A stretch of 64,000 nucleotides of DNA from the IMG/VR virus record IMGVR_UViG_2522572172_000008; one strand, written 5' to 3'. The notes beneath the pieces were generated by a model. It did no database searches and was not told where the DNA came from. It saw only the letters and a program-made list of their open reading frames with translations. The position numbers and the translations under genes were made by a program. This document shows, one piece after another, positions 1 through 64,000 of this stretch (its first letter is position 1; each line of letters begins with the position of its first letter). The DNA comes from an uncultured virus (IMG/VR IMGVR_UViG_2522572172_000008). Its lineage: Duplodnaviria; Heunggongvirae; Uroviricota; Caudoviricetes.

Positions 1-1
1 A

Positions 2-1234
2 AGTAAAGATATTGATGTAGAAATTTACGGTATTACACCTGAAACGTTACGAACTATCTTATCTCAGTTTGGATATGTAGATGAGTTCGGTGCTTTCTTC
101 GGTATTTTAAAAATTTACGGAGTGGATATCGACTTCTCTATGCCCCGTAAAGAGGTAAAGACAGATGATGGCCATACAGGATTCGATGTTGTTGTAGACC
201 CATTCTTGGACACCCTAACAGCCTCAAAACGCAGAGATTTTAGAATGAATGCTATTATGGTAGATGTGTTAACTGAGGAAGTAATTGACCACTTTAATGG
301 TGTCTCTGACATTCAGTTAGGCATCATTCGTCACATTGATGAACATACATTTATTGAAGATGAATTAAGAGCATTTCGAGCTTGTCAATTCGCTTCAAGG
401 TTCAACTTTACAATTGCAGAAGAAACAATTGATTTATGCAAGGGATTTCGATTCTCTCTTCCAAGAGAAAGAATTTTTGAAGAGTTTTTAAAAGCATTAA
501 TGAAAAGCGAAAAACCTTCCATTTTCTTTTCATATATGAGAGAAATGCTTATTGTTAAAAAGTTGTTTCCTGAATTAGATGCATTAATTGATTGCCCTCA
601 AAATCCTATCTTCCACCCTGAAGGTGATGTATGGACACATACAATGATGGTAATTGATGAATTAGCAAGCTTAAAGCATTTATCTTCAAATCCTCTTGCA
701 TTTATGTTGTTGGGACCTACCCATGACATGGGAAAACCTATTACAACTGTTATTCAGGAAGATGGACAGATAACAGCTCGTGGACATGCTGAAGAAGGTG
801 TACCTGTTGCGAAGCAATTTTTGAAGAGAATTACTAATGACAAACGATTAATTAAAAATGTTTTAAATATGGTAGAAAATCATATGAGACCAAACTCAAT
901 TGCATTTGGTTCAGACAAGGCTGTTCGAAAATTAATGGTTGCTACTAACATCGAAGACATTGTGTTGTTCGGAGAAGCAGACCATAAAGGTAGAGGTATT
1001 TCTGAAGAAAAGAAAGATTACACAGAAGTAAAAGAATGGTTCCATCAAAAAATAGAAAAACTGCAAACGGTTGGAGAACAATCTACTATCTCCCCTCTTG
1101 TTTCAGGAAAAGATTTAATTGATGCAGGATTAAAACCTGGTAAAGAATTTAGCATTTTACTGAAAAAAGCATTTGATTTACAAATCGAAAATGGTTTATC
1201 GAAAGAAGAAATTCTTGAAAAAATATTATTATGA
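2..1234 (+). CDS. cca: CCA-adding tRNA nucleotidyltransferase with HD domain, 5'-truncated by window edge
   Basis: Frame is open from nt 2 (SKDIDVEIYG, catalytic DxD). Also RRDFRMNA, EDELRAFRACQF, ERIFEE, HPEGDVWTHT and HDMGKP motifs. Confidence 0.9.
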   Translation, partial: SKDIDVEIYGITPETLRTILSQFGYVDEFGAFFGILKIYGVDIDFSMPRKEVKTDDGHTGFDVVVDPFLDTLTASKRRDFRMNAIMVDVLTEEVIDHFNGVSDIQLGIIRHIDEHTFIEDELRAFRACQFASRFNFTIAEETIDLCKGFRFSLPRERIFEEFLKALMKSEKPSIFFSYMREMLIVKKLFPELDALIDCPQNPIFHPEGDVWTHTMMVIDELASLKHLSSNPLAFMLLGPTHDMGKPITTVIQEDGQITARGHAEEGVPVAKQFLKRITNDKRLIKNVLNMVENHMRPNSIAFGSDKAVRKLMVATNIEDIVLFGEADHKGRGISEEKKDYTEVKEWFHQKIEKLQTVGEQSTISPLVSGKDLIDAGLKPGKEFSILLKKAFDLQIENGLSKEEILEKILL

Positions 1235-1259
1235 AAAAGACCTGTTCGGGTCTTTTTTT
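1234..1259 (+). terminator. Intrinsic terminator after cca
   Basis: AAAAAGACC-tgttcg-GGTCTTTTTTT. Confidence 0.75.
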
Positions 1260-1436
1260 CTTGCTATTTACATGAGTGTTATTTATCCTTTATTGTTCTC
1301 GGTTTTAATTTATTATTTTTAAATACGGTACGTGAAATTTTAAAGTAATATAAAAAATATTTTTATCTATAATATATAGAATTTATAAAAAAACAGGTAT
1401 TGATTTTATCAATTTAATTAGAGGAGATGTTTCAAT

Positions 1437-1838
1437 ATGTACGCAAAGATAATTCTAAAAACAGGTGAGTATCATTTCAAAACAGAATCACATTACAGAC
1501 CAGAAGAATTGGAAGCATTAATGCACAGAATAAACAATTGTTGGGAACAATTTAAAAAAGACAAAGAAATTTCCGATGTTTTTATCAGTAAGGTTAATAT
1601 AAAAGACAGATTCATCATTGAATACTTGGAGTGCTTCCAGAAATGGAAATTAACAGAAGCAGGAGATATTATTTCATTTGTTGACAATACTTCAAAAAAG
1701 AAAAGTTTTCATGTAAGTTTCATTTCGTTATGGCATTTAGGATTTTTCACTGTACCAAATAAAGATTTATTTAATACTCGTTGGGAATGCGACGTAAATG
1801 ACCGACAAGTTTCTCACAAAGGATATTCATATCTATAA
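1437..1838 (+). CDS. Hypothetical protein
   Basis: ORF with GAGGAG RBS, downstream of promoter motif 2. Confidence 0.7.
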   Translation: MYAKIILKTGEYHFKTESHYRPEELEALMHRINNCWEQFKKDKEISDVFISKVNIKDRFIIEYLECFQKWKLTEAGDIISFVDNTSKKKSFHVSFISLWHLGFFTVPNKDLFNTRWECDVNDRQVSHKGYSYL

Positions 1839-1884
1839 TAAAAATATAAAAAAGAGGTTACCTGATTTTTTCAGGAACCTCTTT

Positions 1885-4800
1885 TTAAATAACCTCGTTG
1901 TTATATGCTCTTGATGTACACTTTGGACAAATGTGTTCACTCCAACCTACTTTACTTGCTAATGTGATAGATAAAGCATTTTGACCGTAAAATTGTTTTG
2001 TTTTTTCATCCCATAAATGCATAGTTGATTCTTCTTTACATGTCGGACATTTAATATTCTTACTCATATAAACCCTCTCCATTTCTTTTATTTTTATTTG
2101 TTATATTCATTATCTAATAAGTCTTTGTTATCATATATATTCCCAATCACTTCAATTGATTCAATAGAATGAAGGTCTCCCCCACCCTCTCCATTTACCT
2201 CAAACCCAAAGTTAGCGTCCGAAAAACAGACTACTCCTTTTACATTGTCATATCCACCATGCCAATGAGATTGACGCTTCCCAACAACAATGTCACCTGC
2301 AAACACCATTTGTTTTTCATCACTTGAATCTTTCAGTCCAATATATTGTCCCACTGATTCAAATTCTACTGGAACAAAACCTTGTCCTGGTGATTCAATA
2401 TAAGCTAAGTTATCTTCATAATTCATTACAGCATTGCCATAAAACCATTTTATATCACCATAATCTTCAATCGGTTTTCCCCTAAACAAAATCACATTTA
2501 TCCACTCCCTCTACTTTTAAAATACACATTTAATATTGCCCAAGCCCAAGACTACTTACGAGAATTTCATTTTCCTCTAAAGCTGATAATTCTGATTTCC
2601 CATGGTCACATTTTGTACAAAGTACATTATGAAACTTACCATTTTCTAAGTAAAAAAGAACATGGTCTCCCTTTTGAATACGGTCTTTACAGTCTCCACA
2701 TTTTAATCTTGATGACCTTGCAATAGAACTATGAATTGTGATACCCATGATATCCCTCTTTCGTTAACATATTTTAGATTCTATGAAACTGATTCTTGTA
2801 CTAAGTTGCATTTCTTACAATAAACCTTTTCTTCTACTACAACTGCGTTTTCCTCAGTACATGTAATTGAGCATTTTTGACATGTAAACCACCAACCGTT
2901 TTTTAACAATTCATTTTTTGGCACATATCCCAAATCAGCATATTTATCAAACTCTATTATCCTACTCGCTCTGATTTCCGTATAATCGCACCATCTATAC
3001 GCTTCACTCTTCACTTTCGCTTTACCAACGGTCTCAGCAAACACTATCTCTTGATTTTCACCATCGCTACCTTGAACATGAAATGCTTTCATAACATACA
3101 CCTACTTCCTTACTAAATACACTTTATATTCTACATTTCTAATACTTTTGCATTTGCTACAGGAAAGATTTTAAACCTCTGGCTTTGTAGCGTTGTTGAT
3201 ACAATAAAAGTATCTATATAGCTGTTCATTTTATTAGCATCTACTGTAACGAGCATACCATTATGCAACTTCACATATACTCCACTCTTGAATCCATCAC
3301 CAAGCATAAAACCCTCTCCATTAAGACACCTTTCAAGCGCTTCCATCAAGGTCAAGTCATATTTTATTTTCATATACATTCCCTCCTTATTTGGATAGAA
3401 CTCTTTTTTGCTTAATTTTATTGAATTACTGCCAATACTCATTATTGAAGTGTTTTCTTCCATACTCTTTTAACGCTTGGAGTTTGTTAATCATTTCATC
3501 AATATCGCAAATATGAATAGACATTGTATCTTCTCCTGTTTTATCCTCACGGGGTTTAACACCATTAAAACCAATGCTGTAATCAATACACCCATCCTTT
3601 TTCAAAATCACTTCATCAGTACCAAACTCCTCATCCCCTAAAACGATATTTCCACCTTCATATTCATGAATCTTTTTAAACATAATATTTCCCTCCCTGT
3701 ATAAGACTTAATTTTTCCGAGAGTTAATCTCTTTCAAATTTAAATGCAAATGAGTAAACATCTTTCCAGTCAATTCCATAGCATCTTCAGCACTAATTTC
3801 TTTCTGGATGTATTTTCGTTGTATTTCTGCTTGATATTCAATAAACTCAAGCATGTTCAATGATTTTTCTTGTATAATTGCATCCATAATTTATTCACTC
3901 CTATTTGTAATCTACAAATCTTTGAAAGTTAATAATCTTTACTTCATCATACTTATACTTATTCTTAATTCTTGTTTGAACTTCTTTTATCCATAACATG
4001 CCCTTTTCAGATGGGTGTTCAAATATATTAATGTGGTCATTATCAATGCCACGAAAACAACCATTTGTATATGAATACGATACAAAATAATCATAGTCCA
4101 TCACCTTATATGTTCCACTTCTAACCTTTTTTACATCTTCTTCTGTATATCCCATACGCAATAAATAACTACATTGCTTACACAGTTCTGATAAGCATTC
4201 AGATTCATCTACATTACAAATCCTGCATTTCACTTATCTTCACCTTCATCATAATCAGTAATTTGATAACCATCTTTTTTTGTATAGGTTACTGTTGCAA
4301 TAACTTTCTCTTTTTTAATTAAATCTTTATCTGAATACATTCTAATGGTAATTTTTTTATCCCTATTTTCATCTTTAACGATATTCTCTGCAACCGACTT
4401 CAAATTCTCTGGTGTTAAAAACTCATCAACAAGCACCGCATAATTTGCATCATCTTTTGTAATGTCTTTATGCACAACCGTAAACTCACTACCCGTAGGA
4501 TGATTTGCTTTTTCAATTGATTTGTTCATCGCATGAATTTTATAGAATGAAAAAATTGCAATGACCGAAAATAAGGTATAGATTATATTTTTTAATCTCT
4601 TAATTTTTTTTAGTTCCATGACGGCCACAGCTCCTTATCTTCGAAAAGAATGTCAACATCTTCTTTTTGTCTTTCATCCAAATCGTCATAATTCTCTTTG
4701 AACCATTTGATTTGAGCTTGTGTAATTTGATAAGTATGATTCTCATCAATAAGAAAACCTACAAAACCTCTCGAAATCGGAATGTAGTTCTTGAATCGTT

Positions 4801-4978
4801 TCAAATATTCATCGTCAGGCATATGAAACTCTCTTAATTCACCCATCTTTTTATACTTATCTTCTTTCCAGTGTTGCTCATCTAAAACCTCTCTTGCAAA
4901 ATACTGATGACCTCCATATTCACATGGAACCAATGTAGCATTAGGTGTTAACCAACCAATTAAAGAAGTCATAATCAC
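1885..4978 (-). other. Operon-like run of about 10 small hypothetical genes, several with CxxC zinc-ribbon motifs; includes an ORF at 3708-3887 missing from the ORF track
   Basis: Tightly packed minus-strand ORFs with RBSs; 3708-3887 reads MDAIIQEKSLN...NSRKN* (59 aa). Confidence 0.65.
2094..2495 (-). CDS. YopX family protein
   Basis: ILFRGK...VGQYIGLKD...GDIV...IEVIGNIYDNKDLL signature. Confidence 0.8.
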   Translation of the reverse strand: MILFRGKPIEDYGDIKWFYGNAVMNYEDNLAYIESPGQGFVPVEFESVGQYIGLKDSSDEKQMVFAGDIVVGKRQSHWHGGYDNVKGVVCFSDANFGFEVNGEGGGDLHSIESIEVIGNIYDNKDLLDNEYNK

Positions 4979-5050
4979 TCATCCTTTTCTGTAAATTTCA
5001 TTGACTATAGTTTATAAAGACTTTATGATAATATCATGGAGGAGATTAAA

Positions 5051-5734
5051 ATGTCAAGAATTCAAATAACTGGAGATATACATGGTATTTTAGATGTACA
5101 AAGGATATTAGAGATAGACTACTTAACAACAAATGATTATGTTATCGTTGTGGGGGATTTTGGATTTCCATGGAATAACTCAAAAAAGGAAAAGAATTTA
5201 TTTCAACAATTGGTTGCAAAGCCATTTACAACTTTATTTATAGATGGCAATCATGAAAATTTCACGTTGCTAAATAAGTATGAGGAGAAAACATGGAACG
5301 GTGGGAAAGTTCATTTCTTAAGCGACAATATTATTCACCTCATGCGTGGGCAAGTTTTTACGATAAACAACAAGAAGTTTTTTACTTTTGGTGGTGCATC
5401 ATCAACAGATAAATACAGAAGAATGAACGGAATTGATTGGTGGGAGGAAGAGCTTCCTTCTTATGAAGAAATGGATGAAGGGATTTCTAATTTAGAAAAA
5501 CACAACTATAGTGTTGACTATGTACTTACACACACTTGCCGTACAGAAACATTAGAAATGCTATGTAGACTATATGGATTCCGTCCAAAACCAGATTGCT
5601 TAAATAAATACTTAGAATCTATATATAAAAATTTAAACTTTTCTCATTGGTATTTCGGGCACTATCATAAGGATTTACCACACGTAATGAGAAACGAAAC
5701 AGTTTTATTTCGTGAGATAAAAAATATCGAGTAA
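5051..5734 (+). CDS. Calcineurin-like metallophosphoesterase
   Basis: GDIHG, GDFG, GNHE, THT and GHYH motifs; ATG 5051 follows GGAGGAG. Confidence 0.9.
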   Translation: MSRIQITGDIHGILDVQRILEIDYLTTNDYVIVVGDFGFPWNNSKKEKNLFQQLVAKPFTTLFIDGNHENFTLLNKYEEKTWNGGKVHFLSDNIIHLMRGQVFTINNKKFFTFGGASSTDKYRRMNGIDWWEEELPSYEEMDEGISNLEKHNYSVDYVLTHTCRTETLEMLCRLYGFRPKPDCLNKYLESIYKNLNFSHWYFGHYHKDLPHVMRNETVLFREIKNIE

Positions 5735-5965
5735 CCCATTGTCAAAACGGGTTACTTTTTTTATATGAAATAAAATGATATGTTCATATGATTTTATTTT
5801 ATGCTCATATTTTGTTATCGCAATTACATTTAATAAATATAATATACAAACAACATACAATAGGAATACTTAATGGGTATAAAATTTAAAAGTTTTTTAC
5901 AGTGGACTATTTTTACATCATGGAGATATACAGTGGTTATGGCATATATAGGGGAGGAACAAACA

Positions 5966-6370
5966 ATGACATCGGTACTAAAATTAAAAACAACAGAAAC
6001 AATGGAGAATGAATTAGGAGCGTTTTTGAAATCAGAAAGAAACAAGAAAAAATTATCTTTGGAAAAAGTAGCGAAAGCAATCGGAGTAAGTGCATCATAT
6101 TTACATCGTTTAGAGAATGGAGATAGAAAAAACCCTTCTATCGCAGTCTTGGAACAACTTTGTGAATTCTTTTCACTTAATCCTCAAAAGGTTTTAGAAA
6201 TGGCAGGGCTTTCAAAAGAATCTATGATTCGTGTTGATAATATAAAGATTCCTTTATCACAAATAGAAAATCTTGCTTCATTCATGTTGAAGCTTGACCT
6301 CACTGACTTTACACAAGTCATTACTTTAAAAGAGGAAGTTGAAAAGTTTCAAAACAAATTTAATAAATAA
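5966..6370 (+). CDS. XRE-family HTH transcriptional regulator
   Basis: LSLEKVAKAIGVSASYLHRLENGDRKNPS; GGGGAGG RBS before ATG 5966. Confidence 0.85.
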   Translation: MTSVLKLKTTETMENELGAFLKSERNKKKLSLEKVAKAIGVSASYLHRLENGDRKNPSIAVLEQLCEFFSLNPQKVLEMAGLSKESMIRVDNIKIPLSQIENLASFMLKLDLTDFTQVITLKEEVEKFQNKFNK

Positions 6371-6400
6371 AAAAAGACAGATATATTCTGTCTTTTTTAT

Positions 6401-6664
6401 TTATTCATTTACTTCATAATACACTCTGCCTTCAATTTTATCTTCTATCCTCTTAATATCTGGGTACTCTACAAGAACGGTTTTACCACCGTCTATATCC
6501 CCCACTTGGCATAATAAACCTTCAGGTTTACACTCATAGGCGTTTGCACGATATAACTTCTTACCATTTGTTGTGATGAATAAGTCCGTTTTTACATCTT
6601 TTATAAAAAACATAATAACTGATTTTAAATCATTTAACGATTCGCTTTTTCTTTTCAAACTCAT
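6401..6664 (-). CDS. Hypothetical protein
   Basis: ORF with GGGGAG RBS. Confidence 0.6.
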   Translation of the reverse strand: MSLKRKSESLNDLKSVIMFFIKDVKTDLFITTNGKKLYRANAYECKPEGLLCQVGDIDGGKTVLVEYPDIKRIEDKIEGRVYYEVNE

Positions 6665-6757
6665 TCATATCTCTCCCCTGTCAATTCACTCTCTACTTAT
6701 AGTCTAACCAAATTTTTTTTAGAAAACAAGCTTGATTATAGTCAATGAAATTACAGG

Positions 6758-7813
6758 TTAGTACTCCTCATCTAATTCAAAATCAGGTTGTAAAAACTGT
6801 TTCTTTTTGCTCTTCCTTTGATGTATTGCTTCAATAGATTTTTGAATAGGTTTTTGTTTTTCCTGTAACTGTGCTGTTTTTTCTGCTCCCTGTTCCCTTT
6901 CTATTTTAGGCATCTTTTTCATCATTTTCTTTTTATGATTCAATCCAATCCGCATACAATCTTCTGCGTCTTCTACAAGATTCAAAATACCTAAGACAAC
7001 AGAACGTTCCCCTTTTTCATTTTTGGTTTCACAAATAATCTCATTACGTCCTCTTCCTACAAATTCTTTATAACTGTAATAGACTTGTTGTTTTTGGTAA
7101 TAAATAGAATCCTCATAAATGAGAGAGTTCATAAACACAAAGTTATTAATATTAGGCTCTAACATAGCCTCATAATCGCCCCGTTCATCAATCATTTGCT
7201 TTTTACTTTGCATAAAGAGTGTACTTCCAATACAATAATCATCTCCACAAGACAGTAATAATTCCACAAATGGAAGATAGTATTGAGAGTCATCAATATA
7301 GACAAAGTGAGGCGATACTTTTGTATCTTCATTCACTTGCATACTTAGTTGCAATTGAGATAATAGCATTGCAGTAGCTCTAATACCATCATCCCCATTC
7401 ACTACGTATTCCATATCAATAATAACTATCATCTTTTTACTAATGACCTCTTCATAATCAATAATCTCTTCCTTTACTCGGTTATATTCATAACTTTGAA
7501 ATTCAAGAATTTTTCTTGCCTTTTCATCTATACTCGGTTTCAAGAATACAACTTTTCTCTTTGCTTTCTTGGCCATGCCATACAACATACAAGAAATGTC
7601 TTTCCTCCCTACAATAAAAGTCGCACCACACTCTTTATTGTTAATATCTTGTTGTGCCATTAATGGTAGCATTTCGGTGGTTTTTCCTGTATTTTTAGAG
7701 CCTATAACCAACGTATTCCCTAAACGATGAATCCCATTAATATTAGATTTATCAGTGATTTTCAATGCGAATTCTTCTTTTGTCAATAATTGTTCATTCA
7801 TAGCATAAAACAC
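6758..7813 (-). CDS. Short P-loop protein resembling VirD4/TraG coupling proteins
   Basis: Walker A GSKNTGKT and PHFVYIDD Walker B-like segment. Confidence 0.5.
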   Translation of the reverse strand: MFYAMNEQLLTKEEFALKITDKSNINGIHRLGNTLVIGSKNTGKTTEMLPLMAQQDINNKECGATFIVGRKDISCMLYGMAKKAKRKVVFLKPSIDEKARKILEFQSYEYNRVKEEIIDYEEVISKKMIVIIDMEYVVNGDDGIRATAMLLSQLQLSMQVNEDTKVSPHFVYIDDSQYYLPFVELLLSCGDDYCIGSTLFMQSKKQMIDERGDYEAMLEPNINNFVFMNSLIYEDSIYYQKQQVYYSYKEFVGRGRNEIICETKNEKGERSVVLGILNLVEDAEDCMRIGLNHKKKMMKKMPKIEREQGAEKTAQLQEKQKPIQKSIEAIHQRKSKKKQFLQPDFELDEEY

Positions 7814-7927
7814 CTCTTTCTATTAAATTATTTAATATATTATATGAACCTTATAAATAAATATATTATTCTATAAACACTTACACTTATCTGCAAAATA
7901 AAAAAGCTTGATATATAATCAAGCTCT

Positions 7928-8074
7928 CTATTCAGTCTTAGCAACTTTTCTACGTTTATTTAATTTTCGACCCTTCACTTGTTCTGCTTCAGATTTATGA
8001 GGTTTCGTCCTTCTAATTTTCTCTTTCGTAATTACTTCCTCGTATTGTGATTCGTCATAGTCTCGTAATTTCAT
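7928..8074 (-). CDS. Small basic protein (48 aa), not in ORF track
   Basis: GAGGAG RBS; MKLRDYDESQYEEVITKEKIRRTKPHKSEAEQVKGRKLNKRRKVAKTE*. Confidence 0.6.
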   Translation of the reverse strand: MKLRDYDESQYEEVITKEKIRRTKPHKSEAEQVKGRKLNKRRKVAKTE

Positions 8075-8619
8075 TTTAAAATCGCTCCTCTTTTTCATTA
8101 AATATATTCAATGTTTTATTTATCTTTTTTAGATGCTATATTCTATACATATAAAACGAAAAATATAATCAATAGTTGATATTTTTTGAGCTTAATAGGT
8201 TCGAGCTATGAATAAAGGTTTAATTTCCTTTAATAATAGATAAGTGCTATGACAATAATGAAATTAGGAGGGATTATAGAAAAGATGATTATAAGATATG
8301 TACATATAATAGTGGAATAAATAATAAGGATGTTTTTTACATTAACTGAATTCATTTTATATCCCATGGCAAGACTCACGACACAAGTATAGCTACTATT
8401 AAGTTATAAAAAACACAAAGTTATTAGATAAAGTAACTTTGTGTTTTAAGCATTTATTCTTCATTTTCACTACCTCCTGTTCAATCATTTTTTATATAAT
8501 ACTAAGTTCCTTATCAGAAAATATTGTTTATATACATTTAGTTTGTTTAAGAATTCAACTGCATAATTAATAATAATTAATAATACAAAAAACTCGCTTA
8601 TAATAAGCGAGTTTCCGTT

Positions 8620-9114
8620 TTAAATATTTGAAGCTTTTCTTGTTTCTTTATTCAAAGCTTTGATTACTAATTTCTGCTCTTTTAGTAATTGTTTAAGGTT
8701 TCTTCCTTCAATATTTCGCTTCTGTAAACCAACTGTATTGATTCTTGTATAATCATCAGACAATCTACTTACGTTATAAAATAAAGTAAATGATTGTTGA
8801 ATATCTTTAGTACGAATCATGCCATCTACACGAATGCTATTTCTCTCTATTTTTTGCTTCTTATATGTAACAGCACCTACCATTTGTTGATGTACCTGAA
8901 TAGTAAAATATCTACCATCATATACATTTACTTCATTTAAAAAATCAATATTAAAGTTTTCAATGAAATTCTTAATCGCAGATGCAATTACTTCTTCGTT
9001 CTCTAAGTACGCTTGCTTTTCTGCTGAACAAAATTCCATTACACCGTTATTACAAATCATTGAACCTTTTTTTCTTAATAATGAATTAATCGCATTAATC
9101 ATCATATAAAACAC
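8620..9114 (-). CDS. Hypothetical protein
   Basis: ORF with GAGGAG RBS, followed by terminator-like hairpin ~8587-8619. Confidence 0.6.
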   Translation of the reverse strand: MFYMMINAINSLLRKKGSMICNNGVMEFCSAEKQAYLENEEVIASAIKNFIENFNIDFLNEVNVYDGRYFTIQVHQQMVGAVTYKKQKIERNSIRVDGMIRTKDIQQSFTLFYNVSRLSDDYTRINTVGLQKRNIEGRNLKQLLKEQKLVIKALNKETRKASNI

Positions 9115-9159
9115 TCCTCTTTTTTAATTAAATGAATACCTGAATTTAGATTAACTTAA

Positions 9160-9441
9160 TTAAGCAACTTGTTCTGCAAAAAATCCTGGTTTATACCACG
9201 AACGTAATACACCAGGTGTTTCTTTTGTTTTTACCTGAACAAAGTATTTAGATTCTTTATATGATGGTTTATTTGATACAATGTTTACATACTTCATTTC
9301 ATCACGATTCTTAGCATTATCAGCTACAACCTCTGCTTCTTCGTAAGAATCACATTCAAAAATCACCTTATTAACTTTTCCTTCTGATTCTCCCCAATCA
9401 CCTAAATATGTGTCTGTCATTGTTACATAATACTTTTTCAT
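9160..9441 (-). CDS. Hypothetical protein
   Basis: ORF with GGGAG RBS and promoter motif 2 upstream. Confidence 0.65.
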   Translation of the reverse strand: MKKYYVTMTDTYLGDWGESEGKVNKVIFECDSYEEAEVVADNAKNRDEMKYVNIVSNKPSYKESKYFVQVKTKETPGVLRSWYKPGFFAEQVA

Positions 9442-9884
9442 AATAAAATCTCTCCCTATTAAATAAATTTATCAAATACCTGTTTTGTTATAATCCATAT
9501 ATTATAGATATTTCCCTCCATAAATATAAAAAAAGTCGAGATTTATTTTTTCAACCTTTACTATGTTACAGAATAAAGTTTTCCTTTTCTTTCAGAACCT
9601 TACCATTCTTTTCTACCTCTAAAACCTCAAATCCCCACCACAATAAAAAAGAAGACACTTTAAAAGTATCTTCTTTTATTGATTATACAGCTAACCTTTC
9701 CCTCGGATAACTCGCCAATCACGCACGATAACATCATTATATACATGTAAATTAATTTCATTCTTATTCTTGGTGTTTTTTTACATATATAAAATAACTT
9801 ATTATAGTAAATAATATTTTACTAACTTCTTATTTCATGTTATAATAAATTATGAAACAAATACATTATTACGAGGTGGTAAAT

Positions 9885-10085
9885 ATGAAGAAAATGACAA
9901 TTAAAATTGAAGGTGGACATTGGAAATCTAAAATTGACAATATCCATGAGCATTTAAATGAAGTAAACCGAGGGAACGGGAAACACCGTACAAAAAAAGG
10001 AAAAGGTTCTTATTCTCGCAAAAACAAACACAAGGAGCGTTACGACTCATCATCTGATAAACGTAACGCTCCTTTTAATTTATAA
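9885..10085 (+). CDS. arfA: ArfA-like alternative ribosome-rescue factor (66 aa)
   Basis: HRTKKGKGSYSRKNKH matches the ArfA core KKGKGSYxRKxKH; GAGGTGG RBS; TG-TATAAT promoter at 9838-9846. Confidence 0.7.
   Translation: MKKMTIKIEGGHWKSKIDNIHEHLNEVNRGNGKHRTKKGKGSYSRKNKHKERYDSSSDKRNAPFNL
10032..10081 (+). terminator. 13-bp hairpin plus U-rich tract inside the arfA-like ORF, before the stop codon; possibly bidirectional
   Basis: AAGGAGCGTTACG (10032-10044) / CGTAACGCTCCTT (10062-10074), then TTAATTT; stop codon at 10083-10085. Confidence 0.75.
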
Positions 10086-10575
10086 TTTGTGTTGTTCCGT
10101 CATCATTTATTTTTATCATGCCTACATAACTACCTTTGTATAATAGTTGAGCAGAATAAGAATTCGAGAATAGAAGTAATCCATTTCTATCATCTTGGAT
10201 TTTAAAAGCGGTCCCTTCACATAACCCCTCTAATATCTTTTTATATAAGGTATTCTTCTTATATATATACACATCATCATATTCATACCATTTTGTTGTA
10301 TACGCTTTTAAACATTGTTTTAAATACATTTGCCTGGGAATTCCCTCATCTTTTTGCTCTTGATATGAAAGCTCAATCCCTTCTAATATAGATTCTTTAT
10401 TTTCTTCTAAATACGCATCTTTTACCTTCTCTTCAATTTTATTTCTATCAATATTGTCTACAATTTCAGCCTTAACAGGATTTATAAGTAGATGCCCATA
10501 TTCACCATTATATGTAAGCAAAAAATCAGTTGGAATATCCATTAATTTATCTATCAGTCTCTTTTGTTTTCTCAT
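10075..10575 (-). CDS. Hypothetical protein
   Basis: ORF with AAGGGG RBS. Confidence 0.6.
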   Translation of the reverse strand: MRKQKRLIDKLMDIPTDFLLTYNGEYGHLLINPVKAEIVDNIDRNKIEEKVKDAYLEENKESILEGIELSYQEQKDEGIPRQMYLKQCLKAYTTKWYEYDDVYIYKKNTLYKKILEGLCEGTAFKIQDDRNGLLLFSNSYSAQLLYKGSYVGMIKINDDGTTQIIN

Positions 10576-10743
10576 TACTACATCCCCTTTCTTTTATTTT
10601 TTACAGTGCATTATAGATGATAGTCATTAAAAATATGCACGAATTGAAATAATAAGAAAGTCTGATGATAAAACATGTATGTTTCATATTCTTCTCATTG
10701 ACTATATATAATACAATATATTGAATTTTGAGGAGGATTTGCT

Positions 10744-11268
10744 ATGAAATTAAACAAGAAAATCAAGACTTTTTTAGAAAATAAAAAAGGTGTTGCTACG
10801 ATTGAAATTGCGATATGTGCCATGTTATTCATCATTGCAATTGGAGCTTTTATTGACTTGTCTGCTATATTAAGTAAAATAAATTCCATTTCATCTACAA
10901 ATGCCTATGTTTCACGGGTCGTTGGAGCTCAAGGTGGTGTAAAAACAAGAACGCCTGAAAATTTCAAAGGTGAATACATTCATTCCAAAGAACTATACCA
11001 AAACGTTAAAAATTCCTTAGAGCGTTCTGGATTAAAAGAATCTGATTGGAGTATGTATATTGATGGTAGACGATTAACAAGTAGTATAAACGTTCCACTA
11101 AAAGACTATGGTAATGAAATCACGATTAAATTAAAAACTAATTTAAAATGGGATTTATTAAGCAATTTCATCCCTGGAGACTTAACGAATAATCAAACAT
11201 CAGAGAGAACCGTTGTTTCTTCATTCAAAGTTAGAACTGGAGATGTAAAATCCGAATATAAACAATAA
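10744..11268 (+). CDS. TadE-like pseudopilin
   Basis: Prepilin-type KKG|VATIE followed by a hydrophobic helix. Confidence 0.7.
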   Translation: MKLNKKIKTFLENKKGVATIEIAICAMLFIIAIGAFIDLSAILSKINSISSTNAYVSRVVGAQGGVKTRTPENFKGEYIHSKELYQNVKNSLERSGLKESDWSMYIDGRRLTSSINVPLKDYGNEITIKLKTNLKWDLLSNFIPGDLTNNQTSERTVVSSFKVRTGDVKSEYKQ

Positions 11269-11350
11269 AAAGGCTTAGTATTTTACTAAACCTTTTTTGT
11301 TGTATCTGACCAAATATGTGAAAAAGGACAGATATTATCTGCCCTTTTCC

Positions 11351-12055
11351 TTATTTTTCAGTTTTATAATTGTATTGCGTTGCTGTTGCTAATACTGTAC
11401 TAAATTTTGTATTGTACTTATATGTATTAGAAATTCCTGCATTAACCGTAAACTCTACATCTTTTACATTTTTATCAGCATTTAATTTTTGAACCATATC
11501 TTGAAGACCTTTTAGTTGAGCTACGATGTCTTCTTGTTTTTTATTGCCTTTGATAGAAGTGTTTACGTAGAGAAGCCCGTCTTTCATATCAGCCTTACTA
11601 ATCTTCCAATCTTTTGTTGCGTTCATGTTTTTATCCACTGTAGGAATACTGTTAAACACTAAGAATTCAAGATGCTTTTCAGTAGCAATTGTTTTATTTT
11701 TTAAACCATCTACATAGAACTCTTTTGGTACATCTCTTTTTTCTTTATTATCAAAGAAGAAAAGCTCTACATTTTTATGTGTTAAAGCTTGTACTTTATC
11801 AGTAAGGTCTTTCATATCTTCATCTTTCAATTTAGTTGAGCCAATTACGAGTTTAACATCATTTTTCGAGAACTCTTTGTTTATTACTTGATATTCTACT
11901 TTGATTAAATTATCAAAAGATACCTCTTTTAAATCTACTGGTTTTTCCTTAAATAAAAACATCACACCACCAATAATCGCACCAATTAGCAATACAACTA
12001 CACCAATCATTCCAAATAAAACCTTTTTGTTTTTTAAATCAAATAAATTACTCAA
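11351..12055 (-). CDS. Membrane-anchored hypothetical protein
   Basis: Single N-terminal TM segment. Confidence 0.65.
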   Translation of the reverse strand: MSNLFDLKNKKVLFGMIGVVVLLIGAIIGGVMFLFKEKPVDLKEVSFDNLIKVEYQVINKEFSKNDVKLVIGSTKLKDEDMKDLTDKVQALTHKNVELFFFDNKEKRDVPKEFYVDGLKNKTIATEKHLEFLVFNSIPTVDKNMNATKDWKISKADMKDGLLYVNTSIKGNKKQEDIVAQLKGLQDMVQKLNADKNVKDVEFTVNAGISNTYKYNTKFSTVLATATQYNYKTEK

Positions 12056-12185
12056 AATCCTCCATCTCCTTACTGTTTATTTTCTATCTAATTTATATTG
12101 TCGAGCGTTCAAAAGTATCTAACGGACATTATATTTCTATAAAAAGAGGAGCAGGTAGTATTCTTTATCACCTGCTCCTCTTGGT

Positions 12186-14972
12186 TTATTCACTTTGCGT
12201 ATTTGATTGCAAAGGTTGTTCTTCTACTTTCGGAAGAGTAGGTTGCACTTCAGTTTGAGATTGAGCTTGGTCTTGTGATGTATTTACCTCTTGGCCATCT
12301 TGCGGAACTATTGGATTTTCATTCACCGTATTTGGTGTTGGTTGACTCACATTTTGTTTCGCTTTATTTACTTCTTTTTCTTTTTGAGATGCTTCAATTT
12401 CTCTTTTCTTTGCATCTTCAATTCTTTTTTGCTCTGCCATCTTCTTCGCTTCTTCAACCTCTTTCAATCTTCGTTCCTCTTCCAAGCGTTTTCTTTCTTC
12501 TTCTTGTTTCCTTCTTTCTTCAGCTAACTTTTCTTGTCTGATTTTCTCTTCTAAATTAGCTTTATCTCGTGCCACTTTACGTAACGATTTATTGAATTCT
12601 ACTTTTAAATCATCGTATGCTGATTTGTGTTTCACTCTATCCAATCGTTTCCAACCATCTTCTTCTAATGTTTTAACCGCATCATATTGTGAAGGTTCTG
12701 TAGCTGAGAAATCATTAATTTGAGTGATTAACTCTTTCATGTATCGCTCTCGTTCTAACTCTTCAGATTTCGTTAGTCCATGAATAATACGATAGTCTTC
12801 AGCATCTAAACGTTCTTGTTGAGCATTTGTTTCTTTTCGAATTCGTTTTGACTCATTACGTTCACGCACATTTTGTTTTTGCTTCACAGTATATAAGCTA
12901 TTAACCAATTTACCATCTTGTACGAAAACAGTATCTGGTTTTTCAAAGTCTTTGACTTCTAAACCTTCATGAATTTGTTCCATGAACTTCCTCCAGATAT
13001 CCATTGTTGTAATACTAATAGAGTTTGATTGTTCTTGCGGTGTATCATCACCCGTATACACAGCGGTTGTATAATAAGGTGTATATCCTACAAACCAAGA
13101 ATCTTTATTGCTATCAGTTGTACCCGTTTTACCAACCGCAAACGGATAATTACTCATATTAGCTTGTTTACCTGTACCTTGGTCTCCATGAAGTACAGAA
13201 CGCATAGTATCTGTCATTAAATAAGAAGCACCTTTGTCATATACTTTTACTGTTTTTTTGTCATTTTCATAAATCACGTCATTTGTAGATAAGAATGTAA
13301 TCTTTCTAACATTTGTTGGACGAATGAATTGACCACTTCTTGCAATTGTAGAATATCCAGAAGCCATTTCTACTGTTGTAGCCCCTCTTGTTAAACCACC
13401 CACTGCAATAATTGGATTGTTATCTTGTGGTGTTAAATATTTAAATTCCATATTAGTAAGATACTGCGTTATTGTATTACCACCAAATTCAGATGCTAAT
13501 TTAAACGGTATCGTATTGATAGAGCTTTCTAAGGCATGTCTAACAGTCACTGCCCCTCTATATCCTCTGTACCAGTTTCTCGGTCCCTTAGGAACTTCAC
13601 TATCCTCAAGCACACTATCTGGTGAATAACCTCTTTCAAAGGCAGGAGTATATGCAACTAAAGGTTTCATTGTAGAACCTGGTTGTCTGGCTCCTAAATA
13701 TGCTCTATTGAAGTTATTTCCTTCTTGTGTTCTACCACCAACAATTGCAACAACTTCTCCAGTTGTATTATCTATTGTTGTTACTGCTGATTGTTTTTTA
13801 TAAATCCCAGAATTCGGGTCTTTTTCTCTGAACTTCTTCATTTCAGCATCTACAACGTTTTGAAGTTCTTCTTGTTTTTTAGGGTCAATAGATGTTTCAA
13901 TTTTAAATCCACCCATTACAATTTTCTGACGCATTTCATCATATTTTTCTTGGTACTTCTCAAAATATGCTTTTCTGTCTGCATCATCTTTGAATTGATA
14001 ACGGAAATTAAAACCATCCTCTTCCATCAACACTTTTACAGCGTTATCAATGGCATACGTAAGGGCACTTCCTTCAATCTGATTATTAATTGTATTCGGA
14101 TTTACATTTAACCCTAATTCTTCAGCCACAGCTTCCTTATACTCTTTTTCACCTATATAGCCAAGTTCTTTCATTTTAAATAAAATGATATTTCTTCTTT
14201 TCTTCGCTTTTGCAGGATTTTTTACAGGGTCATAAATACTTGGGTTATTTGGAACACCTGCGAGCATCGCTACTTCTGAAAGCTTCAAATCTTTAGCTGA
14301 CTTACTAAAATAGTATTGTGAAGCTGTTTCAATTCCATATTTACCATGACCGAAATAAATGTTATTTACATAGAATTCCATAATCTCTTTTTTAGAGTAT
14401 TTTTCTTCTAATTCTTGAGCAATTACCATCTCTTCGATTTTTCGCCACATCGTCCTATCCATTGTTAAAAAGACATTCTTTGTTAACTGTTGTGTAATCG
14501 TAGAGCCACCTTGTACGGTTCCTCCACCACTTTTAACAAACGTATATACAGAACGTAGTAAACCTTTAAAATCAATTCCTCTATGGTCATAGAAACGCTC
14601 ATCCTCAATGGAAACAAATGCTTTCTCAATAAATGGACTCATATCTTTAGAAGAAACATATGAAAATTCTTGTGCTTTTAGTTCTTTTAATATATTCCCA
14701 TCTTTATCAAGAATCTGTGTTGATTTCTTACTATTAAATGTCGAAGCATTAATTTTACTTACTTTGTCATACCCTTTTGTGATAGACTTAGCAATTTCAT
14801 CTCCATACTTATAATAGCCATACCCGAAAACACCACTTGCGCCAATGAGTGATACTAAACTTGTTCCTAAGAAGAATTTCAAGACCTTTCTTTTTTTAGA
14901 GGTCTTTTTCTTTTTCTTCTTCTGCTCCTTCACTTTCTTTATACCTCGTTCTTCTCTGGTTTCCATAAACAA
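12186..14972 (-). CDS. Class A penicillin-binding protein (transglycosylase/transpeptidase) with coiled-coil tail
   Basis: EDERFYDHRG, GGSTITQQL and RKIEE GT51 motifs; STMK, SIN and KTG transpeptidase motifs. Confidence 0.93.
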   Translation of the reverse strand: MFMETREERGIKKVKEQKKKKKKTSKKRKVLKFFLGTSLVSLIGASGVFGYGYYKYGDEIAKSITKGYDKVSKINASTFNSKKSTQILDKDGNILKELKAQEFSYVSSKDMSPFIEKAFVSIEDERFYDHRGIDFKGLLRSVYTFVKSGGGTVQGGSTITQQLTKNVFLTMDRTMWRKIEEMVIAQELEEKYSKKEIMEFYVNNIYFGHGKYGIETASQYYFSKSAKDLKLSEVAMLAGVPNNPSIYDPVKNPAKAKKRRNIILFKMKELGYIGEKEYKEAVAEELGLNVNPNTINNQIEGSALTYAIDNAVKVLMEEDGFNFRYQFKDDADRKAYFEKYQEKYDEMRQKIVMGGFKIETSIDPKKQEELQNVVDAEMKKFREKDPNSGIYKKQSAVTTIDNTTGEVVAIVGGRTQEGNNFNRAYLGARQPGSTMKPLVAYTPAFERGYSPDSVLEDSEVPKGPRNWYRGYRGAVTVRHALESSINTIPFKLASEFGGNTITQYLTNMEFKYLTPQDNNPIIAVGGLTRGATTVEMASGYSTIARSGQFIRPTNVRKITFLSTNDVIYENDKKTVKVYDKGASYLMTDTMRSVLHGDQGTGKQANMSNYPFAVGKTGTTDSNKDSWFVGYTPYYTTAVYTGDDTPQEQSNSISITTMDIWRKFMEQIHEGLEVKDFEKPDTVFVQDGKLVNSLYTVKQKQNVRERNESKRIRKETNAQQERLDAEDYRIIHGLTKSEELERERYMKELITQINDFSATEPSQYDAVKTLEEDGWKRLDRVKHKSAYDDLKVEFNKSLRKVARDKANLEEKIRQEKLAEERRKQEEERKRLEEERRLKEVEEAKKMAEQKRIEDAKKREIEASQKEKEVNKAKQNVSQPTPNTVNENPIVPQDGQEVNTSQDQAQSQTEVQPTLPKVEEQPLQSNTQSE

Positions 14973-14980
14973 CCTCCTTG

Positions 14981-16294
14981 CTAACGTTTCACAACTGGCA
15001 TAATCAGTGATTGATAATGACCATTTTGTTCATGCTGATATTCAATAATTAGAGGTTCTTTTACACAACCAATTGAGTCCGTATTATAAATTGATAAAAC
15101 TTCTTCTTTAATCCCTTTGACAATACTTTTAAAAAGACCATACTTTAGGATTGTGCAATTACTGACAAATACCACTTCTTCAGGATGAAAGATTCCGATA
15201 TTTCCAGGAAGTAATGCATTTACTTTTTCTTCTGTTAATTGCATTTTCGAAGGAGTTTCTGAATCCACTTCTATATGTTGTTCGTCTTCTACACTCTGTT
15301 CAGATTCATTCATCATCGACTCACCAAGAAATATAGTTCTTACTTTAGGTATTAAACCCTCGCAAAATTCGTCCTCTTCCTTAGGTGCATCAGGAACGAT
15401 TTCAAATGGCTCATTTAATGTAATTAGAAGATGTGTATCTTTTGTATCTTTAATCCCTTTCTCCTTGTAATAAGCATCAATATCTCCCATTCGGGACATG
15501 ACATCTTTCTTACACATAGGATATATATCTTTCGAAGTAATTAATGTCAAAATCTCTTTAACTTTTGGAAAAGCGATGGCTATTTCAATAGGTACTTTGA
15601 ACTGCATCATAGTTGTTGAAATATGGATTTCATTGTCGGATAAAAAGCATTCAATCTCTTTTGACTTATCTTCTTTTAACAGACGAATCATACGAGCCAC
15701 TACCTCTTTTTCAATATAAAAAAGAGATTTATTATCAATATTTGCACTTACAGTTTTTTGAATGACTTGATGTAAACTTGTAGCACAAAACTCAATTGAA
15801 TTATCAACATTCACTTGTAAGTAACTCGTTCCTTTTAAATAAGTTTTTTTAACAGCAACTGCACATTCGTAAATACTGTTATGTAAAACCTCTTTATTTA
15901 TAGAAAATAATTTATTACTCGAAATCGAAAAACCACTCTTTTCATACTCATTGACACGTTGAATTCTTTGAGGCTCATAAAATCCATCATCAATTTTCAG
16001 AAATTCCTCTTCAGATTCAAGCGTTAGTAGTACATTTTTCTTAAATGAAGCCTTAAAAACGCTTGTGATTTCTTCCAATGAAACTGTGATTTCCCCTGCC
16101 GTTATGACATTGGCATTGCTTACAAAGGTCATAACAGGAAAATCTTCGCTATCTCCCACAAAGACCACTTTTTCTTTTTCAGCAATCATTGTAAAAGTAC
16201 CGTACTCATCATCTTTCGATTCCTTAGAGGTCAACATTTTTTCTATCATTCCAAAAGCTTTACGTATATCATTTTTCTTTGCTTCAAAAATCAT
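14981..16294 (-). CDS. Divergent protein, possibly related to the DNA polymerase III beta clamp
   Basis: Clamp-like N-terminal pattern and C-terminal LIMPV; resemblance is weak. Confidence 0.4.
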   Translation of the reverse strand: MIFEAKKNDIRKAFGMIEKMLTSKESKDDEYGTFTMIAEKEKVVFVGDSEDFPVMTFVSNANVITAGEITVSLEEITSVFKASFKKNVLLTLESEEEFLKIDDGFYEPQRIQRVNEYEKSGFSISSNKLFSINKEVLHNSIYECAVAVKKTYLKGTSYLQVNVDNSIEFCATSLHQVIQKTVSANIDNKSLFYIEKEVVARMIRLLKEDKSKEIECFLSDNEIHISTTMMQFKVPIEIAIAFPKVKEILTLITSKDIYPMCKKDVMSRMGDIDAYYKEKGIKDTKDTHLLITLNEPFEIVPDAPKEEDEFCEGLIPKVRTIFLGESMMNESEQSVEDEQHIEVDSETPSKMQLTEEKVNALLPGNIGIFHPEEVVFVSNCTILKYGLFKSIVKGIKEEVLSIYNTDSIGCVKEPLIIEYQHEQNGHYQSLIMPVVKR

Positions 16295-16909
16295 GCGTTC
16301 ACCTTCTTTTTATTGACTATAGTAAATTATAACACATTCCATTCACTATACAAAATAATAATTAACCCTCTTTTAAAATAGTGCAATCACTTAATGGTAA
16401 CCAACCCGAATGCTCTAATTCAATATTTGTATAAATACGTACATTTCCATACGTGTCAATATCCACTACATCAAACTCTTCTCCAATATACTTGTGATAC
16501 CATATGTGTTCTACTGGAGCTTTTTTAATACGAATTCTTTTCGGAACTAATCTCAATCTGTTTTCTTTTAAACCACCATTCAAAACTGTTAATTCCACTT
16601 TCTACACCCCCTTAACGATTAAATTGTTTGTATTTAAAAATTCTCTATTGTTTGACCTTCATAGAAATCGAAATATTCTGTTGTGTAAGTTTCAAGCTCA
16701 CCCAAATCATTTTTAACTTGAATTAAGTCGCCACCTACACATTCTTTTACTACATATACTTTGTTTCGAGTTAAATGAAAGTCACTTTCGTTAGAAACTA
16801 CTAAATCAAAAGCATCTACTTGATCTCCATAACAACTGCCTCGTTTCATAAAATACTTCCTCCTTGTCTTTATAAATCGTTCATTCACTACGAATAGAAC
16901 CATTAGCTA

Positions 16910-17770
16910 TTAGTTTTTAAAAGAACACAATTCAATTGTTGAATTTAAATTTAAGAATCGTAATACCTTTTCATTCACTACTTCAAAATCAACTTCCCCT
17001 GGATAGTTATTGTTGTACCAAGTCTTTGTAGGAATATCAAAGTATACTGTTCCGTATTTTTTCTTATCATTGATATTTACGTACTGTCGCTTCATTAATT
17101 TGGTACTGGAAACTTTCTTTTCCCAATACTTTACTCGTTTCACAAAGATTTCAGGCTGAGAACTCTTCTGAACAGATTGAACTTTGATTGGTTCTTCTTC
17201 CACCTCAGGTATTTCACTTGCAAACCTGCGTTTGAGCTCTAATAAACAATAGCCAGTCGCTTCTGCATCCTCGTATGCTCTATGACGATTCTTATTCAAA
17301 TAGCCAAACGTTGTACAAAAATCATCAAGCTTATATTTTCCTTTGTTAGGACAAAAATGTTGAAATACTGCAACGCTATCTAACACTTCATTTTTTGGAT
17401 GGATACCTACTTTTTCAAAATAAAACAATAAGAATCTATTCCAATCAAACTTTGCATTATGGGCTACAACTAAAAAACCATCAATAAATTGTTGAAAAAC
17501 GGGTAACACCTGACCGTAGACTGGCTTTCCTTGAACCATATCATTTGTAATCCCTGTTAATTTTGTAATGTTCGCAGGGATTTTCATTTCAGGATTAATC
17601 AATTGACTATACTTATCTACCACTTTACCGTCAATGTATTTTACAGCACCAATTTCTGTAATGCGTCCACCCTTCACTGGAGAGAATGCAGTTGTTTCAA
17701 TATCCAATACTACAAAATTGTTACGTCCTAATAGATTAAGCATTTTTTGTGTTTCTTTTTTTGTCGCCAT
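16910..17770 (-). CDS. DEDDh 3'-5' exonuclease (Pol III epsilon/PolC exo-like)
   Basis: DIETT, HNAKFD and HRAYED motifs. Confidence 0.9.
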   Translation of the reverse strand: MATKKETQKMLNLLGRNNFVVLDIETTAFSPVKGGRITEIGAVKYIDGKVVDKYSQLINPEMKIPANITKLTGITNDMVQGKPVYGQVLPVFQQFIDGFLVVAHNAKFDWNRFLLFYFEKVGIHPKNEVLDSVAVFQHFCPNKGKYKLDDFCTTFGYLNKNRHRAYEDAEATGYCLLELKRRFASEIPEVEEEPIKVQSVQKSSQPEIFVKRVKYWEKKVSSTKLMKRQYVNINDKKKYGTVYFDIPTKTWYNNNYPGEVDFEVVNEKVLRFLNLNSTIELCSFKN

Positions 17771-17804
17771 AGTAAATAATCACCCTTTGTAAAGTTCTTT
17801 CGCA

Positions 17805-17878
17805 TTGACTATTGTCAACAAATCAATTTTACAACTTACTATAGTTAAAATCAACATTTATTTATTGACTATAGTAAA
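17805..17878. promoter_or_regulatory. Three copies of the 14-bp palindrome at exact 30-bp spacing
   Basis: TTGACTATTGTCAA 17805, CTTACTATAGTTAA 17835, TTGACTATAGTAAA 17865. Confidence 0.8.
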
Positions 17879-18249
17879 AAAACCATCGCGATTAAAATGC
17901 AATGGATTTTTATTCGTTTTAATTACTTATAATTTTTCCACATTCAGAACATTTCTCTTTCTGGATTTCTTCCGTATCAAATGGGTCATGTATTGGATGT
18001 GTTTCTTTATGAGGACAAAGGCTTTGCATCTTTTCTAATAAATGATTTTCTTTTTCGTACATTCTTGCTAACTCTTCTTGGAAGAGCCCATACTCTTCTT
18101 TCGCTTTTTCATAAGCAGTCATCTCTAAGGAATCTTTCAATTCATCGCCTTCCCACTTCCTTTTACACTTTAATAAGTCCTTCGCTGTAGATTTCTTGTT
18201 ACTTCGTAAAACACTATCTATCTTAGCTTCTCTTGCCATTTCTCTTAAT

Positions 18250-19029
18250 TTATTCATGTTTAATACACTCCTTTTTAATTTCAACAATCCTTTGACCATC
18301 CAAGCCAATTGAAATATCAATTATTAGGAAATTCACTTCATAAAGCATCTCAATTTGCTTTTCTGTATTAGGCATAGCTCTTAGACGATTTAACATACGC
18401 AACCCAAAATTCCTCGCAGATGTTGCCAGAATTGAACTACCGCCATGTAAACCCGATGTTACTGCAAGGAAATCCTCATCAGCCATTAATTCGCCAACAA
18501 TTAATCTGGATGGCTCATTAGAATCTTGCAAGAATCGTAAACTCCTCATACTAAAATCTCCGTCATCTCGAATAAGAATCTTCTTATTCTCAAAATCAAT
18601 ATTGGGCGAAATTTCAGGATAATTTTCTATTACCACTGACTTTCGTTCTGGGAATCTCTCTAATTGATACTTAAATAAAGCATTTAATAATACAGTCTTT
18701 CCCACTCCAGTAGTTCCTGTAATTACTATATTTTTATTTTCTTGAATCGCCTTTTTAATTTCTTCTATTTGTACAGATAAGAGATAATCACAACTATCAA
18801 GACTTTCCAATGAAAACGTTTCATTTTCTAATATAGAACGAATCCACTTTCCATTACGTAACGTTTTTACATATTCCTCATTCTTCATCCGTTCGTCATT
18901 ATACGTGTCTGGATTATTCAGTGCCATTTCGAGTAGCCTCGTCAATGGCTCCACACCTTCCTTCCTTAACAGTTCAATTAATCCTTGTTCTTTCGTATCC
19001 AATCTCATTACTTTTGTTTGTTCTTTCAT
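18250..19029 (-). CDS. P-loop ATPase, VirB11/CpaF secretion-ATPase-like
   Basis: GTTGVGKT, VVIENYPEI and LIVGEL motifs. Confidence 0.65.
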   Translation of the reverse strand: MKEQTKVMRLDTKEQGLIELLRKEGVEPLTRLLEMALNNPDTYNDERMKNEEYVKTLRNGKWIRSILENETFSLESLDSCDYLLSVQIEEIKKAIQENKNIVITGTTGVGKTVLLNALFKYQLERFPERKSVVIENYPEISPNIDFENKKILIRDDGDFSMRSLRFLQDSNEPSRLIVGELMADEDFLAVTSGLHGGSSILATSARNFGLRMLNRLRAMPNTEKQIEMLYEVNFLIIDISIGLDGQRIVEIKKECIKHE

Positions 19030-19210
19030 ATCAACACGCCCTTTCCTTATTTTTTATCATTAATTTGTAACTTAGTTACATTGTAACTTTTTTATTTACT
19101 ATAGTAAATAAAAATAATGTTCTATAACCGCATAATTTAAAAAATACACTTTACTGCAAGGCTTCTAAAGGCAATAAAAGAATGATAGCATTATCGCTAT
19201 CATTCTTTTA

Positions 19211-21342
19211 TTAATAGTTCCTTATAAAATTATCTAAGTATTGTCGTTGACCTTTATAATTGAAATAATACCCACTATCATTTGAATACAATCGTAATAA
19301 GAAAAATATATACTCTTCATTTACAAACTCATAACCAAACACAGAATCATTTATGCCATATACAACTTTACAAACAACAAGCCCGAATCCTGTAAAACTT
19401 AGTGCATTATATCCAAAAGATTCTTTGTTCATTTTCCCTTCTTTAAACTCTTGTATTAGTTCTTTTTTAGTCTGCATTTCTATTTACACTTCACTTTCTT
19501 TTAAGATTTTCAAGGATTTTAGTGTGTCAAAAAACTCATTTTCGTCTGATTCTGTTGCGAGAATTCCATTTCTTGATAATTGATACGCACAACGATATAC
19601 TTCAGGCAGATAAACCCCCATCTCAACCATCTTCCCCGTCATTTCAGTTACTTCTAATGTAATCGTGTCCATCAACTTACCTAATTCTGTGTACATCCGA
19701 TATGTAGCAGTGAAAGAAGCTTTTTGGATTCCATCCACTATGATGTTTTCTTGCTTCTCTTGTGTTGTTTGAACAATCACACGCTCTTTATATAGTGATT
19801 TGTTTTGTTCTCTCAATCTTCCATATAAATCTATTAATTCACTAATACCAATACTTTGATTAGACTTGCTGAATGACAAATGTGTAACTTTATTATCGAG
19901 TAAAAGTTTATGAAATTCTTCTTTTGAAATTTCTCTTATAAAACCAAATAGTCCCTGCTTCTTATAGAACTTTCCATCTTCTGACCAAGCATTGAATTTA
20001 TTAAATATTTTATTCCATTTAGTAGTTATGAACATAACTTTCACCATCCCATCACTACACAAGTTGATAAATATCCCCTACAATCTCAATTTCATCTGAT
20101 TGATAAAAACTAAGTGCCATACTTAGTGTGTTATCCTTTGCTTCTAACATAAATGAGCCCTCTTGTAGCGTTACAATAAACGGAACAGAATGCCCTTTAA
20201 CATGCATAAGATGTCCATCATAAATCTCTCGATTATACATGTCTTTTTTACCTGAAAACAAATAGAATGTCCCTTTCATTTCATATTCGTACCCACACTC
20301 ATCTCTTCGACTCATGTCAAATAAAAACAATCCATCTTCGAATGCTCTAATTTCAAAATTCTCATTGGAACATAACTCACTCCAAGAAACCATTCTATTA
20401 CTCTCTTCATCGAAATAATTGAATTTAATCATTTATAATACCCCTTTAACCAAATATCTCTTTAACTTTGTTATTTACATCCCTCACAAAATCTTCATCT
20501 GTTCCCAATAATTCATTCATCAAACTTTGAACAAATAAATGTCTGGATAGCATACCATTCATATTGTCACTTTTGTTTGTAATACGAATATATCTCTTAT
20601 CGTAAACAAATGTTCCTAATACTCTCTTTCGCTTATGTAGCCTAAACGTGATTTTATTACGTGTATCACTAACGATATAAAACCCTCGTCTCTCAAGTAT
20701 TTTCTTCATCTTATCTGCTAATTCTACGTTTGGCTTTGTGGCATTACTCGTTCTTGGTTTCTTTTTGTATAATAATTTTACGGCTACATCTTCTTCCTTT
20801 TTGCAATCACTCACAAAATCATTCCACTCATCGTAATGAACAAGAAAATGGCCACCTAACACAGGATTGTTAATTCGGTAATATTTCTCATCTTTATCAA
20901 AATATCTACCACATAATCTACATGCGTGAACTGGTCCTTCTTTTTCCCACATTTCTTTGTTCCCTATTGTATATACTGGCTCTTTAATCTGATATTTTTT
21001 GTTCTCCATCTTTTTCATCTCCTTTCGATTCATATATATTTTTTCATTCCGAAACAATTTTCGGAGTGTATCCTCTAAGAAATTAATTAAACACTTTTCA
21101 AATTCGCTATTAGCAGTGGTAAGAACTTTTATTTGATTACTCTTCATAGAAAGTAAGAATTTATATTCTTTACAAGAAAATCTAATTTCCTCATTATTTG
21201 TAGAATCAATACGAAAATCTTCGTTTCGTAATTTTTTAAGAACATCGTCCTTGTTATTCATCTTCTTCATAGGCGATTCATATGCGAATGAAGAACATAA
21301 TGTGCTTCCTGAAAAAATTGGATTTACAAGCATATCTACCAT
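19211..21342 (-). other. Four hypothetical genes, including YopX at 20055-20432
   Basis: Coupled minus-strand ORFs behind palindrome promoter 21388-21401. Confidence 0.6.
20055..20432 (-). CDS. YopX family protein
   Basis: GKKDMYNREIYDGH...IEIVGDIYQ. Confidence 0.7.
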   Translation of the reverse strand: MIKFNYFDEESNRMVSWSELCSNENFEIRAFEDGLFLFDMSRRDECGYEYEMKGTFYLFSGKKDMYNREIYDGHLMHVKGHSVPFIVTLQEGSFMLEAKDNTLSMALSFYQSDEIEIVGDIYQLV

Positions 21343-22777
21343 CTCCTTTATTCTACATATTCCTTTACAAAAACAATAACAATTTTATTAACTATAGTCA
21401 ATAATAAAAACCAGATAAATCCTTAAAACAATCTAACACCTAACAACTATTGTAAATAATATTCATTGATAACATACTATATATAGGAATCTACTAATAA
21501 AAAGGAGTGAAGCAAAATGATTAATATAGAAACTATCAAAATCTCATTAATGATAACGTTATCCATTGCTTTTGTTCATCTATCAATACATTTCTTTTTA
21601 ATGGAATTGAAAAAATGTTGGGAAGCAGATTTGATGGATTTTTTACACAAATTAGAGGAAGAAGGAGCTAAGATTGAAGCTTCTAATAAACAGTATTAAA
21701 TAACGAGATACAAACAAAACAAGAGCAAGATTCTAATCTCTCGCCCTTGTTTACTTATATACTTTGTTTTCAATGAAGTCTTTCAAAATTTTATTTTCTT
21801 TTAAATATCTGTAAGCATAATCTGTACATTGATACTCTTGTCCTAAATAATGATAGATAAACTCCATTCTCTTTATTTCAAATTCTTCAATCTCTTGAAT
21901 AGATGGTTCTTTATATAGTGGATTTGATATTGTTCTACTTGCACCAGAATCCAATACAAAAACTATATATTTATTAAATCTTCTGACTTTAGGGTTTATA
22001 TAAGGACATGCAACCTTCGCCTCCTGAACAGCTCTTTTATAGTGAGTCATTTCAATCATCCCCTTTTTGTTTTATCTTACTTATCTACCATTCAAATTAA
22101 TCCCCTTTTAGATACATATTTTTGAACTTTTTTCGAAATTAAAAATCTTGAAATTGAATATAATAATTGAATTATAAAAAACAGATAATCAAAATGATTG
22201 ATTATTAAGGAGAGGCTAACACATGAATATTAACTGGAACACAATTACTGATTTTATCAATTTATTTGATTTAAAAATCTTAGTATATGGATTAATTATA
22301 GGAGTTGTCTTTTATTTAATTAAATCTGGTATAAAACGAGTTAAAAGAATGATTCGTAAAGCGAAAAGAGAAGCGAAGAAACTCACGATACGATTAATAA
22401 TTAAAAGTTTTTTAGGTATATAGTAATAAAGATTTAAAGTATACTTACAAAATAGATATTTAAGTTGAACGAAAACATGTAGCGTAATAAATTAAAAATT
22501 CTATACAGGGGTGTTAATATGAGTGAACATAATCACATGGTTGAGAAAGATTGCACACTTCAATTTTATAAAGGAAAAGACAGAATGAGTGTAGATATAG
22601 AAGGAGGTAATATATTTGTTTTAAGAACCAAACTTGGAGATGGTATTTTATTGGAGAGCTACGATGAAATTGAAGATACGATAACACTTCTTACAAAAAT
22701 TAAGGAAACAAAGTTTACAAAAGAATGAACTTAAAAAAGTAAAAACCACCAAGCATAGTCCTTTGTGGTTTTTTATT

Positions 22778-23232
22778 TCATTTTTCAATTGATAGATACA
22801 TTTCTTTTAAACGCTTCAAAAACGGTCTAAATTCCTTATGCGGATATATATTCCTACAACTCTTCACATGTGATTCATGGCCATTTCATAGTCCCCTAAT
22901 TCATGACACACTAACCATAAACACAATACCGCTGACCTTGAAACACCCTCATAACAAGATGCAAGGACTCTTTTCCCTTGTTCTTTATATAAAAGAATCT
23001 CGTCAAAACATTGAATCCATACTTTTTCTGCAACTATCAAGTTTCCATCATCGAAAGGAACATGATGCATTGTTATACCCTGCGGAACAACAAGATTTTT
23101 AGGAAGTGTTCTATCCCATCTAAAATCATACCAAATATCTACTAACGGTATTGTTTTTCTTATATTTCCTGTCCCACCTATATAAAGCCAATCGAATACA
23201 GGTGTTATGTCATCATTGCACGGTCTTTTCAT
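22778..23232 (-). pseudogene. Dual-specificity phosphatase, frameshifted near the C-terminus
   Basis: CYEGVSRS (CX5R). ORF stops at 22864, but another frame continues HVKSCRNIYPHKEFRPFLKRL...*, resembling the DSP R-x-I-x-P-x-x-x-F tail. Confidence 0.7.
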
Positions 23233-23343
23233 TCTATCCCCCTTTTCATTTCAATGATTTTGTTAAAAACGGTTATAAATATCCCCGTTCTCTTGTAAAA
23301 GTTAAAATGATATAAGCATATATACTTTTTACTGAATTTCAAT

Positions 23344-23374
23344 TTATATAGGTTTATGTTTCGGAGGGGTTTTG
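23344..23374. repeat. 31-bp dispersed repeat, copy 1
   Basis: TTATATAGGTTTATGTTTCGGAGGGGTTTTG, identical at 55309-55339. Confidence 0.85.
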
Positions 23375-24301
23375 AATTTCCTGTTTTTAAATATTCAACT
23401 CAATAGGTTCAATAACTTTCTATAACGGTTATGACCCCTCATCTATTTACATTGGTTTTTTATAAACTTCAGTATTTATATACTTTATTCGTTCATTCTC
23501 CATTATTTTCTCTTTTTTAAAATCTCCATCTATAGCATGAAATAGCATTATAGATAATGCAAGAATACCTATTGCTACGACAGTTGCCACAATTTTATTT
23601 TCAAAAGCATTACCACATAAACCCATTACCGATAATACCAAAGTTATCTTCAATACCCACAATATAATTTCGATTATTAGGCTCGCCATAGCATTTATCT
23701 CCCTTATTCTTATAATCCCTGTTTTATCTGCATTGCAATTCCCGCAAACATACCGAATAACATGAGTAGCGATATGAAAATCATCATATATTTCATCCAT
23801 TTCTTTTTCATTTTATAAACACCTCCTGCTTATACAAAATAAGTGTGATGGAAATCCACCACACTATTAAATCGCAATATCTTTAACAACTATATCAACA
23901 GACGTAAAGACAAGTTCTTTTTCTTGTTTCTCAGTCTTATAAATAACCTTAATGTAATCTTGACCATTTATAGCCAGTCCAATCACAAGTGCATATTCAT
24001 TTTCAAAATCATTTACATAGGCATGTAAAAACGCTTCTGTATCAATATCCTCTTGCGAGTATGTCACAAGCTTATGCTCTACAATATCTTGAATACTCGT
24101 AACAAATGAAGGATTAAGGTCTTTATATACATCGTTAATGCTAACGCTTGTTCCTACATTCATTTCTAATTGTTTTAATAGTTCCTGTCTCTCAACGGCA
24201 TTTTTATCCGAAATAATTTTCATTACTCATCACCCATTTCTATTTTCTATAATTAAATTTTACATTTTTTATTAACTATAGTCAATAAAACGAGTTGTTT
24301 A

Positions 24302-24688
24302 TCATTGGCTTAATTCTTTATTCTTTTCTGCTTCTATTTCCTCTACTGCTTTTTTAAAAATGTATTCTTTTACTGCTACATTCACATCTTCTATTTCAAA
24401 GTCTAAAGGATTTTCATTTTTATATCGGGTTATGTACATAACATCAACAACTGTGTTGTCAAATTCATCTGTAGCTGTAATTAAGAAAATATGACCTTGG
24501 CGAATTGGCTTTAAATTAAAACTTTGCGTGGATAGGTTAGATAAAACTGAACTCACAATTACCTCTGTTGTTAGTTGCATTAATTCATTTGGAAACTCTC
24601 CATCTGCAAACTTTTTCCCCACCATTTTTTCTACTAATACTTCTTTTGTTTCTGATTCAATTTCTTTTACAATTTGAACAATATCCAT
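24302..24688 (-). CDS. Hypothetical protein
   Basis: AGGAG RBS before ATG 24688 (MDIVQ). Confidence 0.6.
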   Translation of the reverse strand: MDIVQIVKEIESETKEVLVEKMVGKKFADGEFPNELMQLTTEVIVSSVLSNLSTQSFNLKPIRQGHIFLITATDEFDNTVVDVMYITRYKNENPLDFEIEDVNVAVKEYIFKKAVEEIEAEKNKELSQ

Positions 24689-24712
24689 TTGTATTTCACT
24701 CCTATTGCCTAT

Positions 24713-24824
24713 AAAAAAAGTGCCGATACATATCGGCACCTTTCCCAGGATTATATTTACTTGACGTTAGAACACACATGCAAAGCATGACTGTACTTCG
24801 CATGTGAATCATTAAGAACTTTAC
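24713..24824 (-). ncRNA. Candidate small RNA or attenuator leader
   Basis: TTGACT-17-TAACAT promoter; 13-bp hairpin 24775-24806; terminator GTGCCGATA/TATCGGCAC followed by T7. Confidence 0.45.
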
Positions 24825-24865
24825 ATCCTTATGTTAACACTTTTATTAACTATAGTCAATAAAAA

Positions 24866-25327
24866 TTAATCTTCTTTGATATAAATTGTAAAGGGATAAT
24901 CACGAAATGTTTCTTCTATCAGTTTAAACACTTCATTCCAATCTCCCCCTGCTAATCCACATCCAAATTTAAAAGGTATTGCAATGGATAGATTATGTTT
25001 TTGAGCCCGCATCTTTAATGAATAAAAAGCTTGTTTCAATGCATCCATTTCCGTATATACACCATCTCTACCAAACTTGTGTTGTCCAAATATATTTGCA
25101 ATGTACTTATCCTTACTTTTTATAATTTGACAAGTACCTAACAAATGTCTTCCTTTATTTTCTTGCAAACACAACGCTCTATATCTTTCAAATGCTTCTG
25201 GATAGTGTTTTTTTATATCTTTTGCTAACCCTGACCCCATTACACCTTGAGCGTTCACTTGATGACAAACAATATCTTCTGTCGCCTGTAACAAATCCCC
25301 TTTTACAATCTTTATAAACTCACTCAT
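24866..25327 (-). CDS. Macrodomain ADP-ribose hydrolase (TARG1/DarG-like subgroup)
   Basis: KGDLL, HQVNAQGVMGSGLA and FGCGLAGGDW motifs. Confidence 0.9.
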   Translation of the reverse strand: MSEFIKIVKGDLLQATEDIVCHQVNAQGVMGSGLAKDIKKHYPEAFERYRALCLQENKGRHLLGTCQIIKSKDKYIANIFGQHKFGRDGVYTEMDALKQAFYSLKMRAQKHNLSIAIPFKFGCGLAGGDWNEVFKLIEETFRDYPFTIYIKED

Positions 25328-26475
25328 AAAAAAACTCCTCTCAGTTACCTTTTTTATATGTTGTCTATGTATTGTATTCATTTTTGTTTTGTTTCATAAA
25401 ATCTTTATATGCAGTGACCGTGTAATAGTGTAATAAAAATTTCATTTCTAAGTATAATAAATAAATTTGAAAGAGGTGATAACAATGTCCATGAGACCAA
25501 TATTGAAAGAAGTACATTGTGCAGAATGCAAAAATAGATTCAACGGGGATTTTTCAACAATAGGAATGGCACAAAAAAGACATATACTTTGCGAGGAATG
25601 TAGAAAAGAACTATATCAAAGAAATAACAAAAAAACAAGAGAAAGACAATGTTTTTAACATTGTCTTTCTAAAAGAAGAATAAATCTTCCCTTTTATTTA
25701 AAGATTGTACATGTCTATTTACTTCATCATACAATTCAAACAAATCATCATTCATATTATTTCCTTCAAAAAAATCCTCTATTTTTATCGTCCAAATATC
25801 CAATGCTATAGAGTATTTAATTTCCATTGATGGCGTTTTGTCATCTATATCACAACATTTGATAGAATATGTTACCTTATCTCTTGTTGTTTCCTTTATA
25901 AGGTCTTTATATGGTCTTAATATATCATCCATTAAATTCATTTCAAATTCCATTTTTGGAAGAATTAAATCATCTAAATCATAATAATGAAAGTTTATGT
26001 CTTCTATATATCGTTGTATTTCACAATACAATTCATCTGCTTCTGGATATTCTAACACAACTTCATTTTTCATTTCTAAATAAACATTCCATCCCAATTG
26101 TTCATCGCATTTCAATTGGAACAAATATGGATATTGACTAACATGAATACAAATTCCATTCGTATTATTTACCCATTCATAGGAAAGGTTGTTCTCTTTT
26201 AGTAAATCAGGTATTTTCTCATTAATCCATTCTATTCCCTTCACTTTACAACCTCCCTTTTTATATGTTTTCTATCTTATTTTATCTTTTTTAAGAATCT
26301 CTTTCAACAGAAAAATCTAAACTTTTAAACTAACTATAGTCAAATAAGCGGTTGAATCAAGTCTTTCTTTTATTTTTAAAAAGTTGTATACTGAACTCAC
26401 AGAAAATCAAAGTTTTTATCATAAAACTCATGTTCTCAGAATAAATAATTAAGGACGAAAGGATGAGGTGATTAT

Positions 26476-27540
26476 ATGAATCAAGACAAAGCGGTAAGCT
26501 TCAATAAAAAAAGTAATTTCGATTCAGAGAGATTATTAAAACGTTACAAAACTCGTAAATTGAATTTTGATTTAGCCATTCAAAGAAAAGAAAATATCTG
26601 GGATAATAAGAGGGCATCTTTATTAATCCATTCTATTCTATCAAACTACTATATCCCACCTATCGTAGCTATTAAAGATAATGACATGTTAAGCGTATTA
26701 GATGGAAAACAGAGATTAACTACTTTATTTTCATTTATGCAAGGGGACTTAGTTTTAGATAAGAATACCCCATTAGTTGATGGAGAAAAAATAGCAGGTT
26801 TAACTTTCGAAGATTTATCTGAGGAATTCCAATCAACTATTAAAAAATACAAATTTGATTTCTCCATTTCTGAAAACTTAAATGAACAACAAATCGAAGA
26901 ATTATTCTTCAGATTAAATAATGGTGTGGCTTTACGCACGATTGAGGTGACAAGAGCGGTCTTAGGAAATCGTATCATTTCTTTCTTAAAGAGAATTACA
27001 GATTTCCCATTTTTCCAATATAAAATCAACATTACAGCAGGTGCAAGAAAAAGATATACGGACCAAGAAATCGTACTTCAAATCTTAAAACTAATTTATG
27101 AACCTAACAGTGGTTTAAACAAACGTGAAATGCAACCATTTATTGATAAATTAAAAAGTGAAGATTTAAAAGCAAGACTAAAAAGCACATTAGATAATGC
27201 AATTTTTTACCTAAATGAAGCATTCCCTAAAAAGCAAAAGTTTTTAAAGAAAGTTAACGTTCCAATGCTTGTGATTTTGTCATTAGATGTTATTAATAAC
27301 AACTTAAATAACAAAGTAACTCCTATCAAATTCGGAGATTGGGCCGAGGCATTCTTTGAAAATACGCCTGAAGATTATAGAATTGCTTGCCAGTCTGGTT
27401 CAGCAAGTGCTCAAAATGTAAAGAAACGTTTAACTTCTATGAGAAATCATTTCTGTAAACATTTTGATTTATCTTTAGAAGATTTAAACATAAAAGAAGA
27501 TGCACCTCAAAAGGAAAAGGAATTAAATGAAGCTATATAA
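26476..27540 (+). CDS. DUF262-domain protein
   Basis: QR..W, LIHSIL..YIPPI, DGKQRLTT and FFRLNNG motifs. Confidence 0.85.
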   Translation: MNQDKAVSFNKKSNFDSERLLKRYKTRKLNFDLAIQRKENIWDNKRASLLIHSILSNYYIPPIVAIKDNDMLSVLDGKQRLTTLFSFMQGDLVLDKNTPLVDGEKIAGLTFEDLSEEFQSTIKKYKFDFSISENLNEQQIEELFFRLNNGVALRTIEVTRAVLGNRIISFLKRITDFPFFQYKINITAGARKRYTDQEIVLQILKLIYEPNSGLNKREMQPFIDKLKSEDLKARLKSTLDNAIFYLNEAFPKKQKFLKKVNVPMLVILSLDVINNNLNNKVTPIKFGDWAEAFFENTPEDYRIACQSGSASAQNVKKRLTSMRNHFCKHFDLSLEDLNIKEDAPQKEKELNEAI

Positions 27541-27559
27541 AAAATGAGCCCTAAGTGGC

Positions 27560-29660
27560 TCATTTTTTTATTGATTCATCATGCTTTTCTTCCGTACCTT
27601 CCATCAAGATAACTCTTCCGTCATAGAATTCTTGAATACGATATATTCCTTTTGATGTAGTAAAGTCAAATATTTGTTTATCTGCCTCTATGCTATAAAC
27701 ACTCAATTCTTTTACATCTCCAATTTTATCTTTATTTTTTAATACATATTTTCCTGTTCGTTTTGAAAAATCTGGTTTTGCATTTGTTGTAAATACATTC
27801 TTCTTTTCTTCCCCTTTTATTTCGACCACTTTCACGACTTGTTGAAAACGAGTAAAGAATTGATAGGTTCCTTTTGTTGTAATAATAACCTGCTCATTAT
27901 CTGAATTAGAACTTTCTATAGATTTATATTCACCATACTTCTCTTTCTCCTTATTGATTTGAAGTATATTTTCAGGATATATCTCTATTCCTTTATCTTT
28001 TTTATAAATTTCTTTTCTATTTGGAAATGCCTGTTCAATTTCTTGTATTTGATATTCTAATCCGTTTGAAGATGTTAAATACACAAAATAAACGCCTTTT
28101 GTTGTGTATAGTTTATATAGGTCGAAGTTCTTTTTATTTACATGAACTGTCCCTTCTCTTTTACTATTTCTAAAGTCCCCCATGTTCAAATCTGCATTCT
28201 TTCCGATAAATTCCGTCATGACTTCTTTTGCTTTCTCATCATGTACTCTATTAGGGTTTAACACCATGTCTACAGATAGACCTATCATACATAGAAGTAG
28301 GACTGCAAATATAGTTGTTAATGCGGGATGAATTCTTCTTTCTTTATAAAGAATATAAATCCCATACGGAGGAAAAAGCCATAGCCATAAAAATAACTTC
28401 CTTTTCCCTTTCTTACTCGATTCCATTTCTTTATCAGTCTTATTTTCTGATTGCACAACGTCTTTCTTTTTCACTTCATTCTCCCCTTTCATATATTTTT
28501 AGTCTACTAATATATTCATTGGGGCTATATACTAAAACGGTTCGAGCTTGTTCAATAAAAAAAGAGCAAACGAATTTACTCTTAAACAAAGGATAAAACA
28601 GGAACCTGCATTTCCTTATACGTATTTGCTTGTTCCTCTGAAATCATTTTTACTACTTTATCCATTAAACATACCCTTTCATACGATAAGCCATATAATG
28701 CTTCAGTGAGACTGAATGAACAGTAGGTATTATATATTAATACCATTTTATTATCCTGTTTATTTAGAATTCCGAAATATCTTCCTTCCATATATCTAAT
28801 ACACCTTTCTCTATACATTTACTTCAAGTTTTTATCTTTGCTTTCATCATCTTCTTTTGGAGCAAATAACAATACTCCTGGTAAAACGGTGATAACGTCA
28901 ATACTAAAGAATAAAAAAATGGATGCTTTCAGTATCTCTTTGTTAACACCTACGTTTACATTCATTACAATTAAAAGACCAAGTAAGCAAGCTAACACTT
29001 TTTGTTGAAAAGAAAAAACGTTATATCGAAAGTCTTTGTTTTTAATCGAGCCAAGAGCTATTGAACCAAACACAACTAAAGCATTCATTCCTATAACAGC
29101 CCAAATGAATTTAGAAATCCCCTGAAAGAAAGGTAGGAAGTATAGAATAGCAAGAGGTATTAAGGGAAGAATCACTGAAATTACTAATTCTTTCGTTGTA
29201 ACATATGCTTTGTTTCTGGACATATTCATTTTTTATTGCCATCCTTCTATGTAAATTTATTTAAAATGAACTTATTTACGAAAAATATACTTATTTCATA
29301 TGTAAAAAAAGTAACAAAGATAAGAAATGATATGAACGTTGCAGAATGTGTGTCTATTTTTAAATATTCGCTTATTAGTACAATCGCAAGAATAGAAGCA
29401 CACGATTCAGTCTGAACATCTACTACCCATTTCATAATCATTTTCTTTTGTAAAACTTCATATTTACTGACTGCAATACTAATGGATACAGAAAATAACA
29501 GAATAAAACATGAGAATAAAGCTATCTCTTTTTTATGTGTAGATATGAATAGCATACATAAAGAGATAAAAGATGTGAGAAACAGCCAATACTGACTGTT
29601 CTCCATCATAAATCGTTTTCTATCACCTTTATTACTTTCTGACTTACGCAGACTGTTCAT
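27560..29660 (-). other. Run of membrane and hypothetical genes
   Basis: ORFs 27560-28492, 28582-28818, 28819-29229 and 29247-29660, mostly with TM segments. Confidence 0.6.
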
Positions 29661-30606
29661 TGCTTCTATTCGGCTCTAAAAATGTAGCTAATCGACCCTC
29701 GTGATAAAAAACTAAATCCTTATCATTTAATGGCATATTGTAAAAATCTTTATAGATTTGAGGGAATTCGATATTTGGAACACAGATAAATTCATATTCA
29801 TTTGAATAGCCCATTGCATACTCTACAAAACGTTTCGCAAAATATTTACCTGCGGGAACCAATTCGAATACTGTAACTTTAGTAAGAATATTATTTTCAA
29901 AACAATCTCCAATAAATGATTCCGTTGCACTTCCGTTAAAGTTCATAGCTTTTTCTTTTGGGATTTCAAAGACAAACTCATCCTTCGAAAACATCCTTAC
30001 ATCTTCTTCTTTACATACACCTTCTTGTAAAAATAATTGCAGTACAGCATACGTAAGATACTCTTCAATCTTAACTTGCTTCTTAGGATTTAAATTACCA
30101 AAGATAACTTGTCGAAGGTATTTTGATTGGATGAAATACTTTTCATCCGTAAAAACTTTCATTAAGTCTTCATATGAATCCATTCCTAAAACCAGAGATT
30201 TGTCATACCATTTTAAAGCCTGAAAATTAGCTGTTTTTAAATCTACAGAAACAAATACTTTACCGACATTTTCTTTTTGATAGATATTCTGCTTTGAAAA
30301 TGAATGTTTTTGTACATCATATTCTTCTAATCTATCATGATTAAAAACATCAAATGCATTTGTTTGTTTAATTGTGTTAGATACTTTATCTTTTAATTGA
30401 TTGTAATAATCCATAAATCCACGTTCTCCACCATTTCTTTCAACAGCGTCCTTGAACATATTATATTTTCTCTTTGTTTGATGTGTTTCATCATATAACT
30501 CTAAATAATACGAGAAATACGGCTCTTGAAACACTTTAATTGGTAAAGAAAAATCTTTTACAAATCTATTTTTTAAATCTACAGATAACATCTGTATCAT
30601 CTCCAT
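29644..30606 (-). CDS. Hypothetical protein with polymerase-palm-like motifs
   Basis: FVSVDLKTANF and SKDEFVFE resemble family A motifs A and C. Confidence 0.4.
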   Translation of the reverse strand: MEMIQMLSVDLKNRFVKDFSLPIKVFQEPYFSYYLELYDETHQTKRKYNMFKDAVERNGGERGFMDYYNQLKDKVSNTIKQTNAFDVFNHDRLEEYDVQKHSFSKQNIYQKENVGKVFVSVDLKTANFQALKWYDKSLVLGMDSYEDLMKVFTDEKYFIQSKYLRQVIFGNLNPKKQVKIEEYLTYAVLQLFLQEGVCKEEDVRMFSKDEFVFEIPKEKAMNFNGSATESFIGDCFENNILTKVTVFELVPAGKYFAKRFVEYAMGYSNEYEFICVPNIEFPQIYKDFYNMPLNDKDLVFYHEGRLATFLEPNRSNEQSA

Positions 30607-30706
30607 TCTATTGACTATAGTTGATATTATAATTCATTTACTACCTTTTAGTCAATTAATTTTTACAAAAAGAGACACAATGTATTTTTGTGTCTCTTTC
30701 TTCTTG

Positions 30707-31735
30707 CTATTTATTTGTATTTTGATAGTTTCCTTCCCACGGCTTAATCTGAGCAATTGGAACAACTAAACAAGGAATTTCGTTTAAAAACATATCTACT
30801 GCTTTTCTACGTGCAGAAAACCCATCTTTACTTCCCTGTTTTTCTAATTCATAAAGTGTTTTTGACGCACCATCAGGAATAAAATAATTATCAAATCCGA
30901 AAGCTTCTTTTACAGGTTTGTTATTCACAATTCTTCCATGTACCGCTCCTTCATATAGATAAATTCGATTTCCATCATTTGCGGCCAAACAAACTTTCCA
31001 AGTTGCTGTTTTACCTTCATATTTACTTATGTTGTCTAAAAGCCATTTAACATTTACTCCTACATCTTCGCCCTCAATGTATAGAGCATTGTCCTCTATA
31101 ATTCTCATTGCACCTGCTTCTATAGATTTATACATAGCAACTACATCTACTGAAGGATGGTTCACTTCTTGAATATCTCGACCTTTTTCAATATCTATAT
31201 TATTGATACCAAATCTTTGAAGCTCTTTTAACTTGTCTTCATTCGAAGAAACTAAAATATATTTCGGTTTATTTTGGGGGGCATAATCTACAAATTCTGC
31301 ATTATATATCCAATTAAATGAAGTCAGAGTTTCTATTTCTTCCTTTGTTTCAATCTTTAATGCGTATAACAAACCATTGATAATTTTATAAGCATGACTT
31401 CTATCATCAGAGACAGGCATCATCCAATGGGTTTCCATTCGGGCAATTGCCTGTATGCCTTGATAAGTCGATTCTGTATCTGTATTAAACTCTATATTCA
31501 AAGACTCATTCGATAAGGTGTAACCTGATTCAATTGCATTTGCAAAAGCAGTTAGATTCCCCTTTTTTCTTAGCCATAAATATACATCTGTAGCAAGAGA
31601 ACTACTGTCATCATTTACAACTTTGTCTAAAATGTAGTTAGCAAGAGTTACTTTACTTTCCATACCTTCCTGAGAAAAAATAAGATTACTTTTAAAATAC
31701 TGATGCACAAATAAAGGGATTGCAGGGTTATTCAT
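30707..31735 (-). CDS. Ham1/ITPase-like NTP pyrophosphatase with extra N-terminal domain
   Basis: SSNEDKLKE, IEDN, FGFD and SARRKA motifs. Confidence 0.75.
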   Translation of the reverse strand: MNNPAIPLFVHQYFKSNLIFSQEGMESKVTLANYILDKVVNDDSSSLATDVYLWLRKKGNLTAFANAIESGYTLSNESLNIEFNTDTESTYQGIQAIARMETHWMMPVSDDRSHAYKIINGLLYALKIETKEEIETLTSFNWIYNAEFVDYAPQNKPKYILVSSNEDKLKELQRFGINNIDIEKGRDIQEVNHPSVDVVAMYKSIEAGAMRIIEDNALYIEGEDVGVNVKWLLDNISKYEGKTATWKVCLAANDGNRIYLYEGAVHGRIVNNKPVKEAFGFDNYFIPDGASKTLYELEKQGSKDGFSARRKAVDMFLNEIPCLVVPIAQIKPWEGNYQNTNK

Positions 31736-34700
31736 TTTTATCCTCCATGTTTCTAATTTCAGCTAATTCTTGCATGAAGTACTCTTTTATTTTATCCACA
31801 TCAATTTTGTCACTTGTACTTTGCTTAAGTCTTAAATCCTTTTTTACGGAAATCCATGGTGATTCTAACACAGGTAATTCTTCTAAAAAATTACCTGAAT
31901 AATGTCCATACACTAACCATACAGAATTTATAACTTCTTTTCTTTTTGAATTTATCATTTTTCACACGACCTTATTCAGGTCTTTCCCTCTGTTCTGTTT
32001 ATATAATCTATCTCTTCTATAAACTGCTTCTTCATTTCTTCTGTATCCATTATGATACTCTTCTTCTCTTTATTTCTTACCTTCTCACTTAGATTAAGAA
32101 ACGGTATATCTATTTCTATAAGATGATACATAAAACTATCTGAGCATTTTCCATACCTTGTCCATATCCAATCAATGACAGATTCCTTCTTTTCATCAAT
32201 CATATTCATGCACCTTTTCTTTATAAAATAATTAATTTAATTCATCATGATAGGGAAATTCCATCTCAATCAATTCTAAAATATCTTTTCGACCAAGGAG
32301 TTGTAAAGATTGCACGATTCCTGTAAGCACACCATCATAGTGTTTTGCTCTGTGTGGTTTAGTCCTTTCCTGTATGGCACAAGTTATATAGTATTGAATC
32401 AGTTCTCTTTCATCATCTGTTAATTTCGCATCTAAAACATAGGGAGATTTTAATTCCGCTTTTTTAATCATCTTTCATTCTCCTGTTCTGCTATTTTATT
32501 ATTCTCCAATTCCTCCATTAAAGCTTGGATAGATTCTAAATATTTAATCGGCTTTCCATAATGTAAATCTTGTAATGCATTGCATAAGTTCATCCATTGC
32601 TCCCCTGTGCCAAATTTAGGTTTCCACCAGTCTTTTTTGTCAACGTTAAATGTAGGAATCTCTTCAGAAATGATAAACGCTCTATAATTCTCTATAATCC
32701 ATTTTGCTTTGTCTGTACTACATGGAGAGCCTTCAGCTTGTTCAATAAAGTTTTCTAAATGAAGTTCAATAAATTGATAGTGTTGATATAAGAAAGACAT
32801 GCGATAAAAAGAATTGCCCTCTAATTCAGGATATAGATTAAGTACACACACATCTAAGATTTCACTAAGCTCATGATTGATAAGGGAGTCAAACGTAGAT
32901 GGGTCTTTTAAAAACTTTTCATATTTTAAAATTGTTGTTTGAATTTCATGATTGTATTTACGAACCATTTCGTTATTTGTACTATTTGCGAGTGCTTGCA
33001 ACATATTAGACATCATTGATTCAAAATCTTTTTTGATTTGAGTTTTCTCGGTCATTATTCCATATCTCCTCTATGTATTACTTCTTTTGTCCTTCTCGAT
33101 GAGTCATTGTGAACTTATTATCTGTACTGCTGTAATAAATAATGTACTCTTCTTCTCTTTCTTTATCTGTAAGAATTTTAATGTGGTCATTTATTTTCTT
33201 GATGGTAAATTGGTCATTTTCTTGTTCTTTTTCTTCATGGGTATTATTATCTTTTTCTATCTTTAATTGCGGTTCCGTATCTGGTGGGTCACATGCCGAT
33301 AACAGGAACATGCAAAAAAATGTACTTAATATGACATAAATAAATCTTTTACATTTCACCTATATCACCTGCTGCTTTCATTCCAGCAACTACACGCCCT
33401 GTACCACGACAATCAGGACATGGTAATCTACTATCACTTACATGCTCTCGATAAGTTCCTGTGCCACTACACCAATGGCAGGACTGTAATATATAATTCG
33501 TTGGTATGATTTTATCTAAGGTTGTTTTTATGTCGTCTTCCTCGAAGAACTCTACATAAATCCACTCTGCATCCCACCCAATAACAAACCCTTGTTTTTT
33601 CTCATCCTCTGCAATCACAACATCTACTATTTGACCTGCTTTTATTTGCATTTCCTAATCACCCCTTAGGCTTTCCTGTTTGTTTCATTCCTTTAAATTC
33701 ATGGTCAAAGATTAATCTTGATGAAAATCCGCTATAATTAGGGTCTAACATATTTTCTGGTAAATCTTCTGTAACGACATGCATGTTTCCCATCCAACTA
33801 TCTGAAACAATGGTTTGATTGTCTACAATGGCTTGTTTAAAGCTGTCATTCCCTTCCCATGAACGTGCTTTCCCAATGTTTACTTTTCCATGAGTATAGT
33901 ATTTTCCACTTTCCTTGAAAAAGGTCACCTTAATAATCAAATCTTCTCTTTTTTCCATGTTAAAAACTCCCTATTAGTAGATTGAAATCATAGTTTTTCG
34001 TAACGATGTAACAAATCTTTTTCTTTATTAATCTTGTATTCAATAATTTTTAATGTGTCTCTTTTCTCTTTATCCACTGTCAGGTAACCAAAATAAACTA
34101 AATGACCTAATGCATTTGTTTTTGTAGCAAATTTCTCATTAAGCAAAGAATTTAATTGTTCTTTGGAAATAGAAGGATTATTCATTACAGCATTTAAAAT
34201 GAAATCCTCTTGTTCAATTTGATGATTAATTAATCTCAACCAAATTTTATTCGCAACTGATTTTTCAGCTCTTTCACCACACGCACTACATACTGGAATT
34301 CCAAATCCCAGACCACCCATGTTATAGCGTTGTACTTTGTTAAATGTATTTCCACACTGACATTTATAACGTTTAGGTTCAGTTGTTCTTACAATCCCCT
34401 TTTTTGTAAATAGTTCTGGAAATTCCTTTTTAACTACAGATAACATATCAACCATGACTCTCTCTCCTTCTCTTTATCGTTTCTATTACGTTTATTTATT
34501 TTCTAAAGCAGAACAAAAAATCTTTATTCTCTTTTGTTTATTTCGCTGTACTTGTTTACACCCTTGAAAATGAGGGCAAATGTTTCTTTTTAATCCTCTG
34601 CCACTCAAAGCTTGATAACATACACACAACTCATAAGTGTCCTCTTCCTTCATTGCAATCGAATTCATCTTGCCTTCTTGTCTTTGAATCGGACAATCAT

Positions 34701-37700
34701 CCATTTTTACATACACTTCATCGGACTCATCTGATGTAGCGTAGACAGAAGCGAAAATCTCTATTTCTTTTCGTTTCATACAAACACCTCTTCTGAATTT
34801 CATTGACTATAGTATAACAATTATATTTCTTTAAGTAAAATAAAATTTACATATTTCTTTATGATGAATAACATTAGATATATTATATAAAATAATATAA
34901 AGATATAATATGTAAATAAAAGGAGGTAATTATATGGAACAAAAATATATGTTAAACTATTTACTAACAATTGTGGGTTTTATATTTCTTTTGCTATCCA
35001 ATATACTGAATTTAAATGTATTTGTTTTTTCAATATTCATATTCATCAGTATAACTTCCAATTTTGGGGCGTTCGTCCTATGGATGAGAATGTTTAACGA
35101 ACATAAACAATCATTGCAAGAAAAAGAGGAATGAATATAATCATTCCTCTTTCATTTCTTTCTGAAACTCCGTAATGCCTACCCCTGCAAAAACTAAGGC
35201 AGACAATGAAATCGCTAATTCTGGTGTTTTCGCCTCTACTTTCCAATAACCTTTCGATGACGTGATAGAAAATTCAGATTCCCATATACCACATTCAAAA
35301 TTCAAATCAAATGAATCTAACTCTCTTACAAGCTTTCCATCTTGAATGAGTCCATTATCCTTTGTTAATTGATTCGCTATCATCCAAGCGTGTTCCAGAT
35401 TTGTTGATGGTTTAAACGAACGAACAAAGGTGTATTCATTCTTCTTTTCCCCTTGAATCCAACCTTCTTCTTTAAAGGTTTCATCCCTTCCCCATTTAAA
35501 GCCCATGACCTTTACTGCAAGTAAAGTATTCATTCGTTCCAACGTTTCTTTTTTCAAAATAATCATTCCTTTTTATAATTTAGATTAGCAATGTTCTAAC
35601 ATTTCTTTATTAACATCCTCCATTTTTAAGTTCATGCTATTTTCCACACGTTTCTTTTCATACTCAATTTGTTCTTTAATTACTTCGCATTGTTTTTTGT
35701 AGCATTGTCTACATTCTTCTTCTGTAAAGAAAATATTTAAGGATATGCCTGTAATGGAACGATAACCAGTATTATCATATGGGACAATGATTTTACTTAA
35801 TGGTGCTCCTTTTTTACCAAGTGGTCGAAAGTGATACGATGAATAATAAACTGTTTTGTTCTTTGGTAGTTTAGCATTATCAATTACTGCTACTTCTTGA
35901 GGTGGTACATGACGAATTGCCGATTCTAAAATGTTATTATGACGATAATCACAAATCCATACCTTATCGCCTTCCTTCACCGTATCACCTATTAGCTCTT
36001 CAAAATCAATGTATTCCATCTTTAATTCCTCCTTATTTTTAATCAAAGTTGCTAAGTCAAATACATAATAAAGAAGCAGATTGGAAGCATACCTACCAGA
36101 GTCCAAACCGCTCCATATATGTGATGTTTGGCTATTTCTTTTTCAAATGGTGATTTCTCTGTCTTCAATTTCTTTAATCCTAAATATCCCTTTATAAAAA
36201 CAAAAAATAGTATTGTACCTAAGAATCCAATAGAAAATATTGTTTTATCATTATAAATAAAATAATGGATTATAATTAAAATGCTAAGAAATACCCTGAT
36301 TATTTCTACTAAGAATATAATGTTTCTTTTGTTAATTCTTGATGTAAGCATAATTAGATTCGTTTCTTCTTAAAAAATGTAGTAAAATGATGTCCACATT
36401 GCTGTTAGAACGATACTTTCAAATGCAAATAGTCCAACTAAAAATGGTACATCTTTAATGAATGGTTTTCCTTCTCGAATCATGATAAATCTCTCCCTTT
36501 TAAATTATATATTTTAATAAAATTAATAATTTTATCAGTTAAATAATAGTCCTATAACAACCTAATTCATGACAAGGTTCGTTTGGCTCTGATTTTCCCC
36601 AATCTAATGTAACAAAAAACTTGTCAAGAAGTTCATTGCGTTCATGTTTCAAATACCCCGTAGACACTCCAAATCCTTCTTTAACCAATTCTTGAGTAAT
36701 GAGAGTTTTATATTGAAACGCTTCTCTATGTAGTTCCACAGTCAATGAGTAAGCACCTTTATCTGCTTCTATTTCTGCCCTTCGGATAAGAAAATTAATA
36801 TATTTTTTATCTGTCATTTCCTCATTACTTTTACTGGCTCTTTCATATAATTTCTTTGCAATCATATACAATATCTCTCCTTTATATGATTAGAGATTTT
36901 GTAGCATTTTCACATACCACACATCGTTGATATCTGCATCTGTAATTTCTTTTAATTCTTCTTCAGAATTAATTTTGCCCCACCAACTACCCGCTCCATA
37001 AATGATTTCTTTCAATTCAGGAACAAAAATAGCAGGATTATAATGTCTTGTAATGGATAGTTCCTTACTATTCGGATTATGAGATACAAATAGACCGATA
37101 TCAGCATCCCCTAAAAAAATACCTAAATATGTTTTTCCTTCATATTTTTCATTACAAGGTCTTACTTTTACCAATTGACCACATTTCCCATTATATGTTT
37201 TGGTTCGAATACCTTTTTCCTTAGGAGTATCAATACCACTAATCTCTAATGGATATTCTATAAATTTCGATTTAAACTCCTTGCAGTCAATTTGTTTTTC
37301 AATTTCTTCCTCATATTTATCATCTGGAATGTTACTAAAATCCCTTTGTTCTTTTTTACATACAGTTGTTATATCAGAAAAACCCTCACCAAATCCTATT
37401 TTGTGATTCCTACACCGTTTACAGTTAACTACTCTCGTCATTGCACATTCTCCTTTTCTTCTTTATAAAAAGGAGCTAAATATTCATTTATAAATGCAAT
37501 TAATAAGTCTACATCTTCTTTCGAAGCACTTTCGTCCATTAAAAAGAAATCTAATCTAAGATACTTACTGTATTCGCCATCACCATGATATTCATCAACT
37601 GCAACAACGACTAATTCAATGTTTTCTCCAACAGGAACTAAATATTCTTGAGAACCATCTGTTACAGGGAAGTCCAATTTATACGGATATTTCTTTATTT

Positions 37701-38921
37701 CAGTATCTTCGATGTATTGATTAACAGCCTCTAATACCTCTTCACAAACATCTTCTTGAAAAACTCCAGGATAATCACTGCATTGCTCTCTAAAATAAGT
37801 TGATAATTGCTTATTTAGTTCCGTTCTGATTTGAGTAATTCTCGAAGTCATAGCTACTAAAAGCCCTTGTACTTCTGCATCCATTATAATTGCGAATTCT
37901 GATTTTAGAAGTTTCATAATAACATCCCTTTCTTTTTACTTCATCGTTTTATTCCATAAAGAATCTAATGCTTCTTCTGTATATGTACTAAGCTGAGTAT
38001 TCGACAACCCTGTTTTTGATTCCAGTAGAAGTTTCATCCATTCAATTGTTTCGGTTTTAAAGCCTCCATCTAACGTAACCATTTTTACCTTCGCTTCATT
38101 TGCAGGTAAAACAACTACTGTTGCTCTTGAAAGCCCACTTCGCTTCTCTAATCTATCGTAAAATTGATTTAACACAATCCCTTTCATTCTCGTCCATCTC
38201 CCATCACTACAACTTCAAAATGCTCTTGAAACCAATCATCTCTTTCTCCTCTTGAGTCTGATAATCCATGCTTCTTTTGAAATTCACTCATAGATTCAAT
38301 ATATGCACCATTTTTTAATAACGGATAAATTTTTCCTTGTTTAAAATCCTCTCCTGCTGTTTCATCAACAACTACAGATTTAATGCACTTCAATTGTCTT
38401 TCACTCTTTTTATATCCTAAAACTTCATATTTTGCAGATATATCACTATGACTTAAGCACACTCGTTGTGAATCTGAAAAGCCATCTTCATCACAATAAT
38501 TAAAAAGGCAGTAACTTTCATACTCAAGATGATTCTCATCCTGTATTAATGGAATTTTTTTTATATACCAATTCTCTTCTGCATAATGAGCCTTAAATAC
38601 CTGATTTGGCTTTGCATATGCAATAATGTCTGCCAAATTTACACATTCACCTGTCGTTAATATTCGGTTCATACTCGTTCACCTCATGATTTAATTATGT
38701 AAAGGGACAATCCCTTTTGCTTCTATACAAATACCTACATGTTTTACAAACGTAGGATGATTCATTTCTTCTACAATCTTTCCTGCTTCCACTTTGTTAA
38801 ATGGAGTTGCATTTGATTTATGCTCTTCTCCAAATACATCCTCTACAAAATGAGGTCGAGAAGAAAATCTTGCATATTTTTCATTTGTTAATTGAATGAT
38901 ATAGAGCTCATCATCTTTCAT
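31728..38921 (-). other. Long run of small hypothetical genes (lipoprotein 33078-33359, zinc-ribbon proteins); one plus-strand membrane ORF at 34934-35134
   Basis: Packed ORFs with RBSs; palindromes at 34803 and 38973. Confidence 0.6.
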
Positions 38922-39031
38922 ACTAATTACCCCCGTTCATTTATTAACTCTAAAAGGATTATATTATTTATATCAACTATAGTCAATAATATTTTACGAA
39001 AATAAAAAAAGAGAGATTCATCTCTCTTTTA

Positions 39032-40015
39032 TCATTGCTTATTCTCTTGTGGAGTTTCCATTTGTTGTGATGTCTCTTCTGTTCCAAATTCAATATCAAT
39101 ATACGTAGAAAATGGTTTTATAGATAAATCCTTGGCTTCGTTTTTTACCTGTTCGTTTATTTGACCATTTTGTTTCTCAATGATAGATAAATAGTCTTTT
39201 AACATTTTAGCTACTTGTGTACCTTTATTTTCTTTAATAATAGACTCGAATTCTTTTTTAATATTAGGTTTCATCTTTCCATCTTCAACAAAGAACGTAT
39301 GGTCAACACCTAATAAAATACTATATAAGTATCTTCCACTGTTCGCCCAAGATTCTTTATAGTTTCCATCTTTCCATTTTGATTCATTTTTCTCAATCTC
39401 TTTAATTTGACTTGCAATCTCTTTTAAATCAAACTCTTCATTTTTCGAATCAAAAATTTCGTGCTCACTTTGCTTTTTGTTAAATTGAAGGAATGTTTTT
39501 AAATCATCATCCATATATTTCCCATAATTATCAAGAACATATTGATAATCTACAGCTAAGTAAAACGTTTCAGAGCCTTTATCTTGCTTCACTTTTAAAT
39601 GTAGCTTTTCTGCTTCTGCCAATAATCCCTTCACTAATCCCTCGTCTAATTTATCAATAGATTCATGTTTTGTGACGTCTACTTTTTTATCTTTCATCAC
39701 TTTTAGTAAATCAGATTGCAATGGTCCCATTTTTACTTTTAATTCACCACTGTCTTGCTGTACAGAGAACATATATGCATTTAGTACGTCTGAAGCGTGT
39801 TTCTTATCTAACTTCATAATTTTATTCTTAAAAGTAGACTCTACTTCCTGACCACTACCTCGATTTGAAACCATCTTATTTACATCATTAACAAATGAAG
39901 CTTGTTCTTTGTCATTTAATTTCTCAGTTGTTTTCGTCCCACAACCGACTAACATACTTGCCACTAAGCAAGTAACTAAAATTGGTTTTGACATTTTTGA
40001 AACCAACATATCCAA
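39032..40015 (-). CDS. Lipoprotein, hypothetical
   Basis: Lipobox LVGC. Confidence 0.7.
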   Translation of the reverse strand: MDMLVSKMSKPILVTCLVASMLVGCGTKTTEKLNDKEQASFVNDVNKMVSNRGSGQEVESTFKNKIMKLDKKHASDVLNAYMFSVQQDSGELKVKMGPLQSDLLKVMKDKKVDVTKHESIDKLDEGLVKGLLAEAEKLHLKVKQDKGSETFYLAVDYQYVLDNYGKYMDDDLKTFLQFNKKQSEHEIFDSKNEEFDLKEIASQIKEIEKNESKWKDGNYKESWANSGRYLYSILLGVDHTFFVEDGKMKPNIKKEFESIIKENKGTQVAKMLKDYLSIIEKQNGQINEQVKNEAKDLSIKPFSTYIDIEFGTEETSQQMETPQENKQ

Positions 40016-40340
40016 CTCCCTCCAAATACTGTTTATCGAAGTAATACATATACTCGAATCGCATCTTCAATTTCATCTTTCAAATTATCCATATCTACTT
40101 GGCATTCATCCGAAACTAAAATATCAGCAATTTTATCGGCATTTTTAATTAGCTCTTCTTGAAATTCCTCATTAAAACCATCTGTATACACCCCTTCTTT
40201 ACAAAAACGTATAAGTTCTTCTTTAATTCTTTCTTTTTGCGTATTTTGTGTTGTATTCATTGTATCCAACTCCTTTCTTTCTTTTTATTTTCTTTATGTA
40301 TTGTAGATAGTTGAGAAGGAGTATATTTATTGAAATGGTT

Positions 40341-41318
40341 TTATGATGGATTACTTTCTTTGAGACTAATAATTTTATTTATGCCCCTTTTAAACTCTAT
40401 CTTGAAATGATGAATTCCTTTTTCTGTTGGAACAGACAAGGTATATACTGTAACAGCTCGAACATCTTTATCATCATGAACATAACTTGTTATCTTCTTC
40501 TTTTTCATTTCTTGTTTTGTAAGCTTTGATAGTTCATATAGTGTAGTAGCACTTTTTTCAGCCAATCCCATTTTTTTAGCAAGTTCAATAAATTCAGGAC
40601 TATTCCCCTTTACTTCTTCATTTATAACTTGTTGATGTAGTCCTTTTCCATTCAGGCTATGCAAAAATGTATTTAACTCTAATAAAAACTCCTGATGAAC
40701 ATTTGCTTCTAAAGTACTTTTCGCTGTTAATGGTGATTCTGTATGTTCAGACTCATGAATGTTACCAATTCTGGATGCATTCTCAATTTTTAATTTATCA
40801 TCTAAAGTTAACTCGATAGTTTGAATATCAAATGTTTTGTCATCATCTACAGAATTAATATCCACTACGGCTTTATATTTTTCATTGTTATTAACAATCT
40901 GTTTACCAAAAGAAGTTAGTGTCACAGAATCTACTTTTCTATGTTCTTTTTTATACACATCTGCTAATGTTTCAAAGAATGCATCATCTTTATTTTTATA
41001 GCTACTGGCGAAAACAGAATCTAATAATTTATACATGCTTTTCCCATTTGACATTGTTTTTAAATAGGAGTCCCTGTCTTTTATAACAGACTCAATTGTA
41101 TTGATTTGATTCTGCATGGTTTCTAAAAGATTTGCTTCATCCTGTACTTCTTCTATTTTAATCCCCATAATAGTAGGTATTTTCTTTTCCTGTTCTTCTG
41201 GTTTTACTTCTTTCACGAATGATTTAAATGGAATTTTGTAATACGTACAACCTGACATAACCAATGAACTACTTAATACCATTGCACACATCGTTACTAA
41301 TTTGAGCTTCCGATTCAT
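40341..41318 (-). CDS. Lipoprotein, hypothetical
   Basis: Lipobox MSGC. Confidence 0.65.
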   Translation of the reverse strand: MNRKLKLVTMCAMVLSSSLVMSGCTYYKIPFKSFVKEVKPEEQEKKIPTIMGIKIEEVQDEANLLETMQNQINTIESVIKDRDSYLKTMSNGKSMYKLLDSVFASSYKNKDDAFFETLADVYKKEHRKVDSVTLTSFGKQIVNNNEKYKAVVDINSVDDDKTFDIQTIELTLDDKLKIENASRIGNIHESEHTESPLTAKSTLEANVHQEFLLELNTFLHSLNGKGLHQQVINEEVKGNSPEFIELAKKMGLAEKSATTLYELSKLTKQEMKKKKITSYVHDDKDVRAVTVYTLSVPTEKGIHHFKIEFKRGINKIISLKESNPS

Positions 41319-42025
41319 ACAATCACCACTTTCTTCATGTTTAGAAACACATCTCTTTGGGTCTCAAAAGTTGGAACACCACCAAGTATTTCAAACGTAA
41401 CAAACGCATCGTTAGGAAGATAACTTAGTATCTCTTCATAATTAAGCAGTCCATCATTTAACTTTCGAGCGACCAATGTGTTCTTTTCTGTCTTTTTTAA
41501 ATTAGCAAGGTGTAGCTCCTTGATATTTTTCCAATTCATATTCTTTAATGTTTCTACAAAACACGACTTGTCGTATCCACAAGCAATAAATAATTGTGGA
41601 ATATCAATTGTCATTTTTACTTCATGACTAATCTCTATCACTTCTTCTGGAAGAGATACATGTAATCGTGAATTGCTTCGATTTTCCACGAACACAGGAC
41701 AATTTGTTTCCTCTTCTACTCTTGTGCATAAACTTTTAAAAATATGCCATCCCATTTTCTTTTTGGACGGAGGATGAATGGTAATTCCATAAACAACTGT
41801 CACTTGTTGAAGAGCAATAATGATTTGTATATATTCTTTGTATCGAGACAGAACGTTGTTTTCACTCTGTCCCTTTTTTGTCCAATCCCCATGTAAGATA
41901 ACAGGTAATGGTGCATATATTTTGTATTTATCAAGTGCTTCTTCCACGGTTAACCCACAGATATCCAATTGTACATAATCTGCTTTACCAGAGACCTTCC
42001 GTATACTCATTTGACCAAACTTCAT
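41315..42025 (-). CDS. TIM-barrel protein, AP endonuclease 2/xylose isomerase-like
   Basis: IHP, VEN, DIPQ, ELHL and FE metal-ligand pattern; GGGAGGG RBS before ATG 42025. Confidence 0.55.
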   Translation of the reverse strand: MKFGQMSIRKVSGKADYVQLDICGLTVEEALDKYKIYAPLPVILHGDWTKKGQSENNVLSRYKEYIQIIIALQQVTVVYGITIHPPSKKKMGWHIFKSLCTRVEEETNCPVFVENRSNSRLHVSLPEEVIEISHEVKMTIDIPQLFIACGYDKSCFVETLKNMNWKNIKELHLANLKKTEKNTLVARKLNDGLLNYEEILSYLPNDAFVTFEILGGVPTFETQRDVFLNMKKVVIV

Positions 42026-42087
42026 GTTTAAGCCCTCCCTATACACCATTTTATTAACTATAGTCAAAATGATGACCTTAAAAAACC

Positions 42088-43317
42088 TTACGCTGTAAGG
42101 ACTTCGTTGACCCTATTTTCATCTATTACAATAGAACTTCTCGACTTCAAATTTAGTAATTCTCTTAATTCAGGATTAAGCCTAAATACCACACCATTTG
42201 TTCCTGATACAAGCTCTTTCCATATCTTATCTATGGTTTTCTCTTTCATCGTTGTAAGTGTAATTAAGTTTTCCTTTGCAACATAACCATACTCTTTATA
42301 ACAGTGATGAAAATAATCCTCTAACATTCCTCGTTCATGTTTAAGCTTTTTTGACCCACCTGAAGTTTCTTGCACATAAATATTTTTTGAAAATTCATCC
42401 CCAAAAATATGGGATACCTTGTCTTTTGTTAATGTATGATATTTAATATTATGTTTTATTAATATTTTTGCTCTTTCTTCTGCAATTTCCATTGTATCTT
42501 CTACATTTTCTACTAAATAAAAAGAAACAATGTTTCGCTTTTCTTTATTCTTTTTCATTTCTTCTTTTGCTTGATTTAAAAATTCTAATGGAATTTCATC
42601 GTCTTTCATTTTTCGAACAAATCCTAATACTGCAAACATATTCATGCATTGATTAATGACAGAAACTGAGTAGTTAGGGAAATAATTATATTTGAGATAT
42701 TTTGTTGATACGAAAAATATAGCCTGATTTTGATAGCTTAAATGTTTACTAACCAGTGTATTTAGCCCAATTCTATTCATCGCTTTCAAAAGCTCCCATC
42801 TATCGCCAACAAGTTTATGTAAACAAGGATATCGTTTAGGCAATATACATTCTAAAGAATCAATATTCTCTTCGTATCTTTTCGATTGAACATGTAGCCA
42901 TCTATCTTCCCAAATTAAACCGAATTTATGATTTGCAATTCGAATCGTCTTTCCTATTTTTTCGTTATAATACACACTTAATAAATCAATTAAATCCAGG
43001 GAATTTGTAACATCAGCTTTACTTCTCGTAAAATATCTACAATGACCTGTTTCACTCATGCTAATCCATGCATGATTCCCTTTTATAAGTGGACATTCGA
43101 AATAAGTATTCATTTCAGCCGAATTCAATATCACTTGTGTTAAGTCTACTTTTCCATAAATATCACTTATTCTTGTGTATCCATGTCGAACGTTTTCAAT
43201 AACTAATTCTGTTATTTTTTGTATGTCAAATACTTCATTTCTTCTTTCGTGAATTAAATTATGGATTCGATTTCGTTGGAACATGTTTAATGGAAAAAAG
43301 TTAGGAATGTATTGCAC
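42088..43317 (-). CDS. Hypothetical protein, possibly DNA-binding or replication-related
   Basis: 409-aa basic ORF with AGGAGG RBS. Confidence 0.55.
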   Translation of the reverse strand: MQYIPNFFPLNMFQRNRIHNLIHERRNEVFDIQKITELVIENVRHGYTRISDIYGKVDLTQVILNSAEMNTYFECPLIKGNHAWISMSETGHCRYFTRSKADVTNSLDLIDLLSVYYNEKIGKTIRIANHKFGLIWEDRWLHVQSKRYEENIDSLECILPKRYPCLHKLVGDRWELLKAMNRIGLNTLVSKHLSYQNQAIFFVSTKYLKYNYFPNYSVSVINQCMNMFAVLGFVRKMKDDEIPLEFLNQAKEEMKKNKEKRNIVSFYLVENVEDTMEIAEERAKILIKHNIKYHTLTKDKVSHIFGDEFSKNIYVQETSGGSKKLKHERGMLEDYFHHCYKEYGYVAKENLITLTTMKEKTIDKIWKELVSGTNGVVFRLNPELRELLNLKSRSSIVIDENRVNEVLTA

Positions 43318-43407
43318 TCAACATCCTCCTTTCATCACTCATTTACTATAGTCAATGAAAATTATAGCATATATATTTTATATTTCAATCACATCATGTA
43401 TGTTTCA

Positions 43408-44249
43408 TTAGATATTTTTATACTTTTCCTGCAATGTTAGAATTTCATTTGGTAATTTTTCATACCATGCAGGTAAAGAAAATTTAAATAAGTAATGTCG
43501 GCAAGCCTTATATTGCTTCTGAATTGATTTGTACGGATGTTTGTTTACATTATGAGCATTGCATTTAAAAACCATTTCTAAGAATACCAGATACCTTTTA
43601 AAGCATCGTTGAACGACTTCAATAGCAGGTTTTTGTACACTTTTATTCCGAACAACCCCCAATCGACAACCTATTAAATATTTAAGAACATCTCGTTCTT
43701 CCATAATGGCCTCTTTTTCCGACAATTTAATCCCCCACGATTCTAATAAAGAATGACCAAATTTAGGTTTCTCAAATTGACGTAATATATCATCATAGTG
43801 ATTTTGAATATCTGCTATTGCTTGAAAATACTTTACATGCACTTCTATCACTCTTTTCTCTATTCATCTTCTAATATCGCTAATGATTCACGAACCACTT
43901 TCATTTCTTTTCCTAATACACACAAAACACTATATATATCTATCCCGTAATCATATCTTGATAGATTCAATTCATCTGTAACATCTGCCCCATTAAATAG
44001 ATTAAATGCAACAGCAATTATCATTCTTTTCTTTTCGTTGAACTCATTATTTAAAGCTTCAAAAAGTTTTTGATTGTACTTCATATAAGAACCGTCAAAA
44101 GAATACAACTGACTAACCATTTCATTTGAACACTCTATTGATGTTAGTAAGTAGATGATTGCACGTTCTTTTTTCGATTTTATATAGGAAATAAAATGAT
44201 TGTATTGCAACTGATGAGACTCATTAACAAAATCCATATATACATTCAC
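43408..44249 (-). other. Two hypothetical genes
   Basis: ORFs 43408-43851 and 43860-44249 behind palindrome promoter 44293. Confidence 0.6.
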
Positions 44250-44413
44250 CCTTCTCTATCACTTTCGTTGTAAACAAATAGTACAACAACCATCAACTAT
44301 AGTCAATAATTAGTATTTACGTAAGTAAAAAATTATTTACGGAAAAGATTTATTTCCTCCTTTTGATTTGATATAATTAAACGGTAGCATACCTAATAAA
44401 GGAGCTGTCCCTA

Positions 44414-44818
44414 TTGAAATTAATTATTTCTAATAAAAGTAAATCGAATAGGATATCAAACATACATTCTGAACCAAACACAACTTTATTTCTTTCAGAT
44501 GAAGAAATAAAGATGTCAAAAGCATTAATAGAAAAAGAATTGTTTTTTATAAAAACACAACAATCAAAATCCATAGAAGAAAAGGATGTTGAAAGTGTTT
44601 CATTTTGGAATTTGATGGAATCTATGTTTAAAGCCACATATAAGAAATTAAAACCTAAAACACAATTGAATTTTGGAGAGTTAGATAGTTACTACGGAGT
44701 TATAGAAATGAATGTAGTCGATATGACAAAGACCATATTTACGAAGGAGTCTGTTAGGACAATACAATCTTTAAAATCAAAAATACAAGCTATACACCAT
44801 GAATGTATAGTTGAATAA
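44414..44818 (+). CDS. Hypothetical protein
   Basis: AAGGAG RBS, TTG start. Confidence 0.6.
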   Translation: MKLIISNKSKSNRISNIHSEPNTTLFLSDEEIKMSKALIEKELFFIKTQQSKSIEEKDVESVSFWNLMESMFKATYKKLKPKTQLNFGELDSYYGVIEMNVVDMTKTIFTKESVRTIQSLKSKIQAIHHECIVE

Positions 44819-44832
44819 AGGAGAGATTTTCT

Positions 44833-44991
44833 ATGAAAGTTGGAGAAAAACACATTTGTCCTCATTGTGGCAGTTCAAATACAAAATGTTTAGGTCATGG
44901 TGGATACAAACAAGGCCCAAATGGATTCGGGGATAAAACAACATTAGTTGCCTATCAATGTGATGATTGCAATCAGTCATTCAAAGAGTAG
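44833..44991 (+). CDS. Zinc-ribbon mini-protein (52 aa), not in ORF track
   Basis: AAGGAG RBS; MKVGEKHICPHCGS...YQCDDCNQSFKE*. Confidence 0.7.
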   Translation: MKVGEKHICPHCGSSNTKCLGHGGYKQGPNGFGDKTTLVAYQCDDCNQSFKE

Positions 44992-45044
44992 ATGAATATA
45001 TAAGAGAAGCTTCATAACAATTAGATTAGGAGGTGCTTTTTTAC

Positions 45045-45515
45045 ATGGATGGTTTTTGCACAGATGTTTTAGAAATCGCTAAATACTTTATTTTTAAGGG
45101 TAAAAATAGCGAAAAATATAGGGTAACAAACACGAAACTACATAAATTACTCTATTTTTCTCAAGGGTTTCATTTAGCTATTGAAAATAAACCGATTTTT
45201 CTTGAAGAGATTTATATGTTTGAACATGGTCCACTTATAAAATCAGTTCATGAAAAATACAGAAAGTACACTTATCATACAATTCCTGAAGAATGTAATG
45301 ATGACTTTTCGTTTAATCAAGAGACACGGGAATTTCTGGATGATATATGGAATCTATTTAAATTATATACGTCTAAAGTATTAGAAGAAATTATAACTAA
45401 CGATGAGCCATGGAAACGTGCAAGAGAAAATTTATTTTTATATCAAATACCTACTGAACCTCTTGATTTAAATTTCACAAAGGAATACTTTAAGAAAGAA
45501 TACATTGTTGCTTGA
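45045..45515 (+). CDS. Panacea/DUF4065 (SocA-like) antitoxin domain protein
   Basis: TNTKLHKLLYFSQG, HGP and EPW motifs. Confidence 0.85.
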   Translation: MDGFCTDVLEIAKYFIFKGKNSEKYRVTNTKLHKLLYFSQGFHLAIENKPIFLEEIYMFEHGPLIKSVHEKYRKYTYHTIPEECNDDFSFNQETREFLDDIWNLFKLYTSKVLEEIITNDEPWKRARENLFLYQIPTEPLDLNFTKEYFKKEYIVA

Positions 45516-45856
45516 AGATTTCATATAAAACATAAAATCTATATAAAAGGAGTAAGAAACGTGATAAACCGATTTTTCAAAGATATGCCTAAGGAATTAA
45601 ACACTACAGGTAAATGGAGAATTGAGATATTAGCAATTTTCCCAATGAAAGAGAATGTTGTTTATAGCACTACTTATCAAGGACGTTTATGGGTTGCCTA
45701 TATTAAAGTGAGGCTTAAAGCATTATTAAAGGATTGGTCAACAAGTGGAGATTACTATGGAGTTGGGTGGCGTATTAAAAAAGAAAGTTAATAAAAAGCA
45801 TCTCGTTACATAAAAAAGACGCATAGAGAAAAAACTCATGCGTCTTCTTCGTGTGT

Positions 45857-46663
45857 TTATTGTTTGTTGTTCCTATTCCTATCATTTCTTGTAGTTAACA
45901 ATTCTCCAGGACTTAAAGAATCATAGAATGGTGCAGTTGGAGCAACCCATAGTACGCCAGAACCTGAGAAAGTTTGTAATACCCCTTCACCACTTAGCAT
46001 CGTTCCTGTTAAGCTCTTCGCTGACTTCTCTACACTGAATCGAATATCTCCAGAACGTAAGATTGCAAAATTACCATCTATTTGTGCTTTTTCGTTATCT
46101 AAGTAGTATTCGATAATTTCACTTCTTGGTACAGGTAATGCTAAAACAACTAAACCTGTTCCCTTCAATGAAGTTTGAAAAAATCCTTCGCCCCCAAAAA
46201 CAGCAGAACTTATATTTTTTTGAGAAGTAGGCTCTACAGCTATGTTTGCGGTACTACAACAGAACATCCCTTTATCAACAATAACTTCTTCATTATTAAG
46301 TTGCATGATTGCATAATGCTTCAAAGTTGGTTCTAAATAAATTTCTCCTACACCTCTATATACAGGTTTAACCGCTGATTCACTTGTTACAGTACCTTTC
46401 ATAACATTTTTTAATAGTCCTGTTACACCACCATTTTTCACTTCACACTCGATATTCCCTTTTAACATGTATAGTGCCCCTGCTTCTGTTTTTACAGAGC
46501 CATTCTTTAATGTAATTCGAATTTGTTTAAAAGTAACGTGAGCTTCTTTTGCAAAATATAACTTCATTGCATTATCAACATCTCTCGCTCCTTTTAATTG
46601 GGGCACTTCTAATATTTCAATCTTCATTTGTTCTGTCTCTTCTACTTCTAATACTTTATACAT
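45857..46663 (-). CDS. AIM24 family protein (TRAP-like fold)
   Basis: EAGALY, GEIYLEP, FGGEGFFQT and GEGVLQTFSGSG motifs. Confidence 0.85.
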   Translation of the reverse strand: MYKVLEVEETEQMKIEILEVPQLKGARDVDNAMKLYFAKEAHVTFKQIRITLKNGSVKTEAGALYMLKGNIECEVKNGGVTGLLKNVMKGTVTSESAVKPVYRGVGEIYLEPTLKHYAIMQLNNEEVIVDKGMFCCSTANIAVEPTSQKNISSAVFGGEGFFQTSLKGTGLVVLALPVPRSEIIEYYLDNEKAQIDGNFAILRSGDIRFSVEKSAKSLTGTMLSGEGVLQTFSGSGVLWVAPTAPFYDSLSPGELLTTRNDRNRNNKQ

Positions 46664-46758
46664 ACAATCATCTCCTTTTATACATGATTGTTGTATTGTA
46701 GAAAAAAGCGTGAGGAACTATTCGATAATAAAAAAAGATGAGGGTTTTACCCCTCATC

Positions 46759-48339
46759 TTACAATTCAATACTTTCAATTTCTTTCATTTGGTCTCCATC
46801 TGATTCAATAATCGTTCTTACTAAATCCAATAATCTATCAGAATACCCTCTTACATAAATGACTGAGCTATCTTTAGATACTTTATGACCTGATTCGGCT
46901 AATTGCCAAATGATTAGCTTTGCTCCCGTTTTTTGGTTAATCTTCAACCATGCACGTTCTAAATTATCAGCAGATTCATTATCCGTAAAAAGAATGACAA
47001 AATCTTCGTTTTTATACGCATTAAGCAACTGACTGAAATTAGTCCCGTATCCCACCATCGTAGATTCAATTTTATCCGCCATTTCAAAAACGTTATCTTG
47101 ACTACGTAGTTCTACTTTTTGTGACGTTGTAGCCACTGCAACGACCTCTGTATTATTATGAGATTTTTTAACCATGGCTCCAAATAGTGTAGCGATTTCC
47201 ATAGGAGATAACCCTCCAAGCACACCAGAAGTCATAGAGCCAGAAGTATCTACGCCCACTTTCAAGCTTTTGTTCTCATTAATAGAAAACGCTTCTTGTG
47301 CTACATCACGAAGTAACTTCCCTAAGGCTTTTTGGAACTCAGGAGTCACAACTTTCTTATTCGCCTGAATTAACGCAAATGGCAACATGTGAGAACGTTT
47401 ATATGCTTCTTTATCTGCAATTTTCGCAGAGACCATATCAACAATTTCTGATGGAATGTTCGTTTCAATTACAACGTCTTGTTTAAAGAACTGACCAATA
47501 CTTGGATTATAGACCTCTTCTTTACTAACCTCTGTTGCAAATACACGTTCTAAAGCAACTAAGTTTAAAATAAGTGCATTGTAATTTAAACGCTCATAAA
47601 CGGTTGCATATAAACGTTGCTTATCTTCTGGTAATAACGTAGAAACAGAATGCTTCACTTCTTCTAACTGAATAGAATGCTCTCGGACTAAACTATCCAT
47701 ATATAATGAATACTGTCCTGTTTCCAATCCACTAATAACAATCTTTAATGCTGTAGCTCGTGGGAATGTCAATTCTCCTTTTGAAACATATCTCATCAGC
47801 TTTTGAAAATCTTCATCTTTTGCTAAAGGTCTCGTAACTTTAGCAATATCACTAATTTTATTTTTATAACGAGTGGCTTGATATTCATTAATAAGTTGAA
47901 TAAAACGATTGTTTACTTCTCTTTTTACAGAGCGTCCTAATCCTTTTCGAATACCGCCTTTTCGTGAAATCTCAACAAAGTTATAGAGCATATTGAAATT
48001 GCGAATTATTAGTGGGAATGATTTTTTAAACAAGGACTTATCTTCTAATGTAGAAATATAAACCATCCAAATTGTTGGGACCAGTTTTAACTTCCCTTCA
48101 ACAGCTCCATAAATCGCACATTTCGTTGCAAACTCTGGTTCTTCTTTTAAAGCTCGTTGGAATAACTCCCCTGCATTTTTTAATACATCTTCTTGCTTTG
48201 TATAAAAAGTTCCATTTAATAATCCTAAGGTAAATAATTCGACCAATCGTTCTTTAAAACTATTCTTATATGCCAATGCTCCTTCTTTTGTTAACATCAT
48301 ATCAGGATTCATAGCTTTTACTTTATCAATTGTATTCAT
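46759..48339 (-). CDS. rsr: Ro60-like TROVE/vWA RNA-binding protein (526 aa)
   Basis: TKEGALAY and GTFY N-terminus, GLGRSVKR, vWA MIDAS DTSGSM...GT...TDNE; AAGGGG RBS before ATG 48339. Confidence 0.85.
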   Translation of the reverse strand: MNTIDKVKAMNPDMMLTKEGALAYKNSFKERLVELFTLGLLNGTFYTKQEDVLKNAGELFQRALKEEPEFATKCAIYGAVEGKLKLVPTIWMVYISTLEDKSLFKKSFPLIIRNFNMLYNFVEISRKGGIRKGLGRSVKREVNNRFIQLINEYQATRYKNKISDIAKVTRPLAKDEDFQKLMRYVSKGELTFPRATALKIVISGLETGQYSLYMDSLVREHSIQLEEVKHSVSTLLPEDKQRLYATVYERLNYNALILNLVALERVFATEVSKEEVYNPSIGQFFKQDVVIETNIPSEIVDMVSAKIADKEAYKRSHMLPFALIQANKKVVTPEFQKALGKLLRDVAQEAFSINENKSLKVGVDTSGSMTSGVLGGLSPMEIATLFGAMVKKSHNNTEVVAVATTSQKVELRSQDNVFEMADKIESTMVGYGTNFSQLLNAYKNEDFVILFTDNESADNLERAWLKINQKTGAKLIIWQLAESGHKVSKDSSVIYVRGYSDRLLDLVRTIIESDGDQMKEIESIEL

Positions 48340-48386
48340 CTTAACACGCCCCTTTTGAATATATGGTTTTTTAAATTTAAAACTAA

Positions 48387-48433
48387 AAGAATGAGCCACA
48401 AGAAGATGTATTATCCTCTCATGGCTCATTCTT
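48387..48433 (-). terminator. Long hairpin plus U tract between the RNA array and the ro60 gene
   Basis: AAGAATGAGCCA/TGGCTCATTCTT outer stem extended by G-U pairs, followed on the minus strand by TTAGTTTT. Confidence 0.6.
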
Positions 48434-48461
48434 CTAAAACATGTAACATGTTTATATAAAA

Positions 48462-48626
48462 CATAACGAAGAAGAAGGTGCAAGACAGTGGAGGCTGTAA
48501 AGTATCTAATCTTTTAAAAGAGTAGATACTTGCACGTTATTTTTATTCACATACAAAACACAAAATTCATTTTAGATTTTAATATCTTTAATCAAATTAA
48601 TGTAGTCTTGCAAGCACCTCGTTATG
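48462..48626 (-). ncRNA. Y-RNA-like element, class I copy 3
   Basis: CATAACGAGG-TGCT-TGCAAGAC-TACAT...GTCTTGCA-CCTTCTT-CTTCGTTATG. Confidence 0.7.
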
Positions 48627-48664
48627 ATTTTTTCTACGAAATGTAGAAAGTATAAGAAATGAGC

Positions 48665-48784
48665 TTTGAGGGAGAAGTAATAAGACAGGTGTGAATGTTT
48701 TTTCGTATGAGTGTACGCATAAACAATCCAAGTTTATTTTTTAAAATTTGTCGTATTTGTATGTAGTCTTATCAGCACCTCAAA
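48665..48784 (-). ncRNA. Y-RNA-like element, class I copy 2
   Basis: TTTGAGG-TGCT-GATAAGAC-TACAT...GTCTTATT-ACTTCTC-CCTCAAA. Confidence 0.7.
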
Positions 48785-48873
48785 ATATAAGCAGAAAAAG
48801 AGTAGCTTTCACAATTCCTCTTCTGGTATTAAGAAAAGAAGAGCTTCCACAGTTCTTTTCTTTAAAAAAAGTA

Positions 48874-48988
48874 AGTTATAACTTGAGTAGTCTCCAACCT
48901 AATCAACTACCCTTATTAACTCTTCACCTGTTCCGTAAACATGTGGCGAAATTAATAGGAACCATCCATTTATCTTCATGTTCCAACC
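48874..48988 (-). ncRNA. Structured RNA, class II copy 2
   Basis: GGTTGGAAC...TGGAT..TTCC...GAGTT...TGATTAGGTTGGAG...GTTATAACT, paralogous to 49041-49154. Confidence 0.6.
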
Positions 48989-49040
48989 GTATTTTCGATA
49001 AAAATCGAGATAACTCTACTTACAAAAAATAGAATCATTT

Positions 49041-49154
49041 AGTTATAACCTTGACGACCTCCGACCCAATCATCAACATCAACTCCATAGCAACAAGGTT
49101 AACACCTTTTACTATAGAATTGACGGGAATCTATCCACCGATATAGTTCCAACC
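49041..49154 (-). ncRNA. Structured RNA, class II copy 1
   Basis: GGTTGGAAC...TGGAT...TTCC...GAGTT...TGATTGGGTCGGAG...GTTATAACT. Confidence 0.6.
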
Positions 49155-49195
49155 ACTATTTTTTATGTAAACTCATCATAAGTGTGTTTTACATT

Positions 49196-49270
49196 CTAAC
49201 AAGGAAGAAGGTGCAAGACGTTAGTCCTTTTGGTAAGCTGTCAAATGTAGTCTTGCAAGCACCTCATTAA
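49196..49270 (-). ncRNA. Y-RNA-like element, class I copy 1 (minimal, 75 nt)
   Basis: TTAATGAGG-TGCT-TGCAAGAC-TACAT...GTCTTGCA-CCTTCTT-CCTTGTTAG. Confidence 0.7.
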
Positions 49271-49280
49271 CTATATTTAA

Positions 49281-49309
49281 ATTATAAATTAATTATATAC
49301 TATAGTCAA
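49281..49309 (-). promoter_or_regulatory. sigmaA promoter of the RNA array; -35 lies in the palindromic operator
   Basis: TTGACT-17 bp-TATAAT, with predicted start a few nt before class I copy 1. Confidence 0.8.
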
Positions 49310-49385
49310 TAAAAATATTATATTTTTTTATTTTATATAGTCTTATAAAATGAATTTTTTATTTCAACTTCAATATAATAGATAG

Positions 49386-49610
49386 TGATTCCTGTTGACC
49401 AAGCAACATAATAACTCGATAAGGGAGAATAGACACCTCATCCCGTCTTTCTGGACTTCGGGTGCCAGTGTCGTTGGCAGACAACATACAAATCTGTTAT
49501 ATACATCTTGAGGTTAGATGGTTGGCGAGCAACATAAAAACTTGGTGATTGTATGTTATCTTCCTAACATACAAATAAAAAAGCAGACCCTAAAAGGTCT
49601 GCTTTTCTCT
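49386..49610 (+). ncRNA. Candidate structured RNA divergent from the array
   Basis: TATAAT at 49374; nested stems, UUCG loop, ACCTCA/TGAGGT loop complementarity; terminator 49576-49610. Confidence 0.5.
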
Positions 49611-50374
49611 TATGCTCCTGCTGTAATACCGCCATCAGCCATTACTGTACTACCGACCATACAAGAAGACTCATCAGATGCTAAGAAAGCAACAATGTTC
49701 GCAATCTCTTTTGGTTGAATTGCACGTCCAAGCTTCTGAATTGCAGGTAATTCTTTTAGTACTTCTTCACGCCCTCCAAATAATTCTGCATGTGCATCAT
49801 TGAAAGTTGTATCTACCCATCCTGGACAAACACCATTCACACGAATGTTATCTTTAGCAAAATCAATTGCCATTTGTTTCGTTAACATCTTAATAGCACC
49901 CTTTGAAGTGACATATGCAGATAGTCGTTGCTCTGCAAATTCACTATTCGCTGAAGCCATATTTACAACCGCACCACCACCTGCTTTCTGCATATAAGGA
50001 AGCACGTACTTCGCCATTAAAAAGTATGATTTTACATTCACATTCATTGTTTTTTCCCAATTCTCTTCAGAAAGTTCAATGACAGAGCCAGGAATATTTA
50101 CACCTGCGTTATTTGATAAGATGTCAATTCGTCCAAATTTATCAAATGTATAGTCTACGACACGTTTTACCGCATCTGCATTTGAAACATCCGTATAAAC
50201 AAAGAACACCTCATGTCCTTGTCTTCTTAGCTCTACTGCTAATGCATTCCCCTCTTTTTCTAACACATCTGCAATGACTACTTTCGCACCTTCATCTATG
50301 AATTTACGAACAATAGCTCCTCCAATTCCTCGGGCTCCACCTGTTACAATTGCTACTTTATTTTCTAATTTCAT
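49610..50374 (-). CDS. Short-chain dehydrogenase/reductase
   Basis: TGGARGIG, NNAG and YVTSK motifs. Confidence 0.93.
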   Translation of the reverse strand: MKLENKVAIVTGGARGIGGAIVRKFIDEGAKVVIADVLEKEGNALAVELRRQGHEVFFVYTDVSNADAVKRVVDYTFDKFGRIDILSNNAGVNIPGSVIELSEENWEKTMNVNVKSYFLMAKYVLPYMQKAGGGAVVNMASANSEFAEQRLSAYVTSKGAIKMLTKQMAIDFAKDNIRVNGVCPGWVDTTFNDAHAELFGGREEVLKELPAIQKLGRAIQPKEIANIVAFLASDESSCMVGSTVMADGGITAGA

Positions 50375-50484
50375 ATCTATCTACCTTCTCTCTTTTTATT
50401 TATGTATTTTATTTATCTGTTTTCTAAAAAATAGAACACAAAGATAAATCATCTATGTGTTCTATGTATTTATTATTTTGTTTA

Positions 50485-51819
50485 TTACATATTCTCGATT
50501 TTAGGGACGATTTTATAACCTTTTGATTTAATCGCACCAATTACAATCCCCACGAATACCCATGAGAAACCTGCACCATAAGCAAGCATGTCAAATCCTG
50601 TCCATACGTAACCACATACTAAGATACCTACCATAGGAGCCATTACATGTAATAAGAAACCTTTAATACCTCTCTGTTTCTTTTTAAAGAAGAAGTAATA
50701 AATAACTGCCATGTTTAAAACAGTAAATGATGTTACTGCTCCAAAGTTAATGAACATCAAAACTGTTGGAATAGAACCTACTAAGATAATAATTGTAGAA
50801 ATTACACCCGCAGTAATAATTGAGTTAACTGGAGTATCATGTTTCGAATGTAATTTAGCAAAGAAGCCAGAGAACGGTAAAATATTGTCTCGTCCCATTG
50901 CATACATGATACGTGATACAGCAGATTGAATGTTTAATGTAGTTGCTACTCCCGCTGATAAAACATTCACAATAATCATAAATTGGAAGAATCCATTCCC
51001 ACCAATTTCTTTAGCAATATCGAATAATGCCATTTCTTCATTTAAATCTGCATGATTTGGATGAGCTAATGTTGCAACATATGTTAATACTAAGAATAGT
51101 AAACCTGTGCAAATTAGTGAGCCAACTGTAGCTAAAGGAATATGCTTTTTAGGATTCTGTGATTCCTCAGATAATGTACTTACACAGTCAAATCCCATGA
51201 AGCCCATTACTGTAATAGAAATAACTGTGGCGAAGAATTTCCAATCAATATGTTCTGGTTGGAATAGTGGTGCTAACGAAAATCCACCTGTACCATGACC
51301 ATCAACAAAGACATATTTAATTGCCAACCCTACGAAAACAACTAATCCAATTAATTGAACGTAAAATAGAATATTATTTACTTTTGCGTTTACTTCAATT
51401 CCTTTTACGTTAATGATTGTATTTACAAGAACAAAGAATAAACTCCAAACAACTGGATTTACACCAGGAACTAAACCTGACATCCAAAGACCTGCAAAAC
51501 TATAAACAAGACCTGGAGCTAAAATATAGTCGGCCAGCAATGTCCAACCTGCCACAAAACCTACATGAGGATTTACCCCTTTCGATACAAAGGTATAAAC
51601 TGAACCTGCATGTAAAAACTCTTTACTAAACTGTGCATAACTTAATGCGGTAAAGAACATTAAAATCATTCCGATGAAGTACACCAGTGGTGCCATTCCG
51701 AAACTTTGATTTGTCACCATCCCGTAAACTTGGAATGGAGCAAGCGGTGACATACTTACCATTCCATAAATAATTAATTGTCTCAATGATAGAGACCTGT
51801 GCAGATGTTGTTCATTCAT
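50485..51819 (-). CDS. APC-family amino acid/polyamine permease
   Basis: About 12 TM helices; AGSVYTF and GFDCVSTLSEE motifs; GGAGG RBS before ATG 51819. Confidence 0.9.
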   Translation of the reverse strand: MNEQHLHRSLSLRQLIIYGMVSMSPLAPFQVYGMVTNQSFGMAPLVYFIGMILMFFTALSYAQFSKEFLHAGSVYTFVSKGVNPHVGFVAGWTLLADYILAPGLVYSFAGLWMSGLVPGVNPVVWSLFFVLVNTIINVKGIEVNAKVNNILFYVQLIGLVVFVGLAIKYVFVDGHGTGGFSLAPLFQPEHIDWKFFATVISITVMGFMGFDCVSTLSEESQNPKKHIPLATVGSLICTGLLFLVLTYVATLAHPNHADLNEEMALFDIAKEIGGNGFFQFMIIVNVLSAGVATTLNIQSAVSRIMYAMGRDNILPFSGFFAKLHSKHDTPVNSIITAGVISTIIILVGSIPTVLMFINFGAVTSFTVLNMAVIYYFFFKKKQRGIKGFLLHVMAPMVGILVCGYVWTGFDMLAYGAGFSWVFVGIVIGAIKSKGYKIVPKIENM

Positions 51820-52154
51820 ACAACTATCAACCTCCAACTTTATAAAATTTTTATACACTCAAATGCAGAATCTATAATAAACATCGTTCAATATGTTTCC
51901 ATCTACAACTGCTGTCGTGCTTAGTTATATTAGCATGATTCGACAACTACCGTCAACTATAGTCAATGAAATATTTTTAATTTTATTTTGGTTAATGAAT
52001 TTTTATGCATTTTTACCACAAGGTAGTAGATTGTATTTTTACTCGTATAATAAAGGTTATAGAAACTATGAAAGGTTACCGAAAAATTGTCCAAAATAAA
52101 AAAGTTACCGTTTTAACGGTAACTCATTCAAAAAAAGTATGTAATATAGAACTC

Positions 52155-54143
52155 TCATTCTTCTTTCTTCAATAAATGTTTGTAAAAAGCAGTACGTATA
52201 GGATTTTTTAGAATATCTTTAACCTCATTTCTAATTGATTCATTTAAATCCGTATTTCCTAACATCAACATGACATACTTATCTTGACCACTTTGGCTTG
52301 TCCCGATAAAATCACCTGTTCCCCTCAATTCTAAATCTTTTTCGGCAATGAGAAATCCATCCGTTGTTTCACACATCGTTTCTAATTTCCTTCGCCCCAT
52401 CTCTGTAGCTTTATCAGATAATAATAAGCAATAGGATTGATAGCTACCACGTCCAACCCTTCCTCTTAATTGGTGTAATTGAGCTAACCCAAAACGCTCT
52501 GCATTCTTAATAAGAATCACTGTTGCATTTGGCACGTTCACACCAACTTCAATAATCGTAGTAGATATAAAAATATCATATTCTTTATTTGCGAATTTTT
52601 CTAATTCAGCATCTATATCTTGTTGCTTCATTTTACCTGTAGCCATTCCTACTCGTATTCCTTTTGGTTCAAAATATGTTTTTGCTTTTGCAAATGCTTC
52701 TTCTACACTTTCCACATCTTTTAGCATGTCACTATTACTTTCTTCTACTAAAGGACAAACGACATATGCCTGTCTTCCGCTCTTCACTTCCTCATAAATC
52801 CTTCGATAAGAATCTTCTTCCACGGTTATCAACGTGGTCTCTACTGGCTTCCTTCCTTTCGGTAATGATTTAATATTCATCACATCTATCGAGTCACCAT
52901 GTATCGTCAGAGCTAAACTACGAGGAATAGGAGTCGCAGACATTGATATGGTATGAACACCTTTACTTGCTTTCAATTGAAGTAACTCCCTTTGTTTGAC
53001 ACCAAAACGATGTTCTTCATCTACAATTGTAAGTGCTAACGATTGAAACTCTACATCTTTGCTTAATACCGCATGAGTTCCTACGACTATATCTACTTCT
53101 CCTTCTTTTATGGCTTTAACAACCTTCTTTCGTTCTCTTACCTTCATGTCTCCCGAAAGATATGCTACCTTAATACCAAAAGAGGAAAATCGTTCCGTTA
53201 TCTCTTCATAGTGTTGTTTTGCCAACACACTTGTTGGACACATTAAGGCTCCTTGATAGCCATTTTCTACTGCCATTAATAAAGAAAAGATAGCAACCAT
53301 TGTTTTTCCACACCCTACATCTCCTTGGATTAAGGCATTCACTCTTTCTTTATTTTTCATTTTCTTTGAAATCATTCTTAAAGCATTTCTTTGTCCCTCT
53401 GTTAATTCAAAAGGCAATTCTCCCATTAGTTGTTTAGATAATTCGAATTTATCTATTTCAAATGGAGATTGCTTCATCTGATTATTTTCATTTTGCAATA
53501 AATTAAGGTTAAAAAAGAATAATTCATCAAATAAAAATCGACTTTTCCCTTCATTTATCTCCTCAGTAGTTTTCGGGAAATGAATATATTGAAGTGCTTT
53601 ACGAAAATAAATCATATCAAATTTTTTAATGATACTATTTTCAAGATATTCATCTGAACGCACAATCGAATACGCACTATTCATACATCTTTTTAAATAA
53701 TCATCACTCATTCCTTTTATTTTTGAATAAACAGGTAGAATTCCAGGATTTAATTCTGAAGATGGTCCATATAAGATAGGATTTGCCATAGAAACAAACT
53801 TTCTATATCCATACGTCACTGAGACTCTTCCACAAAATATATAAGACTCATTAATAGTAAACTTCTGAGCAATATAGGATTGATGAAAGAATGTAACATA
53901 AATAATAGATGCTTTACTATCTTCCACTTTTAAAATAACTGCATTGGGCTTCGTCTTTATTTCTTTCACAATACCTTTTATAGATTGATATTCATCAGGA
54001 ATAGCATCTTGTATTAAGGTTATCTCCCTAAAGTCATAATATTTACGTGGAAAAAATCGAATCAAATCCTCTACTGATTCTATTCCCTTCTTTACAAACT
54101 GATTTTCTTTTGCTTTTGGTATATTTAATAATTGTAGTTCGAT
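52155..54143 (-). CDS. recG: ATP-dependent DNA helicase RecG, probable ATC start
   Basis: QGDVGCGKT, DEEHRFGV, SATPIPRSL, QLHQLRGRVGRG and DLELRG motifs; RecG-like N-terminus extends to ATC 54143 after AGGGAGG. Confidence 0.93.
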   Translation of the reverse strand: MELQLLNIPKAKENQFVKKGIESVEDLIRFFPRKYYDFREITLIQDAIPDEYQSIKGIVKEIKTKPNAVILKVEDSKASIIYVTFFHQSYIAQKFTINESYIFCGRVSVTYGYRKFVSMANPILYGPSSELNPGILPVYSKIKGMSDDYLKRCMNSAYSIVRSDEYLENSIIKKFDMIYFRKALQYIHFPKTTEEINEGKSRFLFDELFFFNLNLLQNENNQMKQSPFEIDKFELSKQLMGELPFELTEGQRNALRMISKKMKNKERVNALIQGDVGCGKTMVAIFSLLMAVENGYQGALMCPTSVLAKQHYEEITERFSSFGIKVAYLSGDMKVRERKKVVKAIKEGEVDIVVGTHAVLSKDVEFQSLALTIVDEEHRFGVKQRELLQLKASKGVHTISMSATPIPRSLALTIHGDSIDVMNIKSLPKGRKPVETTLITVEEDSYRRIYEEVKSGRQAYVVCPLVEESNSDMLKDVESVEEAFAKAKTYFEPKGIRVGMATGKMKQQDIDAELEKFANKEYDIFISTTIIEVGVNVPNATVILIKNAERFGLAQLHQLRGRVGRGSYQSYCLLLSDKATEMGRRKLETMCETTDGFLIAEKDLELRGTGDFIGTSQSGQDKYVMLMLGNTDLNESIRNEVKDILKNPIRTAFYKHLLKKEE

Positions 54144-54298
54144 AGCAACCGCCTCCCTTTTATTTTTCTATTATTATGTTATTAACATAACCACAAAAAT
54201 AAAAAAGGTATGGTGCATAGGTGGTTCTACCATTTTTATTTATACTTCACTTCCATTTTACGTACTATATTCTATACAAAATGAAGGTGGTGGTAGAA

Positions 54299-55264
54299 AT
54301 GAAAGACTGGTTTTTAAAACTATTCAATAAAAATCCCAAAGATACGTCTACATATTTAAAATATGAAGATGGTGAAGTCATTCCATTAAAGACGACAAAT
54401 AAAAGTAAATTAAAAGACGATTTAATAGAAGAAGAAAAACAAAGCCAAACCGTTTTTAAAGAAGATGAACTCCCTAAGAACCGCTCTTTTGGAGGAAATA
54501 TACCGATGCAGTCACAAGAAAGGAAAAAGAAGTTTTCAAAGGTTATTATGTTGATATTTATCATTGTAATATTCGCTTCTTTTTGCCAGTTGTTTTATTA
54601 TTTCCTATCTAAGAATACGACAGTCATCAATAGCAATCATAAAATCGACAGCATAACAAAGAGTGTAAAAAATCAAAAAGAAGCAGAACCGACTAAAAAA
54701 ACGGAAACTACTGTAGAGGATAAATCTGTTTCTAAAACTGACCATTTTGAAAAAGAAAATGCAAAAACAATTGACGAGAAACCTATTTTTTCTTTTGGCC
54801 AAAAAGACTTAAAAGTAAAAAGCATGACAGATGAAAGAAAATCACTTCTCTCACTCTCTTCAGATACACACAATTTCATTTTAGATTCTCTATTAAAATT
54901 AAAATCTGAAGTTATCTTTTATGAAAAAGGGAAATCAAATAAATATATCTTTACGAACGAAACGGACAGATTAACACAACGTATAAACAATGCTAAATCA
55001 TCTCTACAAGCAAAAGAAAAAGAACTATATAATGAAGACATGTCTTCTATTTTTACAAATCTAAATGATAGATTAATTGCTTTAGATACATTAGTTCAAA
55101 CACTTAGAGCCATTGATAGAGAACAAATCATTGATACGACAAATGACTTCATTGAGAAAGAAAATAATACTTCCACTATTTATCAAGATGAATTTAAGAA
55201 GGTATTGGATTCTTATGGTATTACGTACAAAACAGATGAAGGAAAAATCACATATGCACTCTAA
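54299..55264 (+). CDS. Membrane-anchored hypothetical protein
   Basis: One TM segment; AGGTGG RBS. Confidence 0.6.
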   Translation: MKDWFLKLFNKNPKDTSTYLKYEDGEVIPLKTTNKSKLKDDLIEEEKQSQTVFKEDELPKNRSFGGNIPMQSQERKKKFSKVIMLIFIIVIFASFCQLFYYFLSKNTTVINSNHKIDSITKSVKNQKEAEPTKKTETTVEDKSVSKTDHFEKENAKTIDEKPIFSFGQKDLKVKSMTDERKSLLSLSSDTHNFILDSLLKLKSEVIFYEKGKSNKYIFTNETDRLTQRINNAKSSLQAKEKELYNEDMSSIFTNLNDRLIALDTLVQTLRAIDREQIIDTTNDFIEKENNTSTIYQDEFKKVLDSYGITYKTDEGKITYAL

Positions 55265-55308
55265 ACATGTAGAAAGGAGTTTATTATAACTCCTTTCTAT
55301 TTTATTTG

Positions 55309-55339
55309 TTATATAGGTTTATGTTTCGGAGGGGTTTTG
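55309..55339. repeat. 31-bp dispersed repeat, copy 2, upstream of the partition ATPase
   Basis: Identical to 23344-23374. Confidence 0.85.
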
Positions 55340-55507
55340 TTTTTTGTTGCGTATACAAAATATCATGCACATAATATGTTTTCAAATAAAATACTATTTT
55401 CTATTAATACATGAAATATAAAATTTTATACACCTTTTATTGACGTTCTTTGATTTTTCATAGTAAAATCAAGTAAGACGTTAGAAACATTAAGGAGGAT
55501 TCCTTTC

Positions 55508-56632
55508 ATGACTAAAAACTGCGATAGAATGATTATTGTAGACCCAGGTAAAAATGCAGTAAAAGTATTTTCTGTAAAAGAAGATGGTACTTTAGATAAA
55601 GTATTCAGCTTCCCTTCAAAGACAGAGGCTAAACGAAACTTCCGTGGAATTGATGGCTCAAGTGCTCTTCAATTCAAGGTAGAAATTAATGGTCAAAAAT
55701 ACATCGTTGGTGAAGGTGTAAAACGTACATACAACTTTGAAATCACAAAGAACAATGACCATCATAAATTATGTGTTCTTACTGCAATTGCTAATGTTGT
55801 AGAAAAAGATAATGAAAAAATTGATTTAGTAGTTGGTTACCCTTCAAGTGATTTTGAAAACGAAAAACAACGTAAAGAATTTGAAGAATTACTTTTAGGT
55901 GATAAAAAAGGTGAAATTTCTCTTCACTTAAATGATGAAAAGAAAACATTCACAATCAGTTCAATCACTGTAAAACCAGAAGGAATGGCTTTATTCCCTC
56001 GTATGCAATCAAAAGAACAAAAAAACTTCCATATCATTGATATCGGAGGACAAAATGTAAACTATCGAGAATACGATGCAAAAGGCAATACTGTTAACTC
56101 TTGTAGTTTAGACAAAGCAGGTATTAACCACTTAGAGCAATACATTAAAACCGAATTACGTAAAGTTGTACAAGCCGATGAAATTAACGTATCTGAACTT
56201 GATGTTTTACAATCTATTTCAGATGGTAGAATTGTAGAGGTTAACAATGTTGATGGTTATAAAGATAGTGCTGAATTTATCGAAGATGTTGTATGCAACT
56301 TTATCGAAATTCGTATTATTGATGAATTATCTGGTCGTGGAGTTAGTATTGAACAAAAAGGACACTACATCATTTTCACAGGTGGAGGTTCATTACGCTT
56401 AGAAAACTATTTAAAAGCTCTATTACCACACAACACTTCCAATATGGACTTTTCTAAAACTGCAAAATGGGATAATTGCATTAGCTATTCAATGAGACAT
56501 ATCCCTGAAGTGCAAAAAGATAAGAAAAAGTTAGTTGCTATGTTTGCTAAAATCGTTTCTCAAGTAAAAGAAAAAGATTTTGAAAAAAGTCGAAATCCTT
56601 TCCTTAAAGAAGACGACAAAGTAGCACTTTAA
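55508..56632 (+). CDS. ParM/StbA-family actin-like partition ATPase
   Basis: DPGKN, PEG, DIGG and GGGS actin-fold motifs. Confidence 0.88.
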   Translation: MTKNCDRMIIVDPGKNAVKVFSVKEDGTLDKVFSFPSKTEAKRNFRGIDGSSALQFKVEINGQKYIVGEGVKRTYNFEITKNNDHHKLCVLTAIANVVEKDNEKIDLVVGYPSSDFENEKQRKEFEELLLGDKKGEISLHLNDEKKTFTISSITVKPEGMALFPRMQSKEQKNFHIIDIGGQNVNYREYDAKGNTVNSCSLDKAGINHLEQYIKTELRKVVQADEINVSELDVLQSISDGRIVEVNNVDGYKDSAEFIEDVVCNFIEIRIIDELSGRGVSIEQKGHYIIFTGGGSLRLENYLKALLPHNTSNMDFSKTAKWDNCISYSMRHIPEVQKDKKKLVAMFAKIVSQVKEKDFEKSRNPFLKEDDKVAL

Positions 56633-56676
56633 GAAGCAGGATATTATCCTGTTTCTTTCCATAAAGGAGAATGCAT

Positions 56677-57447
56677 ATGGATAAGAGTAAATATAAGAAA
56701 CATATAAACGTCTCCCTTCAAAACAAAAAGTATTATGATTCAATTAACCCTGTATTATTAAAATGGGCATCTAATAGCGAAAACATGTCAGAAAAGGTTA
56801 GTGAGTCTATCCTAATGGCAGCCCGATTAGAATCTTCAATAGGGATAAATAAATTAATGAACACGTTTGAAATGATTGAAAAAACACTTCAAATTTATTT
56901 CCCTGAAAAAAATAATACTTATAACGAAGCGGTAGAAAAAGCATTTGAAAAAATTGTTCATGTAAATGGTTCTATGCTATCTGATTTCATAACAAACCCT
57001 GTTCAATTCTCAGAAGCTCAATTACAATCTTCTCAGAAACAAGAATCAGTTACTTCTTCTCCTACAGCATCTATTACAGAACAAAAGGCTGTTAATAATC
57101 CTGTTGTTAAAACAGAAGAAATAACGAAAAGTGAAACAAAACAAGAAGTTGCAAAACACGAAAAAGAAGAACCTGTTATTAGCGAAGGCGAAATAACTCA
57201 AACGAATGAAGAAACGCCTAAAAATGTAAAAGTAGAAGAAAATCAAAAAGAAGAGACTAAAGCTCCTACTCCTAAAGAGTCTAAAGAAGACGAAAAACTT
57301 GAAAAAGAAAATCTTCCTGTAGAGCCTAAAGAGGACGAGAACTCTGAAAAAGAAAAACTTCCTGAAGAACATAAGGACGATAATCAAGACGCAAATGAGG
57401 AAGTAGAAATAACAGATGCAGATGTGAATCTATTATTTGGAAATTAA
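56677..57447 (+). CDS. Probable partition adaptor (ParR-like position) with long acidic tail
   Basis: Directly downstream of the actin-like gene; low-complexity E/K tail; followed by terminator 57455-57490. Confidence 0.5.
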   Translation: MDKSKYKKHINVSLQNKKYYDSINPVLLKWASNSENMSEKVSESILMAARLESSIGINKLMNTFEMIEKTLQIYFPEKNNTYNEAVEKAFEKIVHVNGSMLSDFITNPVQFSEAQLQSSQKQESVTSSPTASITEQKAVNNPVVKTEEITKSETKQEVAKHEKEEPVISEGEITQTNEETPKNVKVEENQKEETKAPTPKESKEDEKLEKENLPVEPKEDENSEKEKLPEEHKDDNQDANEEVEITDADVNLLFGN

Positions 57448-57583
57448 TTTCAATAAAAAGAAGCTACTTATTAAAGTAGCTTCTTTTTTTGTGCATTTTA
57501 TTATAAATCTTTCATTTTCGAATAAAATAAGTAGATTATAAAAAAAACAGGTAATTTAACAATTTTATTTCTAAGGAGAGATT

Positions 57584-58135
57584 ATGATGAATCAAACAGT
57601 TTCAGGAGATACTCAACAGGTCGGAGAAAATACACAACAAGCAAATCAGGTTTACAGTGCAGTTTACTACCAAGGAGAAGATGTAGAAAACGCCCTGCTA
57701 AATGCAACAGAAACGGATTTTCAAATTTTCAAAGGCTTAAAAGAATTTACCCCTAAAGGCATGGTATATACAGTGAAAGAACGCTATACACAAAAGAAAC
57801 CTAAACACGGTGAGATTTGGACTGTCGATTTAGGCGTAAACGTTGGTTCTGAAATGAATAAGATTAGACCATGCGTTATCGTCTCACCTGATAGCTATAA
57901 CGAATCTCAAAAATTAGTAGTTGTTGTACCCATTACTCATGCTGATAAAAGTTTAGATTGTCACATGAAAATAAACTCTGAGTTACTTACAGATAGAGAT
58001 TGTTCTATTAATGGGATTATAAAAACAGAACAAATTCGAACTGTTTCTCACGGACGACTACATAAGTACAAAGGCACTTTATCAAAACCAGGATTAGGCG
58101 AATTACAGCTTAAAATGAAAAATTTTTATTGCTAA
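57584..58135 (+). CDS. PemK/MazF-family protein with N-terminal extension
   Basis: GEIWTVDLGVNVGSEMNKIRPCVIVS, VVPIT and EQIRTVS..RL motifs. Confidence 0.88.
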   Translation: MMNQTVSGDTQQVGENTQQANQVYSAVYYQGEDVENALLNATETDFQIFKGLKEFTPKGMVYTVKERYTQKKPKHGEIWTVDLGVNVGSEMNKIRPCVIVSPDSYNESQKLVVVVPITHADKSLDCHMKINSELLTDRDCSINGIIKTEQIRTVSHGRLHKYKGTLSKPGLGELQLKMKNFYC

Positions 58136-58153
58136 TTAATTCATTGGTATAAA

Positions 58154-59159
58154 ATGATTTTTTATAAAGGGGAGCAAAAAATGAATAAAACAATTAAAGT
58201 CAATTTTAAAAACGTTTTATCAGAATTAAAAGAAAAAGAACTAAAGCTGTGTTTCTTAAAAGGTAGAGGGATGTTTATTGAAGATAAAAACAAAATCTTA
58301 TATCAAATGGAAATCTATCGACATGGCTCATACTTAGATAATTTAATAAAAAACGGAATCACGGTTGAATTTGAAAAAGTAGGTAATTCATTAAGCGAGA
58401 ACATTGAAGATTGGGAAAAAGAAATTTGGGGCATTGCAGATGTGGAGTCATTTATTAAAAGACACTTATAGTGTTAATTAGATAAAAAGTATATTTTGTT
58501 TAATAAAAAGATGTTTTTTATAAAAGAAAAGCTACTTATATTCTTGGAGGTAATAAAAAATGAATAATAAAAAGTTAATGGTCAAATTAAATGATTTATA
58601 TACTCAATTCTTAGCAACCAGAGAGCAGAGCCGAAGAGTAATAATGCAAAGTGGAATTATTAGAAGGGCTTTTGGTGTGAAAGAATATGAGATTGGAAAA
58701 CCCGTTAAGGATTATGAACGAAAGCTTGTCTTATCTGATGATGATATAAGAGAAGAATTTAACGAACGTATATCTTTTTGGAATTGGGCTAAAAAAGAAA
58801 ATGATATGGACAGAGCAAAGGAATTCGAAAATATAGTTCATTATTTCATTGATGCTGTAAGATTCTTCAATGAAAATTTAGCAGAGGAATTCCAGAAATC
58901 TGTTACTTTTGAATAAAAGGTTGTCTTTTTTAAAGGGAGGTTTTGTTAATAAAACATCCCTCTTTTACTAAACGGAGGGTTTAAAATGGAAATCAAAGTA
59001 AAATGCATAGGTGAAGATTCTTGGGGAAGAAAGTTATATCAAAACATAAAAAACAAACATGTTTATGCAGTTGTAGATGATTGGCATTATACAACAAGCA
59101 AAGATGGTGAACCTGATTGCCCATTAAGAAAAGATATTTGTATTGTTATAGTTGAATAG
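58154..59159 (+). other. Three small hypothetical genes, including 58986-59159 missing from the ORF track
   Basis: ORFs with RBSs; the last reads MEIKVKCIGEDSWGR...DGEPD...*. Confidence 0.6.
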
Positions 59160-59240
59160 ATAAGCTATTTTTAATGAGAGGTTTATATACCTCTCATTTT
59201 TTATTTGTATTGATTCAATAATAAAAAAGATAGCTAAATA

Positions 59241-59786
59241 TTAGACTATCTTTTTCGAAACAATCTTATTCAATTCTTGTACAGAACTTTCAAAGTTATT
59301 ATTTACAACTATATAATCTGCATGTACGTGATTCATTCTCTCTTTATTTTTAACACAATATAGGATTCTATCTTTTATCTTGCTAAAAGAATCCCCTCTT
59401 TTAAACATCCTCCACGCCATACGAATCAAGGAAAGAGAAATAAATATAATCGTTACAATTTCACCATATGCCTTTTTAACCTGCATAGCCCCATTAATAT
59501 CAGTAACAACATAGATTCTATCGTGCATCTTTAATTTACTATCTATCTCTTCCCTACTGACACAATATGAATTCCCTGCATATACAACACTTTCTATTTT
59601 ATCCAATTCATCAAACGTTTTATTTGAAACGAAATAATAGTCTTTCCCATCTACTTCCCCTGCCCTTGGCTTTCTTGTAGTATGAGAAATTACTTCAGGA
59701 ATATCCATTCTTTCCTCTAACGTTTTTCCTAATGTTGTTTTTCCACTCCCTGATGGTCCCACCAAAATAAATATTTCTTTTTCCAT
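59241..59786 (-). CDS. gmk: Guanylate kinase-like protein
   Basis: GPSGSGKT and SHTTRKPRAGEVDGKDYYFV motifs. Confidence 0.85.
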   Translation of the reverse strand: MEKEIFILVGPSGSGKTTLGKTLEERMDIPEVISHTTRKPRAGEVDGKDYYFVSNKTFDELDKIESVVYAGNSYCVSREEIDSKLKMHDRIYVVTDINGAMQVKKAYGEIVTIIFISLSLIRMAWRMFKRGDSFSKIKDRILYCVKNKERMNHVHADYIVVNNNFESSVQELNKIVSKKIV

Positions 59787-60107
59787 CGAATTAATCCCCT
59801 GTCGTCTTTCACTTCTTCTTTGGGTTCCAAGGTGTTAAAGTTTCCAATGAAACTTCAATTTCTTCTTCCCTAATCTTCTCCGATGAACGGCTCACAATTC
59901 CAATTTTAACATTCGCCATTAACTTCTTTTTATCAATCGAAATAATTCGAGCATTCGCAAAAGAACCCTCTATATATTCACACATTACTAAATCTCCGAC
60001 TTTAAAATTACTTTCTTTCCCATTCACGTTTGTTCCTCCCAAAATGACACAATTGTTACTATTAGTATAATACTTTTTATTAACTATAGTCAATAAAAAG
60101 GAAGGTT

Positions 60108-60686
60108 TTATAAACCTTCCTTTTCAAGATAACTAATAAATCCTTTTAGTAATCCACTATCAAATTGTTTATCTGACTCCGCAACCATTAGCTTCAACAC
60201 TGCTTCTTTTGTAAATGCTTCTTTATAAGAACGTTTGTGAGATAATGCATCATATACATCAATTATACTCATGATTTTAGCGAGTGGGTGAATTTGTTTC
60301 CTCATTAGTGAGAATGGATATCCTGTTCCATCCAATCTTTCGTGGTGTTGTTGAATAATATCCTTAACATCATCATTAACCATTACATTCGGGATGTTAA
60401 TTGTATGTGTTTTAATAATAGCAAACTCGTCTTCAGACAATCGTCCTTTTTTATATAAGACCTCTTTTGGTAGTAAAAACTTACCTATATCATGCAACAA
60501 AGCACCTACAATTAAATTATTCAAATCCTTTTTAGATAATCCTAAATACATACCAAATTTACTTGCCAATACCGCACAACGAATAGAATGTTGCACCGTT
60601 TCGTCTTTAATCAGTAATTCCATTTTTTTATTAAAATGTAGTAATTTTATAATTTCCTTTTTATATACAGTAAGCAAATAAGTCAC
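60108..60686 (-). CDS. Stand-alone HD-GYP phosphodiesterase
   Basis: HS, HDIGK, HHERLDGTGYP and DVYDAL..RSYK motifs. Confidence 0.9.
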   Translation of the reverse strand: MTYLLTVYKKEIIKLLHFNKKMELLIKDETVQHSIRCAVLASKFGMYLGLSKKDLNNLIVGALLHDIGKFLLPKEVLYKKGRLSEDEFAIIKTHTINIPNVMVNDDVKDIIQQHHERLDGTGYPFSLMRKQIHPLAKIMSIIDVYDALSHKRSYKEAFTKEAVLKLMVAESDKQFDSGLLKGFISYLEKEGL

Positions 60687-60909
60687 TCCTCTTTTATATT
60701 TTCGCTTCTGTATTATATAGAGTTTTATTTAGTATATAACCAGATATCCGTATAATTTACATTCCGAATTATCATATACTAATTAAGTAAAGTCAATAAA
60801 AAAAAACAAAATATTATTTACTGATAGATAAATGAAATTATAAATTTCATTGACTATAGTAAATAAAATATGTTATTTTAAGATGACAGAATATTTGTAG
60901 GAGGCTTTT

Positions 60910-61257
60910 ATGGAACAAATAAAATCACATCCAGTTAAAGATGTTTATCGTATATCAGATGGCTTGTTAGTTGAAATTCATAAATACGAACGCATCGGAA
61001 ATGTATGGATGCAAGAAACAAAGCAAACTAAAGGTGTTCAAGGTTGTAGAGGATTGCGAGTATTAACGGAAGATTACGGAGATAACATTCCTAAAGGAAC
61101 GTTCATTCTCAATTCTGTCCCTATTCGAGTTGTTACAGATGCCAACTTGTTTAAAGCTGAAATAAAAACAAATGGTAGCGGATTATACGGAAGTATTCCA
61201 GAATTAGAACGAACATTAAAAACGATTCAAAATATTTTAGACTCCTATAAAGAGTAA
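60910..61257 (+). CDS. Hypothetical protein
   Basis: AGGAGG RBS; palindrome promoter at 60850. Confidence 0.65.
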   Translation: MEQIKSHPVKDVYRISDGLLVEIHKYERIGNVWMQETKQTKGVQGCRGLRVLTEDYGDNIPKGTFILNSVPIRVVTDANLFKAEIKTNGSGLYGSIPELERTLKTIQNILDSYKE

Positions 61258-61355
61258 TTAGAGTTCGAATGAATACCAATCTCAGAATCTATAATAAGTG
61301 TATTTATAAAAACAGGTATAGAAAACTATAACATGAAAATGGAGATGTTTTAGCT

Positions 61356-61892
61356 ATGATTATTGTTGTTACAGGTCATCGACCAAAAAAATTAAATAAT
61401 ATCTATGATATTTATCATCCAATGTATGTTTCTATCGGAAGGGAAATGAGAGATTTTATTTTGAAGCAAATCACATTGTTAGAAGATGGCGAAAAGCTAA
61501 GGTTAGTTACTGGTATGGCGTTAGGAATTGATACGGTGTTCGCTTTAATTGCATTGAAACTAAAGAAAATGTTTCCTGAAAAAATTATTCTGCATTGTGC
61601 CGTTCCTTGTGCAAGCCAAGAAGGCCCTTGGCGTAAACCCGACAAAGATAGATATCATCGAATTTTGCATGAGGCAGATGAAGTTGTTTTTGTCTCAAGA
61701 GAAAAGTATGTAGACGAACAAACTATGTACGATAGGGACGAATATATGGTAGATATGTTAGCCGTTGAACGGGGCTATTTACTTGCAGTTTGGAATGGAA
61801 TCCCAAATGGAGGTACTTACCATACAATCGAATACGCCCAAGGAAAAAGTGCATCAATCCAAACAATTGACCCAAATCGACACATGCAATGA
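61356..61892 (+). CDS. SLOG superfamily protein (YspA/DUF1273-like)
   Basis: TGHRP, GMALGID, RDEYMVD and AVWNG...GGTYHT motifs. Confidence 0.85.
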   Translation: MIIVVTGHRPKKLNNIYDIYHPMYVSIGREMRDFILKQITLLEDGEKLRLVTGMALGIDTVFALIALKLKKMFPEKIILHCAVPCASQEGPWRKPDKDRYHRILHEADEVVFVSREKYVDEQTMYDRDEYMVDMLAVERGYLLAVWNGIPNGGTYHTIEYAQGKSASIQTIDPNRHMQ

Positions 61893-61955
61893 GACCAATA
61901 TTAATTGGCCTCATTTTTCTATGAGTTAGATTATTTACGAAAAGGATGGATTTAG

Positions 61956-62129
61956 ATGACTTATGAAGTGATTCATTACTGCCATGTACTACCTACTTTC
62001 CACACTGTAGAATCAGGACTTACTTTGAAAGATGCTCAAGATAAAGTAAAAGAATTAGCAACAAAACAAAAGTACAGTAAACACACAATGGATTGTTGCA
62101 AATTCTATGTTCAACCAGAAATAAAATAA
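61956..62129 (+). CDS. Small hypothetical protein (57 aa), not in ORF track
   Basis: AAGGA RBS; MTYEVIHYCHVL...QPEIK*. Confidence 0.5.
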   Translation: MTYEVIHYCHVLPTFHTVESGLTLKDAQDKVKELATKQKYSKHTMDCCKFYVQPEIK

Positions 62130-62155
62130 TACAATGAATAAAGGATTGAACTGAA

Positions 62156-62521
62156 ATGACTAAAGAAAAAATTAATGTATATTTAGACGATAAAAGAGAC
62201 TGTCCAAAAGGATTTACAATTGCAAGAACTATGGAGAAAGCGATTGAACTCCTTACAAACTATGCTGTTCAAATTCTTTCACTTGACCACGACTTAGGAG
62301 AAGATGAGAATGGGAAACTACTCCCTACTGGTTATGATTTCGTGAAATATTTCTGCTTACACAATTTATTTGCTGAGAAAATTTATATTCACACTGACAA
62401 TCCACCAGGTCGTCAAGCTATGTATGAGACGCTGAAAGGTGCTCAAAGACGAGGATTTATTGCTGAAGATATTAAAATACACCATTACTCAATCACAGTG
62501 AATAGATACTCTGGCGAATAA
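62156..62521 (+). CDS. Cyclic-phosphate-processing receiver domain protein
   Basis: YLDDKRDCP, SLDHDLG, TGYD and IHTDNPPG motifs. Confidence 0.8.
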   Translation: MTKEKINVYLDDKRDCPKGFTIARTMEKAIELLTNYAVQILSLDHDLGEDENGKLLPTGYDFVKYFCLHNLFAEKIYIHTDNPPGRQAMYETLKGAQRRGFIAEDIKIHHYSITVNRYSGE

Positions 62522-62598
62522 AACGTGCTCGCAATAGAATTTAATAATAATGCTCATCCTTTCTTATTATGATATAGCAAATATTTATTTAAGAGAGG

Positions 62599-62895
62599 AT
62601 GAAAATTGCGATGGCAAAACCGAAAACAATAAAAGGAACTGTTGGAGAAAAGACAGTTGAATATAAAGAAATGACTATGAAAGAGTATTTTGTAGTTTTC
62701 ATTACTACATTAGTAGGTTTTTCTTTCCCTACAGCTATAATTGCTTTTCTACTTGTTAAAACTACCGAGCTAAACATCTTTACAGCAGTTGTTATCGGAT
62801 TACTTATGATAATTTTATTAGTTGTTTCATTCGGATGGCATAAACCTGCTTATAAAAATGAAAAGAAATCAGAGAAAGATGATGACGATGATTAA
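62599..62895 (+). CDS. Small 2-TM protein
   Basis: Two hydrophobic helices. Confidence 0.6.
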   Translation: MKIAMAKPKTIKGTVGEKTVEYKEMTMKEYFVVFITTLVGFSFPTAIIAFLLVKTTELNIFTAVVIGLLMIILLVVSFGWHKPAYKNEKKSEKDDDDD

Positions 62896-63027
62896 GAGGT
62901 GTATCTATAATGGTACATCTTTTTTTATGTTCATAAATGTTAAAGCATGATGGTCCCTACTATTTTACATTTTGGTTACATTACCTATATAAATTGTATT
63001 TATTTGATATAATAATATCCGAAATTA

Positions 63028-63909
63028 ATGAATATAGGAGGTTTTATTTTGGCTAATAAAAATAGAACTAAGCAGAAGCAAAATAATAAATCACAAGATG
63101 CTCAACATGTACAAGAAACACCTGATTCTGCTTCTTCAAAAATCAACAACAATGAAATAAAAAGTAATAATGGATTCTTTAAAATTGTAAGCCAAGCAAC
63201 GCTTATTGCGTTGCTGTTAACAGCACTAAGTTATTCGTTTACAGCCTTATTTAAATCTGGATATCATCATTATTATCGATTAAATGATTATTCATTGTTA
63301 ACAATTGATACAAGCGATTTGGTACATTTCTTTTTAGTATCATTCCAATATCTATTACCATTAACAATATCTTATTTTGCTGTTAGATACATATTCTTAG
63401 CACCTGAATTTTTCCTCAGAAAAGGTGGAGTAAAAAGTATAACAATAGCTTTTGTTATCATTCTTTTCTTTATACCCATGTTTATGTCTTGGATTTTTAA
63501 TATAGACAAATTCGATAAAAGATATATATTTGCATGGGCATTTGTTACAAATTGTATAGTTTTTTATCAGTTCTTCTCACCTACAGTCCAATCTATATTA
63601 CAATTTCTTCTAACGCCAATCAGACCTTACAAAGTATTTTTTATTCTCAGTGCATTTATCTTTTTAGGAATTGGCTCCTATAGATTAGGTGTTGATACAG
63701 CAAAAAAACAAGAAGAATATTCAATTGTTACTCAGGGTGAAGAAGAGCTTATTGTAATTAGTACCAAAGGCAACAGTTTAATTACAGCTCCTTTTAATAA
63801 GGATACAAATACAATAAAATCAACCTTTACAGTTATTCCCATGAAAAATCAATTAAGCTTAAAGACTACAACACTGACAAAAAATTTAATAGTAAAATCA
63901 GACATATAA
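63028..63909 (+). CDS. Multi-TM membrane protein
   Basis: Several TM helices; terminator-like hairpin ~63916-63966. Confidence 0.7.
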   Translation: MNIGGFILANKNRTKQKQNNKSQDAQHVQETPDSASSKINNNEIKSNNGFFKIVSQATLIALLLTALSYSFTALFKSGYHHYYRLNDYSLLTIDTSDLVHFFLVSFQYLLPLTISYFAVRYIFLAPEFFLRKGGVKSITIAFVIILFFIPMFMSWIFNIDKFDKRYIFAWAFVTNCIVFYQFFSPTVQSILQFLLTPIRPYKVFFILSAFIFLGIGSYRLGVDTAKKQEEYSIVTQGEEELIVISTKGNSLITAPFNKDTNTIKSTFTVIPMKNQLSLKTTTLTKNLIVKSDI

Positions 63910-64000
63910 ATAATATGAATACATAAAAAAACACCTTATTTGTCTTTAGGTGTTTTTATGTATTCAGCACTTCCCTATTACTCACTAAAAGAATATAATT

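What the first reader, a model, noticed from the sequence alone, without database searches (positions are those of the whole stretch)
9838..10085. Mobile-element ArfA-like ribosome-rescue gene with built-in non-stop-mRNA control
Seen: a 66-aa basic ORF with KKGKGSYSRKNKH, followed at once, inside the ORF, by a perfect 13-bp stem and U-rich tract ending before the stop codon. Established: E. coli ArfA carries KKGKGSY-RK-KH and is made from a truncated non-stop mRNA so that tmRNA represses it; B. subtilis uses the distinct BrfA with an intragenic terminator. Inference: an ArfA-type factor in a Bacillus-like mobile element with BrfA-style regulation, a backup when trans-translation is overwhelmed or mRNA/tRNA is cut by host toxins.
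Basis: partly seen in the sequence, partly recalled or inferred. Interest (0 to 1): 0.85.

Follow-up and report, generated by a model that had tools for sequence, protein, structure and literature searches.

The report
Plasmid ArfA-like ribosome-rescue gene
A tiny gene on a Bacillus thuringiensis megaplasmid carries the ribosome-binding signature of the back-up ribosome-rescue factor ArfA, and a transcription terminator sits just before its stop codon, so it is probably a self-limiting rescue factor of a Gram-positive and phage branch that has not been described.

Summary
Window 9885-10085 (+) encodes a 66-aa basic protein with KKGKGSYSRKNKH, 11 of 13 residues identical to E. coli ArfA. A perfect 13-bp hairpin (10032-10044/10062-10074) lies inside the ORF, and 8 U-rich bases separate it from the stop codon.

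The window is B. thuringiensis Bt407 plasmid BTB_502p, where the gene is annotated as hypothetical.

Only the C-terminal mRNA-channel motif matches ArfA (Pfam PF03889 18.9 bits, cut-off 25.5). The N-terminal half is a different module. It is shared with an uncharacterised family (phrog_37108) found in Enterococcus phages, Clostridia chromosomes and phage tRNA arrays.

A hairpin ending before the stop codon recurs in:
- 5 of 11 close-family loci, three of which I checked and found to have no convergent gene;
- 19 of 24 loci of a related Clostridium family;
- 8 of 10 true arfA loci.

So the non-stop-mRNA reading is well supported by comparison. No transcript 3' end, tmRNA tagging or release-factor dependence could be tested. 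In this locus the hairpin is also the terminator of the convergent gene.

I rate it a new variant of a known kind. Reviews and a 2024 survey confine ArfA to proteobacteria. This scan has noted similar phage ArfA-like genes on other DNA.

The parts
9818..9846 (+). promoter-like site TTTACT, 17 nt, TATAAT, with TG before the -10 hexamer
   Evidence: 10 of 12 matches; a consensus match only, and promoter-like sites are not enriched over shuffles
9873..9879 (+). Shine-Dalgarno GAGGTGG, 5 nt before the ATG
   Evidence: read
9885..10085 (+). ArfA-like ORF, 66 aa plus TAA (P0001; RefSeq WP_000738845.1, hypothetical protein)
   Evidence: phrog_37108 at 1.8e-10; Pfam ArfA at 0.001
9993..10031 (+). codons for KKGKGSYSRKNKH (residues 37-49), the ArfA-type mRNA-channel motif
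   Evidence: 11 of 13 residues identical to E. coli ArfA residues 33-45
10032..10074 (.). 13-bp perfect hairpin (arms 10032-10044 and 10062-10074, 17-nt loop) inside the ORF; works as a terminator stem on both strands
10075..10082 (+). U-rich tail TTAATTTA between the stem and the stop codon; predicted 3' ends fall here
   Evidence: read; the rule that 3' ends lie 7-9 nt after the stem is established knowledge, and the ends were not measured
10083..10085 (+). TAA stop codon, predicted to be missing or incomplete in terminated transcripts
   Evidence: inference
10015..10031 (-). T-rich tail (GTGTTTGTTTTTGCG, complement of 10017-10031) of the same hairpin for the convergent gene
   Evidence: read
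10075..10575 (-). convergent 166-aa ORF of unknown function; overlaps the ArfA-like ORF by 11 nt and ends against the stem
   Evidence: no Pfam or PHROG family

Best explanation
The gene encodes a small release-factor-dependent ribosome-rescue factor of the ArfA type, held in check by its own message.

Proposed mechanism:
1. Transcription starts at the gene's own promoter and stops at the bidirectional intrinsic terminator inside the ORF, about 10079-10083, before a complete TAA is copied.
2. Ribosomes translating this non-stop mRNA stall at its 3' end. tmRNA-SmpB normally tags the nascent chain for degradation, so little protein accumulates.
3. When trans-translation is saturated or absent, the roughly 63-65-residue product is released and accumulates.
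4. Its basic segment KKGKGSYSRKNKHK lodges in the empty mRNA entry channel of other stalled ribosomes.
5. Its N-terminal strand-helix module (TIKIEGG...IDNIHEHLNEVNRG) recruits a class-I release factor, probably RF2, which hydrolyses the peptidyl-tRNA.

Shown here: the ORF, the motif, the hairpin geometry, and the recurrence of this layout in relatives. Inferred: the transcript end, tmRNA control, ribosome binding, the release-factor partner and the rescue activity.
For: (1) Motif. It is 11 of 13 residues identical to E. coli ArfA and sits at nearly the same distance from the N-terminus (37-49 against 33-45). The top 6 of 9 PDB hits are ArfA. The family profile hits ArfA at 6.7e-5. All 17 of 17 members hit PF03889 at E <= 1. 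hhalign of this family against 7 true ArfAs gives 96.6% probability over 20 columns. Structural work cited in PMC6299226 (passages read) places the KGKGS segment in the empty mRNA channel.

(2) Real, conserved gene. 19 proteins at E <= 0.001 among 1.84 billion representatives, with invariant G32 K38 G39 G41 S42 R45. The exact sequence occurs on 65 contigs, and all named cluster members come from the B. cereus group.

(3) Hairpin. z = -4.3. The stop codon starts 8 nt after the stem.

(4) The same layout in relatives with unrelated stem sequences:
- 5 of 11 loci of the close family (this window, L003, L004, L005, L006). L003, L004 and L005 have a co-directional gene downstream and no convergent one.
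- 19 of 24 Clostridium-type loci. There the stem is 97.7% paired across 19 sequences and 2 pairs show compensatory change.
- 8 of 10 true arfA loci scored by the same script.

(5) Variants within the B. cereus group change N-terminal and loop-coded residues. The one change in a stem arm (R60C, CGT to TGT) would keep a G-U pair.

(6) Translation-related company. Phage relatives sit inside tRNA gene arrays, and one lies about 400 nt from a phage tmRNA.

(7) Transcription. An RNA-seq contig covers 9727-10525 at depth 84, between stretches of depth 0-3.

(8) The design is proven for brfA and arfA (PMC6881298 and PMC8012679, passages read).
Against: - The Pfam ArfA score (18.9 bits) is below the cut-off (25.5), and only 16 residues align. 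NCBIfam gives no hit.
- The N-terminal half shows no similarity to ArfA's RF2-contacting part, so release-factor recruitment is pure inference.
- The terminator is atypical: a 17-nt loop and a U-tract broken by AA. The tool's terminator scan did not list it.
- The stop codon lies only 8 nt past the stem, so a share of transcripts may include it. Truncated and full-length proteins would differ by at most 2-3 residues.
- In this locus the hairpin is needed anyway as the terminator of the convergent gene.
- In the close family, 2 of 11 loci have the stop codon inside the hairpin (L007, L122), one has only a weak hairpin after the stop (L008), and 3 are short with no hairpin (L009, and L002/L038, which encode the same phage protein). 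The non-stop layout is therefore not universal.
- No 3'-end data. The RNA contig spans both convergent genes, and three raw-read RNA runs did not contain the plasmid.
- The AlphaFold2 model is weak: pLDDT 66, with a single helix at residues 20-27.
Confidence: 0.6

Rival explanations
1. It is an ArfA-like ribosome-binding protein made from an ordinary, stop-containing mRNA. The hairpin is just the shared bidirectional terminator of two convergent genes that happen to overlap, and the protein is made constitutively, as the 48-aa Enterococcus phage homologue is.
For: - The convergent ORF ends directly against the stem, and the minus strand has its own T-tail.
- The stop codon is only 8 nt after the stem.
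- Phage homologues (L002/L038) have an ordinary stop 4 codons after the motif and no hairpin.
- L007 and L122 keep the stop codon inside the terminator.
Against: - Intrinsic terminators usually release RNA 7-9 nt after the stem, which here falls before a complete TAA.
- The hairpin-before-stop layout recurs in L003, L004 and L005, where no convergent gene exists, and in 19 of 24 Clostridium-type loci.
- The peptide encoded by the 3' arm is not conserved between relatives (RNAPF against TSCFY), while the pairing is.
Confidence: 0.22
2. It is a plug of the mRNA channel rather than a rescue factor. The motif brings the protein to ribosomes or 30S subunits with an empty channel, but the novel N-terminus does not recruit a release factor. 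Instead it blocks or parks ribosomes, acting as a translation inhibitor or hibernation-like factor used by plasmids and phages.
For: - Only the channel-binding motif is shared with ArfA; the N-terminal module is unrelated.
- Many carriers are phages and a plasmid.
Against: - Feedback through a non-stop mRNA makes sense for a rescue factor and has been described only for ArfA and BrfA (PMC6881298, PMC8012679, passages read).
- Chromosomal copies sit among housekeeping-type genes in Clostridia.
- Phage copies lie among tRNA and tmRNA genes, which support translation.
Confidence: 0.1
3. It is a chance ORF, or a non-functional remnant with a fortuitous basic motif.
For: It is annotated only as hypothetical. 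The protein is very small and basic.
Against: - It has conserved relatives with invariant motif residues across Bacillota and phages.
- It has a good ribosome-binding site and promoter-like site.
- The region is covered by an RNA-seq contig.
Confidence: 0.03

Closest known systems
ArfA (YhdL) of E. coli and other beta/gamma-proteobacteria, Pfam PF03889
   Same: - Small basic protein.
- KKGKGSYxRKxKH motif at the same position (11 of 13 identical).
- Hairpin inside the ORF before the stop codon.
- Expected repression by trans-translation.
   Different: - The N-terminal half (Pfam model positions 1-28, the RF2-contacting part) does not align. The score is 18.9 bits against the 25.5 cut-off, where a true ArfA scores 90.
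- The host is a Gram-positive and the gene is on a plasmid.
- Here the hairpin looks like an intrinsic terminator. That E. coli arfA is cut by RNase III is recalled, not tested here.
BrfA (YqkK) of Bacillus subtilis
   Same: - Bacillus host.
- A rho-independent terminator within the coding region before the stop codon, so the protein is made from non-stop mRNA and kept low by tmRNA (PMC6881298, passages read).
- Similar size (72 aa encoded, about 62 made).
   Different: - No sequence similarity was found. No BrfA chain appeared in PDB searches at E <= 10.
- BrfA is reported to have no obvious similarity to Arf proteins, whereas this protein has the ArfA motif.
- BrfA is chromosomal and limited to a subset of Bacillaceae.
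phrog_37108 (uncharacterised phage protein family) and the Enterococcus phage 48-aa proteins (VRE9_1-4, EF1, EF5, H1)
   Same: Direct sequence family: 1.8e-10 to the PHROG, with 17 of 17 relatives matching; 48-49% identity over residues 5-54 to the phage proteins.
   Different: The phage proteins end 4 residues after the motif at their own stop codon and have no hairpin. No function is assigned to the PHROG.
Clostridium-type small proteins (L010-L033), and the Aneurinibacillus plasmid protein WP_272443985.1, which is auto-annotated 'ArfA'
   Same: - Share EIxRGxG plus the motif (hhalign 98.8% over 28 columns).
- Intragenic hairpin before the stop in 19 of 24 loci.
   Different: - Different N-terminal 25 residues.
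- Chromosomal: 7 of 12 genomes of one genus and 17 of 121 of the family that were searched.
- Some pass the Pfam cut-off and so are named ArfA by the annotation pipeline.
ArfT of Francisella tularensis
   Same: A small factor with a related basic stretch (KKGGSTNKK) that recruits a release factor to non-stop ribosomes (PMC6299226, passages read).
   Different: The family is different, no non-stop regulation is described for it, and it can use RF1 or RF2.

Membership tests
ArfA (PF03889) | Whole-protein score above Pfam's gathering cut-off (25.5 bits), covering the 44-position model | tested here: not met
   18.9 bits, E = 0.001; only residues 35-50 align, to model positions 29-44. A true ArfA (L034) scores 90.3 bits over positions 2-44.
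ArfA (PF03889) | [quoted passage not shown] | tested here: met
   KKGKGSYSRKNKH against E. coli KKGKGSYMRKGKH, 11 of 13 identical; profile hit to ArfA chains at 6.7e-5. Binding itself was not tested.
ArfA (PF03889) | N-terminal region homologous to the RF2-contacting part of ArfA | tested here: not met
   HMMER and hhalign alignments stop at the motif: 20 columns, and none N-terminal of 'V-x-K'.
ArfA (PF03889) | Hairpin within the ORF that removes the stop codon from the mRNA | tested here: inconclusive
   The hairpin and its geometry are present and recur in relatives. The transcript 3' end could not be measured.
ArfA (PF03889) | RF2-dependent peptidyl-tRNA hydrolysis on non-stop ribosomes; synthetic lethality with ssrA | not testable with these tools
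   Needs biochemistry or genetics.
BrfA (YqkK) | Sequence similarity to B. subtilis BrfA | tested here: not met
   No BrfA chain among the PDB hits at E <= 10, with the single protein or with the profile. I did not verify that the PDB copy holds a BrfA chain, so this is a weak negative.
BrfA (YqkK) | Rho-independent terminator inside the coding region, upstream of the stop codon | tested here: met
   13-bp stem plus U-rich tail ending 8 nt before TAA. This is a sequence-level prediction only.
phrog_37108 | Significant full-length match to the family profile | tested here: met
   E = 1.8e-10, residues 7-54 on profile positions 2-48 of 48.

The most novel reading that the evidence does not exclude
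The Bt-plasmid protein, its relatives in Clostridia chromosomes and Enterococcus phages, the Clostridium-type family and the small proteins in phage tRNA arrays together form a Gram-positive and phage branch of an ArfA superfamily. This branch keeps the ribosome mRNA-channel motif but has a new N-terminal module for recruiting a release factor. It has repeatedly evolved ways to lose its stop codon: an intragenic terminator, a hairpin ending at the stop, and in one case a stop codon inside a tRNA gene. Plasmids and phages would carry it to keep ribosomes available when trans-translation is saturated, for example after nuclease-based defence or toxin action. This would overturn the published view that ArfA-type factors are confined to proteobacteria plus BrfA in a few Bacillus species.
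Probability: 0.4. Interest if true: 0.75.

Novelty: new variant of a known kind. Interest (0 to 1): 0.6.

Why it matters
Reviews and a 2024 survey of more than 15,000 genomes state that ArfA is restricted to beta/gamma-proteobacteria and that BrfA occurs in about 10 species of the B. subtilis group (PMC11633108 and PMC8012679, passages read). B. cereus-group bacteria and Clostridia are thought to rely on tmRNA and RqcH.

A plasmid-borne factor with the ArfA motif and its own non-stop switch, with relatives in Clostridia chromosomes and in phage tRNA/tmRNA clusters, would mean three things:
- Release-factor-dependent back-up rescue is much more widespread than reported.
- The N-terminal release-factor-recruiting part is interchangeable.
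- Mobile elements carry rescue factors.

It also offers natural test cases for how non-stop autoregulation evolves, because both stop-less and stop-bearing versions exist in one family. Ribosome rescue is under study as an antibiotic target, so unrecognised back-up factors are relevant there.

Tried and rejected
Binding to a release factor therefore remains untested.
- AlphaFold2 on the 17-sequence alignment: pLDDT 66, pTM 0.29, one helix. Too weak for a fold search, so none was run.
- RNA evidence. One RNA-seq run kept as contigs covers 9727-10525 in a single contig that spans both convergent genes, so it says nothing about 3' ends or strand. Three raw-read RNA runs with the same species label had 0 reads on the stretch, because the plasmid is not in those strains.
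- The window's own genome is not held. The host's tmRNA, SmpB, RF2 and RqcH could not be checked directly.
- Degenerate-pattern search for D-N-I-H-E-H-L in viral contigs (15 stretches) and metagenome contigs (99 stretches): only 1 stretch (L122) held a family member. The rest were chance matches.
- Rfam on 9000-11000: 3 sub-threshold matches on the minus strand over the hairpin (best 26.9 bits against a gathering score of 55.8). No known RNA family.
- NCBIfam: no model matches this protein, its relatives, or even a true ArfA.
- A class-wide search for true ArfA gave only 2 of 81 genomes. I used the order-level search instead (9 of 41).
- A preprint listing with 18 occurrences of 'ArfA' in an Enterococcus phage paper (PMC10680825) has no such term in the current version. 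It appears to be a name coincidence and was not used.
- Literature searches for ArfA with phage, Clostridium, BrfA, KGKGS or phage-encoded found no study of this family. They found only genome-annotation mentions of an ArfA domain in phages (PMC12753301, passage read; PMC8953757, listing only). No supplementary files were opened. The supplementary tables of PMC11633108 and Supplementary Fig. 2 of PMC6881298 could list hits that bear on the claim of restricted distribution.

Full report
**What is there**

The window matches Bacillus thuringiensis Bt407 plasmid BTB_502p (NC_018878.1, 501,911 bp) at 100% identity. Window 9000-11000 corresponds to record positions 320971-322971.

On the plus strand, a promoter-like site (TTTACT, 17 nt, TATAAT with a preceding TG, 9818-9846) and a GAGGTGG ribosome-binding site (9873-9879) precede an ORF from ATG 9885 to TAA 10083-10085. 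It encodes the 66-residue protein MKKMTIKIEGGHWKSKIDNIHEHLNEVNRGNGKHRTKKGKGSYSRKNKHKERYDSSSDKRNAPFNL. RefSeq calls the same ORF a hypothetical protein.

Immediately after the codons for KKGKGSYSRKNKH (9993-10031) comes a perfect 13-bp inverted repeat, 10032-10044 with 10062-10074, with 7 G-C pairs and a 17-nt loop that holds a small inner stem. The region folds far better than shuffles: -25.5 against -13.8 kcal/mol, z = -4.3, 0 of 200 shuffles as good. After the stem come TTAATTTA and then TAA. My earlier notebook coordinates for the 3' arm were off by one, and I corrected them from the ruler.

Two caveats apply:
- The simple terminator scan did not list the hairpin, because that scan allows loops of only 3-8 nt.
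- A convergent 166-aa ORF (10075-10575, minus strand) ends right against the stem, and the minus strand has its own T-rich tail. The hairpin is a bidirectional terminator and would be expected here even without any special role for the small gene.

**What the protein is**

Against Pfam, the only hit with E below 0.01 is ArfA (PF03889): E = 0.001, 18.9 bits, below the 25.5-bit cut-off. It covers residues 35-50 on model positions 29-44 of 44. NCBIfam has nothing.

Against all PDB chains, the six best of nine hits are E. coli ArfA, aligned KKGKGSYSRKNKH to KKGKGSYMRKGKH.

A scan of 1.84 billion representative proteins found 19 proteins at E <= 0.001. Most are 50-65-residue proteins with the consensus IKIKGGYxxxKIDNIHxHLQEINRGxGxxKPKKGKGSYxRKxKHK and invariant G32 K38 G39 G41 S42 R45.
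- All 17 aligned members hit Pfam ArfA at E <= 1, best 2.4e-6.
- All 17 hit the uncharacterised phage family phrog_37108, best 3.6e-23.
- A profile of the 17 hits ArfA chains in the PDB at 6.7e-5, again over the motif only.

Profile-profile comparison with 7 true ArfA sequences taken from Enterobacterales-order genomes gives 96.6% probability over just 20 columns.

So the protein shares with ArfA the segment that, according to structural work cited in PMC6299226 (passages read), lies in the empty mRNA channel. Its N-terminal half is a different module. No BrfA chain appeared in either PDB search at E <= 10.

**Relatives and where they live**

The exact protein is on 65 contigs. Its 90% cluster has 17 sequences, and the four named ones are all 'hypothetical protein' from the B. 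cereus group, on contigs of about 490-503 kb. In the plasmid collection only the source record carries it.

Homologues at 48-49% identity are encoded by seven Enterococcus phages of about 134-142 kb. There the protein is 48 aa, stops 4 residues after the motif, and has no hairpin.

Scans of one genome per species and of IMG/VR viral contigs returned 35 and 21 confirmed loci. They fall into five groups:
- Close relatives in an Alloiococcus chromosome and in Clostridia or Bacillota genomes (L003-L009), whose neighbours look like ordinary chromosomal genes: MCP, DsbD, glyoxalase, GNAT, cyclophilin.
- A Clostridium-type family (..LNxRKFxxSEIxRGTGIxKxKKGKGSYTRKN..). It is present in 7 of 12 genomes of one genus and 17 of 121 genomes sampled from the family.
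- Small proteins (..EELQxYLQFKRRG...KKGKGSY..) of 96-145-kb phage contigs.
- Two further short phage types.
- True ArfA of Aggregatibacter.

hhalign links the Bt-type to the Clostridium type at 98.8% over 28 columns, and to the phage tRNA-array type at 97.9% over 39 columns. These three therefore share more with each other than with proteobacterial ArfA.

Fifteen non-proteobacterial proteins scanned against Pfam score 17.6-27.5 bits on ArfA, and 4 of the 15 pass the cut-off. An Aneurinibacillus plasmid member that scores 26.5 bits is named 'alternative ribosome rescue factor ArfA' by automatic annotation.

**Is the hairpin-before-stop layout meaningful?**

I scored every locus with one script for a hairpin (dG <= -8 kcal/mol, T-rich tail) lying between the motif and 45 nt past the stop codon, and I inspected folds by eye.

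Close family, 11 loci:
- This window, L003, L004, L005 and L006 have a strong hairpin (-18 to -35 kcal/mol) ending 4-43 nt before the stop codon.
- L007 and L122 have the stop codon inside the terminator.
- L008 has only a weak hairpin after the stop.
- L009 and L002/L038 (the last two encode the same protein) are short and have no hairpin.

The stems are unrelated in sequence. Here the stem is GGAGCGTTACG/CGTAACGCTCC; in L003 it is CAGGAGGTAT/ATACCTCCTG. The 5' arms encode homologous residues (K-E/N-R-Y-D), while the 3' arms encode unrelated peptides (RNAPF against TSCFY). The pairing is conserved and the peptide is not.

L003, L004 and L005 have a co-directional gene downstream and no convergent gene. 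A neighbour's need for a terminator therefore cannot explain the layout in general.

Clostridium type: 19 of 24 loci have the stem ending at least 4 nt before the stop. In three the stop directly follows the stem, one has no hairpin, and one was ambiguous. Across 19 aligned sequences the 14-bp stem is 97.7% paired, against 38-50% when one arm is slid by 1-3 columns. Two pairs show compensatory changes, in 7 cells.

True arfA, scored the same way: 8 of 10 loci (four are near-identical Aggregatibacter sequences).

Within the B. cereus-group cluster, substitutions fall in the N-terminus and the loop-coded residues. The single change in an arm (R60C) would turn a G-C pair into G-U (the DNA of that variant was not seen).

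**Expression**

One RNA-seq run, kept as assembled contigs, has a 799-nt contig over 9727-10525 at depth 84. The flanks have depths of 1114, 2.8, 0 and 698. That argues for transcription rather than DNA carry-over. The contig spans both convergent genes, so it shows neither strand nor 3' end. Three raw-read runs of the species did not contain the plasmid. The key prediction, that 3' ends lie before 10085, remains untested.

**Mechanism proposed**

Intrinsic terminators usually release RNA 7-9 nt after the stem (established knowledge). Here that is about 10079-10083, short of a complete TAA.
1. Ribosomes would run to the end of the message.
2. tmRNA-SmpB would tag and destroy the product.
3. 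The product would accumulate only when trans-translation is overwhelmed.
4. It would then bind stalled ribosomes through the ArfA-type motif and bring in a release factor through its own N-terminal module.

This is exactly the logic demonstrated for brfA, which has a terminator inside the ORF, a product of about 62 of 71 codons, SsrA-dependent degradation and RF2 dependence (PMC6881298, passages read), and for arfA (PMC8012679, passages read). Because the N-terminus is new, the release-factor partner (RF2, RF1 or either, as for ArfT) is open.

I put this reading at about 0.6. The rivals are:
- the same protein made from an ordinary message, with the hairpin merely a shared terminator (0.22);
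- a channel plug that inhibits rather than rescues (0.1);
- a meaningless ORF (0.03).

**Comparison with what is known, and novelty**

The literature I could search states that ArfA is limited to beta/gamma-proteobacteria and BrfA to a subset of Bacillaceae (PMC8012679, PMC6881298). [quoted passage not shown]

Six full-text searches found no study of ArfA-like factors in the B. cereus group, Clostridia, plasmids or Gram-positive phages. They found only annotation-level mentions of an ArfA domain in a pelagiphage (PMC12753301, passage read) and, by listing only, in a Citromicrobium phage paper. I did not open any supplementary files.

Databases partly know the family: phrog_37108, and a few members auto-named ArfA. 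This scan's own notes list eight earlier AI findings of ArfA-like or BrfA-like stop-less small genes in phages, a Vallitaleaceae clostridium and Leptospira. These are unverified notes on other DNA. They agree with what I found independently but are not evidence.

I therefore class the finding as a new variant of a known kind: it keeps the ArfA ribosome-binding motif and the ArfA/BrfA regulatory trick, with a new N-terminal module, in a Gram-positive plasmid.

**Verdict**

Interest 0.6.

Noticed in passing
L055:2971-3190: In a 125-kb phage contig, the ArfA-like ORF (2971-3129) runs into a tRNA-His gene (3115-3190), so its stop codon lies inside the tRNA. 5' processing of the tRNA would leave a stop-less message. 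This would be a different route to the same non-stop design.
   Followed up: partly
L047:2959-3855 (also L046, L049, L050, L058, L035): ArfA-like small ORFs of large phage contigs sit inside arrays of 12-18 tRNA genes. In L047 a phage tmRNA (3510-3855) lies about 400 nt downstream. Several arrays include suppressor-type tRNAs (anticodon cta in some, tta in L035).
   Followed up: partly
L045:3073-3237, L054:3022-3189: Here the hairpin's 5' arm is the motif codons (YTRKQK) and its 3' arm ends exactly at the stop codon. There is no U-tract, and a tRNA-Val gene starts about 25 nt later. This looks like a processing hairpin rather than a terminator.
   Followed up: no
L010-L033 (Clostridium chromosomes), L059 (Aneurinibacillus plasmid): A chromosomal Clostridium family of 60-80-aa proteins carries the ArfA motif. 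The conserved codons for Y-T-R-K-N themselves form the 5' arm of a conserved 14-bp intragenic terminator stem. The family is present in 7 of 12 genomes of one genus and 17 of 121 of the family sampled.
   Followed up: partly
window 122-1234 (+): A plasmid-borne protein with poly(A) polymerase/CCA-adding head, RNA-binding and HD domains, that is, a tRNA nucleotidyltransferase-like enzyme, lies about 9 kb from the ArfA-like gene. It is another gene for upkeep of the translation apparatus on the plasmid. RefSeq names it only 'HD domain-containing protein'.
   Followed up: no
window 12186-14972 (-): A 928-aa class-A penicillin-binding-protein-like gene (transglycosylase plus transpeptidase domains) with a long Lys/Glu-rich C-terminal tail. 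It sits in a block with a T2SS/T4SS-type ATPase (18250-19029) and an RNase T-like exonuclease (16910-17770), which suggests a conjugation-type region.
   Followed up: no
window 9160-9441 (-): The 93-aa neighbour matches phrog_5423 (unknown function) at 9.8e-33, and a YopX-family gene lies at 2094-2495. Phage-type genes are therefore mixed into this part of the megaplasmid.
   Followed up: no
P0004 (no DNA seen): An 85-aa variant from a public assembly is identical to this protein up to residue 38 and then goes out of frame, exactly within the KKGKGS codons (an A/G-rich run). It may be a frameshift or an assembly error.
   Followed up: no

Follow-up and report, generated by a model that had tools for sequence, protein, structure and literature searches.

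Probable Y RNAs without a tRNA-like domain upstream of a divergent Ro60 gene on a Bacillus thuringiensis megaplasmid

Y RNAs are described as modular molecules, in which a stem formed by the 5' and 3' ends bears the Ro60 site, read mainly on its 5' strand, and the opposite end serves as a binding site for effectors, PNPase among them, or as a gate to the cavity of Ro60; several Y RNAs can be cut from one precursor (PMC4201824; bioRxiv 10.1101/312249). The published 5'-strand motif for Ro60 binding is GGUCCGA in animals and GNCGAAN0-1G in YrlA. Rsr binds the tRNA-like YrlA in Salmonella Typhimurium and Mycobacterium smegmatis (PMC4201824). YrlB and Yrn2 are Y RNAs without a full tRNA-like domain, and both polycistronic Y RNA clusters and the modular architecture were reported together with them (Chen et al. 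2014, PMC4201824). Table S1 of that paper lists, among Firmicutes, Ro60 proteins of 489-503 aa with YrlA matches; the words 'thuringiensis' and 'polymyxa' occur in this table 0 times, so that neither Bt407 nor P. polymyxa is part of it (PMC4201824). In openly accessible papers, we found no article on Y RNAs by title or abstract among those that mention plasmid BTB_502p, and none on the system described below among those on Ro60 or Y RNAs in Bacillus or plasmids.

The window, the whole stretch of 64,000 nucleotides analysed here, is part of the B. thuringiensis Bt407 plasmid BTB_502p (NC_018878.1), a megaplasmid of 501,911 bp, with 100% identity across 3001 bases. On its minus strand, a gene-free gap of 1267 bases separates a glucose-1-dehydrogenase-type gene, which ends at 49610 and has its own terminator, from a gene encoding a 527-aa Ro60-type protein (46759..48342). 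Three Y-RNA-like elements occupy this gap on the same strand, namely copy 1 at 49196..49270, copy 2 at 48664..48785 and copy 3 at 48462..48626; they begin 928 nt and end 120 nt upstream of the Ro60-type gene. Bacterial Y RNAs are described as lying at most 4 kb from rsr and on its strand (PMC4201824), and all three copies match this in both distance and strand with respect to the Ro60-type gene. In a megablast search with 46700-49700, the source plasmid was the sole match among 72,556 plasmid records, and there was none among phages. The downstream AIM24 gene was considered as a conserved partner of the locus and rejected, since among the fetched loci it recurs in L007 only.

All three elements share one order of parts: outer stem, UGCU, inner stem, UACAU, interior, inner stem, a 7-nt pyrimidine loop and outer stem. 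Common to them are an inner stem of 8 bp and a 4x7 internal loop, with UGCU opposite MCUUCUY. The outer stem has 9 bp in copy 1 (UUAAUGAGG/CCUUGUUAG), 8 bp in copy 2 (UUUUGAGG/CCUCAAAG) and 10 bp in copy 3 (CAUAACGAGG/CUUCGUUAUG). Copies 1 and 3 each have the inner stem UGCAAGAC/GUCUUGCA and a loop of UGCU opposite CCUUCUU, and copy 2 has GAUAAGAC/GUCUUAUU and UGCU opposite ACUUCUC. As in Y RNAs, a long stem of 8-10 bp is formed from the 5' and 3' ends, which are predicted ends here. The interiors are A/U-rich, partly multi-hairpin and mutually unrelated, with lengths of 30 nt in copy 1 (an A-rich loop with no predicted structure), 79 nt in copy 2 (holding further hairpins) and 118 nt in copy 3 (three predicted hairpins).

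Minimum free energy folding recovers the double stem in all three copies. Shuffled sequences fold less stably than copies 2 and 3 (z -3.06 and -5.30), and the fold of copy 1 is no better than shuffles (z -0.24; 78/200 shuffles equal). A repeat finder independently picked out the 5' block in three copies and the 3' block in two. When the downstream 478 nt were shuffled, an equally good partner arose in 1, 7 and 0 of 1000 trials for copies 1, 2 and 3, respectively. The initial annotation had placed three copies of a shared scaffold at these sites, with stems that differ in sequence yet remain paired and with unrelated interiors of varied length. Partner search and folding bear this out on the minus strand: the outer stems of 8-10 bp and both versions of the inner stem all pair, and the interiors differ as proposed. 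For copy 2, the element itself stands, but the ends first given (48784-48665) are one pair short of those obtained by the partner search (48785-48664).

A tblastn search found proteins 52-55% identical to the 527-aa protein in Aneurinibacillus, Paenibacillus polymyxa SC2 and Brevibacillus halotolerans, in each case on a megaplasmid. Scanning public collections for patterns brought in Bacillus sp. M6-12 as well as 24 metagenome loci and 2 viral contigs; near-duplicates among these loci are L019/L020 and L008/L011/L012. At most loci, a motif scan located RRGGUGCN-N3-AAGAYUACAU upstream of the Ro60 gene and on its strand, and a partner search supplied matching 3' halves for about 60 copies. Alignment A3 comprises 24 hand-anchored copies with a 7-nt 3' loop, for whose selection four outer pairs and the inner stem were required; across them UGC and UACAU show little or no variation. 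The covariance model R1, built from A3, was searched against 31 sources (290,571 bases) on both strands and gave 83 matches at E <= 1, all on the strand of the Ro60 gene, 76 of them at E <= 0.001. A covariance-model search, as first proposed for this element, was run here with a model of the 24 copies, and the 76 matches at E <= 0.001 lie next to related Ro60 genes, on further megaplasmids of Bacillales, on metagenome contigs and on two viral contigs. Upstream sequence of 1 kb or more is available for 21 loci: 19 of these contain a match at E <= 0.001, the match in L012 stands at E 0.32, and L029 is without an R1 match.

Matches to R1 are largely confined to the neighbourhood of these genes. 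On the whole 501,911-bp Bt407 plasmid there are exactly 3, all in the gap, and on the whole Aneurinibacillus and Brevibacillus plasmids there are 8 and 3, respectively, all within the locus. Plasmid pSC2 has 4, of which two lie amid hypothetical genes at a distance of 18 kb from the Ro60 gene, and the 5.3-Mb genome of Bacillus sp. M6-12 has 10, two of them on another contig. A locus can hold up to 10 copies, spread across 2.7 kb (L002, L005). With filters off, R1 scores the window copies at 61.9 bits (copy 1, over model positions 1-113/113), 66.9 bits (copy 2) and 64.5 bits (copy 3), and the rest of the gap at 8.1 bits or less.

Both stems covary. In the 24 copies, 91.2% of cells are paired compared with 75.7% after shuffling, and there are 75 double-change cells compared with 29; the selection of A3 favours structure, yet outer pairs 5-9, which were not demanded, also covary. 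Sliding the 3' partner by 1-3 columns lowers pairing to about 50%. The 76 model-aligned copies give 92.5% against 72.4% paired cells, 294 against 112 double changes and a covariation score of 0.579 against 0.209, with 0/500 shuffles as high, in an alignment that was fitted to R1 and so leans towards the model. Six of the 7 outer pairs are changed on both sides among the 76 copies. Stems lacking covariation would have counted against the initial annotation, and compensatory changes are present in both stems across the 76 copies. The functional strand is that of the Ro60 gene, because 41 of the 76 copies have G-U at the same outer pair and R1 gives 2.2 bits to the reverse complement of copy 2, compared with 66.9 bits for the copy itself.

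The 527-aa protein (WP_001091977.1) is annotated as a TROVE domain-containing protein, and a proteome table of Bt407 includes it (PMC12109265). In Pfam it matches vWA_Ro60 alone, at 31.5 bits and above the cut-off, and the NCBIfam model Rsr (NF041674) matches residues 8-458 at 45.7 bits (E 3e-12), which is below that model's equivalog cut-off of 900. A profile built from four clade members retrieves from the PDB Xenopus Ro60 (E 1.4e-12), human RO60, Thermus phage Ro60 and Deinococcus Rsr. An AlphaFold model based on a 14-sequence alignment has a mean pLDDT of 82.7 and a pTM of 0.71, and every one of the 12 top PDB matches to it is a Ro60/Rsr protein aligned along nearly the entire length (521-568 columns, E 5.5e-18 to 3.4e-12), headed by 2nvo (E 5.5e-18, TM 0.72/0.76); the matches beyond the first twelve are unrelated repeat or vWA proteins. 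By the model and Pfam together, the protein combines a HEAT-repeat (TROVE) ring with a von Willebrand A domain, as Ro60 proteins do. Sequence identity is 16-18% to solved Ro60s and about 24% to Rhizobium Rsr (tblastn). Because the Pfam, NCBIfam, PDB profile and structure matches agree, we assign the protein to the Ro60 fold; as modelled, it is a divergent but genuine member from a distant clade.

No tRNA-like domain is apparent in the window copies, in agreement with the initial annotation. ARAGORN predicts 0 tRNA genes in the whole window, Rfam at the gathering threshold gives 0 matches in the whole window, and T-loop/D-loop patterns occur in 0/3 window copies. When Rfam was searched at E <= 10 across 48250-49700, there was no tRNA and no YrlA, and the hits were chance-level matches to miRNA, snoRNA and sbrA only. 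The sbrA chance match sits at the terminator of the upstream gene. A full-length match to an Rfam Y-RNA model, which would have removed the novelty of the elements, is absent from the window copies; four relatives elsewhere in the family do align to one, below its threshold.

Those relatives link the scaffold to YrlA. By pattern, 17/72 family members have a T-loop and 6/72 have a T-loop and a D-loop, and all pattern-positive members are in L024, L025, L026, L028 and L032, apart from one doubtful case in L005. MAFFT alignment of the interiors from L024, L025, L026 and L028 gives the order GGUUCGAAUCC, hairpin, UAGCUCAGUUGG-AGAGC, which we interpret from sequence as a T arm, a closed acceptor-like stem and a D arm, the permuted order of YrlA. 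The Rfam YrlA model (RF02553) spans 1-114/114 on four relatives in L024 and L026, with 51.5 bits (E 2e-10) for L024 4056-4191, 45.9 bits for L024 4523-4657, 45.6 bits for L026 3947-4080 and 34.8 bits for L026 4108-4217; none of the four reaches the gathering score of 69 bits, and each is also a full-length R1 match. The alignment sets the outer stem on the YrlA outer stem, UGC on the AUGC loop, NNNAAGA on the inner stem, CUA on CUA, and the 3' pyrimidine loop on the 8-nt 3' loop of YrlA. The 5'-strand consensus of the family, YGRGG-UGC, is unlike the published motif, and RF02553 places it on the columns of that motif in the four relatives. Because RF02553 aligns end to end to relatives that carry both a tRNA-like domain and the same scaffold, the scaffold appears to be a variant form of the YrlA-type Ro60-binding module.

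Five records searched whole, the Bt407 plasmid included, contain no YrlA over the cut-off, and their weak YrlA matches resemble tRNA-dimer false positives, which also occur in 9/14 control genomes. On a tree of the Ro60 proteins, from which L028 and six other loci are excluded by a recovered frame that is too short or a fragment that is too small, the T-loop-bearing copies require 4 changes, with 178/500 shuffles as low; they are therefore unclustered and give no direction of loss or gain. Separately, L002 (4872-4939) and L005 (4880-4950) have a free-standing tRNA-like element immediately 5' of the gene, at the position taken in the window by a terminator-like hairpin.

This hairpin, of 20 pairs followed by a U-rich tail, is at 48387..48433 on the minus strand, after copy 3 and ahead of the start codon of Ro60. 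At the other end of the gap, the best sigma-70-type site of the region, TTGACT-17-TATAAT (49281..49309, minus strand; 11/12 consensus matches), stops about 10 nt 5' of copy 1; promoter-like sites are in no excess across the region (7 compared with 6.5 in shuffles). A similar TTGACA-17-TATATT is found 5' of the first copy in the L002 array. Between copies 1 and 2, a structured segment of 410 nt that is not of the Y scaffold type (48786..49195, minus strand; fold z -6.12, 0/100 shuffles equal) comprises two loosely similar elements of about 130 nt, at ~49170-49035 and 49000-48865, and two hairpins. It matches no Rfam family and not R1; the absence of an R1 match rules out the ~130-nt elements as degenerate scaffold copies. 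Neither matches the other by BLAST, nor do they have a BLAST relative in the other loci.

Contigs from two RNA-seq runs of two studies (X1 and X3) were mapped to 47900-49900, where they report depth irrespective of strand, RNA ends and separate RNA species. In X1, 48493-49227 is covered at a depth of 1603-3529, compared with 15.7 in the Ro60 gene and 16.4 in the upstream gene; in X3, the summed depth peaks at 337,844 at 48905-48971, compared with 900 and 236 in the flanking genes. The depth of the gap is thus 100-400 times that of its neighbours, and the gap must yield very abundant RNA, because a difference of this size inside a single replicon is beyond what residual DNA could produce. The deepest coverage falls on the 410-nt middle segment and not on the three copies. 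Copy 2 is fully inside the contig of depth 1603, which also covers 48493-48626 of copy 3. For copy 1, contigs span 49196-49227 only; one X1 contig terminates in adapter at 49227, inside its loop, and neither run has a contig over 49228-49403, which includes the 5' half of the copy (49228-49270). Ordinary library size selection may deplete RNAs of 75-165 nt. One X3 contig extends from inside the Ro60 gene across the terminator-like hairpin to 48518, inside copy 3, and read-through of the hairpin is possible.

Taken together, we consider it probable that these are three Y RNAs from the bacterial YrlA lineage in which the tRNA-like domain has been lost or replaced and a constant module docks Ro60. 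The promoter at 49309-49281 would drive one abundant non-coding precursor containing the three elements and the 410-nt segment; each element would close through its own 5'/3' outer stem, and the precursor would be processed into separate RNAs. The putative docking site for the ring-shaped Ro60 of the plasmid consists of the end of the outer stem (YGRGG/CCYY), UGCN opposite a pyrimidine-rich 3' strand of 5-9 nt, the helix NNNAAGAY/RUCUUNNN and the unpaired UACAU. Binding of the elements to Ro60 is inferred by analogy with characterised Y RNAs. This reading is supported because the scaffold is exclusive to this Ro60 clade, covaries, is homologous to that of YrlA and lies in a gap with abundant RNA. 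It is weakened because the 5' motif is unlike GNCGAAN0-1G and the window copies have no YrlA match, because copy 1 folds like shuffles, its 5' half is uncovered and the depth peak is off the copies, and because the 527-aa protein is distant, with 16-18% identity and a score below the equivalog cut-off. The constant Ro60-binding scaffold proposed in the initial annotation is consistent with a Ro60-fold gene downstream, recurrence beside its relatives, compensatory changes and the YrlA alignment; the exchangeable non-tRNA interiors, the other half of that proposal, agree with interiors that are unrelated across the three copies and have no tRNA-like domain.

By analogy with characterised Y RNAs, of which PNPase is the tethered factor in Deinococcus and Salmonella, the variable interior may act as an effector or gate module that either tethers another factor or occupies Ro60 and controls access to its cavity. 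Copies in L002-L005, from four genera, share the outer stem GUGGGG/CCCUAC, and their interiors are not conserved even among those copies, which leaves an effector role that depends on interior sequence without support. Specific tethering seems no more likely than a gate or titration role, because the interiors are unconserved and are without matches in phage and plasmid collections. Guide- or spacer-like interiors were considered and gained no support at the match lengths covered in plasmids, phages and the loci: blastn of 48440-49320 against plasmids and phages returned the source and short A/T-rich matches (E 2e-3 to 6e-3). Short-word blastn with most of each interior against the window and the fetched loci found A/T-rich words of 13-16 nt only. 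A further proposal, which we regard as rather unlikely, is that this Ro60 clade keeps arrays of 1-10 Y RNAs as a library of exchangeable inserts, with a constant scaffold and freely changing interiors. If true, it would make Ro60 the carrier of an insert library, for example of decoys or tethers in conflicts between mobile elements and hosts, and would describe a Y RNA system wholly without a tRNA mimic.

That the most abundant RNA is the segment between copies, that one contig ends with adapter inside copy 1, and that the gap resembles one transcription unit with a single strong promoter and a terminator-like hairpin could also be accommodated if the double stems were ribonuclease processing sites or stability helices of a polycistronic precursor to which Ro60 does not bind directly. 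We judge this improbable, as plain stems need no invariant unpaired UGC and UACAU such as the 24 copies have, would not be restricted to one Ro60 clade and would not match the YrlA Ro60-binding module column for column. We attach an equally low probability to a model in which the elements are cis parts of the Ro60 mRNA leader, where Ro60 would regulate its own expression at three sites through terminator read-through or translation. The X3 contig that joins the gene, the hairpin and copy 3 (to 48518) would be expected of such a leader, as would the position of all copies in the loci upstream of the gene and on its strand, but the gap's 100-400-fold depth relative to the gene is more in keeping with separate, stable RNAs, arrays reaching 10 copies across 2.7 kb (L002, L005) are oversized for a leader, and four copies are far from a Ro60 gene (the two on pSC2 at 18 kb and the two on the other M6-12 contig). 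It is very improbable that the elements are repeated structures without a part in Ro60 function, such as a mobile or recombination-prone repeat that accompanies the gene on megaplasmids and large phages, since the few copies that do not adjoin a Ro60 gene and the location of the loci on megaplasmids, viral contigs and tRNA-array-bearing contigs are outweighed by a strand that is always that of the gene, G-U pairs indicating selection at the RNA level, homology to YrlA and very high RNA abundance.

A whole replicon of 502 kb and most loci of the clade have only RNAs that bear the scaffold without the tRNA-like domain, and more distant clade members retain it. Domain-less and domain-bearing members thus offer a series, set up by nature, in which the purpose of the tRNA mimic can be examined. 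The comparison also defines a minimal predicted Ro60-docking module, made up of a UGC loop, an AAGAY helix and UACAU, in a genetically tractable Gram-positive bacterium. Because R1 captures 76 elements missed by Rfam 15, Ro60-linked RNAs are under-annotated in the plasmids and phages of Bacillota. The very high RNA level suggests that the Ro60 ribonucleoprotein is a major product of the megaplasmid.

Of the described systems, YrlA (RF02553) is comparable in its position near a Ro60 orthologue and on the same strand, in its two-stem scaffold with a 5' (A)UGC loop, a longer 3' strand and CUA, and in the domain of T arm, closed acceptor-like hairpin and D arm that the relatives in L024 and L026 carry on the same scaffold. 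The window copies differ from it: they have no tRNA-like domain and no RF02553 match at E <= 10, their 5' motif is YGRGG-UGC instead of GNCGAAN0-1G, and their 5' loop has 4 nt instead of 5. YrlB of Salmonella and M. smegmatis and Yrn2 of Deinococcus radiodurans are likewise extra Y RNAs beside rsr with an incomplete tRNA mimic, a Ro60-binding stem and a precursor in common with another Y RNA (PMC4201824). Compared by description, the window copies depart from these in having interiors of 30-118 nt and no tRNA-like partner in the window or the plasmid, and they do not take the form of an extended hairpin capped by a small loop rich in pyrimidines. Yrl1 and Yrl2, which are bound by the phage Ro60 in Thermus phage phiLo, resemble the window copies in lying upstream of a mobile-element Ro60 and in their stem-bulge-stem form (PMC12135203), and the phiLo Ro60 (9kop, 9l5y) is among the structural matches of the 527-aa protein. 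By their description, however, they were found via a CGAA motif and belong to another host and another Ro60 clade (PMC12135203).

In conclusion, Y RNAs without a full tRNA mimic, such as YrlB and Yrn2, and clusters of Y RNAs were already known. New in this work are a separate clade of Ro60 proteins, located on megaplasmids of Bacillales and on viral contigs, a consensus for the scaffold that escapes Rfam 15, arrays that reach ten copies, and replicons whose putative Y RNAs all lack the tRNA-like domain, as opposed to the generalisation of one such RNA per species.

Between copies 1 and 2 of the minus-strand Y-RNA-like elements lies a structured segment of 410 nt (window 48786-49195, minus strand), which folds much more stably than shuffled sequences (z -6.12) and over which the RNA-seq contig depth of the locus peaks. 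The segment comprises a pair of loosely similar elements of about 130 nt, both containing the motifs GGUUGGAAC, GGAUNGNUUCC, UUGAUUNGGUYGGAG and GUUAUAAC, as well as two hairpins with UGUGRAAGC loops. It matched no Rfam family, gave no match to R1, the covariance model built from 24 aligned scaffold copies, and had no relative among the other Ro60 loci by BLAST. Upstream of the promoter, the portion of the gene-free gap at 49372-49576 (minus strand) contains three repeats resembling AUGUUGCNNGNCAAC and a hairpin whose 10 bp are all perfectly paired, UGUAUGUUA...UAACAUACA. As a whole, its folding is undistinctive (z -1.48), and RNA-seq depth is nil or at the level of genes. The gene next after the Ro60 gene, an AIM24/TIGR00266-family member (45857-46663, minus strand), recurs, among the loci compared, only in locus L007, with 52% identity; L007 is also the nearest relative of the window in the Ro60 clade.

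Full-length copies of the Y scaffold, the common double stem, also occur as pairs with no Ro60 gene nearby. The pair on the Paenibacillus polymyxa SC2 megaplasmid pSC2 (232023-232316; L033 5024-5317) is located 18 kb upstream, surrounded by hypothetical genes. That of Bacillus sp. M6-12 (G001:C24 54455-54611; L034 4456-4612) is on a separate contig and adjoins weak tRNA-dimer-like matches.

Within the Y array of the Aneurinibacillus megaplasmid (L002), a stretch of about 700 nt without annotated genes (3760-4465) is richer in G+C and shares blocks of 70-76% identity with the Bacillus sp. M6-12 locus L005 (3930-4090 and 3306-3467) and with L010 (139-261). Possibly this stretch encodes a further non-coding RNA that is conserved in these Ro60 loci. 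In the same array, two neighboring scaffold copies (L002 3088-3505) have the inner stem UGAAAGAU in common, and the 5' half of the first has a possible alternative partner, perfectly matched over 10 + 8 bp, in the 3' half of the second; such pairing would generate a nested 419-nt form.

Free-standing tRNA-like elements, not contained within a Y scaffold, are positioned 50-60 nt upstream of the Ro60 start in Aneurinibacillus (L002 4872-4939) and Bacillus sp. M6-12 (L005 4880-4950). Both score 49-52 bits with the Rfam tRNA model; ARAGORN made no call for the L002 element. Arrays of tRNA genes, with up to 14 Rfam matches (the maximum, in L024), are present immediately upstream of the Y RNA arrays and on the same strand in four Ro60-type loci (L024 2556-3762, L026 3335-3920, L010 368-2601 and L028 4295-4462). 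This arrangement is reminiscent of the tRNA-Y RNA precursors reported from Deinococcus.

Follow-up and report, generated by a model that had tools for sequence, protein, structure and literature searches.

The window analysed here, a 64,000-nt stretch of DNA, is identical to Bacillus thuringiensis Bt407 plasmid BTB_502p (NC_018878.1, 501,911 bp), with record coordinates equal to window coordinates plus 311,971. A gene-free stretch of 1,270 nt (48340–49609) lies between rsr, which encodes a Ro60/TROVE protein, and a glucose 1-dehydrogenase/SDR gene (Table 1). The rsr product is annotated on the plasmid record as a TROVE domain-containing protein, and a 574-aa ORF with a TTG start is an overextended version of the same gene. 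Y RNAs are the partners of bacterial Ro60/Rsr, and among them the YrlA class mimics tRNA. Within the gene-free stretch is an array spanning ~0.8 kb, in the order Y-like RNA 1, two ~115-nt RNAs (copies 1 and 2), two small hairpins, Y-like RNA 2 and Y-like RNA 3. Both ~115-nt copies are on the rsr strand, 535–815 nt upstream of the rsr start at 48339. BTB_502p also carries a CCA-adding-type nucleotidyltransferase (PolyA_pol + HD) at window positions 2–1234.

Table 1. Features of the rsr intergenic region and of two related rsr loci. Positions are those of the window unless another locus is named; R1 is the covariance model built from the two ~115-nt copies.
Feature	Position	Strand	Details
rsr (Ro60/TROVE protein, 526 aa)	46759..48339	minus	Ro60 vWA domain PF25045, E 2.4e-07
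Y-like RNA 3	about 48620-48464	minus	3' flank of the ~115-nt pair
Y-like RNA 2	about 48781-48668	minus	3' flank of the ~115-nt pair
U-run	48870-48864	minus	3 nt past the end of copy 2; direct reading
Copy 2 of ~115-nt RNA (115 nt)	48874..48988	minus	R1 128 bits
Copy 2 closing helix	48988-48980 with 48882-48874	minus	predicted fold
Copy 2 conserved 5' segment	48979-48958	minus	
Copy 2 long hairpin	48957-48914	minus	apex loop UUACGGA
Candidate A-to-I editing site	48936	minus	A53 of copy 2; RNA contigs read G (plus-strand T>C)
Copy 2 3' hairpin	48912-48885	minus	conserved loop block GAUUAGGUUGGA
U-run	49024..49029	minus	11 nt past copy 1; direct reading
Copy 1 of ~115-nt RNA (114 nt)	49041..49154	minus	R1 128.9 bits
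Copy 1 closing helix	49154-49146 with 49049-49041	minus	predicted fold
Copy 1 conserved 5' segment	49145-49126	minus	
Copy 1 long hairpin	49125-49077	minus	apex aaggUGUUAAccuu
Copy 1 3' hairpin	49076-49051	minus	loop GGGUCGGA
Weaker promoter-like TTGTTA-16-TATGAT (9/12)	49175..49202	minus	21 nt upstream of copy 1
Y-like RNA 1	49201..49265	minus	stem GGUGCU-UGC-AAGAC / GUCUU-GCA-CC; 5' flank of the ~115-nt pair
Promoter-like TTGACT-17-TATAAT (11/12)	49281..49309	minus	16 nt upstream of Y-like RNA 1
Glucose 1-dehydrogenase/SDR gene	50374-49610	minus	other flank of the gene-free stretch
Single RNA contig, run X9	48477..49261		strand not given by contigs
tRNA-like gene, Aneurinibacillus plasmid (L010)	4872-4939 of L010		Rfam tRNA 49.4 bits; missed by ARAGORN
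tRNA-like gene, Bacillus sp. M6-12 (L013)	3877-3947 of L013		Rfam tRNA 52.4 bits; ARAGORN 'tRNA-???'

The Y-like RNAs share a stem in which 5' GGUGCU-NNN-AAGACUACAU is paired with 3' GUCUU-N'N'N'-CC. Scanning the rsr strand only of 31 sources (the Bt407 intergenic stretch and 30 rsr loci) gave 46 instances of the 5' motif in 15 sources, with 16 different NNN triplets, and 37 of these instances had a complementary 3' partner downstream. As the motif, its varying triplets and their partners recur, the Y-like array is a real conserved RNA family found alongside this Rsr subfamily. Relatives of the Rsr protein (40–56% identical) were found on megaplasmids of Aneurinibacillus, Paenibacillus polymyxa and Brevibacillus, in Bacillus sp. 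M6-12, and at a further 24 metagenome and two viral loci; among genome contigs, a first protein scan returned none and an alignment-based scan two. The Y-like motif also gave 29 single matches in viral contigs, which were judged to be chance. Three Y-like units were found in the Bt407 intergenic region, none overlapping the ~115-nt copies. With the PF25045 domain in the neighbouring gene, this motif scan bears out the original prediction of a second, separate type of RNA within a Y-like array beside a TROVE/Ro60 gene.

The two minus-strand copies, of 114 and 115 nt, are diverged as predicted, with 67 of 122 columns invariant in a MAFFT alignment. The blocks common to both, which include those named beforehand, are GGUUGGAAC (5' end), UGGAU..UUCC, AAUU, GAGUU, UGAUURGGUYGGAG and GUUAUAACU (3' end). 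In MFE folds both copies form a closing helix from the two ends, a long hairpin and a second hairpin, and the stems quoted in the original prediction pair in each. Copy 1 as a whole folded at −41.8 kcal/mol (z −5.27, 0 of 200 shuffles as good) and copy 2 at −25.7 kcal/mol (z −1.77, 13 of 200). Folded alone, the long middle hairpin reached z −9.54 in copy 1 (0 of 200 shuffles), where it comprises 22 pairs, and z −2.83 in copy 2 (3 of 200); the 3' hairpin reached z −2.75 (1 of 200) and −2.73 (3 of 200), respectively. The two main hairpins of the proposed three-arm fold beat shuffled sequences in both copies. Its UGG-containing first arm did not, being at chance level in both copies (z +0.21 and +0.11; 106 and 98 of 200 shuffles as good), and for this reason the cloverleaf picture is weak. 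The conserved 5' segment UGGAU..UUCC is probably unpaired or engaged in tertiary contacts.

The plus strand folds worse, at −17.1 (copy 1) and −16.1 kcal/mol (copy 2), leaving the minus strand an advantage of 24.7 and 9.6 kcal/mol, which points to a minus-strand RNA. We infer transcription from the minus strand and discrete RNA ends. No ORF is shared by both copies; the longest ORF, a 94-aa TTG ORF, is on the other strand and over copy 2 only. All eight pairs of the closing helix are invariant between copies, and the eight pairs at the base of the middle hairpin include one compensatory and two one-sided changes, a score equalled by 243 of 500 shuffles. Covariation hence supports no structure, since two sequences carry no statistical power. 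The stronger argument for structure is qualitative and comes from the long-hairpin interiors, which are unalignable between copies, yet self-complementary in each.

These patterns bear on whether the pair is a recent, functionless tandem duplication, transcribed only from its place in a strongly expressed array. The powerless covariation would agree with such an origin, as would the orphan status of the pair (two copies on one plasmid, none elsewhere in the collections searched). Divergence is uneven, however, with the ends and the 14-nt loop block kept while the hairpin interiors have been replaced and still pair, and the folding advantage is strand-specific, which together make a functionless duplication highly improbable.

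Parts of the intergenic stretch are present in 14 listed RNA-seq runs. Coverage was examined in four of 24 listed runs; the contigs available for two of these (X1 and X9) give neither strand, ends nor true level, and the two raw-read runs (X21 and X22) placed no reads on the stretch. The single X9 contig stops close to where Y-like RNA 3 ends. In X1, contigs cover 48493–49227 at a word depth of 1603–8141; the depth is 16.4 over the dehydrogenase gene next door, and no contig lies over the 5' end of rsr. Array depth in this run is ~100× that of the neighbouring gene, and DNA contamination would not produce such a step from one neighbour to the next. The array (~0.8 kb) is very abundant in the RNA libraries, with contigs from two studies covering it whole, in support of the original reading. 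Adapter-joined contig ends in X1 correspond to fragment ends at 49227, 49182 and 49136/49134.

The X9 contig, running from 48477 to 49261 across the whole array, is compatible with a single precursor. The pair could then be structured spacers or processing signals (for RNase P, Z or III) of a polycistronic Y-like precursor, or end protectors, with no role in trans. The only strong promoter-like site, TTGACT-17-TATAAT, precedes Y-like RNA 1, and the RNA contig end at 49261 is 20 nt downstream of it; the TTGTTA-16-TATGAT site is by itself no evidence of a promoter, as the scan returned seven sites against 6.8 expected. The long hairpin of copy 1 would suit RNase III, and D. radiodurans has a tRNA between two Y RNAs on one precursor, as described in PMC4201824. 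However, the 14-nt UGAUURGGUYGGAG and the 9-nt ends are conserved between copies though unneeded for simple hairpins, and related arrays with up to 10 Y-like units hold no ~115-nt element. Furthermore, depth over the copies equals or exceeds that over the Y-like parts (2510 vs 1603 in X1), so the copies are not discarded spacers. We regard a purely structural role in a precursor as unlikely.

A U-run follows each copy, and the tandem layout and multi-helix junction with conserved loops resemble aptamer architecture. Such features would be expected if the pair were cis-regulatory leaders (tandem riboswitch-like elements or an attenuator) governing read-through into Y-like RNAs 2 and 3 and rsr; a related possibility is that they are sRNAs unrelated to Rsr. 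The U-runs, however, lie 11 and 3 nt past the closing helices of copies 1 and 2, neither was called by a terminator scan, and the RNA contigs continue through both. Downstream of the copies is more non-coding RNA rather than a coding gene, no Rfam riboswitch matched, and no homologue occurred elsewhere in the collections searched, unlike most riboswitch classes. Regulation in cis, or a role as sRNAs apart from Rsr, therefore appears improbable.

Assignment to known families gave largely negative results. ARAGORN found no tRNA gene in the whole window and Rfam gave no match at gathering thresholds; at E <= 10 (searching 6 kb and 331 nt) only low-scoring unrelated families appeared at the copies, with no tRNA and no YrlA among them. 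Both programs recovered tRNAs and tRNA-like genes in other rsr loci. The family remains as unrecognised as originally described. Apart from the first arm, the original observation is confirmed, and the two elements are paralogous, expressed, non-coding, structured RNAs of no described family. Direct reading also agreed with the prediction that neither copy has a canonical T-loop (UUCRANY closed by G-C), the nearest candidates being GG-AUAGAUU-CC and the loop GGUYGGAG, and that no CCA is encoded after the closing helix in either.

With the YrlA model (RF02553, gathering threshold 69 bits), five weak matches (12.8–29 bits) were obtained in the whole of BTB_502p, all at 98–104 kb and none at the copies. 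The same model detected two tandem copies next to rsr on Rhizobium etli pA (92.2 and 63.5 bits), used as a positive control. The motif GNCGAAN0-1G, which PMC4201824 gives as the YrlA hallmark near the 5' end, is absent; the 5' end reads GGUUGGAAC and neither copy contains CGAA. Smith–Waterman comparison with two R. etli YrlA RNAs, two tRNA-like genes and a Bacillus tRNA-Arg gave p >= 0.10 in all 20 tests, and local alignments to the YrlA T-arm region (15/20 and 13/15 identical) were not significant (p 0.10–0.11). Derivation from tRNA was also considered from shared words: the 8-mer UGGAUAGA, common with the tRNA-Arg D-loop, and the 10-mer GAUUCCCGUC, common with the tRNA-Asp T-arm, are at chance level, 8–10-mers common to copies and tRNAs having p of about 0.10 per comparison over 29 comparisons. 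The 5' segment is like a decayed T-arm (GG-AUAGAUU-CC) and the 3' loop like a D-loop (AUURGGUYGGAG), neither significantly. The copies' topology fits the YrlA order of T arm, variable stem and D arm, again with similarities that are not significant and a first arm at chance. In summary, the ~115-nt pair is YrlA-like in position, size and proposed topology and is recognised as neither YrlA nor tRNA.

In two related loci (L010 and L013), a tRNA-like gene with an abnormal anticodon loop occurs 54–61 nt before rsr, and real tRNA arrays precede rsr in four others (L018, L032, L033 and L036). No tRNA-like gene lies directly before rsr in Bt407. By analogy, the ~115-nt pair may fill the role of the tRNA-like gene seen before rsr elsewhere.

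Searches for homologues returned only the pair itself. A 'distant' blastn search gave no phage match and, among plasmids, only BTB_502p. With an nhmmer profile made from both copies, neither 31 rsr-related loci (212 kb, best E 4.8) nor 29 viral loci (best E 0.73) yielded a match above chance level. The covariance model R1 detected the two copies only, both in the window plus 30 rsr-related loci, where the runner-up scored 17.3 bits (E 0.41), and across all 502 kb of the plasmid. A pattern built on the two ends matched once among 401 genomes of the order of G001, which looks like chance, and in 92 stretches of viral contigs, where the best R1 score among the 80 listed was 19.9 bits; a pattern for the 3' block had no match in viral contigs. 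The originally suggested check for homologues near TROVE genes gave none at the 30 related rsr loci by either nhmmer or R1, hence the link to Rsr rests on one locus. The collections searched comprised BTB_502p, the 30 Rsr loci, plasmids, phages, the 401 genomes and viral contigs, and because sequence searches miss copies as diverged as these two are, 'orphan' here means absent from those collections. A literature search, with most subscription journals outside its coverage, gave neither a Bacillus thuringiensis paper nor anything else relevant among the matches listed.

A single base distinguishes the RNA contigs from the DNA record. Position 48936 reads G at full depth in both runs covering the site (4113.4 of 4113.4 in X1, 32.1 of 32.1 in X9), where '100%' means only the majority, because contigs drop minority variants. 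This A>G is the only RNA–DNA difference over about 980 nt in X1 and 785 nt in X9. It falls on the A (second base) of a UACG at the tip of the copy 2 long hairpin, in the apical loop UUACGGA, where A53–G55 have a predicted unpaired probability of 0.9 or more above a predicted stem of three pairs only. The loop is identical at 6 of 7 positions to the anticodon loop CUACGGA of Bacillus sp. M6-12 tRNA-Arg(ACG), as called by ARAGORN. Across the 785-nt minus-strand stretch there are four UACG and 256 A, and one UACG, that at 48936, is in an apical loop. In E. coli, according to PMC5630033, every TadA-dependent site has its edited A as the second base of a TACG, most of these sites are in a predicted loop, and the site whose loop is identical to the tRNA-Arg loop is the most edited. 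Copy 2 shows the corresponding structural features of a TadA substrate, a UACG with its A in a tRNA-Arg-like hairpin loop.

A random substitution would fall on exactly 48936 and be A>G roughly 1 time in 2000, and we therefore consider it probable that the change is RNA editing with a TadA signature, the DNA base being that of the reference record only. The rival account, a DNA difference between the reference and RNA-seq strains (a SNP or reference error), is the less likely of the two but deserves weight. Strain and allele differences look like editing when RNA is compared with a reference, the comparison DNA is here the reference record alone, and G is at 100% in the contigs of both runs, whereas editing is only partial at most bacterial mRNA sites, as reported in PMC5630033. 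Such a variant would nonetheless have to be the sole difference in either run and coincide with the A of the lone apical-loop UACG. The original suggestion of a tRNA mimic is thus strengthened at one point, the 6/7 match to the tRNA-Arg(ACG) loop with a G at the A34-equivalent in two runs, and weakened at another, the lack of significant similarity to tRNA or YrlA as a whole.

Copy 1 offers a second resemblance of this type. Its hairpin tip aaggUGUUAAccuu equals the tRNA-Asn(GUU) arm cggCUGUUAAccg minus C32, and we treat this Asn-GUU-like tip, seen by sequence comparison, as a lead only. The broader idea of arrays of anticodon mimics showed no enrichment over a reversed control: among hairpin tips of 14 array regions, anticodon-loop matches numbered 24 of 632 for heptaloops, against 24 in the control, and 4 against 3 of 630 for hexaloops. 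Some anticodon nucleases cut tRNA-Arg, others the Asn/Asp/His/Tyr tRNA group. The pair could accordingly be imagined as megaplasmid anticodon-stem-loop decoys or sensors, coupling tRNA damage or toxin attack to Rsr/Y-RNA quality control. Copy 1 would then show an Asn-GUU-type loop and copy 2 an Arg-ACG-type loop (UUACGGA), and the targets would be TadA (suggested by the A>G), possibly queuosine transglycosylase, or anticodon nucleases. We consider a decoy or sensor function quite improbable.

The reading that we tentatively favour, at somewhat less than even confidence, is that the ~115-nt pair are lineage-specific accessory RNAs of the Rsr/Y-RNA system with anticodon-arm mimicry. Each RNA would be closed by a helix of its conserved ends, with a long hairpin kept in shape, not in sequence, and another hairpin whose loop holds the conserved RGGUYGGA. 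At its tip the long hairpin would imitate an anticodon loop, that of Arg-ACG in copy 2 and that of Asn-GUU minus one base in copy 1, and the copy 2 tip would be deaminated by the host tRNA deaminase TadA. The pair would in this way be a functional counterpart of the YrlA tRNA-like domain and of the tRNA-like gene before rsr in L010 and L013. An association with Rsr is visible as position and as co-occurrence in RNA contigs; binding by Rsr, a link beyond position and a function for the pair are what we infer.

The locus presents a Firmicute megaplasmid case in which several units of a different Y-like family stand in front of rsr; in BTB_502p alone, they are accompanied by two unrelated structured RNAs of high abundance. 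Should the A>G be real editing, copy 2 would be a non-coding TadA target in a Gram-positive organism and would provide direct in-vivo evidence for an anticodon-like loop on the RNA; experiments in a Bacillus amenable to genetics could then address why Ro60 partner RNAs imitate tRNA. Should it be no more than a DNA variant, the locus would still offer two expressed orphan RNAs, though these would be of modest interest.

Compared with the Y-like RNAs, the ~115-nt RNAs have the same strand, RNA contig and locus and a similar size range, but the Y-like stem motif is wholly absent from them, which counts against the favoured reading, and the Y-like family occurs in 15 of 31 sources whereas the ~115-nt RNA occurs in one. 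The tRNA-like genes of L010 and L013 are likewise structured non-Y-like RNAs within or at the end of an rsr array. They differ in having canonical D and T arms and scoring 49–52 bits with the Rfam tRNA model, while the Bt407 RNAs have no tRNA-model score and are 45 nt longer, and the similarity between the two types is not significant.

YrlA RNAs near rsr mimic tRNA and carry tRNA-type modifications, as stated in PMC4201824. The ~115-nt pair resembles them in size (~114 nt), in placement within 4 kb of rsr on the same strand, in occurring as tandem copies as in R. etli pA, and, in its proposed topology, in a closing helix of the two ends around a three-arm junction whose middle arm is variable in sequence. 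The differences are the lack of a model match, of GNCGAAN0-1G and of canonical T and D arms, and the Rsr protein next to the ~115-nt RNAs is only about 24% identical to Rhizobium Rsr proteins. In comparison with E. coli TadA mRNA sites such as hokB, copy 2 differs in being a non-coding RNA on a Firmicute plasmid with its DNA base taken from a reference record. As those sites are described in PMC5630033, it has in common with them an A within UACG that is predicted to be in a hairpin loop and is read as G in RNA, and a heptaloop nearly identical to that of tRNA-Arg.

The Y-RNA-like family, which had no match in Rfam, has a stem of the form GGUGCU-NNN-AAGACUACAU ... GUCUU-N'N'N'-CC and is conserved upstream of rsr (Ro60/TROVE) genes of the Bt407-type Rsr subfamily, in arrays that reach 10 units. 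A motif scan of the rsr strand detected 46 units across 15 of 31 sources (the Bt407 intergenic stretch and 30 related rsr loci). The NNN of the stem occurred as 16 types, with the complementary partner present in most units (37/46).

Features in and around the arrays
Feature	Location	Strand	Remarks
PolyA_pol + RNA-binding + HD protein	window 2-1234	+	CCA-adding-enzyme type
Terminator-like hairpin, 20 pairs	window 48387-48433	-	last Y-like RNA to rsr start
Y-like array	window 48464-49265; L010 2500-4760; L013 1180-3760		upstream of rsr
Two small paralogous hairpins	window 48792-48862	-	directly after copy 2
AUGUUGY-N4-5-CAAC, short inverted repeat, three copies	window 49391-49535	-
Two tandem hairpins uggugUUUCACcacca	L010 3343-3400		within a Y-like unit
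Large G+C-rich stretch	L010 3760-4460; L013 2300-2480, 2890-3150		within Y-like arrays
tRNA-like gene	L010 4872-4939 (Aneurinibacillus plasmid)		Rfam tRNA, 49.4 bits
tRNA-like gene	L013 3877-3947 (Bacillus sp. M6-12)		Rfam tRNA, 52.4 bits
Two tandem YrlA copies	L093 4541-4800 (Rhizobium etli pA)		63.5 and 92.2 bits

Smaller elements accompany the units in Bt407. The two hairpins following copy 2, the second of the ~115-nt structured RNAs, have the loop UGUGRAAGCU in common and were not seen outside Bt407. The inverted repeats sit in the stretch that separates the terminator of the dehydrogenase gene from the promoter of the array; their depth in RNA-seq run X1 (16.4) equals that of the dehydrogenase gene, and an adapter-joined contig end falls at 49404. 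At the other end of the array, RNA contigs end at 48477 and 48493, short of the terminator-like hairpin, and rsr had no contig in the RNA-seq runs examined.

The L010 and L013 arrays share a G+C-rich stretch conserved between the two loci (e.g. GGGCGUG..UAGGUCAACGCU.UGGC.AGUGCGAACCUUCCCUGUAU), which was without an Rfam match and may be a large structured RNA. Both loci also carry a tRNA-like gene 54–61 nt upstream of rsr, preceded by a promoter-like box (TTGACTATAAAC). These tRNA-like genes do not encode the CCA, and their anticodon loop is shortened or has 6 nt. On the Bt407 plasmid record, weak matches to the YrlA model at 98–104 kb, outside the window, suggest tRNA or tRNA-like genes there.

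In Rhizobium etli pA, rsr is directly followed downstream by the two tandem YrlA copies, and tandem Rsr-associated RNA pairs therefore recur in an unrelated lineage. Anticodon-loop mimicry in hairpin tips showed no enrichment in a global test over the array regions. The hexaloop of the tandem L010 hairpins is the tRNA-Glu(UUC) anticodon loop minus C32, the same pattern as in the Asn-like tip of copy 1, where an anticodon loop is likewise missing C32.

Follow-up and report, generated by a model that had tools for sequence, protein, structure and literature searches.

Type III toxin-antitoxin loci are laid out as a promoter, a structured RNA, a Rho-independent terminator and an endoRNase gene, as described in PMC5086642, where ToxI is presented as the pseudoknotted RNA antitoxin of an abortive-infection RNase. 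In CptI, the RNA of the Eubacterium rectale CptIN system, each unit folds into an H-type pseudoknot whose L1 is a single base and whose L2 is long and A-rich (PMC4627078), and a phage can carry such an RNA by itself, the published example being the pseudo-ToxI mimic of the antitoxin RNA in phage PhiTE (PMC3475682). RCd22, an abiF-motif RNA beside the AbiF/Abi_2 gene of a C. difficile prophage, is reported to work in cis as well as in trans as an RNA antitoxin (bioRxiv 10.1101/2025.04.15.648962) and offers a precedent for type III-like pairs beyond the three classical families. PBECR domains, for their part, have been described as BECR-fold domains of phages and conjugative elements, predicted to be metal-independent endoRNases and marked by a conserved His plus a C-terminal Thr/Ser, and the accessible text of that study mentions no RNA partner for them (Iyer et al. 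2017, PMC5512222).

Here we describe an RNA element of 237 bases at positions 49374-49610 of a 64,000-nt window (the whole stretch of DNA analysed, to which all coordinates refer) and the family to which it belongs. As in CptIN, the unit is an H-type pseudoknot with coaxial stems, a one-base (G) first loop and an A-rich loop, the family's locus order runs from promoter through RNA and Rho-independent terminator to a putative endoRNase gene, and the carriers include gut Firmicutes and mobile DNA (PMC4627078). In contrast to CptIN, the candidate toxin is PBECR4 (PF18813) and not CptN/ToxN, convergent and solo arrangements exist, and three differing units are cross-paired into one body, whereas CptI is described as identical repeats cut to monomers. 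The window units are accordingly no near-identical tandem repeats, in that their loops and tails differ and different hairpins lie between them; three relatives (L102, L126 and L144) carry near-exact repeats. ToxIN offers the parallel of a pseudoknotted RNA that restrains an abortive-infection RNase, and yet there is no relation in sequence or toxin family, and ToxI is characterized by triplexes and 36-nt identical repeats (PMC5086642). With PhiTE pseudo-ToxI (PMC3475682) our RNA shares the occurrence of an antitoxin-like RNA without a toxin, in phages and on the present plasmid, and with RCd22 the position of a repeat-motif RNA beside a putative toxin gene, the RNA motif being a different one and the toxin HEPN/Cas13-like Abi_2 in the one case (10.1101/2025.04.15.648962) and BECR-fold PBECR4 in the other. 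Like bacterial Y RNAs, the window RNA adjoins rsr and a Y-like array; unlike them it has no conserved association with rsr, no Rfam match and a different architecture.

The element is 100% identical to a segment of BTB_502p, a megaplasmid of Bacillus thuringiensis Bt407 (NC_018878.1, 361345-361581). It lies in ~1.1 kb of non-coding DNA between the Ro60 gene and a glucose 1-dehydrogenase gene, beyond which an amino-acid permease and RecG are encoded. The same non-coding DNA holds, between rsr and the RNA, a Y-RNA-like array that is a separate object and whose modules are marked by a GAGGUGC-N4-AAGAC arm. The features of the locus are as follows.

45857-46663, minus strand: AIM24 gene
46759-48339, minus strand: rsr (Ro60/TROVE), its ORF extending to 48483 and the likely start being the ATG at 48339
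49374-49379, plus strand: -10 box TATAAT, with a weak -35 ATGAAT at an 18-nt spacer (scripted score 9/12)
49394-49546, plus strand: conserved RNA core of three interlocked pseudoknot units and hairpins, matched by the covariance model R1
49394-49418, plus strand: unit 1, its S1 formed by GUUG 49394-97 and CAAC 49404-07
49398-49403, plus strand: unit 1 loop ACCAAG, pairing with tail 3
49408-14 and 49415-18, plus strand: unit 1 A-rich strand AUAAUAA and tail CUCG, the latter pairing with loop 3
49423-49444, plus strand: insertion hairpin GGGA/UCCC with ACCUCA (49435-40) in its loop
49451-49468, plus strand: hairpin H1, CUGG-AC(UUCG)GGUG-CCAG, that is CUGGACUUCGGGUGCCAG
49473-49496, plus strand: unit 2, self-contained, with GUUG 49473-76 pairing with CAAC 49482-85
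49477-81, 49486-92 and 49493-96, plus strand: unit 2 loop GCAGA, A-rich strand AUACAAA and tail UCUG
49504-49520, plus strand: hairpin H2, CAUCU-UGAGGUU-AGAUG, its loop complementary to ACCUCA
49521-49546, plus strand: unit 3, with GUUG 49521-24 pairing with CAAC 49530-33
49525-29, plus strand: unit 3 loop GCGAG, pairing with tail 1
49534-40 and 49541-46, plus strand: unit 3 A-rich strand AUAAAAA and tail CUUGGU, the latter pairing with loop 1
49547-49576, plus strand: window-specific hairpin with a fourth copy of the motif, AACAUACAAAU
49577-49608, both strands: bidirectional intrinsic terminator, common to the convergent glucose 1-dehydrogenase gene
49610-50374, minus strand: glucose 1-dehydrogenase, convergent with the RNA

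The element had drawn attention in a first-pass annotation as a G+C-richer, folded RNA following a TATAAT box and displaying repeated AACAUA motifs for protein binding. The -10 box is indeed present, although a standard promoter scan leaves it unlisted, and the G+C fraction is 0.43-0.45 in the element vs. 0.15-0.17 directly upstream. The element's predicted folding energy of -64.9 kcal/mol (z -3.62) was equaled by 0/200 shuffles. These features support a non-coding gene for a folded RNA, equipped with a -10 box and a terminator of its own; its product, a small RNA encoded on the plus strand, probably extends from ~49386 to the terminator at ~49608.

The pairing elements described in that annotation can all be read in the sequence: the stems ACCAAG (49398-49403)/CUUGGU (49541-49546) and CUCG (49415-18)/CGAG (49526-29) flank two near-identical internal-loop strands, CAACAUAAUAA (49404-14) and CAACAUAAAAA (49530-40), a third copy, CAACAUACAAA (49482-92), forms the loop of GCAGA/UCUGU, and the C(UUCG)G hairpin at 49451-49468 was read directly. 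What had been overlooked is that a GUUG precedes each CAAC by 5-6 nt and pairs with it. Each unit thus consists of a strand S1a (GUUG), a 5-6 nt loop, the complementary strand S1b (CAAC), ~7 A-rich nt and a tail, and the wiring joins loop 1 to tail 3, loop 3 to tail 1 and loop 2 to its own tail, such that the outer stem of the earlier description corresponds to loop 1:tail 3, its second stem to tail 1:loop 3 and its hairpin to loop 2:tail 2. Because S1 encloses a loop that pairs outside S1, each unit is an H-type pseudoknot, in which the first loop is a single base and a second one is long and A-rich, and the three are locked into one closed body. On this pairing scheme the A-rich stretch serves as the pseudoknot's long loop and not as a free display site: of the earlier proposal, the folded ncRNA stands, while freely displayed motifs do not, the CAAC being paired with the upstream GUUG. 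The repeated unit pattern is beyond chance, as a search for GYYG, 5-6 nt, a complementary CRRC and then 7 nt with at least 4 A matched, over both strands of the 64 kb, only 3 sites, which are the three units themselves.

Covariation across the family provides direct support for these contacts. In a MAFFT alignment of 22 RNAs (A3), from which the window copy and its closest relative L135 were excluded, standard pairs occupy 96.6% of cells and double-sided changes occur at 17/26 pairs (89 cells); 0/500 shuffles reached the observed pairing and double-change values, and sliding the partner by 1-3 columns as a control lowered pairing to 22-51%. Double changes are found both in the long-range helices and in S1 (helices 1-3, 5 and 6), and since S1 crosses the loop:tail helices and both covary, the units qualify as H-type pseudoknots. 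The S1 of unit 1 appears as GGUG:CACC, GUUG:CAAC, GCUG:CAGC, GAUG:CAUC, AAUG:CAUU and AGUG:CACU, that of unit 3 also as GUCG:CGAC, GAUG:CAUC and GCUG:CAGC, and the hairpins between units covary as well, the outer stem of H1 through CUGG/CCAG, CCAG/CUGG, CUAG/CUAG, CCGG/CCGG, CCCAG/CUGGG and CUGGG/CCCAG, among others. The wiring itself was parsed in 26 RNAs, in 3 of which unit 1 was unreadable: in all 23 remaining RNAs the cognate loop and tail share complementary runs of at least 4 in each of the three helices, as compared with 50% (P1), 37% (P2) and 79% (P3) for non-cognate combinations. The window copy, although kept out of the alignment, shows the family pattern, with three units of RNNG, a 5-7 nt loop, CNNY and an A-rich strand, and with the loop:tail pairs ACCAAG:CUUGGU, CGAG:CUCG and GCAGA:UCUGU.

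A covariance model built from A3 (R1), again with the window copy and L135 left out of the seed, has a sole match in the window, at 49394-49546 on the plus strand (79.1 bits, E 3.8e-15), which covers the model in full (positions 1-133 of 133). It further identifies one copy on plasmid NC_018878.1, one in an Aneurinibacillus genome and 65 matches among 79 metagenome loci. In a BLAST comparison of the 237 bases involving two genomes, both arms of the outer helix were found ~80 nt apart on an Aneurinibacillus plasmid, with a same-strand terminator 3' of the arms. Plasmid and phage searches matched parts of the element in Brochothrix phages and in plasmids of Pediococcus pentosaceus. A degenerate pattern for the last unit retrieved 22 viral loci, many of them near-identical and one (L064) matching SPbeta-like B. 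subtilis phages such as phi3T, and a pattern of the same kind retrieved 83 metagenome stretches; a 17-mer search allowing 2 mismatches across 401 Bacillales genomes gave chance-level matches, like its reversed-pattern control. In SPbeta-like phages the RNA occupies the long yonN-yonK gap and points the same way as the late genes; phage A9 has it after a ROOL RNA and tRNAs, and two other phages carry it within tRNA clusters. AimX of phi3T and the SPbeta type I systems were considered for these phage copies and dropped, as the yonN-yonK position does not fit them. The Rfam check proposed in the first-pass annotation yielded no family: cmscan with Rfam 15 gave 0 matches at gathering score over the whole window and only chance-level matches at E <= 10 over 48400-49700, and no family fell on the RNA in 15 related loci (ROOL, GOLLD, STAXI, the DUF3800 motifs and abiF included). 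The RNA is thus a member of an uncatalogued family that is widespread on plasmids and in phages.

The closest relative, L135 (with L156 as its fragment), comes from metagenomes and is 81% identical to the window copy across the RNA, compared with 53% and 41% in the flanks. Four compensatory double changes separate the two, of which H2 holds two and H1 and P3 one each: the loop:tail pairing of unit 2 turns from CAGA:UCUG into CAGG:CCUG, and H2 reads CCUCC-UGAGGUU-GGAGG in L135, with two compensatory changes in the stem and an unchanged loop. This identity contrast, together with the four compensatory changes, indicates that the solo copies are under structural selection. The AACAUA-type motifs are likewise kept in homologues. 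The same comparison bears on the proposed kissing of ACCUCA (49435-49440) with UGAGGU (49509-49514), which are complementary and both lie in hairpin loops. The insertion hairpin that presents ACCUCA occurs only in the window copy and L135, where ACCUCA is unchanged while 4 upstream loop bases differ; a 6-bp duplex at -7.0 kcal/mol and the conservation of both loops thus make a kissing interaction plausible, and it is unproven inasmuch as these two carriers show no covariation in it. The fourth motif copy, AACAUACAAAU, does lie in a hairpin before the terminator (49547-49576), the 5' arm of which is also complementary to unit 2 (49476-91), but both the motif and the hairpin are absent from L135 and therefore constitute no family feature.

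The neighborhood of the RNA in other genomes bears on its role. A Pediococcus plasmid has, 3' of the RNA, a terminator, then a ribosome-binding site and then a Pfam PBECR4 gene (E 7.5e-19), and of 24 ORFs that follow the RNA elsewhere, 12 exceed the Pfam cut-off for PBECR4 and one matches PBECR4 weakly. When the PBECR4 HMM was run against six-frame fragments of every locus, 64 distinct RNAs, 12 of them with too short a downstream sequence, left 52 testable ones: 25/52 adjoin a PBECR4-like gene (19 downstream on the same strand and 6 convergent) and 27/52 have none within ~1.5 kb, counts that are not independent because some of the 52 rows are near-identical loci. The usual family order is promoter, RNA, terminator, nuclease. 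A terminator separates the RNA from the PBECR4 gene in 7/8 loci checked, promoter-like sites (at least 9/12, within 90 nt upstream) precede 24/35 family RNAs vs. 16% of control positions, and terminator-like sites follow 21/35 vs. 13% of controls. The association also holds in the reverse direction: tblastn for PBECR4 returned 93 plasmid records, 76 of them from Enterococcus, one of which was checked and carries the RNA beside PBECR4, and starting from PBECR4 genes R1 found an adjoining RNA in 4/6 loci, namely in Erysipelothrix phage phi1605, a 4.3 kb Avibacterium plasmid, an E. faecium plasmid and an L. salivarius plasmid, where the RNA and PBECR4 are convergent, bringing the convergent loci to seven altogether. 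Upstream of the PBECR4 gene of Butyrivibrio pCY360 R1 detected no RNA; by eye, a promoter and a terminator can be made out there, and between them ~170 nt that contain a single variant pseudoknot unit. Another B. thuringiensis plasmid, pBMB26, encodes a PBECR4 homologue that matches weakly (E 5e-6), and upstream of it R1 likewise found no RNA. Other genes follow some family RNAs: L079 and L137 encode a 122-aa protein that matches no family, with near-identical ORFs in L085 and L123, and L112 has a GNAT acetyltransferase. The structure, the family membership and the gene association of the RNA are thus established by the present analysis.

In the PBECR4 proteins encoded at these loci an F-x-H-L-T/C-G motif is retained, Thr-x-x-Lys is invariant and a Pro, usually in P-N-T, is nearly so. 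PBECR4 (PF18813) is the only Pfam assignment of the neighbor proteins; they match no NCBIfam family and no PADLOC entry, PHROG returns only families of unknown function, and the PDB holds no relatives detectable by single sequence or profile. A structure model with a pLDDT of 89 found nothing at E <= 0.001 in Foldseek, where RelE entries appeared weakly at ranks 26 and 47, and had a best Z of 4.2 in a VIA fold search, where T4 RegB scored Z 3.1. As the predicted fold matched no solved toxin, the RNase assignment is taken from Pfam and from Iyer et al. 2017; compared with ToxN, CptN and TenpN, the family assignment is to Pfam PBECR4 only, and the unclear fold matches leave a shared fold possible.

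The type III layout and the CptI-like design of the units, taken together with the convergent and solo arrangements, lead us to read the family as RNA antitoxins of PBECR4. Judging from gene order, the RNA would bind and thereby neutralize the PBECR4 nuclease, possibly after the latter has cleaved the A-rich linkers. The window departs from the usual arrangement: the type III operon order is not found there, in that the terminator is followed by the convergent dehydrogenase gene, and neither is a 5' leader, as no plus-strand gene follows. There is no PBECR4-like frame in 44001-55000, nor on the whole 501,911-bp Bt407 plasmid. The RNA without PBECR4 is also found in SPbeta-like and Brochothrix phages, and because the solo state is common to 27/52 testable members, we take it as a variant and not as an exclusion from the family. 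Since the RNA adjoins a predicted RNA-cutting toxin gene elsewhere, the window copy is probably a stand-alone RNA antidote: a solo antitoxin that the megaplasmid may keep to blunt the PBECR4 toxins of incoming plasmids or phages, a role that would amount to anti-addiction or counter-defense. Overall, we give about even weight to the proposition that the three-pseudoknot RNAs form a PBECR4 antitoxin family with the window copy as a solo antitoxin-like RNA. The sponge or scaffold suggested in the first-pass annotation would survive only in this form, as an RNA that neutralizes the PBECR4 nuclease by binding it.

Several other explanations were weighed against the same data. The RNA could serve another purpose on mobile elements, where it might soak up or mimic the target of a host RNA-binding protein or RNase as a sponge or decoy, activate or sense the nuclease, or assemble into an RNA body by itself, with PBECR4 as its neighbor for a different reason and the window copy doing that same job. 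The 27/52 testable RNAs with no PBECR4 nearby, the phage copies among tRNAs, ROOL and DUF3800-VIII RNAs or in the yonN-yonK gap and the occurrence of other downstream genes would all fit such a role, which we nonetheless consider rather unlikely given that adjacency to PBECR4 emerges in both search directions and spans Bacilli, Clostridia, Erysipelothrix and a gammaproteobacterial 4.3 kb plasmid, that the layout with an internal terminator matches that of RNA antitoxins, and that solo antitoxin mimics in phages have a described precedent (PMC3475682). It is improbable that the RNA is a cis-acting, riboswitch-like or attenuator leader of PBECR4, its solo copies being relics of gene loss. A compact H-type pseudoknot with an A-rich tail does resemble the preQ1-I and SAM-II aptamers, and in 19 loci the RNA lies 5' of the nuclease gene with an intrinsic terminator between them; against this, a leader role is impossible in the seven convergent loci, the window RNA faces the convergent dehydrogenase gene, the solo copies keep promoter, terminator and, through compensatory changes, pairing, and no Rfam riboswitch is matched at E <= 10 or E <= 1. 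The convergent and solo arrangements argue instead for an RNA that acts in trans.

Two further readings concern the window copy itself. The first-pass annotation had named Ro60 and AIM24 as partners, and the RNA does lie ~1 kb from rsr, divergent from the promoter of the Y-RNA-like array, as a Y-RNA-like scaffold or sponge of the rsr locus might. Nevertheless, R1 matches 0/12 other rsr loci at E < 0.1 (loci taken from a Ro60 search of genome contigs, none closer than 56% identity), the RNA on the Aneurinibacillus plasmid lies ~310 kb from rsr, no Y-like or rsr-type motif was found near the closest homologues (L135/L156, L013 and Aneurinibacillus), and the GAGGUGC-N4-AAGAC arm of the array and a match to Rfam Y_RNA are both absent from the three-pseudoknot RNA, its recurrent neighbor being PBECR4. 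As adjacency to rsr and AIM24 is not conserved, these proteins are unlikely partners, and a Y-RNA-like role for the RNA as their scaffold or sponge appears highly improbable. More improbable still is the absence of any RNA gene, with the transcript signal arising from minus-strand read-through of the dehydrogenase gene and the conserved sequence acting as DNA. Twenty public runs contain part of 48400-49700; of two contig runs compared with the locus, one covers 49404-49800+ at a depth of 16.4, with an adapter-marked fragment end at 49404, and the second shows nothing over the element; this only RNA-seq contig is strand-blind and continuous with the dehydrogenase gene, as read-through would have it. 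Covariation, by contrast, preserves base pairs rather than sequence, and it is the plus sense that in the homologues carries promoters and terminators and matches the direction of phage tRNAs, features that also lend support to plus-strand transcription of the window copy.

We see it as a tentative possibility, somewhat short of an even one, that the RNA and PBECR4 constitute a fourth family of type III toxin-antitoxin or abortive-infection systems and the first with a BECR-fold toxin. In such a system the three cross-paired pseudoknots may form a closed ring that holds several nuclease molecules, the solo copies of plasmids, SPbeta-like phages and Brochothrix phages would be natural RNA countermeasures, and the window copy would form, with rsr and the Y-RNA-like array, an island coping with RNase attack. 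Our literature search found no link between PBECR/BECR nucleases and an RNA antitoxin, and a 2026 bioRxiv preprint on BECR classification may bear on the matter; what we infer to be new here is a type III-like system whose toxin family and cross-paired RNA architecture are both new, the RNA being present as a solo copy in the window. The recognized type III families are given as three, all with ToxN-like toxins (PMC5086642), and a BECR-fold fourth would widen the class. If correct, the PBECR4 genes on the 93 plasmid records would gain both a function and a partner, and plasmids as well as temperate and lytic phages of Bacillus, Brochothrix and other hosts would be seen to carry the RNA alone, likely as an anti-toxin decoy. 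The fold itself is compact, strongly covarying and absent from Rfam 15, and makes a good target for structure determination.

Upstream of rsr, the Ro60/TROVE gene, and on the same strand, lies an array of three hairpin modules (48468-49309) under the control of a strong promoter, the elements of the array and its surroundings being as follows:

49309..49281, minus: strong sigma-70-type promoter (TTGACT, 17 nt, TATAAT; score 11/12)
49269-49201, minus: hairpin module
48785-48668, minus: degenerate hairpin module with two compensatory GC-to-AU changes
48624-48468, minus: hairpin module
48872-48910 and 49041-49078: two similar segments of ~38 nt each, in the spacer separating array modules 3 and 2
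48384-48436, minus: imperfect 24-bp hairpin with a U-run, located after the final array module and ahead of the probable rsr start codon (ATG 48339)

The 5' arm of the modules, GAGGUGCUUGCAAGAC, pairs with their 3' arm, GUCUUGCACCUUC, to form a stem carrying a 4-nt bulge, which resembles the Ro-binding helix of Y-RNA. Searching 12 rsr loci from other Bacillota with up to three mismatches allowed, we recovered the 5' arm motif in 10, in one to nine copies, again upstream of rsr and on its strand. The array itself has no Rfam match; it is probably a set of Y-RNA-like genes.

The array is also covered by strand-blind RNA-seq contigs, which span 48477-49261 in one run and 48493-49227, at a depth of 1600-7000, in another; ends marked by adapters fall at 49134, 49136, 49182 and 49227. 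Coverage is deepest over the stretch holding both ~38-nt spacer segments, whose plus-strand pattern reads AGUUAUAAC...CUCCRACC...AUCAAC. The hairpin preceding rsr is terminator- or attenuator-like and falls within a mechanically called 574-aa ORF.

Beyond rsr, directly downstream of AIM24, the Bt407 record carries a further annotation:

45033-45515 and 44414-44818, plus: SocA/Panacea-type antitoxin-domain protein and flanking small hypothetical genes

The same neighbourhood therefore holds a second toxin-antitoxin-related element.

Homologues of the three-pseudoknot RNA are found in other genetic company, including that of the predicted RNase PBECR4 and of further non-coding RNAs:

L167, 1294-2055: RNA-PBECR4 module of E. 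faecium plasmid pEfm732558-vanA
L059, 1826-1891, and L064, 1713-1778: DUF3800-VIII RNA (Rfam RF03075) of SPbeta-like phages
L052, 1656-2219: ROOL RNA and tRNAs of Brochothrix phage A9, immediately upstream of the RNA

The plasmid module is flanked by an integrase and an IS3 element, and its RNA has GGUG:CACC in all three S1 stems; PBECR4 homologues occur in 76 Enterococcus plasmid records, of which pEfm732558-vanA, the one checked for the RNA, carries it. In the SPbeta-like phages the pseudoknot units are followed ~150-250 nt downstream by the DUF3800-VIII RNA. At these sites and in phage A9 the phage non-coding RNA genes form clusters. In a clade of four metagenome loci (L079, L085, L123 and L137) a terminator and a gap of ~130-140 nt separate the RNA from a conserved downstream protein of 122 aa (MDAVSTINEW...), which matches no Pfam family in its L079 and L137 copies and, for L079, no NCBIfam, PHROG or PADLOC family either. 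A GNAT acetyltransferase takes its place downstream of the RNA at a further homologous locus, L112, and the two proteins are possible alternative toxin partners of the RNA.
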